64,000 nucleotides of DNA from an uncultured Acidimicrobiaceae bacterium (GTDB lineage Bacteria; Actinomycetota; Acidimicrobiia; Acidimicrobiales; RAAP-2): contig CAVTPF010000004.1 of the NCBI GenBank assembly GCA_963736525.1, forward strand, positions 44,989 to 108,988, given 5' to 3'. Positions 1 to 64,000 of this stretch are shown here, piece by piece. Under the pieces are notes generated by a model. That model was given only the letters and a program-made list of their open reading frames with translations. It was not told the origin of the DNA and searched no databases. The position numbers and the translations under genes were made by a program. Positions within the stretch are counted from its first letter, which is position 1. Each line of letters starts with the position of its first letter.

Positions 1-1
1 C

Positions 2-133
2 CTGACGGCGCTGTCCTGCCCCACGACGGCCGGCTGCGTCGCGGTCGGGGGGACGACGCTCGCCCGCCTCACCCTCGTGCAGCCGAAGCGCGCCCCGTCC
101 CCGTCACGCGCCCCGTCCCCGTCACGCGCCTAG
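2..133 (+). CDS. 3' end of a gene entering from the left edge (hypothetical, Cys motif SCPTTAGCVAVGG); partial
   Basis: Open frame from the window edge to TAG at 131-133: LTALSCPTTAGCVAVGGTTLARLTLVQPKRAPSPSRAPSPSRA*. It has no start in the window, so it is absent from the ORF track. Confidence 0.35.
   Translation: MTALSCPTTAGCVAVGGTTLARLTLVQPKRAPSPSRAPSPSRA
91..126. repeat. Perfect 18-nt tandem duplication (cgccccgtccccgtcacg x2)
   Basis: Read directly from the sequence. It encodes APSPSR twice at the C-terminus of the partial CDS. Confidence 0.85.
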
Positions 134-331
134 GGCCCGAGCCGGGCCTCGGCACCGTTGGGAACGGCCCACAGGTCTGTGACCTGGAGCATCGGGGCGG
201 TGCCGGCGTCCGAGGGTCCTAGGCAGGAGCGGCGAACCCCCGTAGAATCTGTGGTGCCGGACTCGAGGAGTCACGAAGCGTGCGGGGGGGGTAGGGGCAC
301 TCCCCGTTCGCCCGAACGATGGAGGACCGCC

Positions 332-949
332 ATGCCGCAGACCTGTCCACAGTGTCAGAGCGAGGCGGTCGACACTGCCGCCTTCTGTCCGAGCTGCGGA
401 GCCGCGCTGAGCGCTGGCTCGACGGGCGCCCAGGCAGCGCACACCGCGAACGCGCCGCCCCCCGCGGGAGCGGCCGCTCATGCCGCCGCGGCATCGAGCA
501 GGTCCGCCGTGCCCGCCTACAAATTCGACGCAGCCCGCTGGTCCCTGGCCGACCGGATCGCCGGGGTCGCCACCATCGTGCTGTTCATTTCCCTGTTCCT
601 CTCGTGGTTCGGCATCACCGTCATCGGCATCACCGTCACCGCGAGCGGCGTGTCGGCGCACGGCTACCTCTACATCGTGATGATCATCTGCATCCTGGAG
701 GTCGCTTACCTGGTGCTGCGGGCCGGCTGGGACCGGCTACCGGTCAGCGCCACCATCCCGCACCTCACCGTGATGATGTCCGCGACGATCGTCAACCTCG
801 TGCTGGTCTTCATCGGCTTCATCTTCAAGCCCGGTGGGTCGGGCGTCGGCTGGGAGTTCGGCGCCTTCCTGGCCCTCATTGCGGCGATCGTGGCCGCGGC
901 ACCCTATGCCATCCCGCAACTGCGCCAGCGGACAGGAGCCGCCAACTAA
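332..949 (+). CDS. Zinc-ribbon domain membrane protein (hypothetical)
   Basis: Internal ATG at 332 of ORF 158..949. The N-terminus MPQTCPQCQSEAVDTAAFCPSCGAAL has a CxxC...CxxC zinc ribbon, followed by about four hydrophobic helices. Confidence 0.6.
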   Translation: MPQTCPQCQSEAVDTAAFCPSCGAALSAGSTGAQAAHTANAPPPAGAAAHAAAASSRSAVPAYKFDAARWSLADRIAGVATIVLFISLFLSWFGITVIGITVTASGVSAHGYLYIVMIICILEVAYLVLRAGWDRLPVSATIPHLTVMMSATIVNLVLVFIGFIFKPGGSGVGWEFGAFLALIAAIVAAAPYAIPQLRQRTGAAN

Positions 950-980
950 CTGGGTCACTGCCCGGGGTCACCACCATGGG

Positions 981-2753
981 TCACTGGCGCATGGCCGCGA
1001 GGAGCAGCCCCGGGATCTTGGCCGCCGACGGTTCGGCCTCGAACGCAACGAACCGGCGCATGACGTCATAGCCGTCCGGGGCGGTGGCGAACCACGGTGG
1101 CTTGGGCCGGGACCGGAAGGGGCCGCGCACGACCGACTTCAGCGGGCGGGCGAACATGGCGGCGTTCCCGACGACGCCCGTGCCCGACTGAATGTCCGTG
1201 CGCGGGTGTCCCGGATAGGCGCCCCAGGTCGTGGAGCCCATGGCGAAGGACAGGCCGTGCCACACGTTGACGCCGATGGAGCCGTAGCGCAGGTCGGCCA
1301 CGGCCCGGTCGACCGCCTCGGCCACGTCGTGCTCCTTCAGGGATGAGGGGCTGACGATGACGGTGGCCCCGAGCGTCCCCCACACGACGTCGTTGCAGAA
1401 GTCGGTGGCGGCGTCGACGAAGGCCGCCGGCGACGGGGCGGTCAGCGCCGTCTCGGCCACCTCCCCGCAGAACGACTCCACGTTGAAGCAGATGTCGTCG
1501 GTTCGACCCGGCAGCACGCCGCGGATGAAGGTCCACGGCAGTGCGTCGCGCGGCCCCGCGCCGAACTCCTCGGCCTCGGGATGCGCCGCCACGAAGGCCT
1601 GGAGCCGGTCGGCGGCACCCGGGTAATAGGCGCGGCGGGTGGTGAGGCCCGACAGCGTCTGTGTCAACGCGCCGAGGAACGCGTCGCGCTGGGGCCAGGA
1701 CGCGTGCGTGACGACGAGCCGCGCCGAGATGCAATTGAAGCCCACGTTGTTCACCAGCATGGTGGCCACGTGCTCCGCCTGGTAGCGCAGCTCGGCGATC
1801 GACCACCGGCCCGGCACGACGATGACGGGTGACACGTTGCCGAGCTCCGCCGTGACCGGCTTGTCCAGGATCGGCTCGTCGGCCGCCTTGCGGCGGGCAC
1901 CGTCGGCCCCGGAGCCGAAGACCACGGCGTCGTAGGTCTTGTCCGAGCCGGTGATGTGCACCTCGTCGATCAGCGGATGGCCCGTGAGGTACTGCCCCGC
2001 CGCCGCGCCGCCCTCCACGATGCGCAGCACGCCGGCGGCGATGAGCGAGGCCAGGGCGCGGCTCCAGTGCGGAACCAGGTAGTCGTTGACCGGGTTGGCC
2101 TTCATCACCACGACCTTGCCCTCGACGAAGAGCTTGGAGAGCACGTCGCGCGGCCCGAGCGAGGCAACGTTGCCGGCTGCCAGCACGAGCGCCGTGCCGG
2201 CGTGGGCGAGCGGATCGGCGTAGGCGGGCGCCTGGCCGGCGACGAGGGACGCCGCGGTGACGCCGGGCTGCATCCAGACCTCGGCCGTGGTCTGGGGGAA
2301 CGTGATACGGTCGAAGGCGCCGTCGGGGAAGACCTGCACCCGCAACCGGCCGTCGGACGACTCCCGGACGGGACCGGCAAACGTGGGCTTGCCTCCCTTG
2401 GCGATGTCCCGCAGCGCATCGCGGTACAGACGAGCCATGCGCACGAACGTCCCGATACCGGCGAAGAGCTCCTCACCCGCCTCGGTCGAGCCCGGTGCCA
2501 GTCCCTTGGCTTCACACGCGGCGGCCAGCCAGTCCTCCTCGGCGGCCATGGTGTCGGCAATCACCCGCTGCAGGAGGTCGGCGCGCGGGGCGGGGGCGGT
2601 CCTGGCCCACGACGCCGCGTGGTCGGCGACCTCGCGCACGGCCGCGTCGAGCGCCGTCATGTCGAGGGGTGTCGCCGTCGCCGCGGCTGCGCCCCGCCCC
2701 GCCCCGGCCTGGTCGGCGGTCGGGGCAACCGCCCCGCGGCTGGCGATGGTCAT
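981..2753 (-). CDS. Aldehyde dehydrogenase family protein (long form)
   Basis: Motifs ELGNVSPVIV and NVGFNCISARLVV (catalytic Glu/Cys region) and ITGSDKTYDAVVFG. The ATG at 2753 is preceded by GGAGGA. The upstream 22 codons of the track ORF are unsupported. Confidence 0.8.
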   Translation of the reverse strand: MTIASRGAVAPTADQAGAGRGAAAATATPLDMTALDAAVREVADHAASWARTAPAPRADLLQRVIADTMAAEEDWLAAACEAKGLAPGSTEAGEELFAGIGTFVRMARLYRDALRDIAKGGKPTFAGPVRESSDGRLRVQVFPDGAFDRITFPQTTAEVWMQPGVTAASLVAGQAPAYADPLAHAGTALVLAAGNVASLGPRDVLSKLFVEGKVVVMKANPVNDYLVPHWSRALASLIAAGVLRIVEGGAAAGQYLTGHPLIDEVHITGSDKTYDAVVFGSGADGARRKAADEPILDKPVTAELGNVSPVIVVPGRWSIAELRYQAEHVATMLVNNVGFNCISARLVVTHASWPQRDAFLGALTQTLSGLTTRRAYYPGAADRLQAFVAAHPEAEEFGAGPRDALPWTFIRGVLPGRTDDICFNVESFCGEVAETALTAPSPAAFVDAATDFCNDVVWGTLGATVIVSPSSLKEHDVAEAVDRAVADLRYGSIGVNVWHGLSFAMGSTTWGAYPGHPRTDIQSGTGVVGNAAMFARPLKSVVRGPFRSRPKPPWFATAPDGYDVMRRFVAFEAEPSAAKIPGLLLAAMRQ

Positions 2754-2905
2754 CGTCGTCCTCCCCGGGTGCGCCACACGAGTGCGCCCCTGATCGACGA
2801 TCGGGTCTCGTGCGCGCAACCAGCCGCCAGCGTACCGAGGAAGTCGTCGGCTTCCCCCGCGCGGCCGTCGCGGGCATCGCGGGCGCGCGGGGGGCGCAGC
2901 GGGAC

Positions 2906-3427
2906 TCAGGCCGGGTGGTCGACGTCCAAGTCGACGTCCGATCGGTGGGCCCGGATGTAGTCGCGCATGCGGACGTCACTGCCCACGCTCAGGGCGGCGA
3001 GCAACCGCTCCAGCGCGTCCGACGGCTCCGGGCCGAGCTCGTCGTACAACCCGCGTTCGATCCGGTCGGCGGCCACGCGGTGTGCCTCCAGGTAGCCCCT
3101 GGCCAGCGGGGTCAGCGAGACGATCTTCTCCCTGGCATCGGCGGCGGAGCCAGCGACGCTCACGTATCCCCGCTCGACGAGGGAGGCGACGACCTTGCTC
3201 GCCCCCTGGCGGGTGATGCCGAGCACGCGCCCGACGTCCGAGATCGTGACGTCGTCCGACTGGGCGCACAGGAGGAGCACGCGCCCGTCGGGGAAACGGC
3301 GGTCGGCAAAGCCGGCGGCGGCCATCTCGGTGTCGAGCCGGATCTGGTACCCCACCCATGCCTGCCGGAGCGACGCGCCGAGCCGCCGGGGTGCGGGAAC
3401 CGCCTGGGTCCCAGAATTGTCAACCAT
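2906..3427 (-). CDS. MarR family transcriptional regulator
   Basis: Winged-HTH stretch ISDVGRVLGITRQGASKVVASLVERGYV. The start was taken at ATG 3427 (MVDNSG); the alternative is 3457. Confidence 0.8.
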   Translation of the reverse strand: MVDNSGTQAVPAPRRLGASLRQAWVGYQIRLDTEMAAAGFADRRFPDGRVLLLCAQSDDVTISDVGRVLGITRQGASKVVASLVERGYVSVAGSAADAREKIVSLTPLARGYLEAHRVAADRIERGLYDELGPEPSDALERLLAALSVGSDVRMRDYIRAHRSDVDLDVDHPA

Positions 3428-3429
3428 AG

Positions 3430-3460
3430 TTGACAGACTAGCCACGGGCGCGCGCATACT
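3430..3460 (+). promoter_or_regulatory. Candidate promoter for the phosphoesterase gene (TTGACA, 19-nt spacer, CATACT, then 5 nt to the ATG), suggesting a leaderless mRNA
   Basis: TTGACA at 3430-3435 and CATACT at 3455-3460, with the ATG at 3466. It lies inside the 38-nt marR/PLC divergent gap. This is a sequence-only prediction. Confidence 0.25.
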
Positions 3461-3465
3461 GGGGC

Positions 3466-5034
3466 ATGCGGCACCGGTGGGCCCGGCAGGCGGGCCGACA
3501 CGCCGGCCCCCTCATGGGCCTCCTCCTCGCCGGCGCCGTGCTCTGCGCCTGCAGCAGCGGCGGCGGGAGCGGCTCGGGCGCACCGGCGGAGCGGGTGAGC
3601 GGCGGCCCCACCGGGCACTACGTCGTCGCGGCGGGCATCCACAAGATCAAGCACGTCATCATCATCGAGCAGGAGAACCGTTCCTTCGACAGCTACTTCG
3701 GCACGTACCCGGACGCCGACGGCATCCCCATGAAGAACGGCGTGCCGACGGTGTGCGTGCCGATGCCGACCGGCGGGTGCCAGGCGCCCTACCACGACAC
3801 GGCGGACGTCAACGGCGGCGGGCCGCACGGCGAGGCGAACGCGCGCAGGGACGTCGACGGCGGGAAGATGGACGGGTTCATCACGGAGGCCTCGAACGCC
3901 AAGAAGGGGTGCGGCGCCAACATCAACACCGTCAACAACCCGCAATGCGCCAACTCGGCCACGCCCGACGTGATGGGCTACCACACGGCGGCGGAGATCC
4001 CGAACTACTGGACCTACGCGAAGGACTTCGTGCTCGACGACCACATGTTCGAGCCGGTCGCGTCGTGGTCGCTGCCCGACCACCTCTACCTGGTGTCGGG
4101 CTGGTCGGCCAAGTGCTCGAGCCCCAGCCCCTCGAGCTGCGTGAACGAGATCAGGGGCCCGTACACCCCGGTGCAGATGCAGGAGTACGTCGACCAGGCC
4201 ATCGACACCGGCACCGCGGAGGTCACCAACGCCTGGACCGACATCACGTGGCTCCTCTACAACAAGCACGTCCCGTGGGCCTACTACGTGCAGACCGGCG
4301 ACCAGCCCGACTGCGACGACGACTCGGCCGTGGTCTGCCCGGCGGTGGCGCAGAGCTACCTGACCCCTGGGATCTGGAACCCGCTGCCGATCTTCGAGGA
4401 CGTGCAGAAGGACCACCAGCTCCGCAACATCCAGCCGCTGAACAACTACTTCACCGCGGCCAAGGCGGGGACGCTGCCCGCGGTGATGTGGGTCACCCCT
4501 TCGCAGGCCGACAGCGAGCACCCACCCGGCAGCGTCCACCAGGGCCAGGCCTACGTCACCGCCGTGATCAACGCCGCCATGAAGAGCCCGGACTGGGACT
4601 CGACGGCCATCTTCTTGCAGTGGGACGACTGGGGCGGCTTCTACGACAACGTGGTGCCACCCCCCGTCGACCAGAACGGGTACGGCCTGCGCGTGCCCGC
4701 CATGGTGATCTCGCCCTACGCCAAGTCGGGCTACATCGACCACCAGATGCTGAGCAGCGACGCCTACCTGAAGTTCATCGAGGACGACTTCCTCGGCGGC
4801 TCCCGCCTCAACCCCAAGACCGACGGGCGGCCCGACCCCCGGCCCGACGTCCGCGAGGACGAGAGCATCCTGGGCAACATGGTCAACGACTTCGACTTCG
4901 ACCAGGCGCCACGGGCCCCGGTGCTCCTGCCCACCAACCCGCCGACCGACTCGCCGTCGGTTCCCGCCTATTTCCAGGGCATGGGACCCTGCGACGGCTG
5001 CACGGCCACACCACCCAGCACCTCCGGCGGGTGA
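3466..5034 (+). CDS. Phosphoesterase family protein (non-haemolytic phospholipase C / acid phosphatase type), secreted or lipoprotein
   Basis: [22 protein letters not shown] is the signature N-terminal block of the phosphoesterase (PlcC/AcpA) family. The signal peptide ends in [14 protein letters not shown]. Confidence 0.8.
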
Positions 5035-5077
5035 CCCGGTCGACCGGGCTGACCGGGTCGACCGACTCGCCTCCTGA

Positions 5078-6007
5078 TCAGGCGACCCGCGGCATGACCT
5101 CCCTCGCCAGCAGCTCGAGATGCTCCAGGTCGTCGAGATCGAGCACCTGGAGGTACACCGTCTGGGCGCCGATGCCGGCGAAGGCCTGCAGGCGCGCCAC
5201 CACCTCGTCCGGTGTGCCGACGACGCCGTTGGCCCGCAACTCGTCGGCCTGGCGTCCGATGGCGGCCGCCCGGCGCTGCACCTCGGCCTCGTCGGCGCCG
5301 CAGCACACCGTCTGCGCGGCCGTCAGGCGCAGGGTCGACGGGTCGCGTCCCCTCTCCGCGCAGGCGGCACGCACCCGGGCGTACTGGGCCTCCGTGTCGG
5401 CGAGCGAAGAGAAGGGCAGGTTGAACTCGTCGGCATAGGTCGCCGCCAGGCGCGGCGTGCGCGTGGGCCCCCCACCGCCGACGATGAGCGGTGGATGCGG
5501 CCGCTGGACGGGCTTGGGCAGCGCCGGACTGTGCTTCAGGTGGTAATGCCGCCCGTCGAAGCTGAAGGTCTCGCCCTGGGGTGTGCCCCACATGCCGGTG
5601 AGGATGGCGAACTGCTCGTCCAGGCGCTCGAAGCGCTCGCCCGTCGGCGGGAACGGCACGCCGTAGGCCGAGTGCTCTGCGTCGTACCAGCCGGCGCCGA
5701 GACCGAGCTCGACGCGGCCGCCGCTCATGGCGTCGACCTGGGCCACCTGGACGGCGAGCAGCCCGGGCAGCCGGAAGGTGGCCGACGTGACGAGCGTGCC
5801 CAGCCGGATGCGCTCGGTCTCGCGCGCGATGGCGCCGAGCGTGACCCACGAGTCGGTCGGGCCGGGGAGGCCGTCGCCCCCCATGGTCAAGAAGTGGTCG
5901 GAGCGGAAGAAGGCGTCGAAGCCGGCCGCCTCGGCCGCCTGCGCCACCCGGAGCTGTTGCTCGTAGGTCGCCCCGAATTGGGGCTCGGTGAAGATGCGGA
6001 GCTTCAC
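5078..6007 (-). CDS. LLM class (luciferase-like) F420-dependent oxidoreductase
   Basis: MKLRIFTEPQFGATYEQQLRVAQAAEAAGFDAFFRSDHF and GLGAGWYDAEH are typical of LLM-family proteins. GTG start. Confidence 0.8.
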   Translation of the reverse strand: MKLRIFTEPQFGATYEQQLRVAQAAEAAGFDAFFRSDHFLTMGGDGLPGPTDSWVTLGAIARETERIRLGTLVTSATFRLPGLLAVQVAQVDAMSGGRVELGLGAGWYDAEHSAYGVPFPPTGERFERLDEQFAILTGMWGTPQGETFSFDGRHYHLKHSPALPKPVQRPHPPLIVGGGGPTRTPRLAATYADEFNLPFSSLADTEAQYARVRAACAERGRDPSTLRLTAAQTVCCGADEAEVQRRAAAIGRQADELRANGVVGTPDEVVARLQAFAGIGAQTVYLQVLDLDDLEHLELLAREVMPRVA

Positions 6008-6079
6008 GGGCCCAAGTTAACCGGCCGTCCGTCCCGCCCGCCCAGGGCACGGCCGTCCCGAGCGGGGCAGACTGCGGCG

Positions 6080-6940
6080 ATGGACATCGGCGTGATCTTC
6101 CCCCAGACCGAGATCGGTGGCGACCGCGGTGCCGTCCGCGCCGTGGGTCAGGCCGCCTCGGATCTGGGTTACACCCACCTGGCGGCGTACGACCACGTGC
6201 TGGGCGCGGACGTCGCGGTGCACGGCGAGCTCGGCGGTCCCTACACGATCGACGACCCCTTCCGCGAGCCGCTGACCATGTTCGCCTACCTGGCCGGCTG
6301 CACGAAGCTGGCCTTCGCCACGTCCATCCTGATCGGGCCGCAGCGCCAGACGGCGCTCCTGGCCAAGCAGGCGGCCGAGGTCGACCTGCTGTGCGGCGGC
6401 CGCTTCCGGCTCGGGCTCGGGATCGGTTGGAACAAGGTGGAGTACGACGTGCTCGGTGTCCCCTTCGACGACCGGGCCGCCATTCTGGAGGAGCAGGTCG
6501 CCGTGCTGCGCGCCCTGTGGACCAAGAAGAGCGTGACGCTCGACGGGCGCTTCCACCACATCCGGGCGGCGGGCCTGGCGCCGCTGCCGGTGCAGCGGCC
6601 GATCCCGATCTGGATCGGCGGCCACGCCCCGGCCGCGCTGCGCCGGGTGGGACGCGTCGCCGACGGCTGGTTCCCCATGGTCCGCCCGGGCGGCGGACTC
6701 GATGCGGCGCTCGAGATCATCCGCGAGGGGGCGGCCGAGGCGGGGCGTGACCTGTCCGGCTTCGAGTTCGAGGGCAGGCTGGAGTACGCCGTGCGCGACC
6801 ATGAGAAGATTGCGGAGCACGCCCGGCGTTGGCGGGCCGCGGGCGCCAGCCACCTGTCGCTGAACACCATGCACGCGGGACTGCAGGGCACCGATGCCCA
6901 CATCGCTGCGTTGGAGGAGATGGCCCAGCTATTGCTGTAG
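6080..6940 (+). CDS. LLM class F420-dependent oxidoreductase
   Basis: Only the last 287 codons of ORF 5120..6940 look real: MDIGVIFPQTEIGGDRGAVRAVGQAASDLGYTHLAAYDHVLGAD and GLGIGWNKVEYD. The rest is antisense to the previous gene. Confidence 0.8.
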   Translation: MDIGVIFPQTEIGGDRGAVRAVGQAASDLGYTHLAAYDHVLGADVAVHGELGGPYTIDDPFREPLTMFAYLAGCTKLAFATSILIGPQRQTALLAKQAAEVDLLCGGRFRLGLGIGWNKVEYDVLGVPFDDRAAILEEQVAVLRALWTKKSVTLDGRFHHIRAAGLAPLPVQRPIPIWIGGHAPAALRRVGRVADGWFPMVRPGGGLDAALEIIREGAAEAGRDLSGFEFEGRLEYAVRDHEKIAEHARRWRAAGASHLSLNTMHAGLQGTDAHIAALEEMAQLLL

Positions 6941-6963
6941 CTGGCGCGGGTGCCCGAAGCGGA

Positions 6964-7611
6964 TCACGGCGCGGGGGTGGCGAGAATCTCCCGGAGGAGC
7001 GCCTCGACCCGGTGCTTGACCGCATCCCTGATGGGCCGGATCTCGTCCAGCGACTTGCTTGTCGGGTCTTCGAGCTCCCAGTCCTCGTATCGCTTCCCGG
7101 GCACCAGCGGACAGGCGTCGCCGCATCCCATCGTCACCACGACGTCGGCGGCGCCCAGGAACTCGTCGGTCCAGGGCTTGGGGAACTCCTTGGAGATGTC
7201 GATCCCAACTTCGCTCATCGCCTTCACCACGTCCTGGTTGATCTCAGATCCGGGTTCTGAGCCACCCGACCATGCGACGGCACGACCTGCCGCCAGATGG
7301 TTGAACCAGCCCAAGGCCATCTGGGAGCGTCCGGCGTTGTGCACACACAGGAAGAGCACCGCCGGAATCCGCTTCAGTGAGTGGTCCTGGGTATGAGCCA
7401 AGGCCTCGAGACGTTGCAGGGCGAACTTCTCGGCGGTCACTGTCAGCCACCTGGTGACCGTGGCCCTCTTCGCGATCTCGTCGTAGCTCTCGAACACGAA
7501 CGCCTCGATGGTCTCGAGGCCGAAGATGCCGTGGAACTTGGAGTGCAGCTGTTTGCACACATGGTTCAGTTGCACTTTCTGCTGCGGTGTCATGCTTTCG
7601 TGCTCAGTCAT
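6964..7611 (-). CDS. arsC: Arsenate reductase, LMW-PTP type, with an N-terminal helical extension of about 80 aa
   Basis: CX5R P-loop LCVHNAGRS and VVTMGCGDACP. GGGGAGAG lies upstream of the ATG at 7611. Confidence 0.8.
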   Translation of the reverse strand: MTEHESMTPQQKVQLNHVCKQLHSKFHGIFGLETIEAFVFESYDEIAKRATVTRWLTVTAEKFALQRLEALAHTQDHSLKRIPAVLFLCVHNAGRSQMALGWFNHLAAGRAVAWSGGSEPGSEINQDVVKAMSEVGIDISKEFPKPWTDEFLGAADVVVTMGCGDACPLVPGKRYEDWELEDPTSKSLDEIRPIRDAVKHRVEALLREILATPAP

Positions 7612-7674
7612 GTCTCTCCCCTTGTGCTCTCACGCCACACCCGTTCTCATGGCCGCCTGACTCTGCACCACGGC

Positions 7675-9078
7675 TCAGTCACCAAGCGACCCCTGCGCCC
7701 GCACCCAGGCCTGGGCCCCCATCTGCACCGCGTCCCACGGGCTCCCGAGAGGCGGCGTGTACGAGAGGTCGAGGTCGCTCATGGCGTCCACGGTCATCTC
7801 GTTGAAGATGGCGGCGGCCGCGATGTCGATGCGCTTGGCCACTTCGGCGTGGCGGTGGCCGAAGAGCTGGACGCCCAGGAGCCGACCGGTCGTGCGGTCG
7901 CCGCTGTAGCGCATACGGATGCGGTGGCTGCCCGGGTAGTAGGACTTGTGGTCGTCGGCCTCAAACTCGACGGTCACGGGGTCGAAGCCGACGGCACGCG
8001 CCTCGTGGTCGCGCAGCCCCGTGCGGGAAGCCACCATGTCGAAGACCTTCACGACCTGGGTCCCGAGGCTGCCTTCGAACTCCCTCCTCCCTCCGATGGC
8101 GTTCTCCCCGGCGACCCGGCCCTGCTTGTGGGCCGTGGTCCCGAGGGGCAGGTAGGTGAGGCCCAACAGTCGGTGGTGCGTCACGACGCAATCACCGGCG
8201 GCGAACACACGCTCGAGGTTGGTCCGCATTTCCCGGTCAACGCTGATAGTCCCGGCGATGCCGAGCTCGGCCCCGGCGGAGGCTGCCAGAGCGGTGTCGG
8301 GCCGAACACCGACGACGATCAGCACCATGTCGGCGAAGGTGGTGAGCTCGGTGCCCGAGGACTCGACGGCATCGACCTGGAAGCGGCCGGCCGAACCCTT
8401 GGGTGCTCGGGCGATCCGCTTGACCGTCGTGTCGGTCCGCACGTCGACGCCGTGCGCGGTCAGCTCCGCGTTGACCAGCGCACCCAGGCTCGGGTCCACC
8501 GTCGGGAGCACCTCCGGCAGCTGCTCGAACTGGGTGACCGAGAGGCCGCGGGCCCGGAGGCCCTCGGCCATCTCGAGGCCGATGTACCCGGCACCCACGA
8601 TCACCGCGCTGGCGGGCTCCGACTCCTCGATCGTGCGCACCAGCTCGAAGGTGTCGCCCATGGAGTGAAGCAGGTGGACCCCATCGGCGGGCCCGAGCGC
8701 CTCGGGACCGGCCAGGCCCTCGATGGGCGGCCGAGCCGAGATCGCCCCGGTCCCCACGACGAGCTGGTCGTAGGCGATCTGGTCCTCGGCCCCGGCCTCG
8801 TCGGTCACGTGGAGTGTGCGCCCGCTGACGTCGATGTTGGTGGCCACGGTGTTGAGGCGGACCTGCATCCCCGTTGCCTTCAAGTCGTCGAGGGTGCGAT
8901 GCGCCAGGTTGCGCCAGTGCGTGACCTCACCCGACACGTAGTAGGGGATGCCGCAGATGGAGAAATTGGGATAGGCGTCGGCGACCACCACCGTCACCTC
9001 GGTGGTCGGATCGAGCTCGCGTGCCCTGAGCGCGGCGCTGATGCCGGCGTCACTTCCGCCGATGGCGACAAGGTGCAT
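7675..9078 (-). CDS. FAD-dependent pyridine nucleotide-disulfide oxidoreductase (CoA-disulfide reductase / NADH oxidase-like)
   Basis: N-terminal GGSDAG dinucleotide fold, a single redox Cys in NFSICGIPYYVSG, and a second GAGYIGLE fold. Confidence 0.8.
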   Translation of the reverse strand: MHLVAIGGSDAGISAALRARELDPTTEVTVVVADAYPNFSICGIPYYVSGEVTHWRNLAHRTLDDLKATGMQVRLNTVATNIDVSGRTLHVTDEAGAEDQIAYDQLVVGTGAISARPPIEGLAGPEALGPADGVHLLHSMGDTFELVRTIEESEPASAVIVGAGYIGLEMAEGLRARGLSVTQFEQLPEVLPTVDPSLGALVNAELTAHGVDVRTDTTVKRIARAPKGSAGRFQVDAVESSGTELTTFADMVLIVVGVRPDTALAASAGAELGIAGTISVDREMRTNLERVFAAGDCVVTHHRLLGLTYLPLGTTAHKQGRVAGENAIGGRREFEGSLGTQVVKVFDMVASRTGLRDHEARAVGFDPVTVEFEADDHKSYYPGSHRIRMRYSGDRTTGRLLGVQLFGHRHAEVAKRIDIAAAAIFNEMTVDAMSDLDLSYTPPLGSPWDAVQMGAQAWVRAQGSLGD

Positions 9079-9111
9079 GAGGATCCTTTCGGGGATGTGT
9101 CGATTCCGAAA

Positions 9112-9846
9112 TCACCGGGTCTCGAGGTCGTTCTCGCCGCGCAGGTGGGGTTCGATCACGTCCGCCGCCTCGGCCTTGGTCATGCCGGGGTAGAGCCCCT
9201 TGATCAGTCCGAAGGCCAAGACACCGCCCACGATCTGGGCGGAGATGAAGCTCGGGACCGAGGAGGGGGCGATGCCGGCAAAGCTGTTGGAGAACATCCG
9301 GCCGACGGTGATGGCGGGGTTGGCGAAGCTGGTCGAGCTGGTGAAGAAGTAGGCGGCGCCGATATAGGCCCCGACGGCCGCCGGGGCGAGGTGGGACCGC
9401 CCCGAGCGGGCCAGGGCGAAGATGACCAAGATCAGGCCCACCGTGGCGACGACCTCGGAGAGCCAGTGCGGACCCGAGGCCCGGTGCTTGGTCGAGATGG
9501 AGATGGCGGCCTCGGAGAACATCCCATTGGCCAGGACCGCCCCGCAGATGCACCCGAGGGTCTGGAAAGGAAGGTAGGCGGCGGCGTCCTTCCACTTGAG
9601 GCCCCCGAACCCGGCGTCGACGAAGGAGACGACCGGATTGAAGTGCCCCCCCGAAATCGGACCAAACATCAAGATGATCGCGAACAGACCCGCCGCCGTA
9701 GCGGCAGCGTTCTCGAAGAGCTGGAGCCCGACGTTGCCCGGGGACAAGTTCTGCGCCGCAATACCGGAACCGATGACGATGGCGGCCAGGAAGGCGCTGC
9801 CCAAGAACTCTGCGAGCAGGCGCCGCCACAAGACGGTGTCCCTCAC
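9112..9846 (-). CDS. MIP/aquaporin family channel (likely arsenite/glycerol-type channel)
   Basis: Two NPx boxes (HFNPVVSF and FANPAITV) and six hydrophobic segments. It sits inside the ars cluster. Confidence 0.8.
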   Translation of the reverse strand: MRDTVLWRRLLAEFLGSAFLAAIVIGSGIAAQNLSPGNVGLQLFENAAATAAGLFAIILMFGPISGGHFNPVVSFVDAGFGGLKWKDAAAYLPFQTLGCICGAVLANGMFSEAAISISTKHRASGPHWLSEVVATVGLILVIFALARSGRSHLAPAAVGAYIGAAYFFTSSTSFANPAITVGRMFSNSFAGIAPSSVPSFISAQIVGGVLAFGLIKGLYPGMTKAEAADVIEPHLRGENDLETR

Positions 9847-9874
9847 GTACCGGTCCCTCGTTCCCCTCGGTCTC

Positions 9875-10363
9875 TCAGCAGCAGGAGGATGATCCGGCCT
9901 GGGTCACACCGATCGCCACCGGAGCGCTTCCGACGGCCTCGGGGACGCAGCACGTCCCATCGCCGGCGATACTCGTCTCGGCCGGCGCGTCGGCGAGGAC
10001 CGTGTACACCTCCCAGGGCGCACCGTCGGGGTCGCTGACCCAGACCTTGTCCTGGACGGCGTAACAACACGTCGTCTGCTCTTCGACCTCGGTCTCAAGA
10101 CCCGCAGCGCTCAGGCGCCCCGTCGCTGCGGTCACCTCGTCCGGCGTCTCGACCTCGACGCCGAGGTGGTTGAGTGCGCCCACTGTCCCATGACCTCGCG
10201 CGGTGTGATCCTCCATCAAGACGAGCTTGAGGGGCGGGTCCGCGATGGCGAAGTTGGCGTAGCCCGGCTCGCGCTTGGCCGGCTCGGTCCCGAAGAGCTT
10301 GGAGTAGAACTCGACGGCTTCCTCGATGTCGCTCACGTTCAGTGCGAGCTGGACCCTCGACAT
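9875..10363 (-). CDS. ArsI/CadI family glyoxalase-fold metalloenzyme
   Basis: MSRVQLALNVSDIEEAVEFYSKLFG (VOC fold), the vicinal Cys pair in QTTCCYAVQDKVWVSDPDG, and a Cys-rich tail. The ATG at 10363 is preceded by AGGAGG. Confidence 0.75.
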   Translation of the reverse strand: MSRVQLALNVSDIEEAVEFYSKLFGTEPAKREPGYANFAIADPPLKLVLMEDHTARGHGTVGALNHLGVEVETPDEVTAATGRLSAAGLETEVEEQTTCCYAVQDKVWVSDPDGAPWEVYTVLADAPAETSIAGDGTCCVPEAVGSAPVAIGVTQAGSSSCC

Positions 10364-10390
10364 GGTGGCCTCCTGTAAGATCGATTTCAG

Positions 10391-10431
10391 TCGATGCATC
10401 GAGTATGGCTGATACATTGACAGGTGTCAAT
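10391..10431. promoter_or_regulatory. Candidate ArsR operator(s) in the divergent arsR/arsI gap
   Basis: Perfect palindrome TCGATGCATCGA at 10391-10402, and an inverted repeat ATTGACA-GG-TGTCAAT at 10416-10431. Confidence 0.35.
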
Positions 10432-10450
10432 GGGAAGGTGGTGACACCCT

Positions 10451-10798
10451 GTGAGCAAGACGGCCGCCGCAACAAAGGTCCGCTTGACGGAGTGCTGTGC
10501 TTCAGTACTGGCTGCACCGCTCGACGCCGCCGATGCCACCGAGCTGGCGAGCGGGTTCAGCGCGCTGGCAGACCCCGTCCGGCTGCGGGTGCTGAGCATC
10601 CTCGCCGCGTCACCCGAGGGTGAGGTGTGCGTCTGTGACTTCGTCGAGCCCCTGGCCAAGAGCCAGCCCACCGTGTCGCACCACCTCAAGGTCTTGAGCG
10701 AGGCGGGTCTCGTCCACGGCGAACGGCGGGGAAAGTGGGTCTGGTACTCGCTCAACCGTGATCGTCTGGCCGAGCTGCGGGCTGCCATCGACAGCTGA
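10451..10798 (+). CDS. arsR: ArsR/SmtB family metalloregulator
   Basis: ALADPVRLRVLSIL, the metal site EVCVCDF, and the HTH motif QPTVSHHLKVLSEAGLV. GTG start. Confidence 0.85.
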   Translation: MSKTAAATKVRLTECCASVLAAPLDAADATELASGFSALADPVRLRVLSILAASPEGEVCVCDFVEPLAKSQPTVSHHLKVLSEAGLVHGERRGKWVWYSLNRDRLAELRAAIDS

Positions 10799-10870
10799 GC
10801 GGAAAGACGCTGCGGTACTGAGCCGGCATGGAGGGGCACCCGCTCCGTAAGGGCGGCGTGCCAACATGTC

Positions 10871-12048
10871 GTGGTGGCGGAGGAATCGGCCCCGGACCAT
10901 GGTCCGGACGTCACTCTCGGCACGATCGCAAAGGAGTGGGGCCGCATCGGCTGCACCGGCTTCGGCGGTCCCCCGACACACATCGCGATGCTGCGTCGGC
11001 TCACGGTGGAGCGGGAAGGCTGGCTGGGGGCGACCGAGTTCGAGGACGCCATCGCGGCGACGAACCTGCTCCCGGGCCCGGCGTCGACGCAGCTGGCGAT
11101 CTTCAGCGCCTGGCGGCTGAGGGGACTCCCGGGCGCCCTCGTCGGGGGTGCGTGCTTCATCTGCCCGGGGCTGGCGGTCATCATCGCCCTCGCCGCCCTC
11201 TTCCTGGCCTCCAACCCGCCCACCTGGATCAAAGGCGCCGCGCTGGGCGCCGGCGCTGCGGTGGCGCCGGTCGCCCTCAACGCGGCCATGGGCCTGATCC
11301 CCGCCAGCTGGCGCAGGGCCGGTTCCGCTCGGGCGCGCCAGGTGCGCTGGGTGGCCTACGCCGTCGTGGGCGCGGTGGCAGCCGCGACCGTCGGTACCTT
11401 CTTGGTCCTCGTGCTCCTCGGCTGCGGGCTGGTGGAGGTCGCATTCTCGGGGAGTGTGCGCCCGTTCGGGCACCCGAACGGCTTCGTCGTGGCGCCACTC
11501 GCCGTCGTGGCGACCGGCGGTCTGGGCGCGTTGACCTGGGTCGCGCTCAAGGTCGGCGCGCTCTCGTTCGGCGGCGGTTTCGTCATCATTCCGCTCATGC
11601 AGGCCGATGCCGTCCACCACTACCACTGGATGACGAACACGCAGTTCCTCAACGCGGTCGCGCTCGGACAGATCACCCCGGGACCGGTCGTGCAGACCGT
11701 CGCGGTCGTCGGCTACGCCGCCGCGGGCGTCGGGGCGCGCTGCTGGCGGCGCTGGTCGCCTTCTCGCCCTCGTTCGTCTTCATCCTCGCCGGGGGGCGGC
11801 ACTTCGGGGCGCTCCGCACCAACCGCATGGCACAGTCCTTCCTGGGCGGCGCGGGGCCGGCCGCCATCGGCGCCATTGCCGGCGCGTCCATCCCCCTGGC
11901 GCTCGGTATCGCCCACGTCTGGCAGGTGGTGATCCTCGCCGGCGCCCTGGTCGTGATCGTCGGGCTGCGGCGCAGCGTCGTGCTCACACTGGTCGGCGCC
12001 GGCGTGATCGGTGCGCTGGGTGCGGCGCTGGGGCTGCCGACCGGCTGA
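10871..12048 (+). pseudogene. chrA: Chromate transporter ChrA interrupted by a 1-nt frameshift (or a sequencing error)
   Basis: The first CHR half reads in frame 2 up to ...VVGYAAAGVG. The second half (GALLAALVAFSPSFVFILAGGRHFGALR...) continues in frame 1 to the stop at 12048. The switch maps to the G-run at 11732-11735. Confidence 0.7.
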
Positions 12049-12072
12049 CGCGTCGGAGCCGGTGGCGCGCGG

Positions 12073-12972
12073 TCACGGCGAGGACGCCGTGCACGGGCGC
12101 GAAACCGCGAAGCCGGTGGAACTGCCCAACGACGGCGCCAGGGCACTGGCGGGCGGGGCGGTGATGTGCACGGGCGTGCCAAAGTCCGAGAAGGTCAGCG
12201 TGTCGGTGGTGGTGCTCGGCCCGATCGCGATGTGGGCAAACGGGGCCTGCCGCCGGACGCCCGCGGGCAGGCGGCCGCTGAACCACTCGCGACTGCGGAC
12301 CTGCACCAGGCGTCCGTGCGCATCGAGCCACACCAGGGAGGGTGCCTGCGTCGAGACCGGCGCTGTCTGGTGGGCCGACGGGCACGGCACCAGTGGCGCG
12401 GTCTGCACCTCGTACTCCGTCGTGGCGATCCTGCCGATGCGGGCGGGCCCGAGATCGCGCACCGCAACCACTGGCTCGGGTCCCTCCAGAGCGCCGATCG
12501 CAACGCCGGCGTTGAGCGCCAAGGTCAACGCCGGTGCCGGTTGCGGCGGGCGCGCCAGGGTGGGCAGTTCGATGAACTCGCCCCCGGCGCCGCCGGGGAG
12601 GAAGGTGCGCTGATAGGTCACGCGGCCGATGGCCACGGCCTCCTCGGTCGTCGTGGTCGGCACGGCGCGGATCGGACCGGACCCTTCACCCTCGAACTCG
12701 ACTTGGTGGTCCACCTCGGTGACCCGGACGTCGCCGTTCGCAAAGTCCACGACACCGCTGCCGCTCAGCGCCGCGTGCAAGTCGGGGTTCGGGCTCGACG
12801 TGACGTGGACGTAGTGGAAACGGGCCGAGCCGGCCTGCGCCGTCGTAGCCAGCACGCCGGCCACCCACTGTGCCGGCGTCGGGGACGGGGTCTCGGCCGC
12901 GCCCACGGCGGCGGCCCCGGCGGCGGCCAGCCCCACCACACTGAGCAAGGCCCACGGGAGAACGCGCCGCAC
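12073..12972 (-). CDS. Secreted hypothetical protein
   Basis: The signal peptide is MRRVLPWALLSVVGLAAAGAAAVGAAE. No catalytic motif was recognised. Confidence 0.5.
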   Translation of the reverse strand: MRRVLPWALLSVVGLAAAGAAAVGAAETPSPTPAQWVAGVLATTAQAGSARFHYVHVTSSPNPDLHAALSGSGVVDFANGDVRVTEVDHQVEFEGEGSGPIRAVPTTTTEEAVAIGRVTYQRTFLPGGAGGEFIELPTLARPPQPAPALTLALNAGVAIGALEGPEPVVAVRDLGPARIGRIATTEYEVQTAPLVPCPSAHQTAPVSTQAPSLVWLDAHGRLVQVRSREWFSGRLPAGVRRQAPFAHIAIGPSTTTDTLTFSDFGTPVHITAPPASALAPSLGSSTGFAVSRPCTASSP

Positions 12973-12975
12973 GGG

Positions 12976-12995
12976 TCAATTCTGCTCAATTCTGC
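12976..12995. repeat. 10-nt tandem repeat tcaattctgc x2 in a divergent promoter gap
   Basis: Read directly from the sequence. It is an AT-enriched stretch between the starts at 12972 (-) and 13103 (+). Confidence 0.7.
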
Positions 12996-13102
12996 GACCA
13001 GGGGTCGCTCGACGGCCCCGGTGCCACCCGCCACGAAGATGCGCATGCCGCCCGAAACGAAGCCCGTACCGGGTGCCGCCGCGCCTTTGGCAGGATGGGT
13101 AG

Positions 13103-13981
13103 GTGAGCGAGCACAGCGGGTACCCCGGGGCGCCCCCGGGGTGGTACCCCGACCCCGCCGGTGGCCCGGGGCAACGCTGGTGGGACGGCTACGCCTGGAC
13201 CCAGGCGACCGTGCTGCCCCAGCGCCCGCCACCGCCGCCGTGGGCCGCCGCCGGGCCACCGCAAGGGCTGCCCACGCAGGAGGCGCCGTGGGCCGTCGCG
13301 TCGGAGCGACTCACCACGCACACGACGGGCACGCTGGTGGCGGCGGAGCTCCAGATGGCACCGGTGGCGCGCGTCGCGGTGGTGATGCCGGCGGTGTACT
13401 ACCTCGTCAATCTGATCGTGCAGCGGGCCAACGCCGACCAGCTGCGCAACGTCGGTCATCAATTCCGGGTGGACTGGCACGACGCGCAGAACGGCATCAC
13501 CCCGCCGCCCTATCACGGGCAGAGCCTCGGCCTCAGCCCGCTCGTCCTCGTCGTCGGCGTGGTGACGGCGGTCGCCATCGTGATGGCCTGCATCTGGCAG
13601 CACCACGCCGCGTCCGCGGCCCGGGCGCTCGGCCTTCCCTCGCGCCGCTCCCCGGCCTGGGGCGTGGGGTCGTGGTTCGTGCCCATCGTCAACCTGTGGG
13701 TTCCCTACTCCGCCGTCCGCGACCTCCTGCCCCCGGACGACCCCCACCGGGCCCGGGTGCTGCGGTGGTGGATCGCCTGGCTCCTCACCGTGTTCGTCAG
13801 CGGTGCGGCCGGTCTCTGCGCGCTGTTCTCGACGGGGGCCGCCCTCGTCCTGTCGATCCCGGCTGCGCTGGCCTGCCTGGCCGTCGTGGCCTGGGCACCG
13901 GGCATCGTCACCGCCGTCGCGGCCGCGCACCGAGAGGCGATGGCGCACCAGGCGCACGACGCCTCGGCCCTGTCCCGCTGA
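13103..13981 (+). CDS. Membrane protein with an N-terminal DUF2510-type motif and a DUF4328-like body
   Basis: GWYPDPAGGPGQRWWDGYAWT at the N-terminus, followed by several hydrophobic helices. GTG start. Confidence 0.6.
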   Translation: MSEHSGYPGAPPGWYPDPAGGPGQRWWDGYAWTQATVLPQRPPPPPWAAAGPPQGLPTQEAPWAVASERLTTHTTGTLVAAELQMAPVARVAVVMPAVYYLVNLIVQRANADQLRNVGHQFRVDWHDAQNGITPPPYHGQSLGLSPLVLVVGVVTAVAIVMACIWQHHAASAARALGLPSRRSPAWGVGSWFVPIVNLWVPYSAVRDLLPPDDPHRARVLRWWIAWLLTVFVSGAAGLCALFSTGAALVLSIPAALACLAVVAWAPGIVTAVAAAHREAMAHQAHDASALSR

Positions 13982-14019
13982 CCCTCAATTCCGGGCGCAA
14001 AACCAAGCCATAGCCAACA

Positions 14020-14063
14020 GTTCACCCTGAGATTGCGCTCCTGTTGCCAGGCGTTCACTTGGC
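14020..14063 (+). promoter_or_regulatory. PHO-box-like array of four phased 11-nt units upstream of pstB1
   Basis: The units are GTTCACCCTGA / GATTGCGCTCC / TGTTGCCAGGC / GTTCACTTGGC. The two GTTCAC units are exactly 33 nt apart, and TACGTT at 14069-14074 is a possible -10. They were compared by eye with the Streptomyces PhoP repeat G(G/T)TCAYYYR(G/C)G. Confidence 0.3.
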
Positions 14064-14198
14064 CTCGATACGTTCCTGGTAGTGGATGACGGACACCCCG
14101 CCGAGTCGCGTAACGAACTCGTTGCGACCGAGGCACAGACGTATGTCGACGAGGCCCTGAAGGCCCTCGACCCCGATGCCGCCCGATCGGAGTGCGTC

Positions 14199-14942
14199 AT
14201 GGAATCGCTCAAGCTGACCCTCGGCTTCTCGGGCCGCACCGTGCTCAACGACGTGAACGTCGCGCTGAGGCGGGGATCGATCACGGCGCTGATCGGGCCG
14301 ACCGGATCCGGCAAGTCCACCTTCCTGCGCACGCTGAACCGGATGAACGACCGCGTCCCGGGCTTCGAGCGCAAGGGGGACGTGACACTCGACGAGGAGA
14401 GCCTGTGGGCGTCGCACGTCGACCTGCTCACCTTGCGCCGCCGGGTCGGCATGCTCTTCCAGCGTCCGAACCCCTTCCCGATGTCGATCAGGGACAACGT
14501 GGTGGCCGGCGTCAAGGCCCACCGCATCGCCAAGGGAAAGCAGCTGGACGTCGTCTGTGAGCGGCGACTGACCGAGGTCGGCCTGTGGGACGCCGTCAAG
14601 GACCGGCTCAACGACTCGCCGTTCCGGCTCTCGGGCGGCCAGCAGCAATTGCTGTGCCTGGCCCGGGCGCTCGCGGTCGGGCCCGAGGTCCTGCTGCTCG
14701 ACGAGCCGACGTCCGCCCTCGACCCGGTGACGACAGAGTCCATTGAGGCGTTGCTCAAGACACTGACGCCCGCACTGACGCTCATCGTCGTCACCCACAA
14801 CCTCGGCCAGGCCATGCGGGTCTCGCACCACACCATGTTCTTCTACCAAGGGCAGCTGATGGAGCACGGCCCGACCGAGGAGCTCTTCAACGCGCCCAAG
14901 CATCCGGACACCGAGCGCTACGTCACCGGGCGGATGGGGTAG
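14199..14942 (+). CDS. pstB: Phosphate ABC transporter ATP-binding protein
   Basis: LKLTLGFSGRTVL...GPTGSGKSTFLRTLNRMND, LSGGQQQLLCLARALAV and LLLDEPTSALD. The ATG at 14199 follows GGAG. The GTG at 14082 is an alternative start, but it would sit 18 nt after the PHO-like array. Confidence 0.85.
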   Translation: MESLKLTLGFSGRTVLNDVNVALRRGSITALIGPTGSGKSTFLRTLNRMNDRVPGFERKGDVTLDEESLWASHVDLLTLRRRVGMLFQRPNPFPMSIRDNVVAGVKAHRIAKGKQLDVVCERRLTEVGLWDAVKDRLNDSPFRLSGGQQQLLCLARALAVGPEVLLLDEPTSALDPVTTESIEALLKTLTPALTLIVVTHNLGQAMRVSHHTMFFYQGQLMEHGPTEELFNAPKHPDTERYVTGRMG

Positions 14943-15044
14943 GCGTCGATCGAACCCAGCGACAAGCCGGTCCGACGGACCGGACAGCGGATCACCGATC
15001 AGCATCACCAAAGCAAGCACAACCACCTCACAAGGAGAGAACCT

Positions 15045-16169
15045 GTGAAGACATTGATGGGCGCGGCACGACTGAAGCGGGGAGTAGTCATCACCGCGAT
15101 GGCGGGGCTGGCGCTGAGCTCGGTCGTCTTGGCGTCGGCCGCCTCGGCCAGCGTCAAGCTCCCCAGCAGCGGCGTGGAGACGCCGGGCGGCGGCACCGTG
15201 ACCGAGACCGGGAGCACGCTGCTGTACCCGCTCTTCAACCTGTGGGCCGGCGGCTACAACACGAAGTTCTCGAGCACCACCATCCAGACGGCAGGCACCG
15301 GATCGGGAACGGGAATCTCGGAGGCGGAGAACGGCACCATCGACATCGGCGCCTCCGACGCCTATCTGTCGCCGAGCGTCGTGTCGGCCAACCCCGACCT
15401 GAAGAACATCCCGACGGCGATCTCGGCCCAGATGGTGGCCTACAACGTCCCTGGCGTCACCGCTCACTTGAAGCTGAGCGGCAAGCTGATCTCGGAGATC
15501 TACCAGGGGCAGGTGACGAGTTGGAACGCCTCGGGGATCGCCAACGCGAACCCGGGCGTGACGTTGCCCAACCTCCCGATCGTCGCCCTGCACCGCTCGG
15601 ACAGCAGCGGAGACACGTTCATCTTCACCCAATACCTGTCGAAGGCTGACCCCTCGGGCTGGGGCACCAAGATCGGGTACAACACCACCGTCCCGTGGCC
15701 GGCCGCCCCCGGCGCGCTGGGCGAGAGCGGGAACTCGGGCATGGTGTCGGGCTGCAAGGCCACGCCGGGCTGCATCGCCTACATCGGGATCAGCTACCTG
15801 ACCCAGGTGTTGCAGGCCGGCCTGTCGTATGCCGAACTGGGCAACGGCCACGGGCAGTACGTGCTGCCGACGCAGGCGACCATCGCCGCCGAGGCGGCGG
15901 GCTTCGTGAACAAGACCCCGGCCAACGGCACGATCTCGCTGATCTACGGCAACATCAACAATGGCTACCCGATCGTCAACTACGAGTACGCCATCGTCTC
16001 GACCCACCAGTCGAGCTCCAGCACGGCCAAGAACATCCGGTCCGTGCTGGAGTGGGCGATCAACAAGAAGTACGGGAACAACACTTCTTATCTGTCGCAG
16101 GTCAACTTCCAGCCGCTGCCCTCCAAGGTCGTGGCACAGTCGGTGAAGCAGATCCTGAGCATCCAGTAG
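15045..16169 (+). CDS. pstS: Phosphate ABC transporter substrate-binding protein
   Basis: Signal peptide, then TGSTLLYPLFNLW, DIGASDAYLS and IVALHRSDSSGDTFIFTQYL (actinobacterial PstS anion-binding loops). Confidence 0.9.
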   Translation: MKTLMGAARLKRGVVITAMAGLALSSVVLASAASASVKLPSSGVETPGGGTVTETGSTLLYPLFNLWAGGYNTKFSSTTIQTAGTGSGTGISEAENGTIDIGASDAYLSPSVVSANPDLKNIPTAISAQMVAYNVPGVTAHLKLSGKLISEIYQGQVTSWNASGIANANPGVTLPNLPIVALHRSDSSGDTFIFTQYLSKADPSGWGTKIGYNTTVPWPAAPGALGESGNSGMVSGCKATPGCIAYIGISYLTQVLQAGLSYAELGNGHGQYVLPTQATIAAEAAGFVNKTPANGTISLIYGNINNGYPIVNYEYAIVSTHQSSSSTAKNIRSVLEWAINKKYGNNTSYLSQVNFQPLPSKVVAQSVKQILSIQ

Positions 16170-17257
16170 TGACGACCGTAGGCGGCGTGGCGGGGAGCAT
16201 CCCCGCCACGCCGCACGCGGAGTCGGTCGGTAAGCCGCCGTGGCCCAAGCGGGTGATGGACTTCGCCCGCCGCAACGAGGAGCACGCCTGGCGGGGTTCG
16301 GCGTGGGTCGCGGTCATCCTCCCTCTCGCCGCGCTGGTCTTCGCCGTCACGGTGCTGGCCGTAAAGGCGTACCCGGCCATCCGGGTCAACGGCTGGTACT
16401 TCCTCTACGGCAGGAACTGGACGTACGGCAACGGCTACGGCGCCGTGGTCCACACCGACGGGGTCGCCCACCTCCAGGGGGCGCAATTCGGCGCCTGGGC
16501 CATCCTGTGGGGCACCCTCGCCTCCTCGCTCATCGCCATCGTCATCGCCCTCCCCCTCTCCATCGGGGCGGCCTTCGCCCTGACCGAGCGCCTCCCGGGG
16601 TTCATCTCGCGGCCGCTGGGGTTCGCCATCGAGATCCTCGCCGGCATCCCGAGCGTGGTCATCGGCCTCTGGGGCATCCTCACGTTCGGTCCCTGGCTGG
16701 CCAAGCACGTGTACCCCATCATCGCCGACCACGCGCCCAACGTGCCGGTGCTGCGCTATTTCCGGAACCCCGTCGGGTCCGGCGAGGGTCTGCTCTCGGC
16801 CGGCATCGTGCTGTCCCTCATGATCGTCCCCATCATCACCTCCACCACACGCGACCTCTTCCAGCAGGTCCCCCCGCTCCCGAAGGAAGGGGCGTCCGCG
16901 TTGGGCATGACGGACTGGGAGGTGGCCAACAAGGTCACGCTGCCCTGGGTGCGCTCGGGGATCATCGGGGCCACGGTCCTCGGCTTGGGGCGGGCGCTCG
17001 GTGAGACGATCGCCATCGCCATGATCGGCGGCGCCGCCCTGCGCATCCCGCTCAACATCTACCAGCCGTTCACGACGGTGGCGGCGACCATCCTCACCCA
17101 GCTCGACGGCGCGCTGACCGACGGCACCGGATTCGCCGTGGCCACCCTGGCCGAGCTGGCTCTCGTCCTCGCCGTCATCTCGGTGGCGGTCAACCTGGCG
17201 GCCCGCCTCATCATCAGGCGAACGGGTCGGATAGGCGCGCCCGTGGGCGGGGCCTGA
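16169..17257 (+). CDS. pstC: Phosphate ABC transporter permease
   Basis: Only the C-terminal part of ORF 15695..17257 is real. The GTG at 16169 overlaps the pstS stop (TAGTG); alternative starts are 16253 and 16256. It has the EAA-type loop and PstC-like helices. Confidence 0.8.
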   Translation: MTTVGGVAGSIPATPHAESVGKPPWPKRVMDFARRNEEHAWRGSAWVAVILPLAALVFAVTVLAVKAYPAIRVNGWYFLYGRNWTYGNGYGAVVHTDGVAHLQGAQFGAWAILWGTLASSLIAIVIALPLSIGAAFALTERLPGFISRPLGFAIEILAGIPSVVIGLWGILTFGPWLAKHVYPIIADHAPNVPVLRYFRNPVGSGEGLLSAGIVLSLMIVPIITSTTRDLFQQVPPLPKEGASALGMTDWEVANKVTLPWVRSGIIGATVLGLGRALGETIAIAMIGGAALRIPLNIYQPFTTVAATILTQLDGALTDGTGFAVATLAELALVLAVISVAVNLAARLIIRRTGRIGAPVGGA

Positions 17258-18219
17258 TGACCACCACGCTGTCCGCCGGCCCTTCGACGAGGCGCCGGCG
17301 CGTGTCGTCGGTCATCTGGCGCGTCCTGACCTACGCCGCGCTCGTCCTCATCATGGGACCCGCCGCCTGGCTGCTCATCGGCGTCCTCGTCCGCGCATGG
17401 CCCCACTGGCAGTGGAGCGTCTTGTGGACGACGCTGACCCCGACAGGAGGCGGGCTGCGCGACCAGATCCTGGGGACACTGATCCTCATGGCGGGCGTGT
17501 TCATCATCGCCGGCACGATCGGCGTGCTCGCCGGCATCCACCTGGCCGAGCTGGCGCGTTCGGGGCGTTTCAGCGGGAAGATCAGCTCTCCCCTGCGGAC
17601 GGCGTCGGACATCCTCTCGGGCTTCCCGTCCATCGTGCTCGGCTACGTCGGCTACACCGCCCTGGTCGTCGGCCTGCACTGGGGCTTCTCGCTCCTCTCC
17701 GCGCTCATCATCCTGTCGATCATGGTCATCCCCTACATCGCCAAGACGACCGAGAACTCGCTGCGCCAGGTGCCGACCGGTTACCGGGAGGGGGCCGAGG
17801 CGCTGGGCATGTCGATGGGCTACAGCCTGCGCAAGGTCATCCTCAAGAGCGCACTGCCCGGCATCGTGACCGGGTTGCTGCTGGCGCTGGCCATCGCCTG
17901 CGGCGAGACGGCTCCGCTGATCTACACGGCGGGGTTCGCGCCCACGCTGCCGCACTCACTGACCCACGCCCAATTCCCCTATCTGACCTACGTCGTCTTC
18001 CAGTACTACAACGCCCCCGAGACCCAGTACCACTACCTCTCCTATGACTCCGCCCTGATCCTCATCGTCATCGTGCTGCTGCTCCTAGTGTCGAGCCGCA
18101 TCATCGTGGCCCGCACCCAGCGTCACTCCGAGAGCGCACGGGGCACGGGACGCCGCCGGCGCCGGCGCAAGACCAATGAGCCCCTGCTGGGCATCGCAGA
18201 GGGCGTCCCCCCGCGCTAG
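17257..18219 (+). CDS. pstA: Phosphate ABC transporter permease
   Basis: The ATG overlaps the pstC stop (ATGA). It contains the EGAEALGMS EAA motif and six helices. Confidence 0.85.
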   Translation: MTTTLSAGPSTRRRRVSSVIWRVLTYAALVLIMGPAAWLLIGVLVRAWPHWQWSVLWTTLTPTGGGLRDQILGTLILMAGVFIIAGTIGVLAGIHLAELARSGRFSGKISSPLRTASDILSGFPSIVLGYVGYTALVVGLHWGFSLLSALIILSIMVIPYIAKTTENSLRQVPTGYREGAEALGMSMGYSLRKVILKSALPGIVTGLLLALAIACGETAPLIYTAGFAPTLPHSLTHAQFPYLTYVVFQYYNAPETQYHYLSYDSALILIVIVLLLLVSSRIIVARTQRHSESARGTGRRRRRRKTNEPLLGIAEGVPPR

Positions 18220-18275
18220 GTCCGCTCGAGCGACGGGTCGGAGACCGACCTGCGCCGGACCTAAGGTGGAAGCTC

Positions 18276-18297
18276 GTGGCGGGACATGGCCCGCCAC
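18276..18297 (+). terminator. Candidate stem-loop terminator after pstA1
   Basis: GTGGCGGG-acatgg-CCCGCCAC, a perfect 8-bp GC stem. There is no U-tract. Confidence 0.3.
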
Positions 18298-18362
18298 TGC
18301 CATGAGGACCGTGAGCGGGCTGTGAGACGCGGACCGTGAAGCGACGACCGTAGGAGGACACG

Positions 18363-18929
18363 TTGAGCGCAGGACCTGAGTGGGGGCCCCTGGCCCGCCT
18401 GGCGGGCATCTGGGAAGGCGAGCGGGGCGAGGACGTGGCCTACGCCAACGACTCCGGGAAGATCGGCCTGACCCCCTACCGTGAGCACGTCGACTTCAAG
18501 CCCTTCGGGCCGGTCGAGAACGGGCCCCAGGTCCTCTACGGCCTCGACTACCGCATGGCGGCCTGGCGGGGCGACGAGGAGAACCCCTTCCACACCGAGG
18601 TCGGCTACTGGATGTGGGACGCCCGCGACAGCGAGGTGGTCCGCTGCTTCCTCATCCCGCGCGGCTCGGCCGTGGTCGCCGGCGGCATCGTGGCCGCGGA
18701 CGCCACCGCCTTCACCCTCTCGGCACGGGTGGGCAGCCAGACCTACGGCATCCTGGCCAACAACTGGCTGGACAAGAACGCCCAGTCGGTCAGCTTCGAG
18801 GTCACCATCGACACCAGCGTGGAGAACGAGTTCACGTACTCCGAGACCACCGTGATCAAGCACGCCAAGGTGGCCGAGGAGGTCATCCACACGGACCGCA
18901 ACACGCTGCGGCGGATCGCCGACGCCTAG
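18363..18929 (+). CDS. Haem-binding beta-barrel (nitrobindin/DUF1794-like) protein
   Basis: LARLAGIWEGERGEDV...GLDYRMAAWRGDEENPFHTEVGYWMWD resembles the THAP4/nitrobindin family. TTG start. Confidence 0.55.
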   Translation: MSAGPEWGPLARLAGIWEGERGEDVAYANDSGKIGLTPYREHVDFKPFGPVENGPQVLYGLDYRMAAWRGDEENPFHTEVGYWMWDARDSEVVRCFLIPRGSAVVAGGIVAADATAFTLSARVGSQTYGILANNWLDKNAQSVSFEVTIDTSVENEFTYSETTVIKHAKVAEEVIHTDRNTLRRIADA

Positions 18930-18992
18930 GGCGGCCCGGTAGGGTCGACCCGGTCGGGCCCCTGCCGGGGCTCGACCGCAGGGAGGCACGCC

Positions 18993-20216
18993 ATGTACCA
19001 GTGGTCCGAAGAGCAGCTGGCGATCCGCGACGCGGTCCGGCGCTTCGTGGAGGAAGAGGTCAAGCCCAACGTCGAGGAGCTCGAGCACGGCGAGACCCCG
19101 CCGTACGAGGTGATCCGCAAGCTCTACCGGACCTTCGGGCTCGACGCCATGGCCAGGGAGTCCTTCAAGCGGGCGCTCGAGCGCTCGACGTCGGGCACGC
19201 CGGCCCCGGAGCGGACCGAGCGCGGCGGCAATGCGGCCCTCACGCTGATCCCCATCATCGAGCTGTGCCACTACTGCCCCGGCATCGTGACCGCGCTCGG
19301 GGTCTCGACGGGCCTGGCCGGCGGCACCATCATGAAGAGCGGCACGCCGGCCCAAATGGAGCGCTGGGGCCTCGACCTGATGACGGTGGACAAGATCGGC
19401 GCCTGGGCCATCACCGAGCCCGACTCGGGCTCCGACGCCCTGGGTGGCATGAAGTCCACGGCCGTGCGAGACGGTGACGAGTACGTGCTCAACGGCAACA
19501 AGACGTTCATCACGAACGGCCCCTACGCCGACACGATCGTCTTCTACGCCAAGCTCGACGACGGGAGCGGGACACCGCTGCGCCAGCGCCCCGTGCTCAC
19601 CTTCGTCCTGGACTCCGGCATGCCCGGGCTCCAGCAGTCGAAGCCGTTCCGCAAGATGGGGCTGCACTCGTCCCCCACGGGCGAGCTCTTCCTCACGGAC
19701 GTGCGGGCGGGCAGGGACCGGCTGCTCGGGGAGAGCGAGGGCCGGCCGGGCGGGACCGAGGGACGCGACAGCGCCAAGGGGAACTTCGTGACCGAGCGGG
19801 CGGGCGTCGCGGCCATGTCGCTCGGCCTCATAGAGGAATGCCTCGCGCTGTCCGTGCAGTACGCCAAGGACAGGCTGCTCTGGGAGCGGCCGATCGCCGA
19901 GTTCCAGCTGATTCAGCTGAAGCTGGCCCGGATGGAGATCGCCCGGCTGAACGTGGAGAACCTCGTGTTCCGCCACATAGAGATGAGCGCCGCCGGCAAG
20001 AGCCTCACCCTGGCCGAGGCCTCGGCCATGAAGCTGTACTCGGCCCAGGCCGCCTCCGAAGTGGCCATGGAGGCCGTGCAGCTCTTCGGGGGCAACGGGT
20101 ACATGTCAGAGTTCCGGGTGGAGCAGCTGGCCCGCGACGCCAAGGTGTTCCAGATCTACGCAGGCACGGACGAGATCCAGGTGACCCACATTGCCCGCGA
20201 CCTCCTCGGGCGCTGA
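18993..20216 (+). CDS. Acyl-CoA dehydrogenase
   Basis: GAWAITEPDSGSDA, NGNKTFITNG and FQIYAGTDEIQ motifs. GGGAGG lies upstream of the ATG. Confidence 0.85.
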   Translation: MYQWSEEQLAIRDAVRRFVEEEVKPNVEELEHGETPPYEVIRKLYRTFGLDAMARESFKRALERSTSGTPAPERTERGGNAALTLIPIIELCHYCPGIVTALGVSTGLAGGTIMKSGTPAQMERWGLDLMTVDKIGAWAITEPDSGSDALGGMKSTAVRDGDEYVLNGNKTFITNGPYADTIVFYAKLDDGSGTPLRQRPVLTFVLDSGMPGLQQSKPFRKMGLHSSPTGELFLTDVRAGRDRLLGESEGRPGGTEGRDSAKGNFVTERAGVAAMSLGLIEECLALSVQYAKDRLLWERPIAEFQLIQLKLARMEIARLNVENLVFRHIEMSAAGKSLTLAEASAMKLYSAQAASEVAMEAVQLFGGNGYMSEFRVEQLARDAKVFQIYAGTDEIQVTHIARDLLGR

Positions 20217-20217
20217 C

Positions 20218-21396
20218 GTGAGCGAGCTCTTCGGGACGGCGCCCGCCGACGCCGTCTACGACGAGATGGTCGACCTGCGGCGGGAGATCCATCGCCGTCC
20301 CGAGCTGGCCTTCGCCGAGCACAGGACCACCGCGCTGATCCGGGACCACATGGCGGCGCTGGGCATCGGCGAAGCAGTGCGGGTCACCGAGACGGGCGGC
20401 ATCTACGCACTGGAGGGCGGCCGGCCGGGTCGCAGCGTGGTGCTGCGGGCCGACATCGACGCGCTCCCGGTGCACGAGGACGGGTCCAGACCGGTGCACT
20501 CCGAGGTGGACGGGGTGATGCACGCCTGCGGGCACGACGTGCACGTGGCCGCCCTGCTGGGGGCGGCCACGGCATTGGCGTCACGCCAACCGGACCTTCC
20601 CGGACGCTACGTCTTCGTGTTCCAGCCGGGCGAGGAGGCGCTGTGCGGAGCCAAGGCGATGGTCGAGGGTGGCGCGCTGGACGTCATGGAGGGGGCGCGG
20701 CTGATCGGTTTCCACGTGACGTCGCAGATCCCCACGGGCCTGGTGGCGGTGCGCGGCGGGGTGACGATGTCCGAGGCCCACTCCCTGCGCGTGACGCTCC
20801 GCGGGCCCGGTGGGCACGGCGCCATGCCCAGCGGCCACGGCGACGTCGTCAAGGCGACGGCGGAGCTCGTCAGCCGGCTGGGCGAGGTGGTCGACGGTCT
20901 CTCTCTCGAGGAGACCAACTGCGTGTGTACCGCCGGCACGTTGCGGGCGGGGACGGCGGTCAACGTCGTCCCGACCTCTGCCACGGTCACCGGCACGCTG
21001 CGGACCTTCACGCCCGTGCAGCGCGAGGAGGCCATCACCCGCCTGCGCGCCCTGTGCGCCGCGATCGCCGATGGCCAGGGTGTGCAGGTCGAACTGGAGC
21101 TGCCCGAGCACACCCCGGCCGTGGTCAACGACCCGGTGGTGGCCGACCTGGTCGAAGCAGAGGCGCGGGCTGCCCTCGGTACCCACGGGGTGTTCCGGAT
21201 GCCGCCCTCGTCCCCGAGCGACGACGTCAGCGAATTCCTCGACAACCTGCCCGGCTGCTACTTCTTCGTCGGCGGCGCGGCCGCCGACGGCTCCAGCGGC
21301 ATGCACCACTCCCCCAGCTTCTCGGTCGAGGACGGATCGCTACGCGTCGGGGCGGGCCTCATGGTGCGCTGCGCGCTGGCGTTGGCCGCGCCGTGA
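20218..21396 (+). CDS. M20 family amidohydrolase (N-acyl-amino-acid amidohydrolase type)
   Basis: RREIHRRPELAFAEHRT, LRADIDALP, HACGHDVH and FVFQPGEE. The GTG at 20218 lies just after the upstream stop. Confidence 0.8.
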   Translation: MSELFGTAPADAVYDEMVDLRREIHRRPELAFAEHRTTALIRDHMAALGIGEAVRVTETGGIYALEGGRPGRSVVLRADIDALPVHEDGSRPVHSEVDGVMHACGHDVHVAALLGAATALASRQPDLPGRYVFVFQPGEEALCGAKAMVEGGALDVMEGARLIGFHVTSQIPTGLVAVRGGVTMSEAHSLRVTLRGPGGHGAMPSGHGDVVKATAELVSRLGEVVDGLSLEETNCVCTAGTLRAGTAVNVVPTSATVTGTLRTFTPVQREEAITRLRALCAAIADGQGVQVELELPEHTPAVVNDPVVADLVEAEARAALGTHGVFRMPPSSPSDDVSEFLDNLPGCYFFVGGAAADGSSGMHHSPSFSVEDGSLRVGAGLMVRCALALAAP

Positions 21397-21415
21397 GGTC
21401 AGTCCATGGGCCACA

Positions 21416-22195
21416 ATGGCGGCCGTGACCCCGGACCTCTTCTCCATCGACGGCAAGACGGCGCTCGTCACCGGCGGGACCCGCGGCATCGGCAGGATGA
21501 TCGCGGAAGGGTTCGTCGAGGCCGGAGCGTCGGTGTACATCTCATCGCGCAAGGCGGAGGCCTGCGCGGAGGTGGCGGCCGAGCTCTCCAAGAAGGGCAC
21601 CTGCATCGGCCTTCCGGCCGACCTGTCCAAGGAGGACGAGTGCCGCCGGCTCGCCGACGAGATGGCGTCGCGGGTGGACAAGCTCGACATCCTCGTCAAC
21701 AACGCGGGCGCCACCTGGGGCACGCCACTGGCCGACTTCGACGAAGCCGCCTTCGAACGGGTCCTGGCCCTGAACGTCAAGGGCGTCTTCCACCTGACCA
21801 AGTTCCTGGTCCCGCTCCTGGAGAAGGCAGGGACGCAGGAGGAACCTGCCCGGGTCATCAACATCGGCTCCATCGACGGGATTCAGGTGCCGATGCTCGA
21901 GACCTACTCCTACTCGGCGTCGAAGGCGGCCGTGCACCAGATGACCCGGCACCTGGCCCGCCGCCTCGCCCCGACCATCACCGTCAACGCCATTGCGCCG
22001 GGGCCGTTCGAGTCGAAGATGATGGCCGCCACGCTCGAGGCGTTCGGGGAGCAGATCGCGGCGAATGCCCCGCTCAAGCGCATCGGACGCCCCGACGACA
22101 TGGTGGGCACGGCCATCTTCCTGGCTTCGCGGGCGGGCGCCTACCTGACCGGTGCCATCATTCCGGTGGACGGAGGCATCGCCACCACCCGTTAG
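21416..22195 (+). CDS. SDR family oxidoreductase
   Basis: TGGTRGIG, NNAG and YSASKAAV motifs. Only the last 259 codons of ORF 20810..22195 are real. Confidence 0.85.
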   Translation: MAAVTPDLFSIDGKTALVTGGTRGIGRMIAEGFVEAGASVYISSRKAEACAEVAAELSKKGTCIGLPADLSKEDECRRLADEMASRVDKLDILVNNAGATWGTPLADFDEAAFERVLALNVKGVFHLTKFLVPLLEKAGTQEEPARVINIGSIDGIQVPMLETYSYSASKAAVHQMTRHLARRLAPTITVNAIAPGPFESKMMAATLEAFGEQIAANAPLKRIGRPDDMVGTAIFLASRAGAYLTGAIIPVDGGIATTR

Positions 22196-22219
22196 CGAGG
22201 ACCACAAGGGGGCTCCGCC

Positions 22220-22930
22220 ATGTTGTTGCTCCATGAAGTGCACCGGGTCGCCGGGTCGCAGGAAGAGAACTTCGAGTCGGCGTACCGGGACCGCCTGCTC
22301 TCCGCCCTCGCCGAGACCGCGGGGTCCCGGCTGCTGTGGTTCCTCCGGGTCGCCCACGGCAGCGGCCCGGCGTACACGGTGGTCACGATCATCGGCTGTC
22401 GCGACGCAACGGCATGGGCGGAGCTGGCCGAGCGCATGCGCGAGGGCGACCTGGCCGAGTGGTCCTCGGAGGTCGACGCCATGCGCCACGCCTGCGACGC
22501 CAAGATCCTCACTCCCGTGTCGTGGTCGCCGGTGCAGGAGATCGACCTGGCGACGGTCCCGACGAGCGGCGCCTCGCACGAGCTCAGCCTGTTCATGGAG
22601 GACACGGCGTGGCCGTACCCGGGCGGGCTCCGCGCCTACCTGGGCAAGGCCGGCACCCTCTACGACACCGAGTTGACCACCTCGAGGCGGGAGGGGCGGA
22701 GCATCATTGAGCTCGAGGCCGCGTTCCAACCCGTCTACGGCTCACACCGCACCAACGAGGTGGTCCTGTGGCAGCGCGTGGTGAACCACAAGGCGCTGCT
22801 CTACCTGCTCGCCAACGACATGCCCCCCTCCGCCACCGCGCCGGGGACGTGGATGCACGACGCCCTGGCCGTGCGCGACCGCTGGGAGAGCCGGATTCTG
22901 CGCAGCGCGGAGTGGTCCCCGCTCTACTGA
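22220..22930 (+). CDS. Hypothetical protein with two similar halves (NIPSNAP-like alpha+beta barrel guess)
   Basis: Both halves end in ...IL(T/R)..(S/E)WSP. The function is not recognised. Confidence 0.45.
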   Translation: MLLLHEVHRVAGSQEENFESAYRDRLLSALAETAGSRLLWFLRVAHGSGPAYTVVTIIGCRDATAWAELAERMREGDLAEWSSEVDAMRHACDAKILTPVSWSPVQEIDLATVPTSGASHELSLFMEDTAWPYPGGLRAYLGKAGTLYDTELTTSRREGRSIIELEAAFQPVYGSHRTNEVVLWQRVVNHKALLYLLANDMPPSATAPGTWMHDALAVRDRWESRILRSAEWSPLY

Positions 22931-23024
22931 GGCGGCGTCGGCGCCTGGGGCCCGGTCCGGGAGCCGCGCAACTCGGGCACAATTGCCACCCTACGCCGGG
23001 GATGCTGCCTTTATCGTCTTCTCC

Positions 23025-23504
23025 ATGACCGCGTACGAGGACCAGGCCTGGCTGCACCCGTCACCGGTGCTGTGGCGGATGCGCAAGGCCGAGCTGGTCA
23101 CCTTCACCGCGGTGCTGGCGGGATGCTTCGGCCTCATCTTCCTCGCGGCGGTGGGCCCGCTCGCGGGGGCGGTCACCGTCGCCGTCGTCGTCGGGATCGG
23201 TGCCGCGCTGTCGTGGTTCGTCCGCCGCCGCTATCGGGCCTGGCGCTACCAGGAGCGTCATGAGGACCTCATCGTCGGCCGGGGGGTCATGGTGCAACGG
23301 CTCTCGGTCGTGCCCTACGGGAGGATGCAGTTCGTCGAGGTGACCGCCGGCCCGGTCGAGCGCCTGTTCCATCTGTCCACGGTCAAGTTGCACACCGCGG
23401 CCGCGGCCAGCGACGCCCGGATCCCCGGGCTCGAGACGGCCGAGGCGGCACGGCTCCGGGACCGCCTGACCGAACTGGGCGAGTCGATGGGGGCGGGCAT
23501 GTGA
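23025..23504 (+). CDS. PH-domain (bPH_2) membrane protein, YdbS-like
   Basis: Two helices, then LIVGRGVMVQRLSVVPYGRMQFVEVTAGPVERLFHLSTVKLHTA. The ATG at 23025 (MTAYED) was chosen as the start. Confidence 0.7.
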   Translation: MTAYEDQAWLHPSPVLWRMRKAELVTFTAVLAGCFGLIFLAAVGPLAGAVTVAVVVGIGAALSWFVRRRYRAWRYQERHEDLIVGRGVMVQRLSVVPYGRMQFVEVTAGPVERLFHLSTVKLHTAAAASDARIPGLETAEAARLRDRLTELGESMGAGM

Positions 23505-24976
23505 CAGCGGACCAGCCCGTGGCGGGGCTCCCCGACGACGGCTGGCGCCGCCTTCACCCGTTCTCACCCGTGGCGCGCGTCGGGCGGCTCGTCCCGGCGC
23601 TCGTCCTTCTCTTCTTGGTCTCCACGGTGCACTCGAAGGCCGAGAACGGCCAGGTGGAGACCGACTACCTCGTGGTGATCACACTGGCCTCGGCGGTCTA
23701 CGGCTACGTGCACTGGATGGTGACCCGCTGGCGCTTCGAGGGCGGGACGCTGCGCATCGAGACCGGGCTGATCCGAAAGGACTCGCGCCGGCTGCCGCTG
23801 GCACGCATCCAAGCCGTCGACATCGTGCGCCCGCTACTGGCGCGGCTGCTCGGCGTGTCCGAGCTGCGCATCCGCCTGGCCGGATCGGGATCGACCGACG
23901 GCAAGCTGGCCTACCTGGCGGAAGCCGAAGCGGCCGAGCTCCGCCTGGCCCTGCTCGCCGGGCACCACCAGAGCGACCCGCCCGTGTCGGCCAACACCGG
24001 GCTCCCCATGGCGAGCGTGACCACGGGCCGTCTCCTCGGCTCCGTCCTGCTCTCCCTCGTCAGCCTCGTCCTGATCGGCACGGTCGCCACCCTGGCCGTG
24101 CTGGACGAGTTCGAGCCCAGGACCGCCGCCGCCGCGGCCGGCTTCCTGGCCGTCTACCTGCTCAGCTTCGCCGGCGTGATCTGGCGGCGGCTCTCGGGCC
24201 AGTACGCCTTCGTCGCCGTGGAAGGGCCGGAGGGGGTGCGCATCCGCCGCGGGCTCCTGCAGACGATCTCCGAGACGATCCCCTACGGACGGATCCAGGC
24301 GGTGCGCCAGGTGGAGCCGCTGCTGTGGCGGCCGTTCGGCTGGTGCCGTCTGGAGGTGGACGTCGCGGGCGCGACGGCGCGCAACCAGCGCGGCGAGGGG
24401 ACGGGCGTGGTGCGCAAGGCGCTGCTTCCGGTGGGGTCGCAGCAGGACTCGTGGCACCTGCTGGCCCGCCTGCTGGGTGGTCCGGACCCGACGCGCACGC
24501 CTCCCCCGCCGCGGGCTCGCCTCAAGGCGCCGCTCAGCTTCCACTTCTTGTCGGCCGGCCACGACGGCACGCACGCCGTGTGCGTGACCGGGCGCATCAA
24601 CCGGACGACCACCTGGGTCTCGTTCGAGAAGTCACAGAGCATCCGCAGAGTCCAGGGGCCGCTGCAGCGGCCGCTCGGGCTGGCCACGGTGCACCTGGAC
24701 GTCGCCGGCAAGCGCGCCCGCGCCGAGTTCCGGGACCGGGAGCTGGCAGAGGCGGACCGGCTGGTGCAGGAGCTGTCCGAGCTCAGCCGGCTGGCCCGGA
24801 TGCACCGGAACCCTGCCCCACCCGCATCCCTCGGCGCGACGGGCGTCGCGCCCTCAGGCTGGTATCCGGACCCGTCGGGACGCCACGAACGGCGCTACTG
24901 GCACGACGGTCGCTGGACCGAGCACGTCGGCGACGGCGGCCGGCGCAGCACGGACGTGCCTATGCCGGCACCGTGA
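23501..24976 (+). CDS. Triple bPH_2 membrane protein, YdbT-like, with a C-terminal DUF2510-type motif
   Basis: The GTG overlaps the upstream stop. It has repeated ...RIQAVDIVRPLLARLLGVSELRI... style units, and the C-terminus is GWYPDPSGRHERRYWHDGRWTEHV. Confidence 0.7.
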   Translation: MTADQPVAGLPDDGWRRLHPFSPVARVGRLVPALVLLFLVSTVHSKAENGQVETDYLVVITLASAVYGYVHWMVTRWRFEGGTLRIETGLIRKDSRRLPLARIQAVDIVRPLLARLLGVSELRIRLAGSGSTDGKLAYLAEAEAAELRLALLAGHHQSDPPVSANTGLPMASVTTGRLLGSVLLSLVSLVLIGTVATLAVLDEFEPRTAAAAAGFLAVYLLSFAGVIWRRLSGQYAFVAVEGPEGVRIRRGLLQTISETIPYGRIQAVRQVEPLLWRPFGWCRLEVDVAGATARNQRGEGTGVVRKALLPVGSQQDSWHLLARLLGGPDPTRTPPPPRARLKAPLSFHFLSAGHDGTHAVCVTGRINRTTTWVSFEKSQSIRRVQGPLQRPLGLATVHLDVAGKRARAEFRDRELAEADRLVQELSELSRLARMHRNPAPPASLGATGVAPSGWYPDPSGRHERRYWHDGRWTEHVGDGGRRSTDVPMPAP

Positions 24977-26213
24977 TGCACATCGGGAAGTGGTCGATGG
25001 AGCGGATGCCGGGCGTGTAGACGAGGGTGTGGTCCGGCTCGATCTCGTAGTCGGGTATCCGCTTGTGCCACTCGCGCAGTGCGACCCGCAGCTCGAGGCG
25101 GGCCAGGTGCGACCCGAGGCAGCGGTGGATGCCGCCGCCGAAGGCGATGTGCGGGTTGACCTCGCGGTCGAAACGCACCTCCTCGGCGTCGGGAAATTCG
25201 GCCTCGTCGGTGTTGGCGGAGCCGATCATGACCATCACCTGGTCGCCGGCGTGAATGGGGCAACCGTTGAGCTCCGTGTCCTCGACCGCCACCCGCGCGA
25301 TCCCCATGACCGGCGTCTCCCAGCGCAGGAGCTCCTCGACCGCGTTCGGGATGAGCCCGGGGTCGTCCACCAGCTGGCGCCGCTGCTCGGGGTGCTGGGC
25401 CAGGAAGGCGAACATGCAGTCGAGTGTGGCGGTGACGGTGTCGAGCCCGGCGATGAGGAAGAGGAAGCAGATGTCGAGGATGTCCTCCCGCGTGAGCCGA
25501 TCGCCTTCCACCTCGGCGTCGAGGAAGCGTGACAACAGGTCGTCGCGCCGTTCCACCTCCCGCTGGTCGAGGATCTCGTTGAAGTAGTCGTAGACGGAGT
25601 CGGCGATCATCTGCTGGTAGTCGCTCGCCTCCTGGGACCCGTACAGCTTCCCGGTCACGTGGTCCGGACGGATGATGCCGTCCTTCATGGTGAGGAAACG
25701 GTCCAGCTCGTCGAGGGGCAGGCCCAAGAGGGTGAGGAACACCTGGGAGGGGAACGGGATGGAGAACTCCTTGGCGAAGTCGATCTCCTCCCGATCGATG
25801 AAACCGTCGATGAGCTGGTTGACCAGGGCCGAGACCCCGTCGTCCATGAGGGCCATCTTGCGGGGCGCGAAGATGGGGTCGAGCAGCTTGCGGTACTTCT
25901 TGTGCTCGGGCGGGTCGATCTGCAGGGGGATCATCGGCCGCTTGTTCTTGAGGTCGACGGCGTCCATGTTGGACGAGAAGATCTCGGGGTGGCGGAGGGC
26001 TTCCGCGATCTCGGCCTTGCGCGAGAGGAGGACACCGGGACCCGAGGGCATGTCGATGGACATGACGGGCATTTCGTCGCGCAAGACCTTGAAGACGGGC
26101 TGCGGGTTGGCGGCCATGCCGGCATCCATGCCGGACAGCGGGTTCTCGCCGTACGAGGACGTCGTGGTGTCCGTCTCCGCTGTGTTCGTTTCGGCTGTGG
26201 TCTCGGTGTCCAT
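24960..26213 (-). CDS. Cytochrome P450
   Basis: The haem loop FGGGIHRCLGSHLA and the EELLRW (ExxR) motif. The ATG at 26213 is preceded by GGAGAG. The N-terminal 221 codons of the track ORF are out-of-gene. Confidence 0.85.
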   Translation of the reverse strand: MDTETTAETNTAETDTTTSSYGENPLSGMDAGMAANPQPVFKVLRDEMPVMSIDMPSGPGVLLSRKAEIAEALRHPEIFSSNMDAVDLKNKRPMIPLQIDPPEHKKYRKLLDPIFAPRKMALMDDGVSALVNQLIDGFIDREEIDFAKEFSIPFPSQVFLTLLGLPLDELDRFLTMKDGIIRPDHVTGKLYGSQEASDYQQMIADSVYDYFNEILDQREVERRDDLLSRFLDAEVEGDRLTREDILDICFLFLIAGLDTVTATLDCMFAFLAQHPEQRRQLVDDPGLIPNAVEELLRWETPVMGIARVAVEDTELNGCPIHAGDQVMVMIGSANTDEAEFPDAEEVRFDREVNPHIAFGGGIHRCLGSHLARLELRVALREWHKRIPDYEIEPDHTLVYTPGIRSIDHFPMCITVPA

Positions 26214-26227
26214 GTGGCTCTCCGTAG

Positions 26228-26836
26228 TTAGTCGGACGTGATCTGAAGAATTCGGTTGATCGACTGCACGAGCGAGGCCTCGTCGGACTCGGGGATGATC
26301 CAGCTCGACGCGAACAGGCGGGCGATGACGTCCACCAGCTGCTCGCGGCCGACGGCGCCGTTCGCCACCGCGGGCACGGTGTCGAGGGCGTCCCCGAGGC
26401 GCAGCACCAGCTCGCGGCGCAGGGAAGGCAGGTGGTCGAGCAGGTAGCTCATGACGAAACCGGGCTCGGACTCGAACAGGGGGCGGCACGGGTGCGAGCG
26501 GATGAAATCGAACGCGTAGGCCATGAAGGCTCCGATGCGGTCCCCGGGCGCCGGCATCGCGGCCAGGACGTCGTCGAGCCCGCTGTTGAAGCGCCGTTCG
26601 TCGTACTCCGCGGCACCTCGCAGCACATGGTCCTTGCTCGGGAAGTAGCGGTACAGGGTCCCCCGCGACACCCCCGCCACTTCGGCGATCTCGCGCATGC
26701 CGAGCCGGAGCACGCCGCGGCGTCCGATCAGGCCCAGGGCCGCGGTGAGGATGCGCTCCTCGGTCGCGCCGATCGGGCGGGGGGGGGCGACGGTCAGATC
26801 CACATCGGGGATGGGGTCCTGAAGGATCGCCGTCAT
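26228..26836 (-). CDS. TetR family transcriptional regulator
   Basis: The HTH stretch MREIAEVAGVSRGTLYRYFPSKDHV. It lies immediately upstream of the P450 on the same strand. Confidence 0.85.
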   Translation of the reverse strand: MTAILQDPIPDVDLTVAPPRPIGATEERILTAALGLIGRRGVLRLGMREIAEVAGVSRGTLYRYFPSKDHVLRGAAEYDERRFNSGLDDVLAAMPAPGDRIGAFMAYAFDFIRSHPCRPLFESEPGFVMSYLLDHLPSLRRELVLRLGDALDTVPAVANGAVGREQLVDVIARLFASSWIIPESDEASLVQSINRILQITSD

Positions 26837-26894
26837 GCAGAGACATATTAGACACATTCCGTTCGATCTGTCTCATCACTGTCCGAGGACGACC

Positions 26895-26963
26895 GGGGGC
26901 AACAAGGTGATGGCCTCGGCGCCGACGGGTGCCATCCCCTTCTCGTCGCTCGTGCCCGGCTGA
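26895..26963 (+). pseudogene. Remnant (last ~22 codons) of a paralogue of the 48693..49439 gene
   Basis: It reads ...APTGAIPFSSLVPG*, compared with ...APTGAIPFSSLVSTSG* at 49366-49439. The similarity is visible at the nucleotide level, and there is no upstream coding body. Confidence 0.45.
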
Positions 26964-26985
26964 CGCCAGGTGCCGCGACGACTCG

Positions 26986-28953
26986 CTACCAGTCGAGGGT
27001 GAAGGTGAAGGTCGCCGGGGCGAAGTCGGTCGACCCGGCAGAGCTGATCGTCACCATGGCACTGGTGCCGGGGAGGCCCGAGAGCTCGTTGGCGGCGATC
27101 GTCCAGAAATAGTCCACCTGCCCTGTGGCGGCATCCGAGGAGGGAGCGCTCTCGCTCGGGTCCGTGATCCCCAGGGCGGTCGTCTCGTCCGTCGTCCCGT
27201 CGACGACGTCGACGGACAACGGACCCGGCGGCGTCCCGTTGCCGGTTGCGACGGCACCCAGCTGCACGCTGATTTCGTTGGCGTCCGCGGGGACAACGGT
27301 GACCGTGCCTCCGTTTGACAGTGACTGTGTGGTGCTCGAGGTGAGGTCCTCGGTGCTGGCGGTGAGGCTCACGGCACCGATGTCGTAGAAGGCCTGGACC
27401 GCGGGGGACGTCGTCGCGAAGTCGCCCGGCGCGTCCGAGAAAGACGAGAAGGTGGCGTCCACCTCGTTGCTCAGTCCCGGGCCGATCGTCGGGTCGGTGG
27501 TGAACGTCGCCTGCCCGTTCACCAGTTCCACCGGCGTGTCGGTTCCCAGCTGGGAGAAGGTGACGTCGCCGGTCGGCGTCAGACCGCCGCATGACGGCGA
27601 GCAGGTCACGGTGGCGGTGTAGGTCACGGGCACACCGAATGGGGTGGACGTCGTGTTCGGGGTCAAGGTGAGCGCCGTCGGCGCCGCGTCGACGGTGAGG
27701 TCGGTGCTGGCCGTGGAGGACGCGTTGAACGCGTCTCCCGTGTAGCTGGCCGTCACCGTGTAGTCACCGGCGTCGAGGTTGTCCGGGGTCGTGAAGCTGG
27801 CCTGGCCGGCCACGAGTGGCACCGTCGTGATTCCGGTGCCGGCGGAGAACTGGACAAAACCGCTCGGCGAAGTGCCACCGGTGACCGTCGCGGTGTAGGT
27901 CACCGCCGACGACTGGTAGGTGACTGGATCGGTCCCGCCGGACAGCGTCAGCGTCGTCGGCTGGGGGATCACCCCGGCACCCTGGACGACAAGCACGAAG
28001 TCCTGCGTCGACGAAAGACCGTTGCTCGCACTCACGTCGATCGGGTAGTCCCCCTGGGTCCCCGCGGCCGGTGCGCCCGACAGGTTGACCGCGAAGCCCT
28101 TTCCGTTGTGCACGGAGTGGAGCATCATGCCCGTGGGGGGCGCGCCAGTGACGGTCACGTTGGCCATCTTCGGAAACCCGGGCGTCCCCGCGATGCTCAC
28201 TGCGGTCGTTGGGGTGGCGCCCGCCGTGACGGTTGCCATGCCCGAGTCCGTGAAGGTCGGCGCCTCGTCGACGACGAGTTTGCAGTGCAGGTTCCGAGTC
28301 GTGTTGTTCGCATCCGAGGAGTACTGCAGCCCGTAATTGCCACCGGTACCCGGTTCGGGCGTGCCCGACAGGACACCGGCATCCTCGTTGTTCACATCCT
28401 GGTTGAACGAGATCCCCGAGGGGAGCGAATTGTTCTCGTCCAGCCCGAAGAAGGGCGGATAGGCGATGTCGGACTGGTCGTCATGGGTGTACTGCCCCAC
28501 GGTCATCGGCCCCGGGCAGAAGTTGCTGGCGAACACGGGGGTTTGAAAGACGGTGAGGTCGTAGGGCTCGGTGTCGGTGCCCTGGCTGTTCGTCGCCGTG
28601 ATCGTGATGAAGTAGTCGTTGCCCGTACCCGGCGCCGGCACGCCCGAGATGGTCGCGGACCCGCTTCCGGAGTTGAACGCCATGCCCGCCGGCAGCGCAC
28701 CCATCTCGGCGAACGTCGGCTTCGGATACCCGGTCGCGGTGATGTGCACCTCCTTGTTCTTGCCGACGACGACGGTGGCCGCGCTCTGTTTGATGGAAGG
28801 AGGCGACAGGGTTGGGGTGGCCGCGACCGGGCCAGCCATCCATACCAGGCCGAGGCCGAGGAACGACAGCGCGCTGACGAAGCACACGCCGCTCCGTACC
28901 TTCGACGCCGTCTTCGCGCCGCGCCGCGCCGCTCGCCATGGCACCCTGTGCAT
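26986..28953 (-). CDS. Secreted Ig-like-domain repeat protein (putative-Ig plus bacterial Ig-like group 3 type repeats)
   Basis: Signal peptide. Repeats include ISGVPAPGTGNDYFITITATNSQGTD and TYTATVTGGTSPSGFVQFSAG...GDYTVTASYTGD. The ATG at 28953 was chosen; the TTG at 28983 is an alternative. Confidence 0.7.
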   Translation of the reverse strand: MHRVPWRAARRGAKTASKVRSGVCFVSALSFLGLGLVWMAGPVAATPTLSPPSIKQSAATVVVGKNKEVHITATGYPKPTFAEMGALPAGMAFNSGSGSATISGVPAPGTGNDYFITITATNSQGTDTEPYDLTVFQTPVFASNFCPGPMTVGQYTHDDQSDIAYPPFFGLDENNSLPSGISFNQDVNNEDAGVLSGTPEPGTGGNYGLQYSSDANNTTRNLHCKLVVDEAPTFTDSGMATVTAGATPTTAVSIAGTPGFPKMANVTVTGAPPTGMMLHSVHNGKGFAVNLSGAPAAGTQGDYPIDVSASNGLSSTQDFVLVVQGAGVIPQPTTLTLSGGTDPVTYQSSAVTYTATVTGGTSPSGFVQFSAGTGITTVPLVAGQASFTTPDNLDAGDYTVTASYTGDAFNASSTASTDLTVDAAPTALTLTPNTTSTPFGVPVTYTATVTCSPSCGGLTPTGDVTFSQLGTDTPVELVNGQATFTTDPTIGPGLSNEVDATFSSFSDAPGDFATTSPAVQAFYDIGAVSLTASTEDLTSSTTQSLSNGGTVTVVPADANEISVQLGAVATGNGTPPGPLSVDVVDGTTDETTALGITDPSESAPSSDAATGQVDYFWTIAANELSGLPGTSAMVTISSAGSTDFAPATFTFTLDW

Positions 28954-29026
28954 CGTTGGCCAATGTACCGGCGACCCCCGCAAGCTTCGAAGCAGATCAC
29001 CCAGGTGTCACCTGGAGGTCACCCAC

Positions 29027-30361
29027 ATGTCGCACAATCGACGGACGCATTTCGGGGCGGTCATGCCCGACGCTATGGTGCCGCTCAGGACAGGCCGAGG
29101 AGTTCGAGTCGTGCCATTTGCACCGCCCGCGAAGGTAGGCCGGGCTCTCCATACGTATGCCGGCGTGGGAGCGGGCGTGGCCCTGCTCGGCACCGCGCTG
29201 GTAACGCTGCTTCGGTTCCCGTCGGCGGCGCAGGCGACCCAACTCGTCCCGCCGGGCACGCAGCCCAACGTGACGGCACAGCCGGGCACGCCTCCCGCCG
29301 GTGCGGTCGTGATCACCGACGATGCCAACGCAAAGCAACTGGTCAAGCGGGAGCCCCCGGGGACGTCGTTCGTCATCGCGTCCGGGACGCACATGCTCTT
29401 CTCTGTGATTCCGCAGGCCGGGGACCGGTTCTACGCACAACCGGGCGCGGTGCTCGACGGCGCCCACATCGCCATCACCGCCTTCAAGCCGCCACACGGG
29501 GCCACGGCGGACAACGTGGCGATCATCGGTTCGAGCGCCGCCGATCCCCTGGTGATTGAGGATTACGGCAAGAGCCAGCATTCGCAGACGGGCGCCGTGC
29601 AGACCAACAGCCAATCGCCCGCCCCGGGTGTCTACTCGACCGGCTGGTGGCTGCAGTGGGTCGAGGTCACGGGGAGTTCGTCGCGCGGCATCTCGCTCTC
29701 CAACGACATGGTGGTCCTGCAGTGCAAGGTCATCGACAACGATCGCCTGGGGATCGGTGGTGGTGGCAACGGCGTCACCATCGTGGACTCCGTCGTCTCG
29801 GACAACGGGCTGCACGTGGCACACAAGGGATGGGAGGCCGGCGGCATCAAGACCATCGCCGACAACGTCCTGATCGCGGACGACCAGATCGACGGGAACG
29901 GGGCCCCGGGAATCTGGACGGACAGCGGGGCGACGGACGTCGCCGCCCTCAACAACCATCTGTCGGGAAACACCTACGGGGTTCGGGTCGAGATCAGCCA
30001 CGACGTGACGATCGCCGCCAACACCATCGTGAACAGCGCGCAGCAGTCGGTGCTCGTGATCGCCTCGTCCGACGTGACGGTCCGCGCCAACGCGCTGGAC
30101 GGGAACTTCGGCGGGATCATCGTCGGTGGTGTCGGCCGGTACAACAAGACAGGGATCCACCTCGACGACGTCTACGTGGACAACAACAGCGTCGTCGACT
30201 CGGGGGCGACCGGGCTGCACCAGACGCCCCCGGCCGGAACGACCATCCAGTTCGACTACGACCACTTCGTCGGCGGGCACCTGCAGTGGGACGGCCACCG
30301 GATCACCTTGAGTGAGCTCCAGGCACTCGGACAGGAGCGCCACGGGACGTGGGCACAGTGA
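29027..30361 (+). CDS. Right-handed parallel beta-helix repeat protein, secreted
   Basis: Repeated short turns such as ...VIDNDRLGIGGGGNGVTIVDSVVSDNG.. and ..LSGNTYGVRVEISHDVTIAANTIVNS. The ATG at 29027 follows GGAGG. Confidence 0.7.
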   Translation: MSHNRRTHFGAVMPDAMVPLRTGRGVRVVPFAPPAKVGRALHTYAGVGAGVALLGTALVTLLRFPSAAQATQLVPPGTQPNVTAQPGTPPAGAVVITDDANAKQLVKREPPGTSFVIASGTHMLFSVIPQAGDRFYAQPGAVLDGAHIAITAFKPPHGATADNVAIIGSSAADPLVIEDYGKSQHSQTGAVQTNSQSPAPGVYSTGWWLQWVEVTGSSSRGISLSNDMVVLQCKVIDNDRLGIGGGGNGVTIVDSVVSDNGLHVAHKGWEAGGIKTIADNVLIADDQIDGNGAPGIWTDSGATDVAALNNHLSGNTYGVRVEISHDVTIAANTIVNSAQQSVLVIASSDVTVRANALDGNFGGIIVGGVGRYNKTGIHLDDVYVDNNSVVDSGATGLHQTPPAGTTIQFDYDHFVGGHLQWDGHRITLSELQALGQERHGTWAQ

Positions 30362-31962
30362 CGACCACCGGGTCGGGCACCCACCGGACCCACCGCGTAC
30401 AGACACCGAAGGCGCACAGAGCGGAAGCGCCGGCGGTCGACACCGACGCGGGTACGTTCGCCAGCGAGCTCCGGCTGCTCACCCGGGGCAGCTCGTTCGG
30501 CTTTGCCGGTCAGGCCGCCAGCGCCTTGCTGGCCTTCGGGTTCTCCCTGGCGGTGGGCCGGCTCTTCCATGCCGAGGGAACCGGGACGTTCTTCGAAGCG
30601 ATGGCCATCTTCACCATCGCCAGCAACGTGGGCGACCTCGGCGCCGACGACGGCCTGAACTGGTCGGTGCCCCGTCTCCGCGCCGCCGGGAAATCCGCCG
30701 ACATTCGTCGGCTGCTGCCGATCGCCTGCGTGCCCGTGCTGGTCATCTCCTCACTCTTCGCTCTGGCCCTCTTTGCCTTCGCGGTGCCAATCGCGCACCT
30801 CTTCACGCACGGGCACAACTCGACCCACCTGTCTTCGTTCATACGGATCCTCTGTCCCTTCGTCCCCGTCGCCGCGCTGGTGGAGGTGCTGATCGCCGGG
30901 ACCCGTGGGTTCGACCGGGTGTGGCCTCTTGCTGCCATTTGGTCGGTCATCATGCCGGCGTGCCGGCTCCTGTTGCTTCCCGTCCTCATCGCATCGGGCC
31001 TGGGGCTGCTCGCCGTCGCATACGCCTGGTCCGTGCCCATCGTGCTCGGTGCCGCCGCCATGCTGTGGACCCTGTGGATGTTCGTGGAGCGCGAGCACAG
31101 GTCGGCGGGCTCCGTCCACTCACCGGAGCGGACGAGGGTCCTGGCCCGCGCGTTCTGGACCTTCAGCGCCCCCCGGGGAGCGGCCTCCATTTGCGCCATG
31201 GCCCTGGTCTGGCTCGATGTCCTGCTCGTCGGCTACATCGTGTCGTTGCGCATGGCGGGGATCTACGGCGTGGCCAACCGCTACCTGGTCGTCGTGACCT
31301 TCGCCCTGGCAGCCGTGGGTGGGACCATCGGACCCCAGGTCAGCCGGCTGCTGTCCCTGGGACGGGTGCACGAAGTGCGGCGCCTGTACCAGGCGGCGAC
31401 GGCATGGGTGATGGCGATCGGGTGGCCCGTGTCGCTGATGCTGGCGCTCTTCGCCCCGTTCTTCATGCGGCTCTTCGGCCGGGAGTTCGCCGCCGGCGCC
31501 ACCGCCCTCACGATCCTGGCGTTGATGATGCTCTACGTCTCGGCCACGGGGAACAACACCGTCCTCCTCGTCATGTCCGGCAAGACGTCGACCAGCCTGT
31601 ACGTCGGCGTCATCACGTTGGCGGTGAACGTGGGGGCCAACCTGTACCTCATCCCGCGCCTTGGCATCAACGGTGCCGCATTGGCATGGGCGCTGAGCCT
31701 GCTCGTCGCCAACGCGATCATCACGGTGATCCTCTACCGGCGGCTGCGGCTCCATCCTCTGGGCCCGGCCTTCCTGCCGGTGATCGCGTCGGCGGTGTTG
31801 CTCGTCGGCGTGCCCGGACTGCTCTTCCGGGTGGCGTTCGGCACGCACTGGCCGGCCCTCCTGGCGACGGGCGTCGTCGCGGGCTCGGCATACCTGTACA
31901 GCCTGTGGAGGCTTCGCGAGAAGATGGAGCTCCCCGCGCTGTCGTCGGCGCTCCGTTCGTGA
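30349..31962 (+). CDS. Polysaccharide flippase (Wzx / oligosaccharide flippase family)
   Basis: About 12-14 hydrophobic helices and a polysaccharide-biosynthesis-protein-like N-terminus. The GTG start overlaps the upstream stop. Confidence 0.7.
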   Translation: MGTVTTTGSGTHRTHRVQTPKAHRAEAPAVDTDAGTFASELRLLTRGSSFGFAGQAASALLAFGFSLAVGRLFHAEGTGTFFEAMAIFTIASNVGDLGADDGLNWSVPRLRAAGKSADIRRLLPIACVPVLVISSLFALALFAFAVPIAHLFTHGHNSTHLSSFIRILCPFVPVAALVEVLIAGTRGFDRVWPLAAIWSVIMPACRLLLLPVLIASGLGLLAVAYAWSVPIVLGAAAMLWTLWMFVEREHRSAGSVHSPERTRVLARAFWTFSAPRGAASICAMALVWLDVLLVGYIVSLRMAGIYGVANRYLVVVTFALAAVGGTIGPQVSRLLSLGRVHEVRRLYQAATAWVMAIGWPVSLMLALFAPFFMRLFGREFAAGATALTILALMMLYVSATGNNTVLLVMSGKTSTSLYVGVITLAVNVGANLYLIPRLGINGAALAWALSLLVANAIITVILYRRLRLHPLGPAFLPVIASAVLLVGVPGLLFRVAFGTHWPALLATGVVAGSAYLYSLWRLREKMELPALSSALRS

Positions 31963-33185
31963 GAGTCCTCGTCGCCGCGTTCGCCTGCCGGCCGGGCGGG
32001 AGCTCGGAGACCGGCGTCGGGTGGGCGGTGGCGCGTGCCAACGCACGGCTCGGGCACGAGACGGTGCTGATCACCCAGCCCCGACATCGTGACGCGATTG
32101 AGGCCGCGCTCGCCGACGACGAGCAGCTGGCGCGCTGTCTCCGCCCCGTGTACATGGGCCTACCGGCGGGGCTGATGGAGACCTGGCAGGCCAAGGGTGG
32201 CCTGCGCGGCCTGCAGCTCTACAACCTGGTCTGGCAGGTGCGCCTGGCCCGGGTGGCGCGGCGCCTACACCGGCAGACCCCATTCGACGTCGGGCATCAC
32301 GTCACCCTCTCGACCGACTGGATCCCGAGCGGGTTGGCCTGGGTGCCGGACCTCAAAGTCGTGTGGGGGCCGCTCGGCGGCAGCGAACGCGTCCCGGTGC
32401 CGTGCCGGCCCTTCCTCGGACCCAGGGGCCGCGTCACCGAACTGGCCAGGGCGCTCGGAACCACGCCGATGCGAGCCGTCTTCGCGGGCGCCGCGGCGCG
32501 GCGGTGCTCGCTGCTCCTGGCGCAGAACGACGACGAGGCGACGGCACTGCGGCGCGTCGGGACGCCCGTCGATGTCAGACCGAACGTCTTCCTCGAGGCG
32601 GATTTCGCCGGAGGGGACATCACGCCACCAGCGACGGCGCACACGGCGCACCACTGCGCCGTGTTCGTAGGTCGGCTGCTGGCCTGGAAAGGTGTGCACC
32701 TGGCGGTGGCGGCGATGGCGCAGCCCGAGGCGGCCGCCTGGACCCTGGAGTTCTTCGGTGACGGACCCGAGCGGGGACGGCTCACCAGGTCGATCGCCGA
32801 GCGCGGCCTGCAGGAGCGCGTCAGCGTCGTGGGCCAGCGACCCCGCGCCGAAGTGCGGACCGCGCTGGCCACCGCGGACGTCCTCTTCTTCCCGAGTATG
32901 CGGGAGGCCGCGGGCTGGGTCGTGGCGGAAGCGCTGGCGGTGGGCTGCCCCGTCGTCTGCCTGCGGGCCGGCGGGCCACCGCTCATCGCCGGCGCGGCGG
33001 GCATCGCGGTGCCGCCGGGCCCCCACCTCGCACGGTCGCTCGCCCAGAGCCTGGCCGCCGCCGTCCAGCTGCCGCGCACCGTCGTGCGCTGGGACGAGAC
33101 GCAGCTGCCGGCGCTCCTCGACCGGTGGTACTCGACCGTCGGCGCGCGCGACGACCTCGACCGCTCCACCACCACACGCGCGTGA
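31959..33185 (+). CDS. Glycosyltransferase family 4 (GT-B)
   Basis: The GTG overlaps the flippase stop (GTGA). Motifs: VRVLVAAFACRPGGSSETGVGW and FVGRLLAWKG...FFPSMREAAGWVVAEALAVGCPVV (E-x7-E region). Confidence 0.8.
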   Translation: MRVLVAAFACRPGGSSETGVGWAVARANARLGHETVLITQPRHRDAIEAALADDEQLARCLRPVYMGLPAGLMETWQAKGGLRGLQLYNLVWQVRLARVARRLHRQTPFDVGHHVTLSTDWIPSGLAWVPDLKVVWGPLGGSERVPVPCRPFLGPRGRVTELARALGTTPMRAVFAGAAARRCSLLLAQNDDEATALRRVGTPVDVRPNVFLEADFAGGDITPPATAHTAHHCAVFVGRLLAWKGVHLAVAAMAQPEAAAWTLEFFGDGPERGRLTRSIAERGLQERVSVVGQRPRAEVRTALATADVLFFPSMREAAGWVVAEALAVGCPVVCLRAGGPPLIAGAAGIAVPPGPHLARSLAQSLAAAVQLPRTVVRWDETQLPALLDRWYSTVGARDDLDRSTTTRA

Positions 33186-34147
33186 GTGCCCTGCAGGTCG
33201 TCTACATCTCGGGGGCGCCGAGGAGCGGCACGACGGTGCTCGGCATGGCGCTCGGACAACTCGAGGCGGCCTGTGACATCGGGGAGTTCTGGGCGCTGTG
33301 GCGGCCGGCGTTCCGCTCCGGTGACCTGTGCGGCTGCGGGACACCGGTGCGGGAGTGTGCGTTCTGGCTCGCGGTCGCGGAGCGGTCCCTCGGGCCCGAC
33401 TTCGAGGCGAGGGGCGCGTCACTGGGCGCCCTCCACAAGCGCACGCTGGGCACGCTCAGCGCCCCCCGGGTCTGGATGCACGTGACGGGCCGGCGGCGGC
33501 GTCCCGAGTACGACGACTACGCCGACGCGCTGGGCCGCCACTACCGCGCCATCGCGGACGTGTCGGGCGCCCGGCTGATCATCGACTCCTCCAAGATGGC
33601 CGCCGACGCTCTGCTCGCCAGCACCGTTCCGGACATCTCCCTCTCGGTCATCCACCTCGTGCGCGACCCGCGCGCGGTGGCGTGGTCATGGCGCCGCCAG
33701 CGCCGCCAACCCGGGCCCCAGGGACGGGAGATGCAGCAGCAGGGCGTGCTCGCCACCGCCGCCCGGTGGGACGCCTACAACGCGTTTGCCGAGGCCCTCC
33801 TGGCTCCCCGCCTGGGTGAGCGGTTCCGCAGTCTCCGCTACGAGGATCTCCTGGCCCGTCCCGAGCAGCACATTGCGGACCTCGCCCTCTGGCTCGGGGC
33901 CGAGCCCGGCGCTGTCACGATCGAGGGGACTCCCCCCGTCCTCGCCATGACACGCGCGTCGCACCCCGTGTGGGGCAACCCCGTTCGCACGGCGACCGGA
34001 TCGATACCGCTGCGGGAGGACTCCGAGTGGCGGGACCGCATGCCCGCGCTCGACCGGGGCATTGCCACGCTCATGACGCTCCCGTTCCTGGTGCGCTACC
34101 ACTACCCCATGGGACGGACGATGGCCGAGGGCCGGCCGACGCGGTAG
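33182..34147 (+). CDS. Sulfotransferase family protein
   Basis: 5'-PSB loop ISGAPRSGTT, 3'-PB HLVRDPRAVAWSW and a CGCG...C motif. The GTG overlaps the GT4 stop. Confidence 0.75.
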   Translation: MSALQVVYISGAPRSGTTVLGMALGQLEAACDIGEFWALWRPAFRSGDLCGCGTPVRECAFWLAVAERSLGPDFEARGASLGALHKRTLGTLSAPRVWMHVTGRRRRPEYDDYADALGRHYRAIADVSGARLIIDSSKMAADALLASTVPDISLSVIHLVRDPRAVAWSWRRQRRQPGPQGREMQQQGVLATAARWDAYNAFAEALLAPRLGERFRSLRYEDLLARPEQHIADLALWLGAEPGAVTIEGTPPVLAMTRASHPVWGNPVRTATGSIPLREDSEWRDRMPALDRGIATLMTLPFLVRYHYPMGRTMAEGRPTR

Positions 34148-35082
34148 CCGTACCGCCCCATGAGGGGGAAGGCACCAACGGTGGCCTTCCGGCGGTCCAT
34201 CTGCATCATCTCCGTCTCCCAACGCCGGTCGGCCGACAGGTGCACGACTCCCGTGCGCATCCGGCTCGGATTGCCGGCAACCGTGTGGGAACGGGCGAGC
34301 CGTACCTCGTCGGTCGCCAGGAACGGGAGATCGGTCGGTGAACGGCCGAAGCGCTCGAGCACGTGACTGAGCTCGCGGGCTGGCTCCTCCATGACGTCCT
34401 CGTAGCGGAGCGCCACGTAGCGCCGCCCGAGGCGTGGCCGGATGAGCATCTCGATCGCACTGTTCCACGCCGTCCACCAGGCGGCGCTGTGCAACGCGCC
34501 ATGGTGCGGCGGGTGATCGACGCCACCCTCCACGGAGCCGTTCCTGTTGGGTCGCTCCCAGGAGAAGGCTACCGCCCGAGGGTCGCGCACGATGTGCAGC
34601 ACCGTGAGATCGACGTCGGGCCGCGACGCCAGGAGTAGCGCCTCGGCCGGGTGCTTCGACGAGTCGACGATGACCGCTTCACCCGTCGAGGCGAGCAGGG
34701 CCTGGTAGATGCCCGAGAGCACGTCCCCGTAGTTGATGGCGGTGTCGGGCGCACGTGGGGACCGTCGCCGCGCCGCCCAGTAGAGCGCGGGGAGGTCGCG
34801 CGTCCGCGCACTCTGATCCCGCATGGAACGGATCGTTCGCGTCGTGTACCCCGTCGCGGTCTCCATGGAATGCAACAACGGGCCCCACAGAGGGCAGTGC
34901 TCGACGACCTCACCGCAACCGCACAGGTGGAGCGCCGGGTCGGTGTCCCACAGCGAGCGCAGTTCGCCGACCGACAAGAACCCGGGAACCTGACCGAGGA
35001 CGCGATCGATGATCGTGGTTCCGCTCCGGCCCCACCCGCAGATGTACAGCACGCGGGATCGGACCAACGGATGTGGCCGCAT
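34102..35082 (-). CDS. Sulfotransferase family protein (paralogue, convergent)
   Basis: ICGWGRSGTT, HIVRDPRAVAFSW and CGCG...C. Only the last 327 codons of ORF 34102..36222 are real. Its 3' end overlaps the other sulfotransferase by 46 nt. Confidence 0.75.
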   Translation of the reverse strand: MRPHPLVRSRVLYICGWGRSGTTIIDRVLGQVPGFLSVGELRSLWDTDPALHLCGCGEVVEHCPLWGPLLHSMETATGYTTRTIRSMRDQSARTRDLPALYWAARRRSPRAPDTAINYGDVLSGIYQALLASTGEAVIVDSSKHPAEALLLASRPDVDLTVLHIVRDPRAVAFSWERPNRNGSVEGGVDHPPHHGALHSAAWWTAWNSAIEMLIRPRLGRRYVALRYEDVMEEPARELSHVLERFGRSPTDLPFLATDEVRLARSHTVAGNPSRMRTGVVHLSADRRWETEMMQMDRRKATVGAFPLMGRYGYRVGRPSAIVRPMG

Positions 35083-35304
35083 GCAGCGAGCGTATCCCCG
35101 CATGTTTCGCCGTCTCCATCCGGGCTGCGGAAGTGAACGTTGCATGGCTGTTTCGCGAACTCCTCGCGTCAGCGTGACACGCAGGAGACAGCCACTCGAC
35201 ATCTCTCCTCTCGCCTCAACGGGCGCGGAACCCCTTCGGTATGCTGCGCGGACCAGGTGGTGGCGACGGATCTCGGAGGCGGTGCAGCCTTGCAGGAGGA
35301 CGAC

Positions 35305-37212
35305 ATGACTGAGGTCGAGCGACCCCTCGACGATGGTGCGGAGGACGTCGGCGGCCGGCTCTCGAGCCGGCGAAACATGCTGCTGATGAGCCTCGCCGCC
35401 ATGGGCGGCGCCGCCGCCGCGACGGCGGGTTCCGAATTGCTGTCGTCGGATCCCGCCGGAGCCGACTTCGAGGCCATCCTCATCGATTCGGTGAACGTGG
35501 GAGCCCCCAATGAGGTCACCGTGCTGCAGCCGAATGCGAGCGGCAACACGTTCGGCAGCCTGTTCCGCGCCGCCATCCAGGACTGGGGCGGGCAGGTCTA
35601 CAACGTGAGGGCGTACGGCGCCACGGGCAACGGGAGCACCGACGACACGGCCGCCATTCAAGCGGCCCAGGCTGCGGCGGGACCCGGCTGCGTGTACTTC
35701 CCGCCGGGGACGTACCTGGTGGGCAGCCCGGGGGACGGGTCGCTCACCATCGGGACGCCGGGCCAGACCTTCAAGCTCGAGGCTGGTGCCGTCATCATGG
35801 CCGCCAGCGGCATGACGGCGCCGGTGATCACGGTCAACGTGGCCGGTGTCTCGCTCCTCGGGCCGGGGACGATCGACGGCAACGCGAGCGGGCAGACCGG
35901 GACGCCCGGCACCCAATTCGACTGCGTGCTGTTCATCACGTCGGGCAGCACGCTGGGCGACGACGGACTGGTCCAGGGCCTGGTCGTGCAGAACTCGGCG
36001 TGGATCGGGATCGAGACCATCAATGTGAATCGGACCCGGATCGTCCTCAACCAGATACTCAGCTGCGCGCAGGGTGCCATCTCGTCCAAGTCCACCAGCG
36101 CCAGTCCTGTCGTCGAGGGACCGAGCGTGATCGGCAACCGCGTCTCTCTCGCCGCGACGAACGTCAATGCCGGCATCAACGTGCAGGCGACCAACTCGAC
36201 CAACCCGGTGCTCTACGCGCAAATCAGTGACAATCAGGTCGACATCCCGAACGACACGGATGCGCTGGGGTACCAGGTCGAGAACTGTGCCTACTCACGT
36301 GTGGTCGGCAACCGGGGCCGCTCGCAGGGCCAGGTGTTCTCCGTCGTGGGAGGCACGGACAACGTCGTGATGGGCAACACGGCCCTCGCCATCGGCAACG
36401 GAACGGGCATAGAGTTGGGATCGAATTACTCCACGTGCATCGGAAACACGGTCGCGGCCCAGAGCTCGGGATCGGGCATCCACGCCGACAACGTCGCCGG
36501 CACCCACGTCGTCATCTCCAACAACAAGGTGACCGGTGCCCACAACGCCGGCATCAGCGTCGGTTCGTACGACCATGTGGTCGTCACTGGGAACATCGTG
36601 CACCAGTCGAGCGCCGCGGCCGCGGGATTCGGGGTGATCGAGGTCTCACCAACCAACGCAGGCCTGATCGTCATCGCGGACAACGTCCTGGACGCCCAGT
36701 CGGCGACCCAGTACGCCGTGCTCGTCGACAACCTCACGTCGACCTCGCTCCAGACCGTGATCCATGACAACACCATCCTCGGGATACCCTCAGGGGCGTC
36801 AAATGCGGCCTTTCGGTTCTCCGGCGCGGGGGTGGTGACGGACCTCCTCGTGCACGACAACACCATCGGCTCGGGCATCGTCGTCTACACACTCCTGCCG
36901 GGGCTGTCCTTCGGAGCCAACGTGCGCTTCGTCCACAACATCGTCGTGGGTGGCGCACCCGGCTTCGGGGTCAGCCCCGTCACCTTGCCGGCGTCGGGAT
37001 CTGCCTACACCAACCCCGGCCCATACACCGAGATCCTCTACCTGCAGGGCGGACGACTGGGCCCCCACAGCGGCGTGGTCAAGGACGGCCGCGACATCGT
37101 GCCGAGCGGCGTGGTCCTGAAGACTCCAGCGGCCATCTGGCTGGACCCGGGTGAGTCCGTGACCACCACCTACACCGTCGCACCGACGGCGTGGAAGGAC
37201 ATCAAGGTCTAG
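35305..37212 (+). CDS. Pectate-lyase-superfamily beta-helix protein with a Tat-type signal
   Basis: SSRRNMLLMSLAAMGGAAAATAG (twin-Arg), VRAYGATGNGSTDDTAAIQAAQ (Pectate_lyase_3-type N-cap), then beta-helix turns. The ATG follows CAGGAGGA. Confidence 0.7.
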   Translation: MTEVERPLDDGAEDVGGRLSSRRNMLLMSLAAMGGAAAATAGSELLSSDPAGADFEAILIDSVNVGAPNEVTVLQPNASGNTFGSLFRAAIQDWGGQVYNVRAYGATGNGSTDDTAAIQAAQAAAGPGCVYFPPGTYLVGSPGDGSLTIGTPGQTFKLEAGAVIMAASGMTAPVITVNVAGVSLLGPGTIDGNASGQTGTPGTQFDCVLFITSGSTLGDDGLVQGLVVQNSAWIGIETINVNRTRIVLNQILSCAQGAISSKSTSASPVVEGPSVIGNRVSLAATNVNAGINVQATNSTNPVLYAQISDNQVDIPNDTDALGYQVENCAYSRVVGNRGRSQGQVFSVVGGTDNVVMGNTALAIGNGTGIELGSNYSTCIGNTVAAQSSGSGIHADNVAGTHVVISNNKVTGAHNAGISVGSYDHVVVTGNIVHQSSAAAAGFGVIEVSPTNAGLIVIADNVLDAQSATQYAVLVDNLTSTSLQTVIHDNTILGIPSGASNAAFRFSGAGVVTDLLVHDNTIGSGIVVYTLLPGLSFGANVRFVHNIVVGGAPGFGVSPVTLPASGSAYTNPGPYTEILYLQGGRLGPHSGVVKDGRDIVPSGVVLKTPAAIWLDPGESVTTTYTVAPTAWKDIKV

Positions 37213-37217
37213 CGGTC

Positions 37218-38030
37218 GTGAACACCGGGGCTGAGCCAGTCCCTCGGGTCGACGTGCTGGGGGTGGGCATCTCGTGTGTCGATCTCGAGACCACGACGGA
37301 GATCTTCGCGAAGTGGATCGCCAACGAGGCGCGCCGGTACGTCTGCGTGACCGGCATGCACGGCGTCATGGAGTCCCAATCGGACGACGCGCTCCGGGAA
37401 ATCCACAACGCATCGGGCCTCACGACGCCCGACGGCATGTCCATGGTCTATGCGGGCCGCTGGGCGGGAGCCCGGCTCGCACGGGTCTACGGGCCCGATC
37501 TGATGGAGGAGGTCCTGGCGGCGGCGCAGGAGGCCGGGTGGTCGAGTTACTTCGTGGGCGGGGCACCCGGGGTCGCGTCGCGTCTCGTCTCGATGCTGCG
37601 GGGCCGGTTCCCAGGCCTCGTGGTCGCCGGATCCTCGAGTCCCCCCTTCCGGCGCCTCAGCGCGGCCGAGGACGAGGAGCTCGTGCAGGAGATCAATGGG
37701 TCGGGGGCCGACATCGTCTGGGTCGGCCTCGGGACGCCCAAGCAGGAGTTCTGGATGGCCGAGCACCGGTCCCGGCTCGAGCCGGCGGTGCTCGTGGGTG
37801 TCGGAGCGGCCTTCGATCTCCTCTCCGGAACCGTCCGCCAGGCCCCCCGCTGGGTGCAGCGGAGCGGCTTCGAGTGGCTCTTCCGGCTGGCCGTGGAGCC
37901 CCGGCGGCTCTGGCGGCGCTACCTCCTCAACATCCCCCGCTTCGCGGTGGCGCTGGTGCGCCGGCCCCCGACGATGCGGCCGACCCCTCCGGGGTCCCCC
38001 CTAGCGCACCTTGACGAACAAGGCGTGTGA
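37218..38030 (+). CDS. WecB/TagA/CpsF family glycosyltransferase
   Basis: VDVLGVGISCVD..., TPDGMSMVYAGR, VGLGTPKQEFWM and SGFEWLFRLAVEPRRLWRRYL. Confidence 0.8.
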   Translation: MNTGAEPVPRVDVLGVGISCVDLETTTEIFAKWIANEARRYVCVTGMHGVMESQSDDALREIHNASGLTTPDGMSMVYAGRWAGARLARVYGPDLMEEVLAAAQEAGWSSYFVGGAPGVASRLVSMLRGRFPGLVVAGSSSPPFRRLSAAEDEELVQEINGSGADIVWVGLGTPKQEFWMAEHRSRLEPAVLVGVGAAFDLLSGTVRQAPRWVQRSGFEWLFRLAVEPRRLWRRYLLNIPRFAVALVRRPPTMRPTPPGSPLAHLDEQGV

Positions 38031-39527
38031 ACTGCTCGGACCGTCGTTGGCGTCGCCCGAGTACATCGCCACCACGTCGAACGGGGAGCCAGGCTGGGGC
38101 AGGCCGCCCGTGAGCGAACAGGTCGCGCCGCTCGGGGTGAGCACGATGGCATTGGAGCCCCCGTCGCACGTGATGGCCGGCGACGACGCCGGGGTGAACT
38201 TGATCTGCTGGTCCGTCGCCGACGTCGGCGTGGTCGACAGGTCCACGGCCGGGCTGGTCGCCAAGACGGTGGTCCCGCCCGTGATGTCGCCCGGCGTCGT
38301 CAGGTCCGTCACGACATCACCGACCTGGACGTCGGCGAGCGAGCATCCCGTCACCCGGCCGACGCTCGACACCGTCGTGAGAGTGCACCCGCTCTGGGTG
38401 ATCGGCTGCGAGGTGAAGGTGAAGGTGACCGTTCCCGTGGGGACCACGCCCTGCAGCGAGGGGACGACCGACGCGGTGAAGTGCACCGGCGTGCCGTGTA
38501 CCGGCGGCATGGGATTGCCCGCCACGTAGGTCTTCGAGGAGAGGGGGTCGATGCCCTGGCTGGCGCTCTGTTGGCTTGAGGAGTAGTTGAGACTCCCGGT
38601 GTAGGCCGCCATCACGGTGTACGGCGCACCGCTGGCGACGAGCTGGCCGGCGGCCACGACGCACGTCGCCGTCCCCGTCCGGCTGACCGTGATGATGGTG
38701 CCGTTGGAACAGGCGATGGCCGGGCCTCCGCCCGTCGGCGTGATCGTGAACACGACACCGCCGGTGGGTGTCCCCGTCCCCGGGGAGACGGCGGTCACGG
38801 TGGCGGTGTAACGGGCGGCGTGGCCCGAGGGATAAAGGTCGTGGGGGTTGTCCTGGAACGTGAGGGATTCGGTGGGTGACCCCGTCGCCGGCAAGGACAG
38901 CACCATGGTGTTCGGCATCGCGTGCTTGTCGAGCGTGACGACCGTCGTCCCGCCCTGGATGGCACCCTCGGTGTCGGTGACGGTCGCACCGGGTGTGACG
39001 CCGCTGAGAGAGGGGCAGGTCACGTTCACGGTGATGTTGAGCACGCACCCGCCCTGGGTCACCGGCGAGGTGACGGCCGTCGACGTGAGCGAGACCGAAC
39101 TGTCGGAAAGGCCCACCGACTGTGTCACCGAATTGGACGAGCTGGGGTCGTTGTTGGGATCGCCGAGGTAATTGGACGTCACGACGACCGACACATCCTC
39201 GGAGGCCGAGAGCGCGGTGGTCGTGCACTGCGCCACACCGGCGACCAGCGGCTCGGTGTCCGTCGCACCCGCACAGACGTTCGGGGCACCCGGGATGGTG
39301 AAGGTCACCGAACCCGTCGGCACTGGCCCGGGAGGCACCTCCGAGACGGTCGCGGTGAAGGTGACGGATTGCCCCGTCACCGATGGGTTCGGCGAGGAGG
39401 CGAGCACGGTCTGGGTGACTGACGGGTTCGCCGACGCCGACCCACTGAACGTATACACGCCGAAACCCGCCCCCGCGAGCACCACCGCCATGGCGGCGAT
39501 CCTGACCTTCACCGGAATTCTCGCCAT
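38001..39527 (-). CDS. Secreted Ig-like-domain repeat protein
   Basis: Signal peptide MARIPVKVRIAAMAVVLAGAG. Repeated units of the form SVTFTATV...PTGSVTFTI. and ...YTVMAAYTGS. Confidence 0.7.
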   Translation of the reverse strand: MARIPVKVRIAAMAVVLAGAGFGVYTFSGSASANPSVTQTVLASSPNPSVTGQSVTFTATVSEVPPGPVPTGSVTFTIPGAPNVCAGATDTEPLVAGVAQCTTTALSASEDVSVVVTSNYLGDPNNDPSSSNSVTQSVGLSDSSVSLTSTAVTSPVTQGGCVLNITVNVTCPSLSGVTPGATVTDTEGAIQGGTTVVTLDKHAMPNTMVLSLPATGSPTESLTFQDNPHDLYPSGHAARYTATVTAVSPGTGTPTGGVVFTITPTGGGPAIACSNGTIITVSRTGTATCVVAAGQLVASGAPYTVMAAYTGSLNYSSSQQSASQGIDPLSSKTYVAGNPMPPVHGTPVHFTASVVPSLQGVVPTGTVTFTFTSQPITQSGCTLTTVSSVGRVTGCSLADVQVGDVVTDLTTPGDITGGTTVLATSPAVDLSTTPTSATDQQIKFTPASSPAITCDGGSNAIVLTPSGATCSLTGGLPQPGSPFDVVAMYSGDANDGPSSSHALFVKVR

Positions 39528-39606
39528 GACCTGCAGCGGCCCTTCTTCCTCTCCGGTCTATCCGGTGACGGGTGACGGTGCGGCCCCACCGACACCGGGA
39601 CCCGTG

Positions 39607-41211
39607 TCAGTACGCTCCCATTCGGCGCAGGACGCTGACCGGCGTCTGGAGGAGTATGCGAAGGTCCCACAAGAGCGACCATGAGCCGACGTAGACCGAG
39701 TCCAGCCGGCAGAGGTCGTCCCAACTCAGATCGCTGCGCCCACTGACCTGCCACAATCCGGTCATGCCGGGGGGCATGTCGAAGCGTGCGGCGGCCGGAC
39801 CCCGCGAGAGGGCCGGGAACTCCTCGACCGGGAACGGGCGAGGGCCGACCAGCGACATCGTGCCGCCGATCACGTTGAAGAGCTGTGGGAGCTCGTCGAT
39901 GCTGAAGCGCCGCAGGAACCCCCCCACCCTGGTGACCCGGGGATCGTGCTCCATCTTGAACCGGGGTCCGTCGGCGTCGCTCTGCTCCATGAGGTCGCCG
40001 CGCAGGGACTCCGCGTTCTCGACCATCGTGCGGAACTTCCAAATGGAGAAGTGCTCCCCACCCAGCCCGGCGCGACGCTGCCGGAAGAAGGCGGGCCCGG
40101 GTGAGTCCAACCTGATGGCGAGCACGGCGGCGAGCAGGACCGGTGCGAACAGGACCAGGGCGAGCGACCCGATCACCAGGTCGACGGCGCGCTTCCCAAA
40201 CCGGGCCAGGGTCCCGTGCTGAGCCGGCACCAGCGGCACCAGCGGCATGCCGGCCAGGTCCGCCGTGCCGGAGCGCCAGGTCATCAACTCGTAGAGCGAC
40301 GGCACAATGGCCACGTCGACCACACCGAGCAGCGGCCGGATGATTTCGGAGACGGCCAACCACGGGACCCGGGGGATGGCGACGATGACGCGGTCGACCT
40401 CGAGCTCCTCGCAGAGCAACGGCAGGTCCGCCAGGGTGCCGATGGTATCGAACCCGGGAAGAGGGTCGTCGTCGACCATGCCCAGTGCCGTGATGAGCCC
40501 GTGGCGCCGCAGGCGCTGCAGGACGTGGTCACCGGCTTCACCCGCCCCGACGACCACCACACGCTGTGCGCGCAACAGACCCAGCCGGGTCCCGAGGTGG
40601 CTCACGGCCGACCGGACCATCGGCACGGAGACGATGCTGGGGACCAGGAGGCACGCTGCCAACGCGAACGTCGCCAGCACGCCGGCCGACGATCCAACGG
40701 AGAGCAGGATGGCGACGGTGCACAGCGCCGCCACCGGCAGCGAACGGGACACCTTGGTCACGACCCCCATCCCCGACGGGATGATGCGCAGTCCGTTACC
40801 CCGGTACATGCCGTGGTACAGGAACGAGATCAGCAAGGCCGGGATGACCAGCCAGGGCGCCCAGCTCGTCGGCGCGCCGAGACCGGCGGCGGTGGCGACG
40901 CCGAGCCCCAATCCGACGGACAGCGCGGCACCCGCCAGGTCCATCGCGAGTGGGGCGATGATGCTCTGCACTCGTCGCCGGTTGGGCCTGACCCCCCTAC
41001 CGGCGCGTGCGGTGCTCGTCCGTTGGACCGGGTCGGCGGTGCGGAGCCTGGCCTCCTGGGCCTGGAGGTGTGCCAGTGGGGAGTCCGCTTCGCCGGTGCC
41101 CGGGATGGCGATCGTCGGTGGAGCGGGCTGCGTCGCGGCGGCGGATCGGAGGGCCTCAGGCGGGGGCCCAGTCTCCTCGCTGATCGCCGTCGCCACTCCC
41201 GGATCGTCCAC
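39607..41211 (-). CDS. Polyprenyl glycosylphosphotransferase (priming sugar transferase, WbaP/CpsE type)
   Basis: N-terminal helices, a Rossmann-like VVVVGAGEAGDH block, then KRAVDLVIGSLALV...RLDSPGPAFFRQRRAGLGGEHFSIWKFRTM...DELPQLFNVIGGTMSLVGPRP. The start is uncertain; the GTG at 41211 was chosen. Confidence 0.8.
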   Translation of the reverse strand: MDDPGVATAISEETGPPPEALRSAAATQPAPPTIAIPGTGEADSPLAHLQAQEARLRTADPVQRTSTARAGRGVRPNRRRVQSIIAPLAMDLAGAALSVGLGLGVATAAGLGAPTSWAPWLVIPALLISFLYHGMYRGNGLRIIPSGMGVVTKVSRSLPVAALCTVAILLSVGSSAGVLATFALAACLLVPSIVSVPMVRSAVSHLGTRLGLLRAQRVVVVGAGEAGDHVLQRLRRHGLITALGMVDDDPLPGFDTIGTLADLPLLCEELEVDRVIVAIPRVPWLAVSEIIRPLLGVVDVAIVPSLYELMTWRSGTADLAGMPLVPLVPAQHGTLARFGKRAVDLVIGSLALVLFAPVLLAAVLAIRLDSPGPAFFRQRRAGLGGEHFSIWKFRTMVENAESLRGDLMEQSDADGPRFKMEHDPRVTRVGGFLRRFSIDELPQLFNVIGGTMSLVGPRPFPVEEFPALSRGPAAARFDMPPGMTGLWQVSGRSDLSWDDLCRLDSVYVGSWSLLWDLRILLQTPVSVLRRMGAY

Positions 41212-41610
41212 CGACCCGGAGGTTAGGGAACCCAGGTAAACGGGGGTCGAACGGATTGTGATACCCGGATGATTCCGGGGTGAACAGGGGGTGGATCCGG
41301 CCTCTGGGCAGTTCGGGAATGCTGTGGGCCGACTGGAAGTCCGGTCCGCCGGCAGCGGGGGGCAGCTCGAGCACGCCCGGGAGGGTCCCGCGGATGGCCC
41401 GCGCCCCGTCCGTGTCCGCCCAACGCCACAACGTCGCCTCCGGAACGAGCCTCTGGCGAATCCGGCCCTGCCACAGGCGCCTGCGGTCGACCGCCCACGC
41501 CCGGTGGGCGAACCCGTGCGGGTCGACGTACCACGAGCCCATGCCCGACGGGTTCGCCGCGCTGCGGAGCCGTGCGGCGGCAAGCTTGGGACGGCGGCGG
41601 CGCAACATGG

Positions 41611-41811
41611 TCAGTTGTCGAAGACCCCGACCTGGGTCTTCCCGTGGAAGCCCTGGGGGGTGATGTACTCGAACTGGTCGATCCCGGCCGGCGGCACCAA
41701 GGAGGCGAAGAGCCAGGCGGGGAGCAAGCCGTTCTTGGTGTAGACGACGTTGTGACCCGTGGACACCCGTGGAGACACCGCGAGGCCGTTCGCCTCGGTC
41801 GACACGGTCAC
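41611..41811 (-). pseudogene. Decayed paralogue of the 49967..50488 lipoprotein gene
   Basis: It aligns to the 3' and central parts of 49967..50488, but lacks the signal/lipobox end (TGA just upstream in frame) and about 35 internal codons (...LPAWLFASLVPPAGIDQFEY versus ...LPAWLFAAKGEPITF...MTPPAGIGQFEY). Confidence 0.5.
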
Positions 41812-41914
41812 CGATTGTCCGTTGACGATGACGGTGCCCGACGCGAACGCGGGAGCCGTGGTGAGGCGGCCAGCGCGCCGATTTCAACAGCGAACATCAT
41901 GATTGGTATCGACC

Positions 41915-43063
41915 TCACAGGGTTGGGGGTAGCAAAAGGTACACATTTGAAAACCACTCGAGTGCCAGCGCGAGCACGATCGGCGTGCTGACGAGATACA
42001 CGGTCCAGATCTGCCGCGGTGCCCTGCGATACACGACGAAGGTCACGATGAGGGCGGCAGCAAAAACGAGGCCCCACAGCACCGACGGACCGATCGCAGA
42101 CGCGTCGCCCGCCAGCGCGCGCTGGGACGCGGGCGCGAGCGTCGTCGGGACCGGGGCATGCGCCGGTGCACTGGTCAGCTTCGCAATGACGTAGGCGCGT
42201 CCGGTGGGGATGAAGGGTGCATTGGCCGTGACCAGCGTGAGCCGCGCCGTCCTGGTGGGGCTGATCGGATCCACTTCACCAGCGGTCGCGGTGCCCACCT
42301 GTTCGACCTCGTAGCGAAACACGCCCAGGCCGGTCACGATCGTGATGGGATCACCGCGACGCAGGCTGAGGATGTGGGCGAACGGCGCACCGCTCGTGCT
42401 CCGACGACCCGCTATGACGGAGTTGCCCCTGGTCCCCGGCCGCGCCGTGCCCACCATGGCACCCGGGCCCTTTGCGGTGTCCGCGGCACTGGTCCCCTCG
42501 ACCACGACCTGCTTCAGGCCGATGCTCGGGATGAGCAGCACGGCCACCGGTTGCCCTTCGGGGGGCACGCGGCCGCTGTAGAGGGCCTGCGCTGACGGGG
42601 TCAGGAACTCGTTGAGCAGCGCGTGCTGCTCCCGCTGCTGCTGCAGGCCGGTGAACATGAACGCGTAGACGACGAAGAGCACGAGGCACGCGCCCACGGT
42701 CACGAAGCTCAGGGCCACGGCCAGCATCAGCCGGTCGGCTCGTTGCTCGGTGCTGGCGGCCGGCGCCGCGTCGGTGCGGATCGCCGTCTTGGCTCGATGA
42801 ATGACCGAGACCCTGTCGATCCCTTCGGGATCACGGAACGCCGGGACTGGCTCCGCGACGAGCGAGCGGGTGATGCGCCCCCCGGGCGCGTCCCCGTGGA
42901 GAACGCGCCGGGCCGCGCCACCCGAGCGGGTTCGCGTGCGTGGGTAACGCCCCTCCGTCGGGTCCGGGACGAAATACCTCCGCAGGCGGTGCAGTGAACC
43001 GCGACGTGGGGGCCAATCGCTCACCGGCGGTGCAGGGCGCGCCTTCTCGGCGACCGGCGTCAC
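41915..43063 (-). CDS. Class E sortase homologue with catalytic His and Cys replaced (pseudo-sortase)
   Basis: IPSIGLKQVVVEGT...KGPGAMVGTARPG..GNSVIAGRRSTSGAPF...RRGDPI...RLTLVTANAPF aligns with the class E pattern IP.LGL..VVVEGT..KGPGH..GTA.PG..GN..IAGHRTTYGAPF...LTL.TC. It has an N-terminal helix and two C-terminal helices. The start lies between 42727 (ATG) and 43063 (GTG). Confidence 0.65.
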   Translation of the reverse strand: MTPVAEKARPAPPVSDWPPRRGSLHRLRRYFVPDPTEGRYPRTRTRSGGAARRVLHGDAPGGRITRSLVAEPVPAFRDPEGIDRVSVIHRAKTAIRTDAAPAASTEQRADRLMLAVALSFVTVGACLVLFVVYAFMFTGLQQQREQHALLNEFLTPSAQALYSGRVPPEGQPVAVLLIPSIGLKQVVVEGTSAADTAKGPGAMVGTARPGTRGNSVIAGRRSTSGAPFAHILSLRRGDPITIVTGLGVFRYEVEQVGTATAGEVDPISPTRTARLTLVTANAPFIPTGRAYVIAKLTSAPAHAPVPTTLAPASQRALAGDASAIGPSVLWGLVFAAALIVTFVVYRRAPRQIWTVYLVSTPIVLALALEWFSNVYLLLPPTL

Positions 43064-43082
43064 GACAGGCGCACCGAGGAGC

Positions 43083-45560
43083 TCACACCGGGCCGGGGCG
43101 GGAGCGCGCCGCCCCCAACCATCCCGGTACCTTCTTGAGGCGGACGGCCACCTTGGCTGACCAGGCTCGGATCCGTGTGGACAGCGCATGGCCGGTGTCG
43201 AAGACGTGGCGGCGCAACCCGGCGCTGAGGAACAGCAGCGAACCCATGAGCAGCGCGAGGATCCCCAGGAGGATCACCACCGGGAGCAGGTTGGAGCTGG
43301 CGCTCGCCACCAGGGAGAGCGAGCTCAGTGATTGGTGATGGCCCGACGACGGGGAAGCCGAAGCCTGATGCGAATTCGTCGAGGGGACACCGCCTCCCGT
43401 CCCCTTGATCGTGCCCGGTGTCGTCGTCGTGTGCGACGGGGAGGCCGAGCCCGAAGGTGCGTTCGCACCAGCGCTCGCGGTCGCGGCACTGGCGGTTCCT
43501 CCCGGCTGCCCGTTGACCGGGGCAGGTCCAGCCGACCCGGCGGTGCCCGACCCCGAGGAGCCCGAGGAGCCCGAGGGCCCGGACGGTGCGGTCGTGGTCG
43601 TCGTCGGTGCACCCTCGTTGGCGAAATCGTTCGCAATGTCGTTCTGTGCCTGCTGGTAGAGCGCACTCGGTAGCGGCACGAAGCCGGCAGGCAGGTCCGG
43701 CGTGTCGGAGCCACCGGTCAGGTTCAAGACCTGGCTCAGCATGGCCTGGTCGGCGGCGGCCTGCGTCGCCGAGACACCCCGCGTGGGAACGACGGCATAC
43801 GTGATGGAGGGCATCGGGTAGGCGTTGGGATCGGTGGTCGTGTAGTTGGGAGTGAGCGAGCCGTCGGCGTTCTCGGTGGCGTCGCTCACCGCGGCGTCGA
43901 GCGACTGCTGCGTCGGTAGCACGAAGTTGCCGGATGGGTTCTGGAGGGCCGCCACGCTCATGCCGAAGTACTCGGCGTCCGCCCAGTCCATAGAGGCAAA
44001 TCCCGCATACGGTTCGGCCTGCTGCAGCGTCGGCTGTACAGCCGCGACGATCTTGAGCGCCTGTTGGGAGGGTCCTTGGTACGCTAAATAGGAGGTCAGC
44101 CCCTGTCGCACCGGGGGGAACTGCTCGTCGGTCGGACACGTCGCCAGCGGCTTGCCGGTCGGGTTCAAGCCGGACTGGAGAACCGCCGCCGCCGTTGATG
44201 GCTCGGAGAAGTTCGCCCCGACCGCCGACACGCTGACCACAGGAGCCTTGCACAGCCAAGCGAACAGTTGCCCCGTGGGACCGGCCGTGTCCGATCGCAC
44301 GTACCCGGCGAAGGACTGCGGCATGAGGAACGCGCTATCGAAGTTGACCTCGTTCATCAAGGAGCACTGCGTGATCGGCTTGTTCTTCTTCGTGGAGACC
44401 GGGCAGGGAGGCACCGTGCAGCCGCTGCTCTGGCACGCCACCACGTCGGACGTTGCGATGTTCTCGTAGTATCCGGTCAGCAAACCGGCCACCATGCGCG
44501 GGGTCAGGTCCATGGCGTCTAAGGGCACCAGCTGCTGGTGTGATGCCGTACGCTCCTCGGCGGTGAAGGAGACGACATTGGCGCTCAATGCGATCGGGAT
44601 GAGGGCGAAGTTGCCCATCTTGAGCTCTACCTGCTGGTCCGCCTGTTCGGGATCGTCGGTGAACGCCACGTCGATCAGACCCTGTTGCAGGGACGTGACC
44701 GCGCTGAGGCCGTCGATGGCCGTGTTGAAGGCGATCGTTGGGTCCGGTCCGCCGCATCCGATCCGGGCGGCCACCGGGAAGAGGATGTCAGATCCGAAGT
44801 CGCTCTGCGTGTTCACCGTGTTGGCCCCCGGGCATCCGCTTCCCGAGGCTAGGAAGCTGACGGGAACCACTGCAGTGGTCGAAGGCACCAGCGTGAGCGC
44901 GCCGCTGTTGGTGGGACCTGTGTCGGTGATGTCGACCGAGCATGGTGAGGCCGCGTTGCAGAAGAACGCGCCCGTGTCGGCGTTGTCTCCAGGTGCTGCG
45001 CCTGAGAGCGGCGTCGACGTGGAGTCCACCTCGAGAACCTGGAAGCTCACACTGGTCGCCCCGTTCGGGAAGGCTTCTGTCTGATAGTCCACTTCGGAAA
45101 CGCCCTGACCGCCGGTGTTCACACAGAGTTGGTCCGAGGGAAGCGGTGCCGTGTCGGAGCAGTAGTTGATCTGTGCGTAATCGCCCACGCCCGGCGTCGA
45201 GGTCCAGTCGTAGAGGTTGACGTAGACCCACTGGGCCGGTCCGAGGTCGCTCACCGGGCCCACCTGGTACGTCGGGCAGGTCGTTCCGCTCGGGCACGTG
45301 GCCGGGATGGTCCCGCAGGCGTCGCCGGTCGGGCAGGCCGGGGGGGCAAGCAGATCGTGTGACACCGAGAAGCTCGGGGTCACAGCCACCCCCGGCGCGG
45401 TCACCGCGGTGGTGGTCGTGCCGTGCGCCTTCGCGACGCTCCCGTGCGCCGGGGGGGAACCGGCAGCCCCGTGGCTCGAGGCCGCGGCCTGCGTCACGGG
45501 GATCACGAGGAGGAACAGGCCGGCCAGGAGCGCCGTGACGGCCTTCCTGCCACGCGTCAT
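43083..45560 (-). CDS. Large exported Cys-rich protein with a PstS-fold (type 2 PBP) domain, a Ser/Gly/Thr-rich stalk and a C-terminal membrane anchor
   Basis: The ATG at 45560 follows GGGGGAGG. Signal peptide MTRGRKAVTALLAGLFLLVIPVTQAAA and about 18 Cys. PBP-like blocks: FALIPIALSANVVSF, YVRSDTAGPTGQLFAWL, YPMPSITYAVVP and GFVPLPSALYQQAQNDI. The C-terminal helix is LLPVVILLGILALLMGSLLFLSAGLRRH. Confidence 0.65.
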   Translation of the reverse strand: MTRGRKAVTALLAGLFLLVIPVTQAAASSHGAAGSPPAHGSVAKAHGTTTTAVTAPGVAVTPSFSVSHDLLAPPACPTGDACGTIPATCPSGTTCPTYQVGPVSDLGPAQWVYVNLYDWTSTPGVGDYAQINYCSDTAPLPSDQLCVNTGGQGVSEVDYQTEAFPNGATSVSFQVLEVDSTSTPLSGAAPGDNADTGAFFCNAASPCSVDITDTGPTNSGALTLVPSTTAVVPVSFLASGSGCPGANTVNTQSDFGSDILFPVAARIGCGGPDPTIAFNTAIDGLSAVTSLQQGLIDVAFTDDPEQADQQVELKMGNFALIPIALSANVVSFTAEERTASHQQLVPLDAMDLTPRMVAGLLTGYYENIATSDVVACQSSGCTVPPCPVSTKKNKPITQCSLMNEVNFDSAFLMPQSFAGYVRSDTAGPTGQLFAWLCKAPVVSVSAVGANFSEPSTAAAVLQSGLNPTGKPLATCPTDEQFPPVRQGLTSYLAYQGPSQQALKIVAAVQPTLQQAEPYAGFASMDWADAEYFGMSVAALQNPSGNFVLPTQQSLDAAVSDATENADGSLTPNYTTTDPNAYPMPSITYAVVPTRGVSATQAAADQAMLSQVLNLTGGSDTPDLPAGFVPLPSALYQQAQNDIANDFANEGAPTTTTTAPSGPSGSSGSSGSGTAGSAGPAPVNGQPGGTASAATASAGANAPSGSASPSHTTTTPGTIKGTGGGVPSTNSHQASASPSSGHHQSLSSLSLVASASSNLLPVVILLGILALLMGSLLFLSAGLRRHVFDTGHALSTRIRAWSAKVAVRLKKVPGWLGAARSRPGPV
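44949..45027. repeat. 79-nt segment matching 50631..50709 with one mismatch
   Basis: Aligned by eye, with a single mismatch (gaacgcgcc versus gaacgtgcc). Confidence 0.85.
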
Positions 45561-45811
45561 GGTGCCTCCCCCGACCGCGGCTCGTCCGTGACGTCGCCGC
45601 GCCGGCGACGCGCGATCGCGACGGCCGGCGGCAGGGCCAGCAGAGCCAGGAGTCCGAACGCGGCCAGAAGAACATCGGCGTTGGGCCCGGGCGACTTCAA
45701 CAGGAAAGCAGTGGTGCGCTGCAGGGCGACGCCGGCAACCTGGCCCGGCGCCGCCGAAACCTCGTTGGCCGCCTTCTTGGCCGCCGCGGCCGCGGCGGCC
45801 TTGGCCTGTGC
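45535..45811. repeat. 277-nt segment about 97 percent identical to 50710..50987
   Basis: Aligned by eye, giving about 7 substitutions and one 1-nt indel. It covers the start of the large PBP gene and the anchor-coding 3' end of the upstream ORF. Confidence 0.85.
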
Positions 45812-46183
45812 CGGGCTCGTCGGCGACGTACTGCTGCTGCCGGCACACCGGGCGCCCCAGCTCTCGGCTCGGGCTCCACCGTGAGCAGGCGCAGCGGTCG
45901 CGAGTCCTCCGGCGACGCCCCCTGTGGTGGGGGCAAAGGTAGCGGCGCCGCCGGCCGATGGCGAAGCCGACGCGCTGCCGGTCACCGGCTGCTGGAGCGA
46001 CGCGCTGGCCGATGATGCAAGGGGCGTCGCGGTTGGACGCAGTCGGGGTCGGGCGGAGGTGAAGTCACTAACCGTCTGCGTGACCATGGGGAATGCCGGA
46101 TCAGACCGCGTGAGGCGGCTCCGCAGGCGTATCGGGGTGAAGCGAGAGTCCTGCGAGGGAATGTCGGGTGCCGAGGCTGTCAC
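45557..46183 (-). pseudogene. In-frame deletion chimera: pstC N-terminus fused to the stalk and anchor of the PstS-like anchored protein
   Basis: MTASAPDIPSQDSRFTPIRLRSRLTRSDPAF matches pstC2 MTVTTPDAPAESPRFTPIRLRSRLSRSDQVF. The C-terminus ...[74 protein letters not shown] matches the tail of 50733..52448. The GTG start is the same as in pstC2, and the stop overlaps the next start (ATGA). Confidence 0.5.
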
Positions 46184-46265
46184 TGAGGATCGCGCTCAAT
46201 TCCTTGAGGTCGGTGGTGACGCTGCAGCGTCGCGAGCGGGGCCGGCCGGGACGGTAGACCGAGAG

Positions 46266-46301
46266 CAACGGGGCCCAGCCCCGAAAGGCTGGACCCCGTT
46301 G
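46266..46301 (-). terminator. Strong stem-loop downstream of the 46363..48138 gene
   Basis: CAACGGGGCCCAGCC-ccgaaa-GGCTGGACCCCGTTG, a 15-bp stem with one mismatch. It lies 62 nt after the stop. Confidence 0.55.
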
Positions 46302-46362
46302 TGCCGCGTCTCTGTCTCGGAAGCCAAAACCTCAACGGATTCCGAGTGTGGATCCCTCTCGG

Positions 46363-48138
46363 TTACTGGTTGGCGTTCCCGTCCGTGGTGGAGACGGCGC
46401 AGTAACCCGGGGGGTTGGGCGCCGTCGGGATGGACGTGTTCACGCCACTCGGGCCAACCGCCGGGCCGCCCACGTCCAGGTAGGTGGCACCGCCAGCATC
46501 GCTCGCGAGGAGGCTGATGGCGGTGTGCCCGACGCTGCCTTCGGAAGCCGCGGCCCCCGTCGGGAAGCTCAGGTCGGCGTACGTGGGGCCGCTCGCGGTG
46601 GCGTCCAGCGGAATGAAGCCCTGCTGGAGGATCGTGTTCTCGATCTCGGTCGCGTACCAGATGCCGGTGGCCGGGTCGACGATCTCGTCGCTGGCCCCCG
46701 TCGGCGTCGCGTTGCCGCTGACCGTTTCGGGCTTGCAGACGAACCCGATCTCGCTGACGTAGTTCAGCGTTGCCGCGGTCGCCGGCGGAATGTTCGGGTT
46801 CGAGCCGTTCGAGTACACGTTGTACACGTCACGAGGATCCGGGAACGACCCGTTCAGGACGCTCTGCGGGGTGGGGGCGATGCCGTTGATCGAGCCGAGA
46901 ATAATCTTGCCGCTCGCGCCGGTCGTCGCCCCGCCTCCGCAATCGGCACCGACCTTGCTGTTCACCGTGCCGTCGAGACCTGGCAACACCGTCTTGTCGA
47001 ACGCCTCGGCCTTCAGCTTCTCGCCTCCGCACTGATCGGCGTACCTACCGAGCGAGTAGAACATGATGGCGTCTGCGTAGGTCGAGGGTTCGACGCTGGT
47101 CAGCTCGTTCTCCAAGATGGTATCCGGACCCGCGCAATTGGTGCCGGGACCGGCCGGGTAGACCGCGGGCTTACCCGACGGCGACGGCGTCGAGGCGCAG
47201 TTGACCGAGTTCGTGCTCGCCGTGGGGTCGAAGCCCATGAAGCTCTTCCACGTCGCCTGGGTGCCAGAGCCCTCCTGGGCCGCGTACACGATGATCGGAG
47301 CGGCCTTACCGCCGACCTGGGCCCAGTTGTAGATGGTCCCGTTCCAGATGCCCTGCAGTTGCGCCTGAGTCAGGCTGGACACCTTTGCCGAAGGCGTCGC
47401 TCCGGCCGAGGTCTTGGTCCAGTGGATCCACGACACACCGTCCGTCGCGTAGGCGACGAAGTTGAGGCCCTGGATGTCGGCGCTGCCGGGCTTCCGGGAT
47501 GACCGAGCGTAATCGATGTACGAGATGTTCTCGACAGAGTTGGCATCACCGATGCCGTTGCCTCCTGAGCCCGAGGCCTGGTTGTCCCGACCCTCCTCCA
47601 GCTGGGCGATGCCGTTCGACGACCCCATCGCTGACTGCGATACGGCGATGTCATTGACCGGGTTGTCGAGGTAGGCATTGTCCCCGCCGGCCGCGCCCAG
47701 GTCGGGTGGGATCTGCTCGCTCGTCACGCCCGCTGCACCGTAGAGGCCGCCGTCTGCCGACGGCACCGTCGTCCCGAGGCAGCTGTAGTTGAGCTCCTGT
47801 TGGGAGGCCGGAGCCACGTACGTAAACGAGGTCGTGGTGATGTTGCACCCCGGCGTGTGGTTGAAGAGGGAGTCCATCGCCTGCATCAAGGCGTAGGTTG
47901 TTTGCGAGCCGCTCCCGGTGATGATGTTGTTCTGCGGCTGTGCACCCGGGACCGAGTAGGTAGACCCGGTCTCGTCCGAATGGACCGTGGGGTTGACCGG
48001 CGGTGTGCTCGCGGCACCGGCCGTGCCAGCCCACGAGAGGCAAATGGCAGCTGCACTCGCCAGGGAGGCGCCCATCGCCAACCGGTGGCGACGCCTGCGC
48101 CCGGGTGGCACCCACGCACCTTTCAGTTCCTTTCGCAT
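46363..48138 (-). CDS. Oversized secreted PstS-family (PBP_like_2-type) substrate-binding-fold protein
   Basis: Signal peptide ...ASLASAAAICLSWAGTAGAAS. Blocks: ITGSGSQTTYALMQ, AMGSSNGIAQL, YARSSRKP and IIVYAAQEGSGTQATWKSF. It is 591 aa, against about 300-370 aa for ordinary PstS. AAGGAA lies upstream of the ATG. Confidence 0.7.
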   Translation of the reverse strand: MRKELKGAWVPPGRRRRHRLAMGASLASAAAICLSWAGTAGAASTPPVNPTVHSDETGSTYSVPGAQPQNNIITGSGSQTTYALMQAMDSLFNHTPGCNITTTSFTYVAPASQQELNYSCLGTTVPSADGGLYGAAGVTSEQIPPDLGAAGGDNAYLDNPVNDIAVSQSAMGSSNGIAQLEEGRDNQASGSGGNGIGDANSVENISYIDYARSSRKPGSADIQGLNFVAYATDGVSWIHWTKTSAGATPSAKVSSLTQAQLQGIWNGTIYNWAQVGGKAAPIIVYAAQEGSGTQATWKSFMGFDPTASTNSVNCASTPSPSGKPAVYPAGPGTNCAGPDTILENELTSVEPSTYADAIMFYSLGRYADQCGGEKLKAEAFDKTVLPGLDGTVNSKVGADCGGGATTGASGKIILGSINGIAPTPQSVLNGSFPDPRDVYNVYSNGSNPNIPPATAATLNYVSEIGFVCKPETVSGNATPTGASDEIVDPATGIWYATEIENTILQQGFIPLDATASGPTYADLSFPTGAAASEGSVGHTAISLLASDAGGATYLDVGGPAVGPSGVNTSIPTAPNPPGYCAVSTTDGNANQ

Positions 48139-48344
48139 GTACCCGTTTCCTTTCGCCCGGCGAGCCGGAGTCGGTTCTGCTCCAAGTGTTCTTTTCCGTT
48201 GCTCAGCGATACCGCTCGTGGTGACGCAACGAACCCGGAGACCCTTTGTGTCGCACGCCTGGCAAAAGAGGGAACGGCACCGCCGTCCCCTCGTTCACCC
48301 TCGCTCGTGGCCGGTATTGCCGGCGGTCGATTCGTCACCGGGGC

Positions 48345-48506
48345 GGACGTTAGGAGCCGAAAGTTAACGGATATCGACCAATACGCTACGGGAGATGAAT
48401 TCTTCAGTGACCCCGATGAAAGACAAGGTCACGGCCTTGCACGGCACAAGCGACCGGTTCCGCACACGAACGGAAGATGGCCGTTTGGTGACATCGTTCA
48501 CCCCGG
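48345..48506. promoter_or_regulatory. Conserved 162-nt non-coding module, copy A (paralogue of 55574..55735)
   Basis: Identical blocks are GGACGTTAGGAGCCGAAAGTTAACGGA (27 nt), GGAGATGAATTCTT and GGTGACATCGTTCACCC. On the minus strand the promoter-like geometry is TCACTG-16 nt-TAGCGT (48410-48383). Confidence 0.5.
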
Positions 48507-48571
48507 TAGCGACGTCGCTGCTTGCCGTAGCACCGTTCGTTGGACCCACCCCGATGCCGTCGGACGAAGAG

Positions 48572-48593
48572 GGCGGTGGGCGGACCCACCGCC
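48572..48593. other. Stable hairpin GGCGGTGGG-cgga-CCCACCGCC in an intergenic region
   Basis: A perfect 9-bp GC stem with a tetraloop, read directly from the sequence. Its function is unknown. Confidence 0.4.
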
Positions 48594-48624
48594 GGCGGGC
48601 AGAGATGCGGGTGCGTCGCGTCCC

Positions 48625-48646
48625 GTTCACCCGCATGTTTCACAAC
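48625..48646 (+). promoter_or_regulatory. PHO-box-like pair GTTCACCCGCA TGTTTCACAAC upstream of 48693
   Basis: The first unit matches 10 of 11 positions of G(G/T)TCAYYYR(G/C)G. It lies 47-68 nt before the GTG start. Confidence 0.3.
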
Positions 48647-48692
48647 TCAAAGCTGCGCCCTGGCACCGTGGAGTCACCGGTAGAGTGCTGCC

Positions 48693-49439
48693 GTGATCCG
48701 ATGCCTGCGCACCGCTAGCTGCCTCTCCGCTCTCGCCGTGTCCGTTCCCGTGGCCCTTTTAACCTCCGCATCTGTGGCCACCGCGACGCCGCCTTCCGCG
48801 ATCAAACTTCTGAGCCAGTCCGTCGAAGCAGCGAATTCCAAGGGGTCGCTGACCTTCTCGGACACCACGCGGAGCGGGAAGAACGTCGAGGTGCTCACCG
48901 GCGCGGTCAGTGCACCGACCGCCGCCGAGTCCCTGACCGAGACGGGACACGGCCCGTTGAACGTGTTGTTGATCGGCGACACTATCTACGTGCGCGGCGA
49001 CAGTGATGTGCTGCACGGGACGTTGGGTCTGCCACTCGCCGCCTCCACCGCCAACTCGGAGAAGTGGATCTCGGTTCAGTCGGGCGATAGTGCGTTCAGC
49101 CAGCTCGTCGCACCGCTCAACATGTCGACTGAGCTCAACAACTACGTCCCTGCCGGCCACCTCAAGAAAGGGAGGATCACCACGGTGGACGGCCACAAGG
49201 TGATCCCTCTGACGGGCGCCGCCTCGGCCTCGGCCGCCCAGGGTGGTGCCGGGGCTGTGGCCTTGTTCGTCTCCACCAATGCGCCGTATCTGCCGGTGGG
49301 AGGGACCCTCGTCGTCGTCAGGAGAGGCTCTCCCGGTCTCAGTGAGGTGGCGGCGTTTAGTGCTTGGGGGAGCAAGGTGGTCGCCAACGCGCCAACCGGT
49401 GCCATTCCCTTCTCGTCGCTCGTCTCGACCTCCGGCTGA
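48693..49439 (+). CDS. Secreted hypothetical protein (LolA/LppX-like guess)
   Basis: Signal peptide MIRCLRTASCLSALAVSVPVALLTSASVATA. No catalytic motif was recognised. A C-terminal remnant of a paralogue lies at 26895..26963. Confidence 0.5.
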   Translation: MIRCLRTASCLSALAVSVPVALLTSASVATATPPSAIKLLSQSVEAANSKGSLTFSDTTRSGKNVEVLTGAVSAPTAAESLTETGHGPLNVLLIGDTIYVRGDSDVLHGTLGLPLAASTANSEKWISVQSGDSAFSQLVAPLNMSTELNNYVPAGHLKKGRITTVDGHKVIPLTGAASASAAQGGAGAVALFVSTNAPYLPVGGTLVVVRRGSPGLSEVAAFSAWGSKVVANAPTGAIPFSSLVSTSG

Positions 49440-49486
49440 GGTCGCCCGCACGTCTGAGGGGACCAGGACACACCCTCCTTTGTTCA

Positions 49487-49711
49487 TCACCAGACGAGGG
49501 TGAAGTTGAATGCCGGCACAAAGTCTGTCGACCCGGCGTAGCTGACGGGCACAGTTGCGCTCGCACCCGTGATCCCAGACGACGCGTTGGCCGGGATGTC
49601 CGGTAGTCGTCCGCTCTCCGGCGGCGGGCCCGGCGGACCAGGCATTGTCGCTGGGGTTTCGTAAAGGGCCATTTGCCACGTCCGGAGCGCCGCATCAAGG
49701 GTACGGCTCAA
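49487..49711 (-). pseudogene. Probable 3' remnant of an Ig-like exoprotein gene (paralogue of 26986..28953)
   Basis: The C-terminus ...ASATVPVSYAGSTDFVPAFNFTLVW* compares with ...SAMVTISSAGSTDFAPATFTFTLDW*. Nucleotide similarity covers the first ~60-110 nt, and there is no Ig-repeat body upstream. Confidence 0.4.
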
Positions 49712-49966
49712 GGGCGCGACCCTGGCGGCAGCTCGCGTACTGGCGCGGCGCCATCATGATCCACCCGACCCTGCACCAGGTCTCGGCAGCCGTATGCGGG
49801 CGATGCGGGCCTTTCGTTCACAACGTGGTACGGCGACGCACGCACAGCGAAACTGTGCGAGTCTGCATACAGGAGAAGGGGGCCGAGGAGACGGGCTTCG
49901 CCGAGGTGGCGCGGGACGCCAGGCCGGACTCAGAGGTGAAGCGAAGCCGTCACGATGCGGACGCCG

Positions 49967-50488
49967 TCACTGGTCGAAGATCCCGACCTGAGCCTTGCCA
50001 TGAAATCCGGTCGACGTCCTGTACTCGAACTGCCCGATTCCCGCTGGCGGCGTCATGGTGTGCGACTGCCCGGGCTGAATGGTGAACGACGGCTGCATCA
50101 GCGGGATGAGCGTGATCGTCACCGGTGACGAAGCGAGGTTCGTAAAGGTGATCGGCTCGCCCTTCGCGGCGAAGAGCCACGCCGGCAGGAACCCCTTTGC
50201 CGTCCAGACGACGTTCTGGCCCGTGGCGAAATGCGACGAAATCGCCAGACCGTTCGCTTCGCGGGGCACGGTGACCGACTGGCCGTTGACCATGACTGTG
50301 GGAGTCGTGATTGCGGGCGCCAGCGTGGTACCCGGGGTCTGCCTGCTGGCGCTGGCGGTGGGGGACCCACCGCTGCTCCCACCACAGGCTGACGCGGTCA
50401 ACGCCAGCGCGACCACTGCACTGGCAACGGCCAGCCCTCGGGTGTTGACGGAGTACCGGCGTGCGGCCTTGGGGACGAGGGGTGTCAT
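49967..50488 (-). CDS. Lipoprotein with a cupredoxin-like C-terminal domain (copper ligands not evident)
   Basis: The ATG is at 50488 and the lipobox is LALTASAC. The pattern GEPITFTN....VTITL...FTIQPGQSHTMT.PAGIGQFEYRTSTGFHGKAQVG follows cupredoxin strand spacing, but there is no Cys or Met at the ligand positions. Confidence 0.55.
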   Translation of the reverse strand: MTPLVPKAARRYSVNTRGLAVASAVVALALTASACGGSSGGSPTASASRQTPGTTLAPAITTPTVMVNGQSVTVPREANGLAISSHFATGQNVVWTAKGFLPAWLFAAKGEPITFTNLASSPVTITLIPLMQPSFTIQPGQSHTMTPPAGIGQFEYRTSTGFHGKAQVGIFDQ

Positions 50489-50532
50489 GGTGACGTCGGA
50501 CCTCACAGAGTCGGGGGAGCAACAGGGACAGG

Positions 50533-50736
50533 TTGGAGAACTATTCGAGTGCCAGGGCAAGCACGATCGGAGCGCCGAGAAGATACACGGTCCAGATCTG
50601 TCGCGGTGCACGACGATGCGCCAGGAAGGTGGCCGCGTTGCAGAAGAACGTGCCCGTGTCGGCGTTGTCTCCAGGTGCTGCGCCTGAGAGCGGCGTCGAC
50701 GTGGAGTCCGTGACGGCCTTCCTGCCGCAGCGTCAT
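50533..50736 (-). pseudogene. Composite remnant: large-PBP gene start plus a 79-nt internal piece plus the sortase-homologue 3' end
   Basis: 50710-50736 matches the start region of 43083..45560, with a frameshifting indel. 50631-50709 matches 44949-45027. 50541-50632 matches 41950-42045 at about 80 percent identity and encodes ...RRAPRQIWTVYLLGAPIVLALALE*. Confidence 0.55.
50631..50709. repeat. Partner of repeat 44949..45027
   Basis: See 44949..45027. Confidence 0.85.
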
Positions 50737-50987
50737 GGTGCGTTCCCCGACCGCGGCTCGTCCGTGACGTCGCCGCGCCGGCGACGCGCGATCGCGACGG
50801 CCGGCGGCAGGGCCAGCAGAGCCAGGAATCCCAGCGCGGCCAGAAGAACATCGGCGTTGGGCCCGGGCGACTTCAACAGGGAAGCAGTGGTGCGCTGCAG
50901 GGCGACGCCGGCAACCTGGCCCGGCGCCGCCGAAACCTCGTTGGCCGCCTTCTTGGCCGCCGCGGCCGCGGCGGCCTTGGCCTGTGC
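50710..50987. repeat. Partner of repeat 45535..45811
   Basis: See 45535..45811. Confidence 0.85.
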
Positions 50988-52448
50988 GGCGGCCTGGGCT
51001 GCCGCCTGCGCCGAGCTGGCCGACGTGCCGCTGGTGGAGGTCTTGCCACCCGCCGACGACGCCGACCCCGGTCCGTTGACCGTGGCGGGACCACCGTGTG
51101 CCGCGGCCGGGCCCGCTGCGGCCGTCCCCGCGGTGGCGGTGGCGGTGGCGGCCCCGCCCGATGACGGGGTTGCGGGCGCGCTCCCGATCACGGGCTCGCC
51201 CTGCAGAGGCAGCTGCCCATCAACGTACGGGTTCGGGCAATTCGACGCATTCGGGGCCGGGAGGGCGGTACCGGTGATGCGTTGCACCGCGTCGAAGTCT
51301 GCCTGGACCAGGTTCGGCGGCAGGGGCGAGTATCCCAGCGCACCGGCCGACTGTTGGCCCCGGCAGGCCACGAACTGGACGAACTGACCCTCCTCGGCCT
51401 GCTTGTCAGACGATATCTCGCTCTGCTCGGCCATGATGAGGTAGCTGTAGGCCGAGATGGAGTAGGCCGTCGGCTGCGTCGACTCGAAGACGGGGACCAG
51501 GTTCTGCTCGAGGTCCGGCTGCAGCGCGTCGGATTCCAACGCGACGGCGTCGGCCGTTTCGGAGGGCTGGACGTACGCCCCGCTGGCGTTCTGTACCGCC
51601 GCGCACGGGTCGTGGTGCAGGATCGCGTAGGCCGTCTCGACGTACGTGATGGAACCCGGGTTGCCGTAGACGTAGTTGGACGCGTTGTCAGACCCGGACT
51701 CGCCGCTCCAGTTGCCGAAGTTGTAGGGGCCCACCGTGCGCTGTCCCCCCTGCGGGATCGGCCAGATGGCCTGCGCCCCGGGCGGCGACTGCACGGCACT
51801 GGTGAAGGCCGACCACGCGGACCCCTGCAGGGTCGAAAGGTAGTCCGAGAAGATGTAGTTGTCGCCCGACGCATCCGTTCGGTAAACGACGACGATGGGT
51901 GTGTTCGGCAGCTGCACGCCCGGATTGAGTGCGGCGATGGCCGGGTCGTTCCACTTCGTGATGGTGCCGCTGAACATGCCGACCATGACGCTGGAGTTGA
52001 GCTTGAGCGACGTGATCTGGTTGCCCAGATTGTCCTGGAGGTTGTACATGAGGCAGGTCGCGCCCGCAACGTCGGGCAGGTACTGGTAGCTGAACCCCGC
52101 TGCCGGCTCCTGGTTCGCCTGCCCGGTGCTGTAGCCGATTTCGCTCGCACCGAAGTCGACCAGCGGGTACTGGGCGAAGTTGTTGAGACCGATCACCGAC
52201 GACGTCGTCGCGTAGTTGATGTTGTCGCCGTAGAGGCTCTGCACCTGCGAGGCCCACTGGTTAATGGCGACGGCGGCATAGCTCGAACCGGTCCCGGAGA
52301 TCGTGGGACCCGACGCGCCGGCGACCTGCGGACGCGTGACGAGCAGACCGCAGGCCGCGGCCAGGCATGCCATTATGCAGGCGATTCGGCTCGCCGCCGC
52401 GGGCACCCGCCTCCTGGTCGGGGTTTCAGCCAAAACGGCCATGGACAT
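50733..52448 (-). CDS. PstS-like phosphate-binding-fold protein with an Ala-rich stalk and a C-terminal membrane anchor
   Basis: The start at 52448 or 52442 overlaps the pstB2 3' end. The signal is [37 protein letters not shown]. The blocks [25 protein letters not shown] and [19 protein letters not shown] mirror PstS1. The tail is [37 protein letters not shown]. Confidence 0.75.
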
Positions 52449-53265
52449 AGTCAGACGTCCTCGGGTCGACGGGTTGGGCGAAGATCTGGGTCGTCGGTCC
52501 CGACTCGACGATCCGCCCCGGCGTGTTCTCCTCGGCGAGGAAGAAGGCGCACGAGTGCGAGACGCGCTGGGCCTGCTGCATGTTGTGGGTGACGATGACG
52601 ACCGTGACATCCTCGGCGATCTCGTCGATCGTCTGCTCGATGCGGTTGGTCGACGCCGGGTCGAGCGCCGAGCACGGCTCGTCCATCAACAGGACCTTGG
52701 GGCGTACGGCGAGGGCCCGGGCGATGCAGAGGCGCTGCTGCTGGCCGCCCGAGAGCGCTCCCCCAAGGTCACGGAGCCTGTTCTTGACCTCGCTCCACAG
52801 TCCCGCCCGGGTGAGGGAGTACTCCACCAGGTCGTCCTTGTCGTGGATCCTCGTTCTCGTGAAGCGCAGGCCCGACAGCACGTTGTCGCGGACCGACATG
52901 GCCGGGAACGGGTTGGGGCGCTGGAACACCATGCCGATCTGGCGCCGCACCTCATTGGCCCGTTGGGTCGCTCCGTAGATGTCCTCGCCGTCGAGTTCCA
53001 CGGAGCCCGCCAGCTGTGCGCCGGGAACGACCTCGTGCATACGGTTGAGGATACGCAGGAAGGTCGACTTCCCACATCCCGAGGGTCCGATGAGAGCCGT
53101 GACCTGGGAGCGCTCCATGTCAAGGTTGACGTCCTCGAGCACGCAGCGGCTGCCGAACCACGCGCACACACCGCGCGCCACGAGCTCACCCGCCTGCGGG
53201 GCCGCGGTCGCAGCCCCGTTTTTGCTCGCCTCGTGCACGGCCGGGGTCGGCTGGGTCGTCGTCAT
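52426..53265 (-). CDS. pstB: Phosphate ABC transporter ATP-binding protein (second copy)
   Basis: [36 protein letters not shown] and [11 protein letters not shown]. The ATGA overlaps the pstA2 stop. Confidence 0.9.
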
Positions 53266-54494
53266 GGCGAGTCCCCTCTCGGGCGCATGACTCCCGAGGC
53301 ACCACGCACGGCCGCGCCCGCCGCGCCTTTCATGGCGGCGTTCGCCTCCCTCGCGTTACGGCGTCCCCGGATCTTGTTCCCGAGCCACGTGCTGCCCAGG
53401 ACCCGGGCCAGGATGAAGATGATGAAGACCATGATGAAGAGCACAAGGGCCGCCGTGTAGCCCAGCTGGATGTCCGCCGCCTGCGACGATCGTACCTCCG
53501 TGTAGGCCAGCAGCGATAGAGCCGACTGGGGCCCGCTGAACGGGTTGGCGTTCATCAGCTTGTTGCCGAAGATGGTGAGGATCAACGGCGCCGTCTCGCC
53601 GAGTGCCACGGCCACGCTGATGAGGACGGCCGTGATCAGGCCCGACTGGGCGGTGGGGAGGACGACGGACCAGACGGTCCGCCACTGCGGCGCGGCCAGC
53701 GCGGCGGACGCCTCCCGCAGGTCGTCCGGCACGATTTTCAGCACTTCCTCGGTGCCCCGGGTCACCGTGGGCAGCAACAGGACGGCCAGGGCCAGCGCCC
53801 CGGCGAAGCCCGAGTAACCGAAATGGAGCGTCTCGATCAGGAGGGAGTAGACGAAGGCACCGGCGACGATGGCCGGGACGCCGCTCATCGCAGTGACGAT
53901 GATCCGGACCCAGCGCGTCATGCGGCCCCCGACCTCGTTTAGGTAGACAGCGGTGAGCACCCCCGCCGGAACGCCCATCATGGCGGCCAGCCCGATCTGC
54001 TCCAACGTGCCGACGATGGCGTGGGCCACCCCCGGCTTCGGGCACGGCTCACCCGGGACGCACAGCTCGAGCACGCCCTTCTGCGTGGCGAAGAGGAGAT
54101 GGATGGACAAGAGCTGCCAGCCCTTGATGAAGAGGAACACCACGAGCAGGACCAGGGGGGCGAACATGCACAACGCCCCGAGCGTGACCAGCGCGGCTAC
54201 CGTGCGGTCCGTGGCGACACGGCGCCCGTAGACCTGCGTGTTCACGGCCCAGTACATGGCCAGGAAGAGGACGAACCAGCAGATGACGAATCCGGTCGGT
54301 CCCGAGAGGAACGTCAGCTGCTCGAAGAGGATCCAGACCGTGGCGAGCGACGAGGCGATGGAGACGGCGAGCACACCCAGTTCGCCGGGCTGCATCTCCC
54401 TCGGCCGGCGCGGCACCTTGCTGCGGGGCCGCGGGTACGTGGGCGTCGGTCGCGGCGGTGGCGCCAGGACGGGTCGCTGATCGGTGAGGGCCAT
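53262..54494 (-). CDS. pstA: Phosphate ABC transporter permease (second copy) with a Pro-rich N-terminal extension
   Basis: The ATG at 54494 overlaps the pstC2 stop (TGATG). It has the [15 protein letters not shown] loop and six helices. Confidence 0.85.
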
Positions 54495-55495
54495 CAGTGC
54501 GCCTTGGACCGGCTGACGATGACGGACGCGATGAAATTCACCGTCAGGGTGAACACGAAGAGCACGAGTCCGCACGCCAGCAGCGCCGAGAGGCCGAGCT
54601 TCCCACCGGACCCGAACCGGTTGGCGATCAGCGCGGCGATGGAGTTGCCGCCGGACTGAAAGATTTGTTCGGAAATCCCGTAGTTGAGACTCAGGATGAT
54701 GGAGACCGCCACGGCCTCGCCGAGGGCGCGGCCCAGGCCCAGCATGATGGCCCCGATGGTCCCGCCGAACCCGAACGGGAGCACGACGTCGCGCACGACG
54801 CGGGCGCGGGTGGCTCCGAGTGCCATGGCGCCCTCGCGCTCACCGACGGGCGTCAACGAGTAGATCTCGCGGGTGATCGACGTGACGATGGGCATGATCA
54901 TGATCCCGACCAGCACCCCGGCTATGAAGTACGAGGACGTGAAGACCACCGTCCCGTTGGCGACGTGGAAGATGGGAATGAAGCCGAGGTGCACCGTCAA
55001 GAACTTCGCGATGTCCTTGAGCCGCGGTTGGAGGAAGAAGAAGCCCCAAAGGCCGTAGATGACGCTGGGTACGGCGGCCATGAGGTCGACCATGGACGTG
55101 AGAAATCCCTTGAGTGGGAAGAAGCCCAGGAAGCTGCGCGGCGCGTACTCGTTGATGAACAGCGCGGATCCGATCGACACCGGCACCGCCACCACGACGG
55201 CGATCAGGGCGATGACGACCGATCCGTACAAGGCGGATTCGACGCCGAACTGGGGATGGGCGCCGGTGGTGACGAAGCCCGTCGTCGTGAAGAACTTCCA
55301 GCCGGCGGCGCGCAGGGCCGGCAAGGCCTGAAGGAAGAGGAAGAGCCCGATCAGGATCAGGACGAGGAAGGTGAAGCCGCCTGCGGCCTTGGTGACGAGC
55401 CTGAAGACCTGATCGGACCGGGAGAGCCGGCTGCGCAGCCGGATCGGGGTGAAGCGGGGGCTCTCGGCGGGAGCGTCAGGTGTGGTGACTGTCAC
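54494..55495 (-). CDS. pstC: Phosphate ABC transporter permease (second copy)
   Basis: GTG start. It has the EGAMALGATRARV EAA loop and a PstC-like helix pattern. Confidence 0.85.
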   Translation of the reverse strand: MTVTTPDAPAESPRFTPIRLRSRLSRSDQVFRLVTKAAGGFTFLVLILIGLFLFLQALPALRAAGWKFFTTTGFVTTGAHPQFGVESALYGSVVIALIAVVVAVPVSIGSALFINEYAPRSFLGFFPLKGFLTSMVDLMAAVPSVIYGLWGFFFLQPRLKDIAKFLTVHLGFIPIFHVANGTVVFTSSYFIAGVLVGIMIMPIVTSITREIYSLTPVGEREGAMALGATRARVVRDVVLPFGFGGTIGAIMLGLGRALGEAVAVSIILSLNYGISEQIFQSGGNSIAALIANRFGSGGKLGLSALLACGLVLFVFTLTVNFIASVIVSRSKAH

Positions 55496-55573
55496 TGAAG
55501 AGCACTTTCATGTTCCCTCTGAGTTGTCAGTGCTGCCGCCCTGATCCGCCGAGAACGCTCAGCCCCGGTCGCC

Positions 55574-55735
55574 GGACGTTAGGAGCCGAAAGTTAACGGA
55601 GTTCGACTAACACGCTACTGGAGATGAATTCTTGAGTAACCCTTGCTATTCCCGAGGTCACTGACTTTCCGCGCCAATGAGCCTGTCACGCCACGCGAAC
55701 AGAAGATGACAACGAGGTGACATCGTTCACCCTCG
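55574..55735. promoter_or_regulatory. Conserved 162-nt non-coding module, copy B (paralogue of 48345..48506)
   Basis: It has the same three identical blocks as copy A. The minus-strand geometry is TTACTC-16 nt-TAGCGT (55629-55602). It sits between divergent pstC2 and the Wzy-GT gene. Confidence 0.5.
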
Positions 55736-55845
55736 TTCTTGTCGAAATAAAAGGCCCTATGATTTTGCCCGTCGAGCGCTTGCCTCGATGGGCAGCGGCG
55801 CACCAATCTGGCGCTCCCTGAAAGCGAATTGACCGAGATGACGCA

Positions 55846-58611
55846 ATGATCGCACGACGAGTCAATGGCGCCAACGGAACCACCGTCGTCCTCGAGCATC
55901 CCGGGTCGCTACCCCTCGTGGAGCACGAGACGTGGGACATCCGGCTGTACCGGTGGTACGGAAACACGCTCGGCGTCCTCGTCGTGCTCTATCTCTTGCT
56001 CGATCGAGGCATCGCACACTTCCATCTGCCCAAGACGCCGGCCTTCATCGGGGAACTGACGCTCGCCCTTGGTGTGCTCGCCATCATGGCGGGAACGCAG
56101 TGGCTGCGGCGGGCCCTGGCCGGCGACGTGTTGCTGGGCACGCTCATCGCGTACATGATCTGGTGCCTGTTCCGCACGGTGCCCAACATGCACATCTTCG
56201 GCATTCAGGTCACCATCCGCGACGCGGCGCTCTGGTACTACGCCGGCTTTGCCATCGCGCTGGTCGCGGCCTGCACCGCAGTGCCAGACCTGTTGGAGAA
56301 GATGGTCCGGGGCTTCAGGATCGTCCTGCCCCTCGTCACGGTCTGGTTGCCCATCGCACTCCTGCTGGAGCGCTCGGGAGTGCTGGGCCCTCGGTTTCGC
56401 TATTCGAGCGTCCCGCTTCTCTCCCACAAGCCGGGGAACATCTGCTGCGCCGCGGTCATCTGCCTCGCCTTCCTCCTCCTGATGCCCCGGAACAGGACAA
56501 ACGGCGACGGGAACGGCGACAGTGGCCGGCCACCGCGGTTCCGCCTGCTCCGTCAGCGCCGCTACCGTCCCGGCGTCTGGGTTTCCCTCATCGTCATCAA
56601 CATCTTCACCATGCTCCTGGGCGCTACGCAGACGCGCGGCGGCGGCCTGGCCGAGCTCGCCGCGGTCTTCGTGATGTTCTGCTTCATGGAGCGCACCCGG
56701 CGCAGCAGGACGCTCGCTGCCTTCATCGCCGGCCTCTTGCTGGTGATCGGGCTCGGATTGGCCACCGGAGCCTCGTACCACACGCAGAAGCGGACCATCT
56801 CCGTGTCACAGCTCTTCGAGAACGCTTCGAGCGTCAGTGGCGGCACGAACTCACAGCTCGGGGGGAGCGTCAGCTTCCGCTTCGATCTGTGGGGGACCAT
56901 CTTGAGCAAGCAGGAGAAGACGTCGCACCTCGTCAACGGGTTCGGATTCGGTGTGAACCTGGCGCGTACGGGAGGCCTCAATCCCCGACCGAACCAGCCC
57001 GCCACCCTGCAGCTGCGGAGCGCCCACAACTCGTGGCTCGACGTGTTCGCCCGGACGGGGATCATCGGTGCCCTGCTGTTCCTCATCGTGTGGATCGGCT
57101 GGTTCCGCCGCATGGGCAGAGCCCGACGACGCGCCCGGGACGAGGAGCTCCGCGGTGTCATCGGGGTCTGCATCTGCGGGAGCATCGCCATCTTGATCAA
57201 TTCGTTCTTCGACCCCACGCTCGAAGGCGCTCAGGTGGCCGCGGTCCTCTTCACGCTGTTCGGTCTCGGCATCGTGGCCACTCGGCGGTCGGAGGACGCC
57301 GGCCCCGAGCCGCCGGAGCCCTCGGACGAGCGGGCCGCGCTCCCCGCGCCCCGCGGGCCGCGCTCCCCGGCTAGTCGGGTGGCGACCCACCTGACCGACC
57401 AGACCAGCTTCGGGGCGGACGCCGGGGCCGCCCGTCGGTGGAGGGTGCTCCAGGTGCACACCCCACACCGTGAGTTCGGTGGCGAGGACGTCGCGGTGGA
57501 GGCGGACCGCCGCCTCCTGGAGGAGGGCGGCCACACTGTCGGGCAGTTCCTCGTCGAGAACCCCCGCGGGGTCGGCTCGGCGACCGGGGCGATCTTGCGA
57601 GCGCCTTGGAACTCATCCTCCGCTCGCCAGGCGCTCGACCACGCTCGTTCGTTCCGCCCCGACATCGTCCATGTGCACAACACCTGGTTCGCTCTGTCAC
57701 CGGCGGTCATCTCGACGCTCAGCACAGCGAGCTATCCGGTCCTCGTGACACTGCACAACTTCCGGACCGTGTGTGCGAACGGGCTCTTGCAGCGCGGTGG
57801 TCGCCCGTGCTCGCTCTGCGTCGGCAGCCACGCCGGGCACGCCGTCATCCACCGGTGCTACCGCGGGTCTGCCGTTCTCTCGGCGTCGGCCGCCCTGACG
57901 ATCGAACTCGCTCGCCGACGCGGCGTGTGGGGCGGAAAAGTGGACGAGTTCTTCGTATTGGAGGAGAGTGCCGTGCCACCCTTGGTCGCGGGAGGCATAC
58001 CGGAGGACCGCATCACGATCCGCCCGAACTTCGTCTCCGACGCCGAACCCCGTGCGGCCACCCCGTCCACATCGTCCGACGTGGTCTTCGTGGGGCGACT
58101 GTCACCGGAGAAGGGTCCGGACCTTCTGCTCGACGCATGGCGGCGCGCCACCCCCGCTGGTCTGCGGCTGCGCGTGTACGGTGACGGACCCCTGCGCCCA
58201 CTCCTCGAGACCACCGGCGCCCCTCAGGTGAGCTTCATGGGTCGGGTGCCTCCCGCCGAGATTCGCCGCGCCCTCGGCACTGCGCGTGCACTCGTCTTTC
58301 CGTCGACCTGTCGGGAAGCCGGGCCGCTCGCGCCGCTCGAAGCAGCCGCGGCCGGGTTACCGATCGTCATGAGCGACAGCGTCGGCATGTCCGGGAGGGT
58401 CGCCGGTGCGGGTGCCGGCTGGTCCTTCCCGTCCGGCGATCCCGGAGCTCTGGCGGCACGTCTTGCACAACTCCGTGACAACGCAGCGGTTGACCGGGCG
58501 GGGGCGGCGGCGTTGGCGATGCACGAGCGTTACTACAGCCCGAACCGAGCCCTCCATGAACTCGAGAGCGCTTATCGACGGGCATATGTCCGGCAGGTGA
58601 CACGACGATGA
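55846..58611 (+). CDS. Fusion protein: O-antigen ligase/polymerase (Wzy_C-type) membrane domain plus a C-terminal GT4 glycosyltransferase
   Basis: About 10-12 helices with RSAHNSWLDVFARTGIIGALLF (Wzy_C block). A Pro-rich linker follows, then RVLQVHTPHREFGGEDV, FVGRLSPEKG and VFPSTCREAGPLAPLEAAAAGLPIV. There is no stop between the two halves. Confidence 0.7.
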   Translation: MIARRVNGANGTTVVLEHPGSLPLVEHETWDIRLYRWYGNTLGVLVVLYLLLDRGIAHFHLPKTPAFIGELTLALGVLAIMAGTQWLRRALAGDVLLGTLIAYMIWCLFRTVPNMHIFGIQVTIRDAALWYYAGFAIALVAACTAVPDLLEKMVRGFRIVLPLVTVWLPIALLLERSGVLGPRFRYSSVPLLSHKPGNICCAAVICLAFLLLMPRNRTNGDGNGDSGRPPRFRLLRQRRYRPGVWVSLIVINIFTMLLGATQTRGGGLAELAAVFVMFCFMERTRRSRTLAAFIAGLLLVIGLGLATGASYHTQKRTISVSQLFENASSVSGGTNSQLGGSVSFRFDLWGTILSKQEKTSHLVNGFGFGVNLARTGGLNPRPNQPATLQLRSAHNSWLDVFARTGIIGALLFLIVWIGWFRRMGRARRRARDEELRGVIGVCICGSIAILINSFFDPTLEGAQVAAVLFTLFGLGIVATRRSEDAGPEPPEPSDERAALPAPRGPRSPASRVATHLTDQTSFGADAGAARRWRVLQVHTPHREFGGEDVAVEADRRLLEEGGHTVGQFLVENPRGVGSATGAILRAPWNSSSARQALDHARSFRPDIVHVHNTWFALSPAVISTLSTASYPVLVTLHNFRTVCANGLLQRGGRPCSLCVGSHAGHAVIHRCYRGSAVLSASAALTIELARRRGVWGGKVDEFFVLEESAVPPLVAGGIPEDRITIRPNFVSDAEPRAATPSTSSDVVFVGRLSPEKGPDLLLDAWRRATPAGLRLRVYGDGPLRPLLETTGAPQVSFMGRVPPAEIRRALGTARALVFPSTCREAGPLAPLEAAAAGLPIVMSDSVGMSGRVAGAGAGWSFPSGDPGALAARLAQLRDNAAVDRAGAAALAMHERYYSPNRALHELESAYRRAYVRQVTRR

Positions 58612-58783
58612 ACAGGGTGAATGGGCGGTTTGACCCGTTTGACAGGGCCTCCGTGCTCGGACACACTGAGCCGCGTTCTGATTGAGCGCGGGGCGCACTC
58701 GTCGGAATGCCAAGCATTGGCATGCCATCCGTTTGACACCTCGGACTGCAGAGAACCTCTTGGCCACATACGACCGACCGCCG

Positions 58784-60979
58784 ATGATCGGACCCACCAT
58801 CATTGGATCGATCCGGAGGTTCTACCGGATCGTCGCCTTGACGACTGGGCTCGCGCTGTTCGCAGGCCTGGTGTGGATCCTCGTCTCCCCGTCGGAATAT
58901 GCGGGAACCGCCAGCATCGTGTTGACGCCTCCACCGGCCTCGTTGACCGTCGGGCTGAACACGTCCCACATCCCGAACGCGACATTTCAGGGCCAGCAGG
59001 TGGCCATCATCCAATCGTCCGAGGTTGCCGCCGGCGCAGCAACGATCCTCAACTCGAAGTTTCCGGACAGCCACGTCACGGCGAGCCAGGTGCAGAGCGG
59101 CACCACTGTGAAGCTCCCGACGCCGGGCGCCGCCGGCAGCAACGGCGCCGCCACGAAGGTCACCGTGACCCTGCCGTCGAACACCTTGGCCCCGGCCGGA
59201 GCGAACGCGGTCATTGCCTCGTATCTCCAAGTGAGCCACGCGGACATCCGTCAGCAGGCGCGCAGCTCCATCAACGCCATCGACTCCGAAATCGCCAAGA
59301 CGACCTCGGCAATCCAGGCCATCCCGGCCCCGACCTCGAGCAAGACGACCCCGACGACGTCGCCCTCACCGTCGAGCACATCCCATACGGGTACCACGGT
59401 GGTCCACGCGCCCCGTACGACGACGACCCGGCCCGCAAGGACGACGACGACACGCGCCCCGCGTACCACCACCACAACGACACGCCCCCCTCGCACCACG
59501 ACCTCGAAGCCGACCACGACGTCCAGTTCGAGCACGTCGACCAGTGCGAGCGCCAGGCTCGCTCCGAACGTGGGCCAGCTGACTTCGTTCACGCCTTCTC
59601 CGGCTGGCCACGTGGTGCTGACCGCCGACGCCGCGTCGACGACGACCACGTCACCGGTCCCGGGCGGCAACACCGGCGCGGGCACGACCGCCACCACGAC
59701 CACGACGAGCTCTTCTTCCAGCTCGTCGGGCGGCTCCTCCGACGACTCGAGCAATGCCAACAACGCGCAGCAGCGTGCGGCGCTGCAGTCCACCCTCTCC
59801 AATCTGAACAAGGACAAGGCGCAGGTCTCGGTCAACGAACAGATCGACCTGGCCTTCACCCCCACGATCTTCCCCGCCACGGCGCCCGGTGTCCCCGCCA
59901 ACGGCAACTACCTGCGGACCTTGCTCATCTCCTTGGCCATCGGGTTCCTGGTCGGCGCGATCATCGCCTTCGTGCTCGCCAGCACGCGGCGACGCTTCGA
60001 GAAGGCGACGGACCCGCAGCTGGTTTACCGGGTGCCGTTGATCACGACGGTACCGGCCTTCGCCGTTCCGGTGTGGACGCGGGTGGCGCTCCCCATCCTG
60101 ACCGCGCCGACGGACGAGGCAGCGGAGGCCTATCGAACCCTGGCCACCGTGCTGCGTGCCCGGCGCAACGAATCCGATTGCATCATCGTCTCGTTCAGTG
60201 CCGCCGACCTGGGCTCGGGTACGACCACGACCGTCGCCAACTGTGGCCTCGCACTGGCCGAAATGGGTGAGCGGGCCTTGGTCATCGACGGTGATCCGCT
60301 GGGCAGGGGCCTCACCCAGGCCCTCGTCGAGGATGCAGAGCCCATGGATCTCGGCATGCCGCACCTGGGTCTCACCGAGCTGCTCGAGGGTCGCTCACTC
60401 GATGAGACGATCGTCCCCGCCATTGGGAATACGGGACTCATGGTGGTCCCCAGCGGGCGCAACACCGACATGGCGATCCACCGCTGGCGATCATCGATCA
60501 TGCGGGTCGCCCTCGAGAACCTCACTGAACGCTTCGACGTGATCCTCATTGACACTCCCCCGATGGGGACGTCCTCGTTCAGCCTCGATCTGGCCGGCAT
60601 TGCCGAGCATCTGGTGATGGTCATTCCGCACTATGACCTCGTCGAACTGCACGATGGCATCGCACGGCGTCTCCCGATGGTCGCGATCGAGCTAATGGGA
60701 TACGTCTACAACGGCACACCGGCGAGTGTCCGCTTCGTCCCGTACTTCCCGATCATTCGGGGCAGCCAACCTGCCCCACTGGGGCCGGCGCCCGCGCCGT
60801 TGTACCGGGCGGAACCGACGACGCTCGGTACGGCACCCGCGGGAACCGTTGGCGCAACGGGAGCGATTGCGACTGCGACGCGTGAAGAGGAGATGGCCAC
60901 CGGCCATGTCCCTCCCGTGGAGAACCCCGACGACACGTTGGCCGTGCCTCTCGTTACGCCGGACGAGCCCCGGTCCTGA
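58784..60979 (+). CDS. Wzz-type chain-length determinant fused to a BY-kinase-like P-loop domain (Walker A Lys absent)
   Basis: N-terminus RRFYRIVALTTGLALFAGLVWILVSPSEYAGTASIVL. The C-terminal domain has EAYRTLATVL, VSFSAADLGSGTTTTVANCGLALAE, ALVIDGD and DVILIDTPP. Confidence 0.7.
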   Translation: MIGPTIIGSIRRFYRIVALTTGLALFAGLVWILVSPSEYAGTASIVLTPPPASLTVGLNTSHIPNATFQGQQVAIIQSSEVAAGAATILNSKFPDSHVTASQVQSGTTVKLPTPGAAGSNGAATKVTVTLPSNTLAPAGANAVIASYLQVSHADIRQQARSSINAIDSEIAKTTSAIQAIPAPTSSKTTPTTSPSPSSTSHTGTTVVHAPRTTTTRPARTTTTRAPRTTTTTTRPPRTTTSKPTTTSSSSTSTSASARLAPNVGQLTSFTPSPAGHVVLTADAASTTTTSPVPGGNTGAGTTATTTTTSSSSSSSGGSSDDSSNANNAQQRAALQSTLSNLNKDKAQVSVNEQIDLAFTPTIFPATAPGVPANGNYLRTLLISLAIGFLVGAIIAFVLASTRRRFEKATDPQLVYRVPLITTVPAFAVPVWTRVALPILTAPTDEAAEAYRTLATVLRARRNESDCIIVSFSAADLGSGTTTTVANCGLALAEMGERALVIDGDPLGRGLTQALVEDAEPMDLGMPHLGLTELLEGRSLDETIVPAIGNTGLMVVPSGRNTDMAIHRWRSSIMRVALENLTERFDVILIDTPPMGTSSFSLDLAGIAEHLVMVIPHYDLVELHDGIARRLPMVAIELMGYVYNGTPASVRFVPYFPIIRGSQPAPLGPAPAPLYRAEPTTLGTAPAGTVGATGAIATATREEEMATGHVPPVENPDDTLAVPLVTPDEPRS
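59408..59506 (+). repeat. Imperfect tandem coding repeat (A/P)-R-T-T-T-T-R, a Thr/Pro/Arg-rich linker
   Basis: It translates to [33 protein letters not shown], followed by a Ser/Thr-rich stretch. Confidence 0.75.
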
Positions 60980-61009
60980 CCGGGCGGTCCTCCCGGCAAC
61001 ACGCTCGGA

Positions 61010-62980
61010 TCAAGAGTTTGGAGAGCTCGATGCCGTGGTTGTCTCGCTCGAGGCCGGTGGCGACGGCGCCGTCGTGGTCGCGACCGAAACCGACCCCGGG
61101 AAGGAGAAGGTGGCCCCGGCACAGTCGTGCGGGATGCGGGCCAGCACGTACAGCACGCCGGGGTCCGAGCTGAAGGAATAAACCCCGAGCGAGGATTCCG
61201 TCGCCAGGCAACCCAGCTCGGGGTCGTTGGTGGTGAACCCGACGAGCGTCCCGACCGAGCTACGCGTCCCCGATCCGGCCGGCGACTTGATCAGGGTCAC
61301 CGTCCCACCCTCCCAACTTCCCTGGTAGCTGTAACTCGGTGGTGGCTGCGTCGTCGGCGGCGGCTTCGAGACCGGTGCTGACACCGGATGCGGGCCACCC
61401 GTCGGCCGCGGGGTGCGGGCCGGTGAGGGGCTCGAAGTGACCGGGGCGACCGCTGGGGGCGGCGAGGCCTGAGGGGTTGCCGCTGGTGCTGCCGCCGGCG
61501 CAGCAACCGGCGCCGCCACGGTCGCCGGGCCACCGTGCGAGGAGCTGGTCGACGTCGGACCCGCCAGGGTGTCCTTCGACGCAGGCGCCATGCCGTCGAG
61601 CGCCGACACCATGGCCGCATCGTTGGAACCATCCATGCCGAGAGCCCAGATGCCGACGCCGCCCAGTCCGTACTGCTCGGACAGCTGCGCCGCGAGATAC
61701 AGCGAGGTGGGGTCTTCGAAGAAGGCCTCGTGCCACTGGCCGCCGCTGAGGTACGACGTCCAGGCCGTCTGGGTGACAGCGTCCCAGTAGATGGGGTGGC
61801 CGCTGGCGGCCTCCTGGCCGTAGGTGACGACGGACGGTGATCCCTGTGCCTGGGCGCCGAGCGTCCCGTTCGCGGTGGGCCAGTCGTAGCCGAAGAAGGG
61901 AAGCCCGAGGATCACCTTGCTCGGCGGCACCGCGGCCACGTACTGCTGGGCTGCCGTCTGGTTCGAGAACATCCCGCTGGTGAGCGGTGATCCGCTGCTC
62001 GGACTCGCCTTGAGATTCAGCTCATACGCCATGACGAAGAATCCGTCGACAACCCGACTGAGCGCGCGGATGTCGTAGTAACCGGCGGGATCGCCGGCCG
62101 ACGATGCATACGTGTCGAGTGTGAGCTGGTAGGCGGGATTGGCGCCGTGCAGCGCGGCCGACACGGCGGTGACGAGGTCGGTCAGACCGGCCTGGTCGCC
62201 TGAGCCCTCACCCTCCAGGTCGAGGTTCGCTCCGTCGAGGCTCTTCGACCTGACCAGACCGAGCACCTCCTGGGCCAGTCGATCCGCTGCCGCCGGGCTC
62301 GAGGTCAACGCGTCGAGCGACGACTGGTCGAAGTCGTTGACGGTGACAACGACCCGGTCACCGGCCGCATGGGCTCGGTCCACCAGATCGATGAATTGCT
62401 GGCTCTCGAAGCCGTCCCAGCCGGGACCCGATTCCGCCAGCGTGCCGTCCGGATTGATACCGATGCTGAAGTAGTCCACGGTCGTGAGCCCGGCCAGGTC
62501 GAAACCGGAACTGTCGGCGAGCGACCAATAGGGGGCGAATCCGAACACCTCGTGCGAGCGGAGTGGAGGCTCGTTGCTCACCGAGGGGAGCGCCGGTTGC
62601 GCGGTCTCCCCCGGCGTGGCGGGCGTCAGCGTCTGCGCGGACCCTCCGGCCGCTCCGACGGCCGACGCGCCGACCGACCCCGCGGCCGTCGGTGGTTCGT
62701 CCTGCGCCGGAATGATGTCGTGGACGAGATCGGCCTGCGTCGTCGGCACCGACCCGCCGCCGGAACGCAGACCCACCAGGCCACCGACGACGGCCGCGGC
62801 AGCCAGGGCCACGAGGACCTTCTTGGTTGTCTTCGGTCGCCACCGCAGTCTCCGAACCACGGGTTCTACCGGCACGCGCTCGTCACCCGCCTGGCCGTCG
62901 ACCCGGAACGTCCGGTCCCACGCCTCGGTTCTCGCAATCAGGCGGTTGAGGATCTCCCGGGGCTGGCGGGGCCGCGGCAC
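61010..62980 (-). CDS. Glycoside hydrolase family 18 protein, membrane-anchored, with a Pro-rich linker and a C-terminal domain
   Basis: VFGFAPYW, SLDGANLDLEGEG (DxE catalytic block, with the middle Asp replaced by Asn as in the YaaH-type), FFVMAYE and GLPFFGYDW. GTG start. Confidence 0.75.
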   Translation of the reverse strand: MPRPRQPREILNRLIARTEAWDRTFRVDGQAGDERVPVEPVVRRLRWRPKTTKKVLVALAAAAVVGGLVGLRSGGGSVPTTQADLVHDIIPAQDEPPTAAGSVGASAVGAAGGSAQTLTPATPGETAQPALPSVSNEPPLRSHEVFGFAPYWSLADSSGFDLAGLTTVDYFSIGINPDGTLAESGPGWDGFESQQFIDLVDRAHAAGDRVVVTVNDFDQSSLDALTSSPAAADRLAQEVLGLVRSKSLDGANLDLEGEGSGDQAGLTDLVTAVSAALHGANPAYQLTLDTYASSAGDPAGYYDIRALSRVVDGFFVMAYELNLKASPSSGSPLTSGMFSNQTAAQQYVAAVPPSKVILGLPFFGYDWPTANGTLGAQAQGSPSVVTYGQEAASGHPIYWDAVTQTAWTSYLSGGQWHEAFFEDPTSLYLAAQLSEQYGLGGVGIWALGMDGSNDAAMVSALDGMAPASKDTLAGPTSTSSSHGGPATVAAPVAAPAAAPAATPQASPPPAVAPVTSSPSPARTPRPTGGPHPVSAPVSKPPPTTQPPPSYSYQGSWEGGTVTLIKSPAGSGTRSSVGTLVGFTTNDPELGCLATESSLGVYSFSSDPGVLYVLARIPHDCAGATFSFPGSVSVATTTAPSPPASSETTTASSSPNS

Positions 62981-63084
62981 GGCGCGAAGCTAGTTCTGGC
63001 CGCGAGCGCCACGTCCATGACCACCGGGGTTGTCACCCCCACTTCATCGTCGATTCATGAGACCGTCACGGGATAACCGGAATT

Positions 63085-63996
63085 TCACCTGCGGTCCCGA
63101 TTCGATGCGGACACCAGGTGTCGATACGTCCGCGACGCCAGATCAAGTCCGTGCGCACTGTTCCCGAGTCGCGACTGGACAACGTGCCTCGCCTGCCGCT
63201 CAATGACGTGGCGGACATATCTCGCGGTCCCGAGGCGGCGCCGGTACTCGTCGAAGTAGTCCGCGAGCTCCTGGCGGGTGCGGGCGTCCCCATTGTCTGC
63301 GTACTTGGCGACGTACGGTGTGACATCGCGCGACAGGTTCGGCACCGGCCACTTCCCGTGCAACGTTGTTCTCATGAAATTCCCGATGAGCAGGTCGTCG
63401 AAGGTCCGCCACTGCACCGCCTTGAGGAGGGAGGCCCGTGGCACCTCGAAGGTGATCCCGCGACCGGGAGCGCTCTTCCCGAGGGGTATCACGTTGTCGC
63501 GTCCACCGACACGCACATTGACGAATTCCAGGCGATCCCGCAGGTGCGCGATCGATCCGAAGTATGACGACACGGCATCGGCTTCCGCGGCGCTCAGCTC
63601 GTCGCTCCACACGTCGCCGAACGCTTCGGGGATTTCGAAGGTTTCCGGGGCGGGTGATGGGTGTAACTCCAGCAGGGTGTCGGAGATGCAGTCATATCGG
63701 ATGAAGGGCGGGAGGATCTCGGAATGCTTGGACCGGTAGCCGACCGCGAAGTCCTCCACGGCAGTCGTGCAGTCATTGGCCCAGGCACTGTCGGTCCGCT
63801 GGTAGCGGTGAAACGAGCTGAAAGGCACGAAGTAGCGGGCCCCGAACGTGTCGGTGACCCGGGCCACCTGGGCCCCGACCCGGTACTCGTTCGCCTTGCG
63901 CAGCGCCGGACCACTCGGAACCCGGTTCCCTGCCTCGTCGTAGAAGTTGATCATGTCGGCATCACCGAAGCCGCTGAGACGTAGGAGGAAGGACAC
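63085..63996 (-). CDS. Hypothetical protein, probably 5'-incomplete at the window edge
   Basis: The ORF stays open to within 4 nt of the window end. No family was recognised. Confidence 0.4.
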   Translation of the reverse strand: MSFLLRLSGFGDADMINFYDEAGNRVPSGPALRKANEYRVGAQVARVTDTFGARYFVPFSSFHRYQRTDSAWANDCTTAVEDFAVGYRSKHSEILPPFIRYDCISDTLLELHPSPAPETFEIPEAFGDVWSDELSAAEADAVSSYFGSIAHLRDRLEFVNVRVGGRDNVIPLGKSAPGRGITFEVPRASLLKAVQWRTFDDLLIGNFMRTTLHGKWPVPNLSRDVTPYVAKYADNGDARTRQELADYFDEYRRRLGTARYVRHVIERQARHVVQSRLGNSAHGLDLASRTYRHLVSASNRDRR

Positions 63997-64000
63997 CGGG

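Follow-up and report, generated by a model that had tools for sequence, protein, structure and literature searches.

Identity of the gene product and its altered active site

A gene encoded within a phosphate-uptake (Pst) gene cluster of an uncultured Acidimicrobiaceae bacterium raises the question whether a sortase homologue without the catalytic histidine and cysteine is a damaged enzyme or a retained protein with another role. The gene lies in a stretch of 64,000 nucleotides (the window; contig CAVTPF010000004.1). A sequence-only reading had proposed a retained, non-catalytic partner protein with the sortase fold rather than a dead gene, and this interpretation is supported by the analyses described below. 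The gene is termed SrtX in the following. Its product and the residues relevant here are:

41915..43063 (-), SrtX, pseudo-sortase gene of 382 aa with a GTG start; Arg-rich cytoplasmic N-terminal region, TM1, ectodomain with predicted sortase fold, TM2-TM3 hairpin
42728..43063 (-), N-terminal cytoplasmic extension (112 aa)
42602..42724 (-), TM1 and its juxtamembrane helix (residues 2-42 of the 270-aa form), containing the only Cys of the protein
42170..42556 (-), predicted sortase-type beta-barrel domain (residues 58-186 of the 270-aa form)
42455..42460 (-), codons GCC ATG, Ala-Met in place of His228-Tyr229 of class E sortases (SrtE1 numbering)
42404..42406 (-), CGT, Arg at the position of the catalytic His (SrtE1 His251)
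42224..42226 (-), GCC, Ala at the position of the catalytic Cys (SrtE1 Cys320)
42197..42199 (-), CGC, retained third sortase active-site residue (SrtE1 Arg329 equivalent)
41939..42103 (-), conserved C-terminal TM2-TM3 hairpin
41918..41935 (-), conserved extreme C-terminus LLPPTL

The assignment to the sortases is far beyond chance. The Pfam family Sortase (PF04203) was matched with 69.3 bits (E 3e-19, cut-off 26.6) and TIGR01076 with 41.3 bits (cut-off 39.35). The best-scoring subfamily was the NCBIfam class_E_sortase (NF033747), although the score of 93.8 bits is below its cut-off of 160. The best solved structure by sequence was SrtE of S. avermitilis (5go6/5go5, E 8e-13). In an AlphaFold model of high confidence (pLDDT 94.1, pTM 0.90), strands were found between residues 60 and 184, and all top hits of a Foldseek search against the PDB were sortases (4d70, SrtD, TMt 0.82; 5go6, SrtE, TMt 0.79, rmsd 1.8 Å). 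The terminal helices noted in the sequence-only reading were confirmed in the model (TM1, residues 2-42; TM2/TM3 hairpin, residues 209-263 with helices at 209-235 and 237-263). In the hairpin, W218 and P249 are near-invariant and the YRR loop faces the cytoplasm. The extreme C-terminus (family variants LLPATL and LLPNLL) is non-helical and confidently modelled (pLDDT about 94), and L266 and P267 are invariant or near-invariant.

The motifs GPGA, AGRRSTSGAPF and TLVTA are present as described in the sequence-only reading. An end-to-end BLASTP alignment (38% identity) to P0339, a genuine His/Cys class E-type sortase, places Ala on the His of GPGH, Met on the following Tyr, Arg on the His of AGH, Ala on the Cys of TTC and Arg (R177 of the 270-aa form) on the conserved Arg. 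The His of GPGH, listed as a hallmark position in the sequence-only reading, is not catalytic, but neighbours Tyr229, the residue recognizing LAXTG in class E sortases (PMC5148588), which is also lost here. Since the only Cys of the mature 270 residues is located in the first TM helix, no thiol can be supplied from elsewhere in the ectodomain. The three His residues (H35, H119 and H192) are not conserved in the family.

The GTG start (43061-43063) lies 19 nt after the TGA (43083-43085) of the upstream 825-aa gene and is supported by three close orthologues starting at the aligned position. The extension shows in-frame indels, a dN/dS of 0.28-0.55 and conserved motifs (MTPVxEK, LHRLRRYFVP, GGRxTRSL and TEERADRLML) in three orthologues; it is more weakly constrained than the remaining protein and varies in length across the family. 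A 424-aa reading from ATG 43189 was rejected, since it overlaps the upstream gene by 107 nt and is not in line with the start of the orthologues. One deposited annotation uses the shorter ATG 42727 start (P0003, 270 aa), another one the long form (P0423, 382 aa).

Loss of the catalytic residues throughout the family

The substitutions are not a strain-specific lesion. Among about 390 homologues from three searches, only five carry Cys at the former nucleophile position. These five are canonical His/Cys class E sortases forming a separate clade. The Cys position is occupied by S67/A48/G3/T2 in the first set (121 homologues), by A89/S30/V5/T3/G3 in the second set (130 homologues) and by S98/A32/T7/C5/G4/L1 in the exhaustive representative set. 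At the His position, R112/H7/K2, R114/K8/H8 and R110/H30/K4/S3/A1 were counted, respectively. Both positions toggle (S/A/G/T and R/H/K) even among orthologues in the same operon, and His-retaining forms (homologues P0012 with His and Gly, P0039 with His and Ser) occupy the identical operon position as Arg forms. The Arg equivalent to SrtE1 Arg329 is kept in 83 of 121 sequences of the Acidimicrobiia-type branch, but not in the Pseudonocardiales/Micromonosporales branch. The dN/dS of 0.10-0.15 indicates purifying selection. While the sequence-only reading pointed out that the Arg codon CGT is one transition away from CAT, the loss is ancient and family-wide rather than a recent event of this kind.

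The family counts 1,517 hits in one search and at least 175 clusters at 50% identity with E<=1e-30. Its members are named “sortase”, “sortase A” or “class E sortase” in public records, so that sortase censuses and substrate predictions for Actinobacteria are probably inflated by non-enzymes.

Genomic context

The neighbours, referred to as large PBP in the sequence-only reading, are PstS-fold proteins (in part predicted) of a phosphate ABC importer. The relevant features of the window are:

43083..45560 (-), P825, secreted, tail-anchored, divergent protein with predicted PstS fold; signal peptide, beta-rich domain, PstS fold, disordered linker, motif SNLLP (family [ST]R[YFL]LLP), TM helix, basic cytoplasmic tail
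50733..52448 (-), PstS571, near-canonical PstS with a C-terminal TM helix (LLALPP) and an RRRR tail instead of a lipid anchor
46363..48138 (-), PBP591, third and unanchored PstS-like protein, ending in a conserved ..GYC.. motif
52426..55498 (-), pstB (52426..53265), pstA (53262..~54575, start uncertain) and pstC (~54494..~55498, start uncertain)
50513..50709 (-), relic of a second P825-SrtX copy; a P825 fragment (50631-50709, 99% identical to 44949-45027) fused to the last ~35 codons of SrtX (50513-50630, 80% identical to 41926-42043), with an in-frame stop
45554..45811 (-), relic of a PstS tail, 98% identical to 50730-50987, within the ORF 45557..46183, its stop overlapping the P825 start

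The pst genes were assigned by ABC_tran and BPD_transp_1 hits, PstS571 by TIGR00975 (198 bits, slightly below the cut-off of 205) and PBP591 by PF12849. P825 gave no Pfam hit, and a phmmer search against PDB sequences gave nothing useful (EfeO, E 0.26). Only the fold search with an AlphaFold model of lower confidence (pLDDT 72.9) identified it as PstS-like (PstS-1, 1pc3, E 6e-15, TMt 0.74-0.79). The relics were detected by a repeat search of the window, and the P825-SrtX relic additionally by tblastn (E 2.6e-14). The redundant second copy of SrtX decayed to a stub, while the copy studied here stayed intact.

The module was found in about 90 loci, from Acidimicrobiia to Polymorphospora and Kribbella. 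The order pstCAB-PstS-P825-SrtX-PBP591 was found in about 55 of 61 species-representative genomes and in 29 of 29 metagenomic loci with enough downstream sequence. In every locus examined, the members with R/H and S/A/G at the two sites lie inside a Pst-type module, co-oriented with its genes. The pattern used to scan genome contigs (GN[SA]VIAGRR) preselects Arg-Arg forms, and the His-site counts from those loci were therefore not used. Furthermore, the metagenome scan seeded with PstS returned only the same subfamily and no PstS without an anchor and without SrtX, so that the association test is one-sided. In the species-representative genomes, P825 was always encoded immediately upstream of SrtX. 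The P825 stop and SrtX start are adjacent or overlapping. In some lineages SrtX lies between P825 and pstB. One 980-aa protein fuses a P825-like domain to SrtX, but this is a single cluster and could be an assembly or gene-calling artefact.

Both anchored partners show the tripartite layout of sortase substrates, with a short conserved juxtamembrane motif, a TM helix with conserved Pro/Gly/Cys and an Arg-rich tail. A TM helix plus a basic tail was present in 53 of 59 PstS and 49 of 62 P825 orthologues, with conserved motifs sRyLLP..GpLLL..RRr and gpPL..RRRr, which are, however, only moderately conserved across orders. No real LPXTG or LAXTG was found in these tails (2 of 59 and 1 of 62 matches, at chance level). 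A scan of the window for LPXTG/LAXTG clients or a second, true sortase revealed only the decayed relic. A search for Streptomyces-type PHO boxes (GTTCACCN4GTTCACC, up to 3 mismatches) found 11 sites against 6.9 expected, none of them upstream of pstC, which is not significant.

Possible role of SrtX

Taken together, SrtX is an intact membrane protein with three TM helices under purifying selection, the ectodomain of which has the sortase fold but lacks the nucleophilic Cys, the catalytic His and the class E specificity Tyr. The best explanation, which is inferred, is that SrtX has kept the ability of a sortase to engage the membrane-proximal C-terminal signal of a tail-anchored client, but no longer cuts it. 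It might serve as a non-covalent receptor or scaffold, using the former substrate groove for the juxtamembrane motif and its TM bundle for the client TM helices, and in this way hold the anchored PstS and P825 at, or deliver them to, the PstCA translocator. SrtX would then be an accessory subunit of the importer. There is no direct evidence of binding. A probability of roughly 0.55 is assigned to this reading. The Arg329 equivalent missing in the Pseudonocardiales/Micromonosporales branch argues against it, since a strictly conserved peptide-binding mode would predict that this residue is kept. Residual chemistry in some members is not excluded, because most of the family has Ser at the Cys site. 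More tentatively, a sortase lineage might have been converted, once and anciently, into a non-cleaving sorting-signal receptor that captures the C-terminal motif-TM-RRRR tails of the two PstS-fold proteins and docks them to PstCA. This would be a previously unrecognised way for monoderm Actinobacteria to tether substrate-binding proteins, and the first functional pseudo-sortase. No description of pseudo-sortases, Cys-less sortases or a link between sortases and pst was found in the literature searched. The linkage also points to an undescribed architecture of high-affinity phosphate uptake in soil and peat Acidimicrobiia and in cultured, genetically accessible genera (Kribbella, Kutzneria, Polymorphospora, Actinophytocola and Dactylosporangium).

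A different non-catalytic role within the Pst module is possible, but less likely. SrtX might be a sensor or regulator binding an anion (phosphate, a phospholipid or teichoic-acid-type polymer, or polyphosphate) via the near-invariant Arg (Arg-Arg in this branch) in the former active site and signalling through its cytoplasmic N-terminal region to PstB or the Pho regulon. Alternatively, it might be a biogenesis or insertion factor for the tail anchors rather than a stable subunit. Arg is present at the His site in at least 90% of the sequences in two of the three homologue sets (74% in the exhaustive representative set), suggesting a newly selected role rather than mere loss, and the location between P825 and pstB in some lineages as well as the cytoplasmic extension conserved in close relatives would fit. 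On the other hand, His, Lys, Ser and Ala also occur at this site in proteins occupying the same operon position, the second Arg is Ala or Ser in the other main branch, the N-terminal region is poorly conserved and variable in length, and no PHO-box-like signal was found.

It is improbable that SrtX is still an enzyme with non-thiol chemistry, either with a Ser/Thr nucleophile as transpeptidase or hydrolase or with Arg-assisted catalysis, processing the atypical tails of PstS and P825. Ser is the commonest residue at the Cys site in two sets (67 of 121 and 98 of 148), some members keep His together with Ser or Thr, and the tails of the neighbours are substrate-like. However, the protein studied here has Ala, its closest orthologues alternate Ala and Ser at 79-87% identity, Gly and Val also occur, His is replaced by Arg in most members, and neither another conserved nucleophile (the invariant residues are Gly, Pro and Phe) nor a conserved scissile motif such as LPXTG is present.

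Even less likely is a function with the flanking cell-envelope polysaccharide genes (Bac_transf, WecG, Wzy/GT4, Big_3_5). Bac_transf and Big_3_5 genes follow SrtX in the window and its nearest relatives, and one distant homologue (P0330) is fused to a GT2-like membrane protein, but these neighbours are absent in most loci and in Polymorphospora and Kribbella, the pst genes and PstS-fold partners being the only constant neighbours. A decaying pseudogene or a strain-specific inactivation, for which only the single transition between CGT and CAT speaks, is refuted by intact ORFs in hundreds of genomes, the low dN/dS, the family-wide substitutions and the comparison with a real decayed copy in the same window.

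Comparison with known systems

With class E sortases (SrtE1/SrtE2 of Streptomyces coelicolor, SrtE of S. avermitilis and of Thermobifida fusca), SrtX shares the best sequence and structure matches (33% identity to 5go6/5go5), the block order GPG.., ..AG.R.T.GAPF and TL.T, the N-terminal TM anchor and the actinobacterial distribution. It differs in the lack of Cys320, His251 and Tyr229, the score below the NF033747 cut-off, the absence of LAXTG clients, a conserved extra C-terminal module of two TM helices and the location in a pst operon. The His/Cys relatives represented by P0339 have the same TM1-sortase-TM2-TM3 architecture and the same LLPxx(L/I) C-terminus, and form the sister clade in an NJ tree, which makes them the likely ancestral type. 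They keep GPGHY, AGHR and TLTTC, and the one locus examined is not in a pst context.

As in the PstSCAB phosphate importers of Actinobacteria (PstS-1/PstS-3 of M. tuberculosis, PstS of Streptomyces), pstC, pstA, pstB and a near-canonical PstS are present, and multiple PstS paralogues occur as in mycobacteria. Here, the anchored PstS proteins carry a C-terminal TM helix rather than an N-terminal lipid, and the module additionally encodes a protein of ~800 aa with a predicted PstS fold and an extra beta domain as well as a pseudo-sortase; to our knowledge, neither addition has been described for known Pst systems. Inactive rhomboids (iRhoms, Derlins) may provide an analogy, being conserved membrane-embedded protease folds which lost their catalytic residues and probably bind TM clients without cleaving them, although they are eukaryotic and of unrelated fold and client binding of SrtX is only inferred. 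If it applies, SrtX would be a further natural case of a protease fold repurposed as a client-binding module. Dedicated sortases with an adjacent single target, such as the class GN “marine” sortase (TIGR03784) and its LPXTG target, appear to share with SrtX the location next to a small, fixed set of genes for tail-bearing clients, whereas those sortases are catalytic and their targets carry LPXTG-type motifs.

Sequence and predicted fold

The minus-strand ORF ending at 41915 (SrtX) reads exactly as described in the sequence-only reading, which had claimed a class E sortase homologue devoid of both the catalytic His and the catalytic Cys. Its GTG start codon at 43061-43063 is located 19 nt after the TGA (43083-43085) of the upstream gene, which encodes an 825-aa protein (P825). 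The motifs GPGA, AGRRSTSGAPF and TLVTA are present, with the Arg encoded by CGT at 42404-42406 and the Ala by GCC at 42224-42226. The assignment to the sortases is strong. The Pfam Sortase profile scores 69.3 bits (cut-off 26.6), while NCBIfam class_E_sortase is the best subfamily with 93.8 bits, which is below its curated cut-off of 160. The best solved relatives by sequence are S. avermitilis SrtE structures (5go6/5go5). An AlphaFold2 model built on 119 homologues is very confident (pLDDT 94.1, pTM 0.90) and shows a long TM1 helix, an eight-stranded barrel and a C-terminal TM2-TM3 hairpin. The Foldseek matches of this model in the PDB are all sortases, namely SrtD 4d70 (TMt 0.82) and SrtE 5go6 (TMt 0.79, rmsd 1.8 A).

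A genuine His/Cys class E-type sortase recovered in an exhaustive search (P0339) aligns end to end at 38% identity and fixes the residue correspondences. GPGHY of the class E sortase corresponds to GPGAM in SrtX, AGHR to AGRR, and TTC to a TAN context with Ala at the Cys position, while the conserved Arg is retained. His251, Cys320 and Arg329 are the catalytic residues of SrtE1, and Tyr229 is the class E residue that reads LAXTG (PMC5148588), so that three of the four function-defining residues are gone. The only Cys in the 270 C-terminal residues is inside TM1, so no thiol is available in the ectodomain.

Distribution of the Cys-less proteins

The loss of the catalytic residues is a family trait rather than a local lesion. 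In a word-indexed search with the window protein and in a second search seeded with the Polymorphospora member (1,517 hits), none of the residues listed for the Cys column was Cys.

Residues at the former catalytic positions in aligned homologues
Search with the window protein, 121 sequences aligned: Cys column S67/A48/G3/T2; His column R112/H7/K2
Search with the Polymorphospora member, 130 sequences aligned: Cys column A89/S30/V5/T3/G3; His column R114/K8/H8

The second search recovered the cultured genera Tenggerimyces, Micromonospora, Actinocrispum, Kutzneria, Dactylosporangium, Actinophytocola, Actinokineospora, Kribbella and Solihabitans. The exhaustive scan yielded 7,013 hits at E<=1e-3, 2,145 at E<=1e-10 and 175 at E<=1e-30. 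Five sequences carried Cys, and these are canonical AGHRTTYGAPF/TLTTC sortases. In an NJ tree of 139 full-length representatives, these five form one clade and all 134 Cys-less proteins form the other, with H/R and S/A/G/T states interspersed within the Cys-less clade. The tree, which has no support values, suggests a single ancient loss of Cys followed by free toggling. The sources name these proteins 'sortase', 'sortase A' or 'class E sortase'.

Selective constraint and gene start

The window gene was compared with three orthologues at 79-87% identity. The 270-residue core has a dN/dS of 0.10-0.15 (dS of 0.8-1.2). Within this close set the former Cys site is Ala, Ala, Ser and Ser, and a side-chain hydroxyl is therefore not required there. 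The 112-residue N-terminal extension has a dN/dS of 0.28-0.55, in-frame indels, conserved motifs and start codons aligned with GTG 43063. This supports the coordinates of the sequence-only reading over a shorter annotated form (deposited protein P0003, 270 aa), while another deposit uses 382 aa.

Genomic context

The neighbourhood of SrtX is the most informative result. The genes relevant for the comparison are the following:

43083-45560, minus strand: P825, a protein with a predicted PstS fold
46363-48138, minus strand: PBP591, an unanchored PstS-like protein
50733-52448, minus strand: PstS571, a nearly canonical PstS
49967-50440, minus strand: c157, a small conserved secreted or lipoprotein-like gene without a Pfam hit
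48693-49439, plus strand: a 248-aa secreted protein without a Pfam hit

The window's proteins were mapped by tblastn onto 61 species-representative genomes, mostly of uncultured Acidimicrobiaceae and Acidimicrobiales. About 55 loci show the order pstC-pstA-pstB-PstS-P825-SrtX-PBP591, while in a few loci the pst genes are divergently adjacent. An independent metagenome scan seeded with the PstS found SrtX in 29 of 29 loci with at least 4.5 kb of downstream sequence. The locus sets are, however, dominated by MAGs, and the association was assessed without a negative class. In Polymorphospora the order is pstC-pstA-PstS(535)-P830-SrtX...pstB. In Kribbella caucasensis it is pstC-pstA-PstS(602, anchored)-SrtX, followed by a PBP591-like gene, a P825-like anchored protein and pstB. 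Relatives that retain His (P0012 with H+G, P0039 with H+S) occupy exactly the same position, whereas a true His/Cys relative does not. P825 and SrtX, separated by 19 nt here, abut or overlap elsewhere. In Polymorphospora, the gene just upstream of pstC (locus L004, 2787-3590) encodes a Pro/Thr-rich secreted protein ending in a canonical LPKTG + TM + RR sorting signal, so that a true sortase client sits beside the pseudo-sortase module in that genome.

In relatives, c157 often follows SrtX (loci L001, L005, L066, L070 and L072), while in the window it is located after PstS571. The 248-aa secreted protein recurs near the module in many related loci, in variable position and orientation. The pst/SrtX module of the window is embedded in a cell-envelope polysaccharide cluster (35137-41583 and 55822-62989), comprising a beta-helix protein, WecG/TagA, a Big_3_5 surface protein, Bac_transf, a Wzy_C-GT4 fusion of 929 aa, a BY-kinase-like AAA_31 protein and GH18.

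Proteins encoded next to SrtX

PstS571 scores 198 bits with TIGR00975 (cut-off 205). Its signal peptide contains TRRRVP, a possible twin-arginine motif, which raises the possibility of a Tat-exported, tail-anchored PstS (compare the Tat-dependent tail-anchored proteins described in PMC10924467). P825 is not recognised by any Pfam model. Its predicted structure (pLDDT 72.9) shows a signal peptide, a beta-rich domain, a PstS fold, a disordered linker, a TM helix and a cytoplasmic helix. The PstS fold matches PstS-1 1pc3 at E 6e-15, with TMt 0.74-0.79 to several PstS structures. P825 has many conserved Cys residues, and its phosphate-site motif reads RSDTAGPTG where the family consensus is RSDxSGSTG. 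PBP591 and its orthologues share a conserved extreme C-terminal ..G(Y/F)C.. motif across about 55 loci, which suggests a structurally or functionally important terminal Cys.

A TM helix followed by at least three Lys/Arg was found at the C-terminus of 53 of 59 PstS orthologues and 49 of 62 P825 orthologues. The tail consensus is ..gp..lW.ll.l..l.gpPL.a..rrRRr for PstS and sRyLLP.lllLALlcLvaGpLLL..P.lRRr for P825, while LPXTG/LAXTG is absent apart from chance-level matches. This is the tripartite layout of a cell-wall sorting signal without the cleavable pentapeptide, and the conserved residues inside the TM segment suggest a specific intramembrane partner. Two fusion proteins were found among the representatives. 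P0321 (980 aa) joins a P825-like PstS-fold domain to SrtX, and P0330 (838 aa) joins a GT2-like polytopic membrane protein to a His+Ser sortase-like domain. Each is a single cluster, and the P0321 fusion should be treated with caution.

Remnants of a duplicated cassette

The module was once duplicated in the window and then decayed in a complementary way (49966-50987 and 41610-45811). One copy keeps PstS and c157, the other P825 and SrtX. Their relics are the following:

Directly after the PstS571 stop: a 200-nt stub with an in-frame stop, made of the first codons of P825, a 79-nt internal P825 fragment (99% identical to 44949-45027) and the last ~35 codons of SrtX (80% identical), followed by the intact c157 gene
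45554-45811, upstream of the intact P825: a PstS tail relic, 98% identical to 50730-50987
41610-41880, minus strand, downstream of the intact SrtX: an internally deleted c157 relic

The 208-aa mechanical ORF at 45557-46183 (minus strand) is not a gene. Only its last ~85 codons are a copy of the PstS571 tail, and it could be mis-annotated as a small anchored protein. The repeats have different ages (98-99% against 71-80% identity), which suggests a later gene conversion or recombination. Exactly one intact copy of each gene survives. Unneeded SrtX DNA decays quickly in this genome, which underlines that the retained copy is maintained.

Possible role of SrtX

SrtX combines a sortase fold, the loss of Cys, His and Tyr, purifying selection and a likely descent from three-TM class E sortases with linkage to pst genes and with sortase-substrate-like tails on two co-encoded PstS-fold proteins. 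From this we infer that SrtX might still engage such tails without cleaving them, acting as a receptor or scaffold which keeps the anchored binding proteins at PstCA or delivers them there. We assign this reading a probability of about 0.55; no binding or activity data exist, and the sortase Arg is not conserved in one branch. The extreme C-terminus of the family itself (LLPPTL, LLPATL or LLPNLL; L266 and P267 near-invariant) resembles an LPXT motif and is predicted to emerge on the outer face, so that it might occupy the groove in cis.

A different non-catalytic role, such as anion sensing through the conserved Arg or a function as biogenesis factor, is less likely but remains possible. The Arg is strongly conserved, although H/K/S/A also occur at the same operon position. 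Residual non-thiol catalysis is improbable, since it is contradicted by Ala/Gly/Val at the site and by the absence of any other conserved nucleophile. A role in the flanking polysaccharide cluster is even less likely, as that linkage is not conserved, and a pseudogene is refuted by conservation and dN/dS.

Comparison with known sortases

No description of Cys-less sortases or of a sortase-pst link was found in full-text literature searches. SrtX is a member of the sortase superfamily by fold and by profile, but it lacks the features defining a sortase enzyme and class E, i.e. a score above the subfamily cut-off, the Cys, the His, Tyr229 and LAXTG clients. Its closest relatives are uncharacterised His/Cys class E-type sortases with the same three-TM architecture. 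SrtX can be regarded as a conserved pseudo-sortase with a specific, nameable partner system.

Follow-up and report, generated by a model that had tools for sequence, protein, structure and literature searches.

A sortase-type C-terminal tail of PstS-like proteins in Acidimicrobiia, most likely a family-specific membrane anchor paired with a sortase-fold pseudoenzyme

The C-terminal tail of a PstS-like substrate-binding protein from an Acidimicrobiales genome is most likely a sortase-type signal that has turned into a family-specific membrane anchor and is paired with a sortase-fold pseudoenzyme. This conclusion was reached by sequence analysis of a window of 64,000 nucleotides of high-GC (~69%) DNA from contig C4 of genome G000, which is 4.56 Mb in size and 94% complete. 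The relatives of the source genome are MAGs from soil and peat samples. An earlier note on this DNA had described the tail as resembling a sorting signal without LPXTG, present in two nearly identical copies.

The tail is located at the end of an open frame at 50733-52610 (−). The likely start, MSMAVL at 52448, gives a gene at 50733..52448 (−) encoding a protein of 571 aa, an assignment which relies on the open frame, on PF12849 and on orthologues, namely P0002, P0003 and the protein of G024 (L013), the last being 56% identical. Four parts can be distinguished in the protein: a putative signal peptide (residues ~1-45), a PBP domain (~46-440), a stalk (~440-523) and the tail (524-571). The PBP_like_2 family (PF12849) was matched above its cut-off (E 3e-24, 86.5 bits, cut-off 27), and the score against the PstS equivalog TIGR00975, 197.6 bits, was just under the cut-off of 205. 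The gene is placed directly after pstC-pstA-pstB, with the PstCAB permease encoded upstream. The putative signal peptide, recognized by eye, has an RRR n-region and a hydrophobic stretch of 16 residues and ends in VAGA/SGP before SGTGSS, the conserved start of the PBP domain. It contains a Cys (LAAAC), and no canonical lipobox is found in the orthologues (VAIC, TATC). The translation of 50880..51131 (−) gives a low-complexity stalk of ~85 residues, rich in Ala, Gly, Ser, Thr and Pro and including an Ala-rich run of 26 residues, which precedes the tail and is similar in composition in every orthologue. Modelling with AlphaFold2 from a 6-row alignment gave a mean pLDDT of 31 and a pTM of 0.25, at which nothing beyond the helices of the signal peptide, the stalk and the tail (residues 532-559) is even suggestive. 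Overall, the architecture appears to be that of a binding protein anchored by a C-terminal helix: it comprises a putative signal peptide, a binding domain predicted to lie outside, a linker and a helix with a positive, presumably cytoplasmic side, and it lacks a lipobox. The same window also contains another PstS gene, at ~14943-16166 (+) (G000:C4:59931-61154). This one is canonical and lacks both stalk and tail, and its product is 27-29% identical to the anchored protein.

The tail itself (50736-50879, −) consists of a membrane-adjacent motif of 11 residues containing LLKSPGP (50847..50879), a hydrophobic helix of 20 residues (50787..50846) with a Pro ~5 residues before the basic cluster, and a predicted cytoplasmic part (50736..50786) made up of RRRR (50775-50786) and an acidic end of 13 residues. 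These features follow from the translation and, for the motif and the helix, also from the alignment. The positive-inside rule places such a basic cluster on the cytoplasmic side of the membrane. The translation of 50733-50879 (−) agrees letter for letter with the one on which the three-part layout lacking LPXTG or LAXTG had originally been proposed. We did not find a pentapeptide with a Thr-Gly (or Thr-Ala) scissile bond in the tail, and a regex scan did not pick the tail up. As in sorting signals, a helix of 15-25 residues lies within ~10 residues of the motif and is followed by basic residues. None of the NCBIfam sorting-signal models matched the tail significantly, the scores for CoaP_CTERM and Heimdall-CTERM being 13.1 bits each (cut-offs 35 and 24, respectively).

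A C-terminal hydrophobic stretch followed by basic residues occurs in 126 ORFs of G000, mostly as the last helix of multi-pass membrane proteins. The tail could accordingly be regarded as a generic anchor, a helix with a positive-inside pattern that has no functional or historical link with sortases, its proximity to a sortase homologue (see below) being due to inheritance in one operon. This explanation, which we consider rather unlikely, draws on the abundance of such ends in G000, on the finding of this particular tail nowhere else in that genome, and on the occurrence of binding proteins with such an anchor in archaea and in some Gram-positive bacteria. However, it is only the layout that is common; the particular sequence of the tail is conserved throughout the class and was met on PstS-like proteins only.

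Both properties can be seen from database searches. A profile HMM built from 21 tails, as well as BLAST, found in G000 two copies only (E ~1e-13), the next best match having an E of 0.12, so the idea of a sorting signal spread over the host proteome was not borne out. When the tail region was used for a word-based search of 5.8 billion proteins, the output consisted of the query protein and two of its orthologues. A profile of the tail matched 36 of 1.84 billion representative proteins at E <= 1e-3, mostly contig-end fragments, and every match reaching far enough upstream proved to be a PstS-like C-terminus (…LGYSPxPxNLVQA…, a Cys-containing segment, stalk and tail). The tail is thus no proteome-wide sorting signal shared among different proteins in the way LPXTG and PEP-CTERM signals are. 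An exosortase-type signal is likewise not indicated, as PF09721 (exosortase/archaeosortase) had no match in G000 at its 94% completeness and there is no cargo set sharing the tail. A regex scan of G000 for LPXTG or LAXTG substrates revealed none that was convincing, the best being LAVTG in an ORF of 445 aa. The LPXTG anchor model TIGR01167 gave sub-threshold matches only in G000, a result which is uninformative because the control was matched in all 14 genomes.

Tails of 21 orthologues from across the class can be aligned, and all 21 have one Pro in the helix ~5 residues before the basic cluster. The majority (type I) read …T-L-x-x-S-S-G-W-(S/G)-x-(T/A)-Q-T-L, with a helix ending in …(L/V)-P-(G/A)-L-(L/V) and followed by (W/S)RR. 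Type II tails, those of the clade to which the window belongs, have …LLG(W/V/I)(S/P)xP…, a helix ending in …(A/I)(L/V)PP… and then RRRR; the LLKSPGP form of this motif is found in the window and in the two relatives nearest to it. The motif of 11 residues occupies the site of S-S-G-W-x3-Q-T-L in type I tails, or of LGxTG/LAxTG in relatives with an active sortase (see below), but it is ambiguous which residues of LLKSPGP correspond to those of SSGW or LGxTG, since LLKSPGP was placed differently in two MAFFT alignments. The conservation of the tail is notable because the PstS cores of the two types are only 34-37% identical, and the persistence of both the motif and the helix Pro over such distances speaks against a generic anchor. 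The earlier note had allowed for a tail that occurs nowhere else and is simply such an anchor; the 21 aligned tails with their motif and invariant Pro, tied to a dead sortase as described below, indicate instead that the tail is a conserved C-terminal part of one PstS-like subfamily.

The sortase homologue of the window is encoded at 41915..43063 (−). It matches PF04203 with an E of 3e-19 and the class E model with 93.8 bits, under the cut-off of 160, and has one N-terminal and two C-terminal helices. It is a catalytically dead class-E-like paralogue: the catalytic His is replaced by Arg and the Cys by Ala, and the Arg is kept. The relevant segments read AGRR and LVTAN, versus AGHR and LTTCN in the only other sortase-family gene of G000, an intact class E sortase gene at G000:C16:328090-328776 with no obvious substrate beside it. 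We surveyed sortases in 301 sampled genomes of the class and cut out 20 further loci. In the dead-sortase clade both His (to Arg or Lys) and Cys (to Ala, Ser or Gly) are replaced at 28 loci out of 28, all of them in pst clusters, and a large subclade has also lost the catalytic Arg. The pairing of the tail with a catalytically altered sortase homologue, as originally suggested, is thus seen well beyond the window. Since the nucleophile is missing, cleavage of the tail by the neighbouring sortase is unlikely.

At every pseudo-sortase locus with a readable PstS-like gene the tail is present. When a 6-row tail profile was run against the 301 genomes, 13 were matched, G000 included, and 10 of the 12 others have a dead sortase; since this profile is weak and misses many tails visible by eye, these counts are lower bounds. 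The expected correlation of the tail with the sortase homologue was thereby recovered. Seven of the matches lie 3-7 kb from the dead sortase gene, and the matches in the other two genomes are the weakest. Five genomes had no sortase-family match at E<=1e-30, and in four of these the PstS subfamily is missing as well. Such strict co-occurrence with a dead sortase also argues against an anchor that has nothing to do with sortases. As far as the literature is concerned, searches for pseudo-sortases, Cys-less sortases and PstS proteins with sortase or LAXTG yielded no description of pst-linked dead sortases or of such tails.

Several further features of these sortase loci were recorded. Both dead and intact class E sortases of the class have an LPXT-like peptide as their extreme C-terminal end, after the last helix (41915-41935 (−) in the window; L013-L072 elsewhere). 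It is LLPPTL in the window, and LLPATL/V, LLPNLL, LLPANY and LLPASF were also seen. Judging from the number of helices this end should be extracellular, and it could fold back into the substrate groove of the same protein. In the type I clusters, one or two proteins with a canonical LP(F/S/V/Y/R/T)TG or LAFTG are encoded directly upstream of the dead sortase; canonical-signal genes of this kind were found in L021 (7124-9581), L022 (7154-9725), L056, L058, L059, L061, L063, L067, L068, L071 and L072. Many of these LPxTG/LAFTG proteins have a conserved Arg within the helix (…VFGRMAILLGRPxKV). As true signals persist there beside a dead sortase, the loss of the pentapeptide from the PstS tail is not a simple result of sortase death. 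The arrangement recurs in Yinghuangia seranimata (L020, NZ_JASAOI010000098.1), in which positions 7416-11686 encode first a helix-tailed large PBP, next a dead sortase that has Lys in place of His, Ala in place of Cys and LLPATV as its C-terminus, and finally pstB. This cultured species of Streptomycetales could serve as an experimental host for work on the dead-sortase family.

A different situation was found in three genomes of one genus (g82), at the loci L066 (8101-12927), L069 (8052-12963) and L070 (5969-11883), where a sortase with intact His, Cys and Arg follows pstCAB and two PstS genes. One of these PstS proteins has the C-terminus …PGPLG(T/R/H)TG-SDAIQLVPLGLSLVGIGEWVRRRK, that is, LGTTG, LGRTG or LGHTG followed by a helix and RRR. 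The other ends in …L-A-(Y/F/L)-T-G-GPD…WLRRR (LAYTG, LAFTG or LALTG). Judging by their sequence, both ends are textbook signals of the class E type, and the PstS proteins in these loci would be dedicated substrates of the sortase. A literature search for PstS with sortase or LAXTG returned no description of an operon-encoded active sortase with PstS substrates. The same genomes also have a separate housekeeping sortase by the cytochrome-c maturation genes. The LGxTG protein is 35% identical to the protein of the window (184 bits), as are type I tailed PstS proteins, while the canonical PstS reaches 27% and 85 bits; the LGxTG protein therefore belongs to the same subfamily. Comparison by eye further revealed a common spacing, G-x4-Q-(L/T), in the LGxTG signal and the type I tail.

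Because members of this PstS subfamily have genuine LGxTG or LAxTG signals in lineages with an active sortase, the resemblance of the tail to a sorting signal probably reflects descent, and a class-E-type (LAxTG or LGxTG) sorting signal is its most likely ancestor. The presence of these pentapeptides at the same position, together with the shared G-x4-Q spacing (noted by eye), is also difficult to reconcile with a generic anchor. In the unrooted sortase tree the active and the dead sortases fall on two sides of a fully supported branch, and one loss of activity would be compatible with this topology. However, the pst-linked active sortases group with the housekeeping ones and are not shown as sisters of the dead clade. 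This grouping suggests that they were perhaps recruited independently; it weakens the argument for descent and is a point in favour of the generic anchor.

It could also be supposed that the tail is still cleaved, with LLKSPGP (SSGW in relatives) being recognized by an intact class E sortase or by some other protease, so that the PstS-like protein would become linked to the wall or be released. The three-part layout, the conserved membrane-adjacent motif and the true LAxTG/LGxTG signals carried by the same subfamily elsewhere would all fit such processing, and the intact sortase encoded on C16 of G000 could in principle process something. Nevertheless, we hold this to be distinctly improbable. 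The tail lacks the Thr-Gly scissile pair and is matched by none of the known sorting-signal models, it is carried by one protein family and not by a set of substrates, and the neighbouring sortase has neither nucleophile nor general base in any of the 28 clade members. Moreover, the helix is conserved, including its invariant Pro, which would be needless in a discarded propeptide. Thus, from the sorting-signal interpretation put forward initially, the layout, the conservation and the linkage with an altered sortase were upheld, and sharing of the signal among different proteins was not.

The second copy of the tail owes its existence to a rearrangement of the locus, which is a tandem duplication with complementary deletions. 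The pst/PBP module at 41611-55735 has been duplicated in tandem, and the full gene set is obtained only when both copies are combined, with patches of 98-99% identity at the junctions. Copy A (~55.5-49.9 kb) retains pstCAB, the gene of the PstS-like protein and that of a small protein, whereas little remains of the genes of the large PBP and the sortase. What is left of them is a fused deletion remnant at 50513..50732 (−), comprising the start of the large-PBP gene, a 79-nt internal piece (50631-50709) and the 3′ end of the dead sortase gene (50513-50630) with an in-frame stop. Copy B (~48.1-41.6 kb) retains PBP591, the large PBP and the dead sortase, and its pstC-to-PstS part is reduced to a chimeric ORF at 45557..46183 (−). 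This ORF codes for 208 aa, namely ~40 pstC-like N-terminal residues, stalk and tail; its best BLAST match is pstC, it has no signal peptide, and its TGA overlaps the ATG of the large-PBP gene. The undisturbed order in G024 (L013) and G233 (L054) is PBP591, pstC, pstA, pstB, tailed PstS, tailed large PBP, dead sortase and small lipoprotein. In four genus-level relatives (L014, L015, L016 and L017), represented by assemblies with few contigs and low completeness, PstS, pstA, pstB, pstC and PBP591 are split over several frames. The broken PstS genes were considered as pseudogenes, but the splitting of the other four genes in the same assemblies makes indels of long-read assembly the likelier cause.

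Translation of 45557-45703 (−) confirmed that the copy B tail (45560-45703, −) differs from that of copy A by three residues (L to F, F to L and N to E), in accordance with the original description. Also correct was the statement that the tail lies in the best-conserved patch of the duplication, which had been put at about 97% identity against about 75-80% elsewhere. We found 98% over 258 nt between 45554-45811 and 50730-50987, and 99% between 44949-45027 and 50631-50709, with 71-80% for the remaining shared pieces, including the 3′ end of the sortase gene and the gene of the small protein. In copy A the patch (50730..50987, −) takes in the final part of the stalk, the tail with its stop codon, and the ATGA at which the large-PBP gene, otherwise deleted here, overlaps with its start; through this overlap the start of the large-PBP gene is coupled to the stop codon before it. 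Over the 84 codons shared by the two copies there are no synonymous and four non-synonymous differences. The neighbouring small protein has eight synonymous and nine non-synonymous differences in 29 codons. Had the copies diverged long ago under purifying selection, synonymous differences would have accumulated; therefore the patch was copied recently, probably by gene conversion. The near-identity of the two tails is real but does not speak for selection on the tail, which was rejected as its cause on these counts.

Such data raise the question whether the tail is only debris of the rearrangement, its identity reflecting a recent duplication. The absence of synonymous changes among the four differences in 84 codons would be expected in that case, and copy B is indeed a truncated chimera without signal peptide within a mosaic of complementary deletions. 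For the tail as such, however, the explanation is scarcely credible, as it holds for copy B only. The tail of copy A ends an intact gene of 571 aa and has the residues of the orthologues (L and F) at two of the four differing sites, where it is copy B that has changed. In addition, the tail is conserved in P0002, P0003 and G024 and class-wide, which already refutes the explanation as regards copy A.

The large PBP-like protein encoded next to the chimeric ORF (43083..45560, −; 825 aa, with a partial match to TIGR00975 at E 1.6e-12) also has a hydrophobic end. Translation revealed a helix of its own (…SNLLPVVILLGILALLMGSLLFLSAGLRR…), LSAGLRR and a basic tail of ~45 aa, just as had been noted before. 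We considered this end as a second carrier of the PstS tail signal and rejected it, as it aligns instead with the tails of large-PBP orthologues (…SRFFIPG-helix-LSPSLR or …SRY-AVPGL…-EITKRPRR). The large-PBP tail is thus a member of another sequence family than the PstS tail.

Taken together, the data make it rather probable that the tail serves as a stop-transfer membrane anchor which is not cleaved off, has its origin in a class-E-type signal and is perhaps docked by the pseudo-sortase. The PstS-like protein would be exported by means of its N-terminal signal peptide until the 20-residue helix stops transfer, so that RRRR and the acidic end would remain in the cytoplasm and the binding domain would be held outside the membrane by the stalk of ~85 residues, beside PstCAB. 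The helix and the basic cluster would have been retained from the ancestral signal, while the pentapeptide would have given way to a different conserved motif, namely SSGW-x3-QTL in the majority of lineages, and LLG[WVI]SP or LLKSPGP in the clade of the window. Anchoring by itself would not require the motif and the helix Pro to be conserved to such an extent, and we therefore infer that the tail may also contact a specific partner at the membrane surface. A membrane-anchored sortase domain normally engages the C-terminal signal region of its substrate, which makes the pseudo-sortase the obvious and most plausible candidate; it would bind the tail without cutting it.

A bolder version, conceivable if somewhat doubtful, is that a non-catalytic sorting system recognizes the tail as its signal. 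In this case a sortase devoid of its chemistry would have kept the peptide-binding groove, would capture several Pst-associated binding proteins by their C-terminal signals and would hold them, uncleaved, in a complex with PstCAB at the membrane. Besides the PstS-like protein, its cargo might include the large PBP and also, in type I clusters, an LPxTG protein. If so, the system would be a sortase-derived assembly scaffold and not a transpeptidase.

Under the favoured reading, that of an uncleaved anchor derived from a sorting signal, one PstS subfamily shows two states of a third way of tethering, besides the lipid anchor and the rare sortase attachment: a true LAxTG/LGxTG signal with an active sortase in some Acidimicrobiia, and an altered but conserved tail with a dead one in many others. 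It would offer a natural series for following the fate of a sorting signal after the death of its enzyme, and for learning whether sortase-fold pseudoenzymes retain a binding role. There are consequences for annotation too: the tailed PstS-like proteins escape pipelines that look for LPXTG, and the gene next to them is labelled as an active "class E sortase". In Actinomycetota of soil and peat, the capture of phosphate may depend on this module of tailed PstS and pseudo-sortase.

Gram-positive bacteria tether the binding proteins of ABC importers by a lipid anchor or, rarely, by sortase attachment. The protein shares with canonical PstS (TIGR00975) the PBP_like_2 signature and the position directly after pstC-pstA-pstB; it differs in scoring below the equivalog cut-off (197.6 vs 205), in having a stalk and tail of ~130 extra residues, and in being 27% identical to the tail-less PstS of its own genome. 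PEP-CTERM and PGF-CTERM signals likewise combine a short Pro/Gly motif with a helix and an Arg cluster at the very end of the protein, but for the present tail no exosortase gene was found in G000, no model matched, and only one carrier protein exists instead of a cargo family. In archaea, binding proteins of oligopeptide-type ABC importers are anchored by a C-terminal transmembrane helix. They resemble our protein in having a secreted domain, a flexible linker rich in Ser, Thr and Ala, and a single C-terminal helix that replaces the N-terminal lipid anchor. Many of these archaeal proteins proved to be archaeosortase (PGF-CTERM) substrates, whereas no exosortase or archaeosortase was detected in G000 at 94% completeness; we know of no pairing of archaeal C-terminal anchors with a sortase-fold pseudoenzyme.

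The closest parallel is with the class E sorting signals, consisting of LAxTG, a hydrophobic segment and a basic tail, as described for the substrates of SrtE1 and SrtE2 of Streptomyces coelicolor (PMC5148588); LAXTG is the motif predicted for this species (PMC5882110). In contrast to these signals, the tail contains no LAxTG, LPxTG or Thr-Gly and its cognate sortase has neither Cys nor His; it is found on one protein family, and conservation extends to the helix, with its invariant Pro. In common with them, the protein has a putative signal peptide, a low-complexity stalk, a motif directly before a segment of ~20 residues and a terminal Arg cluster, and it is adjoined by a class-E-like sortase homologue.
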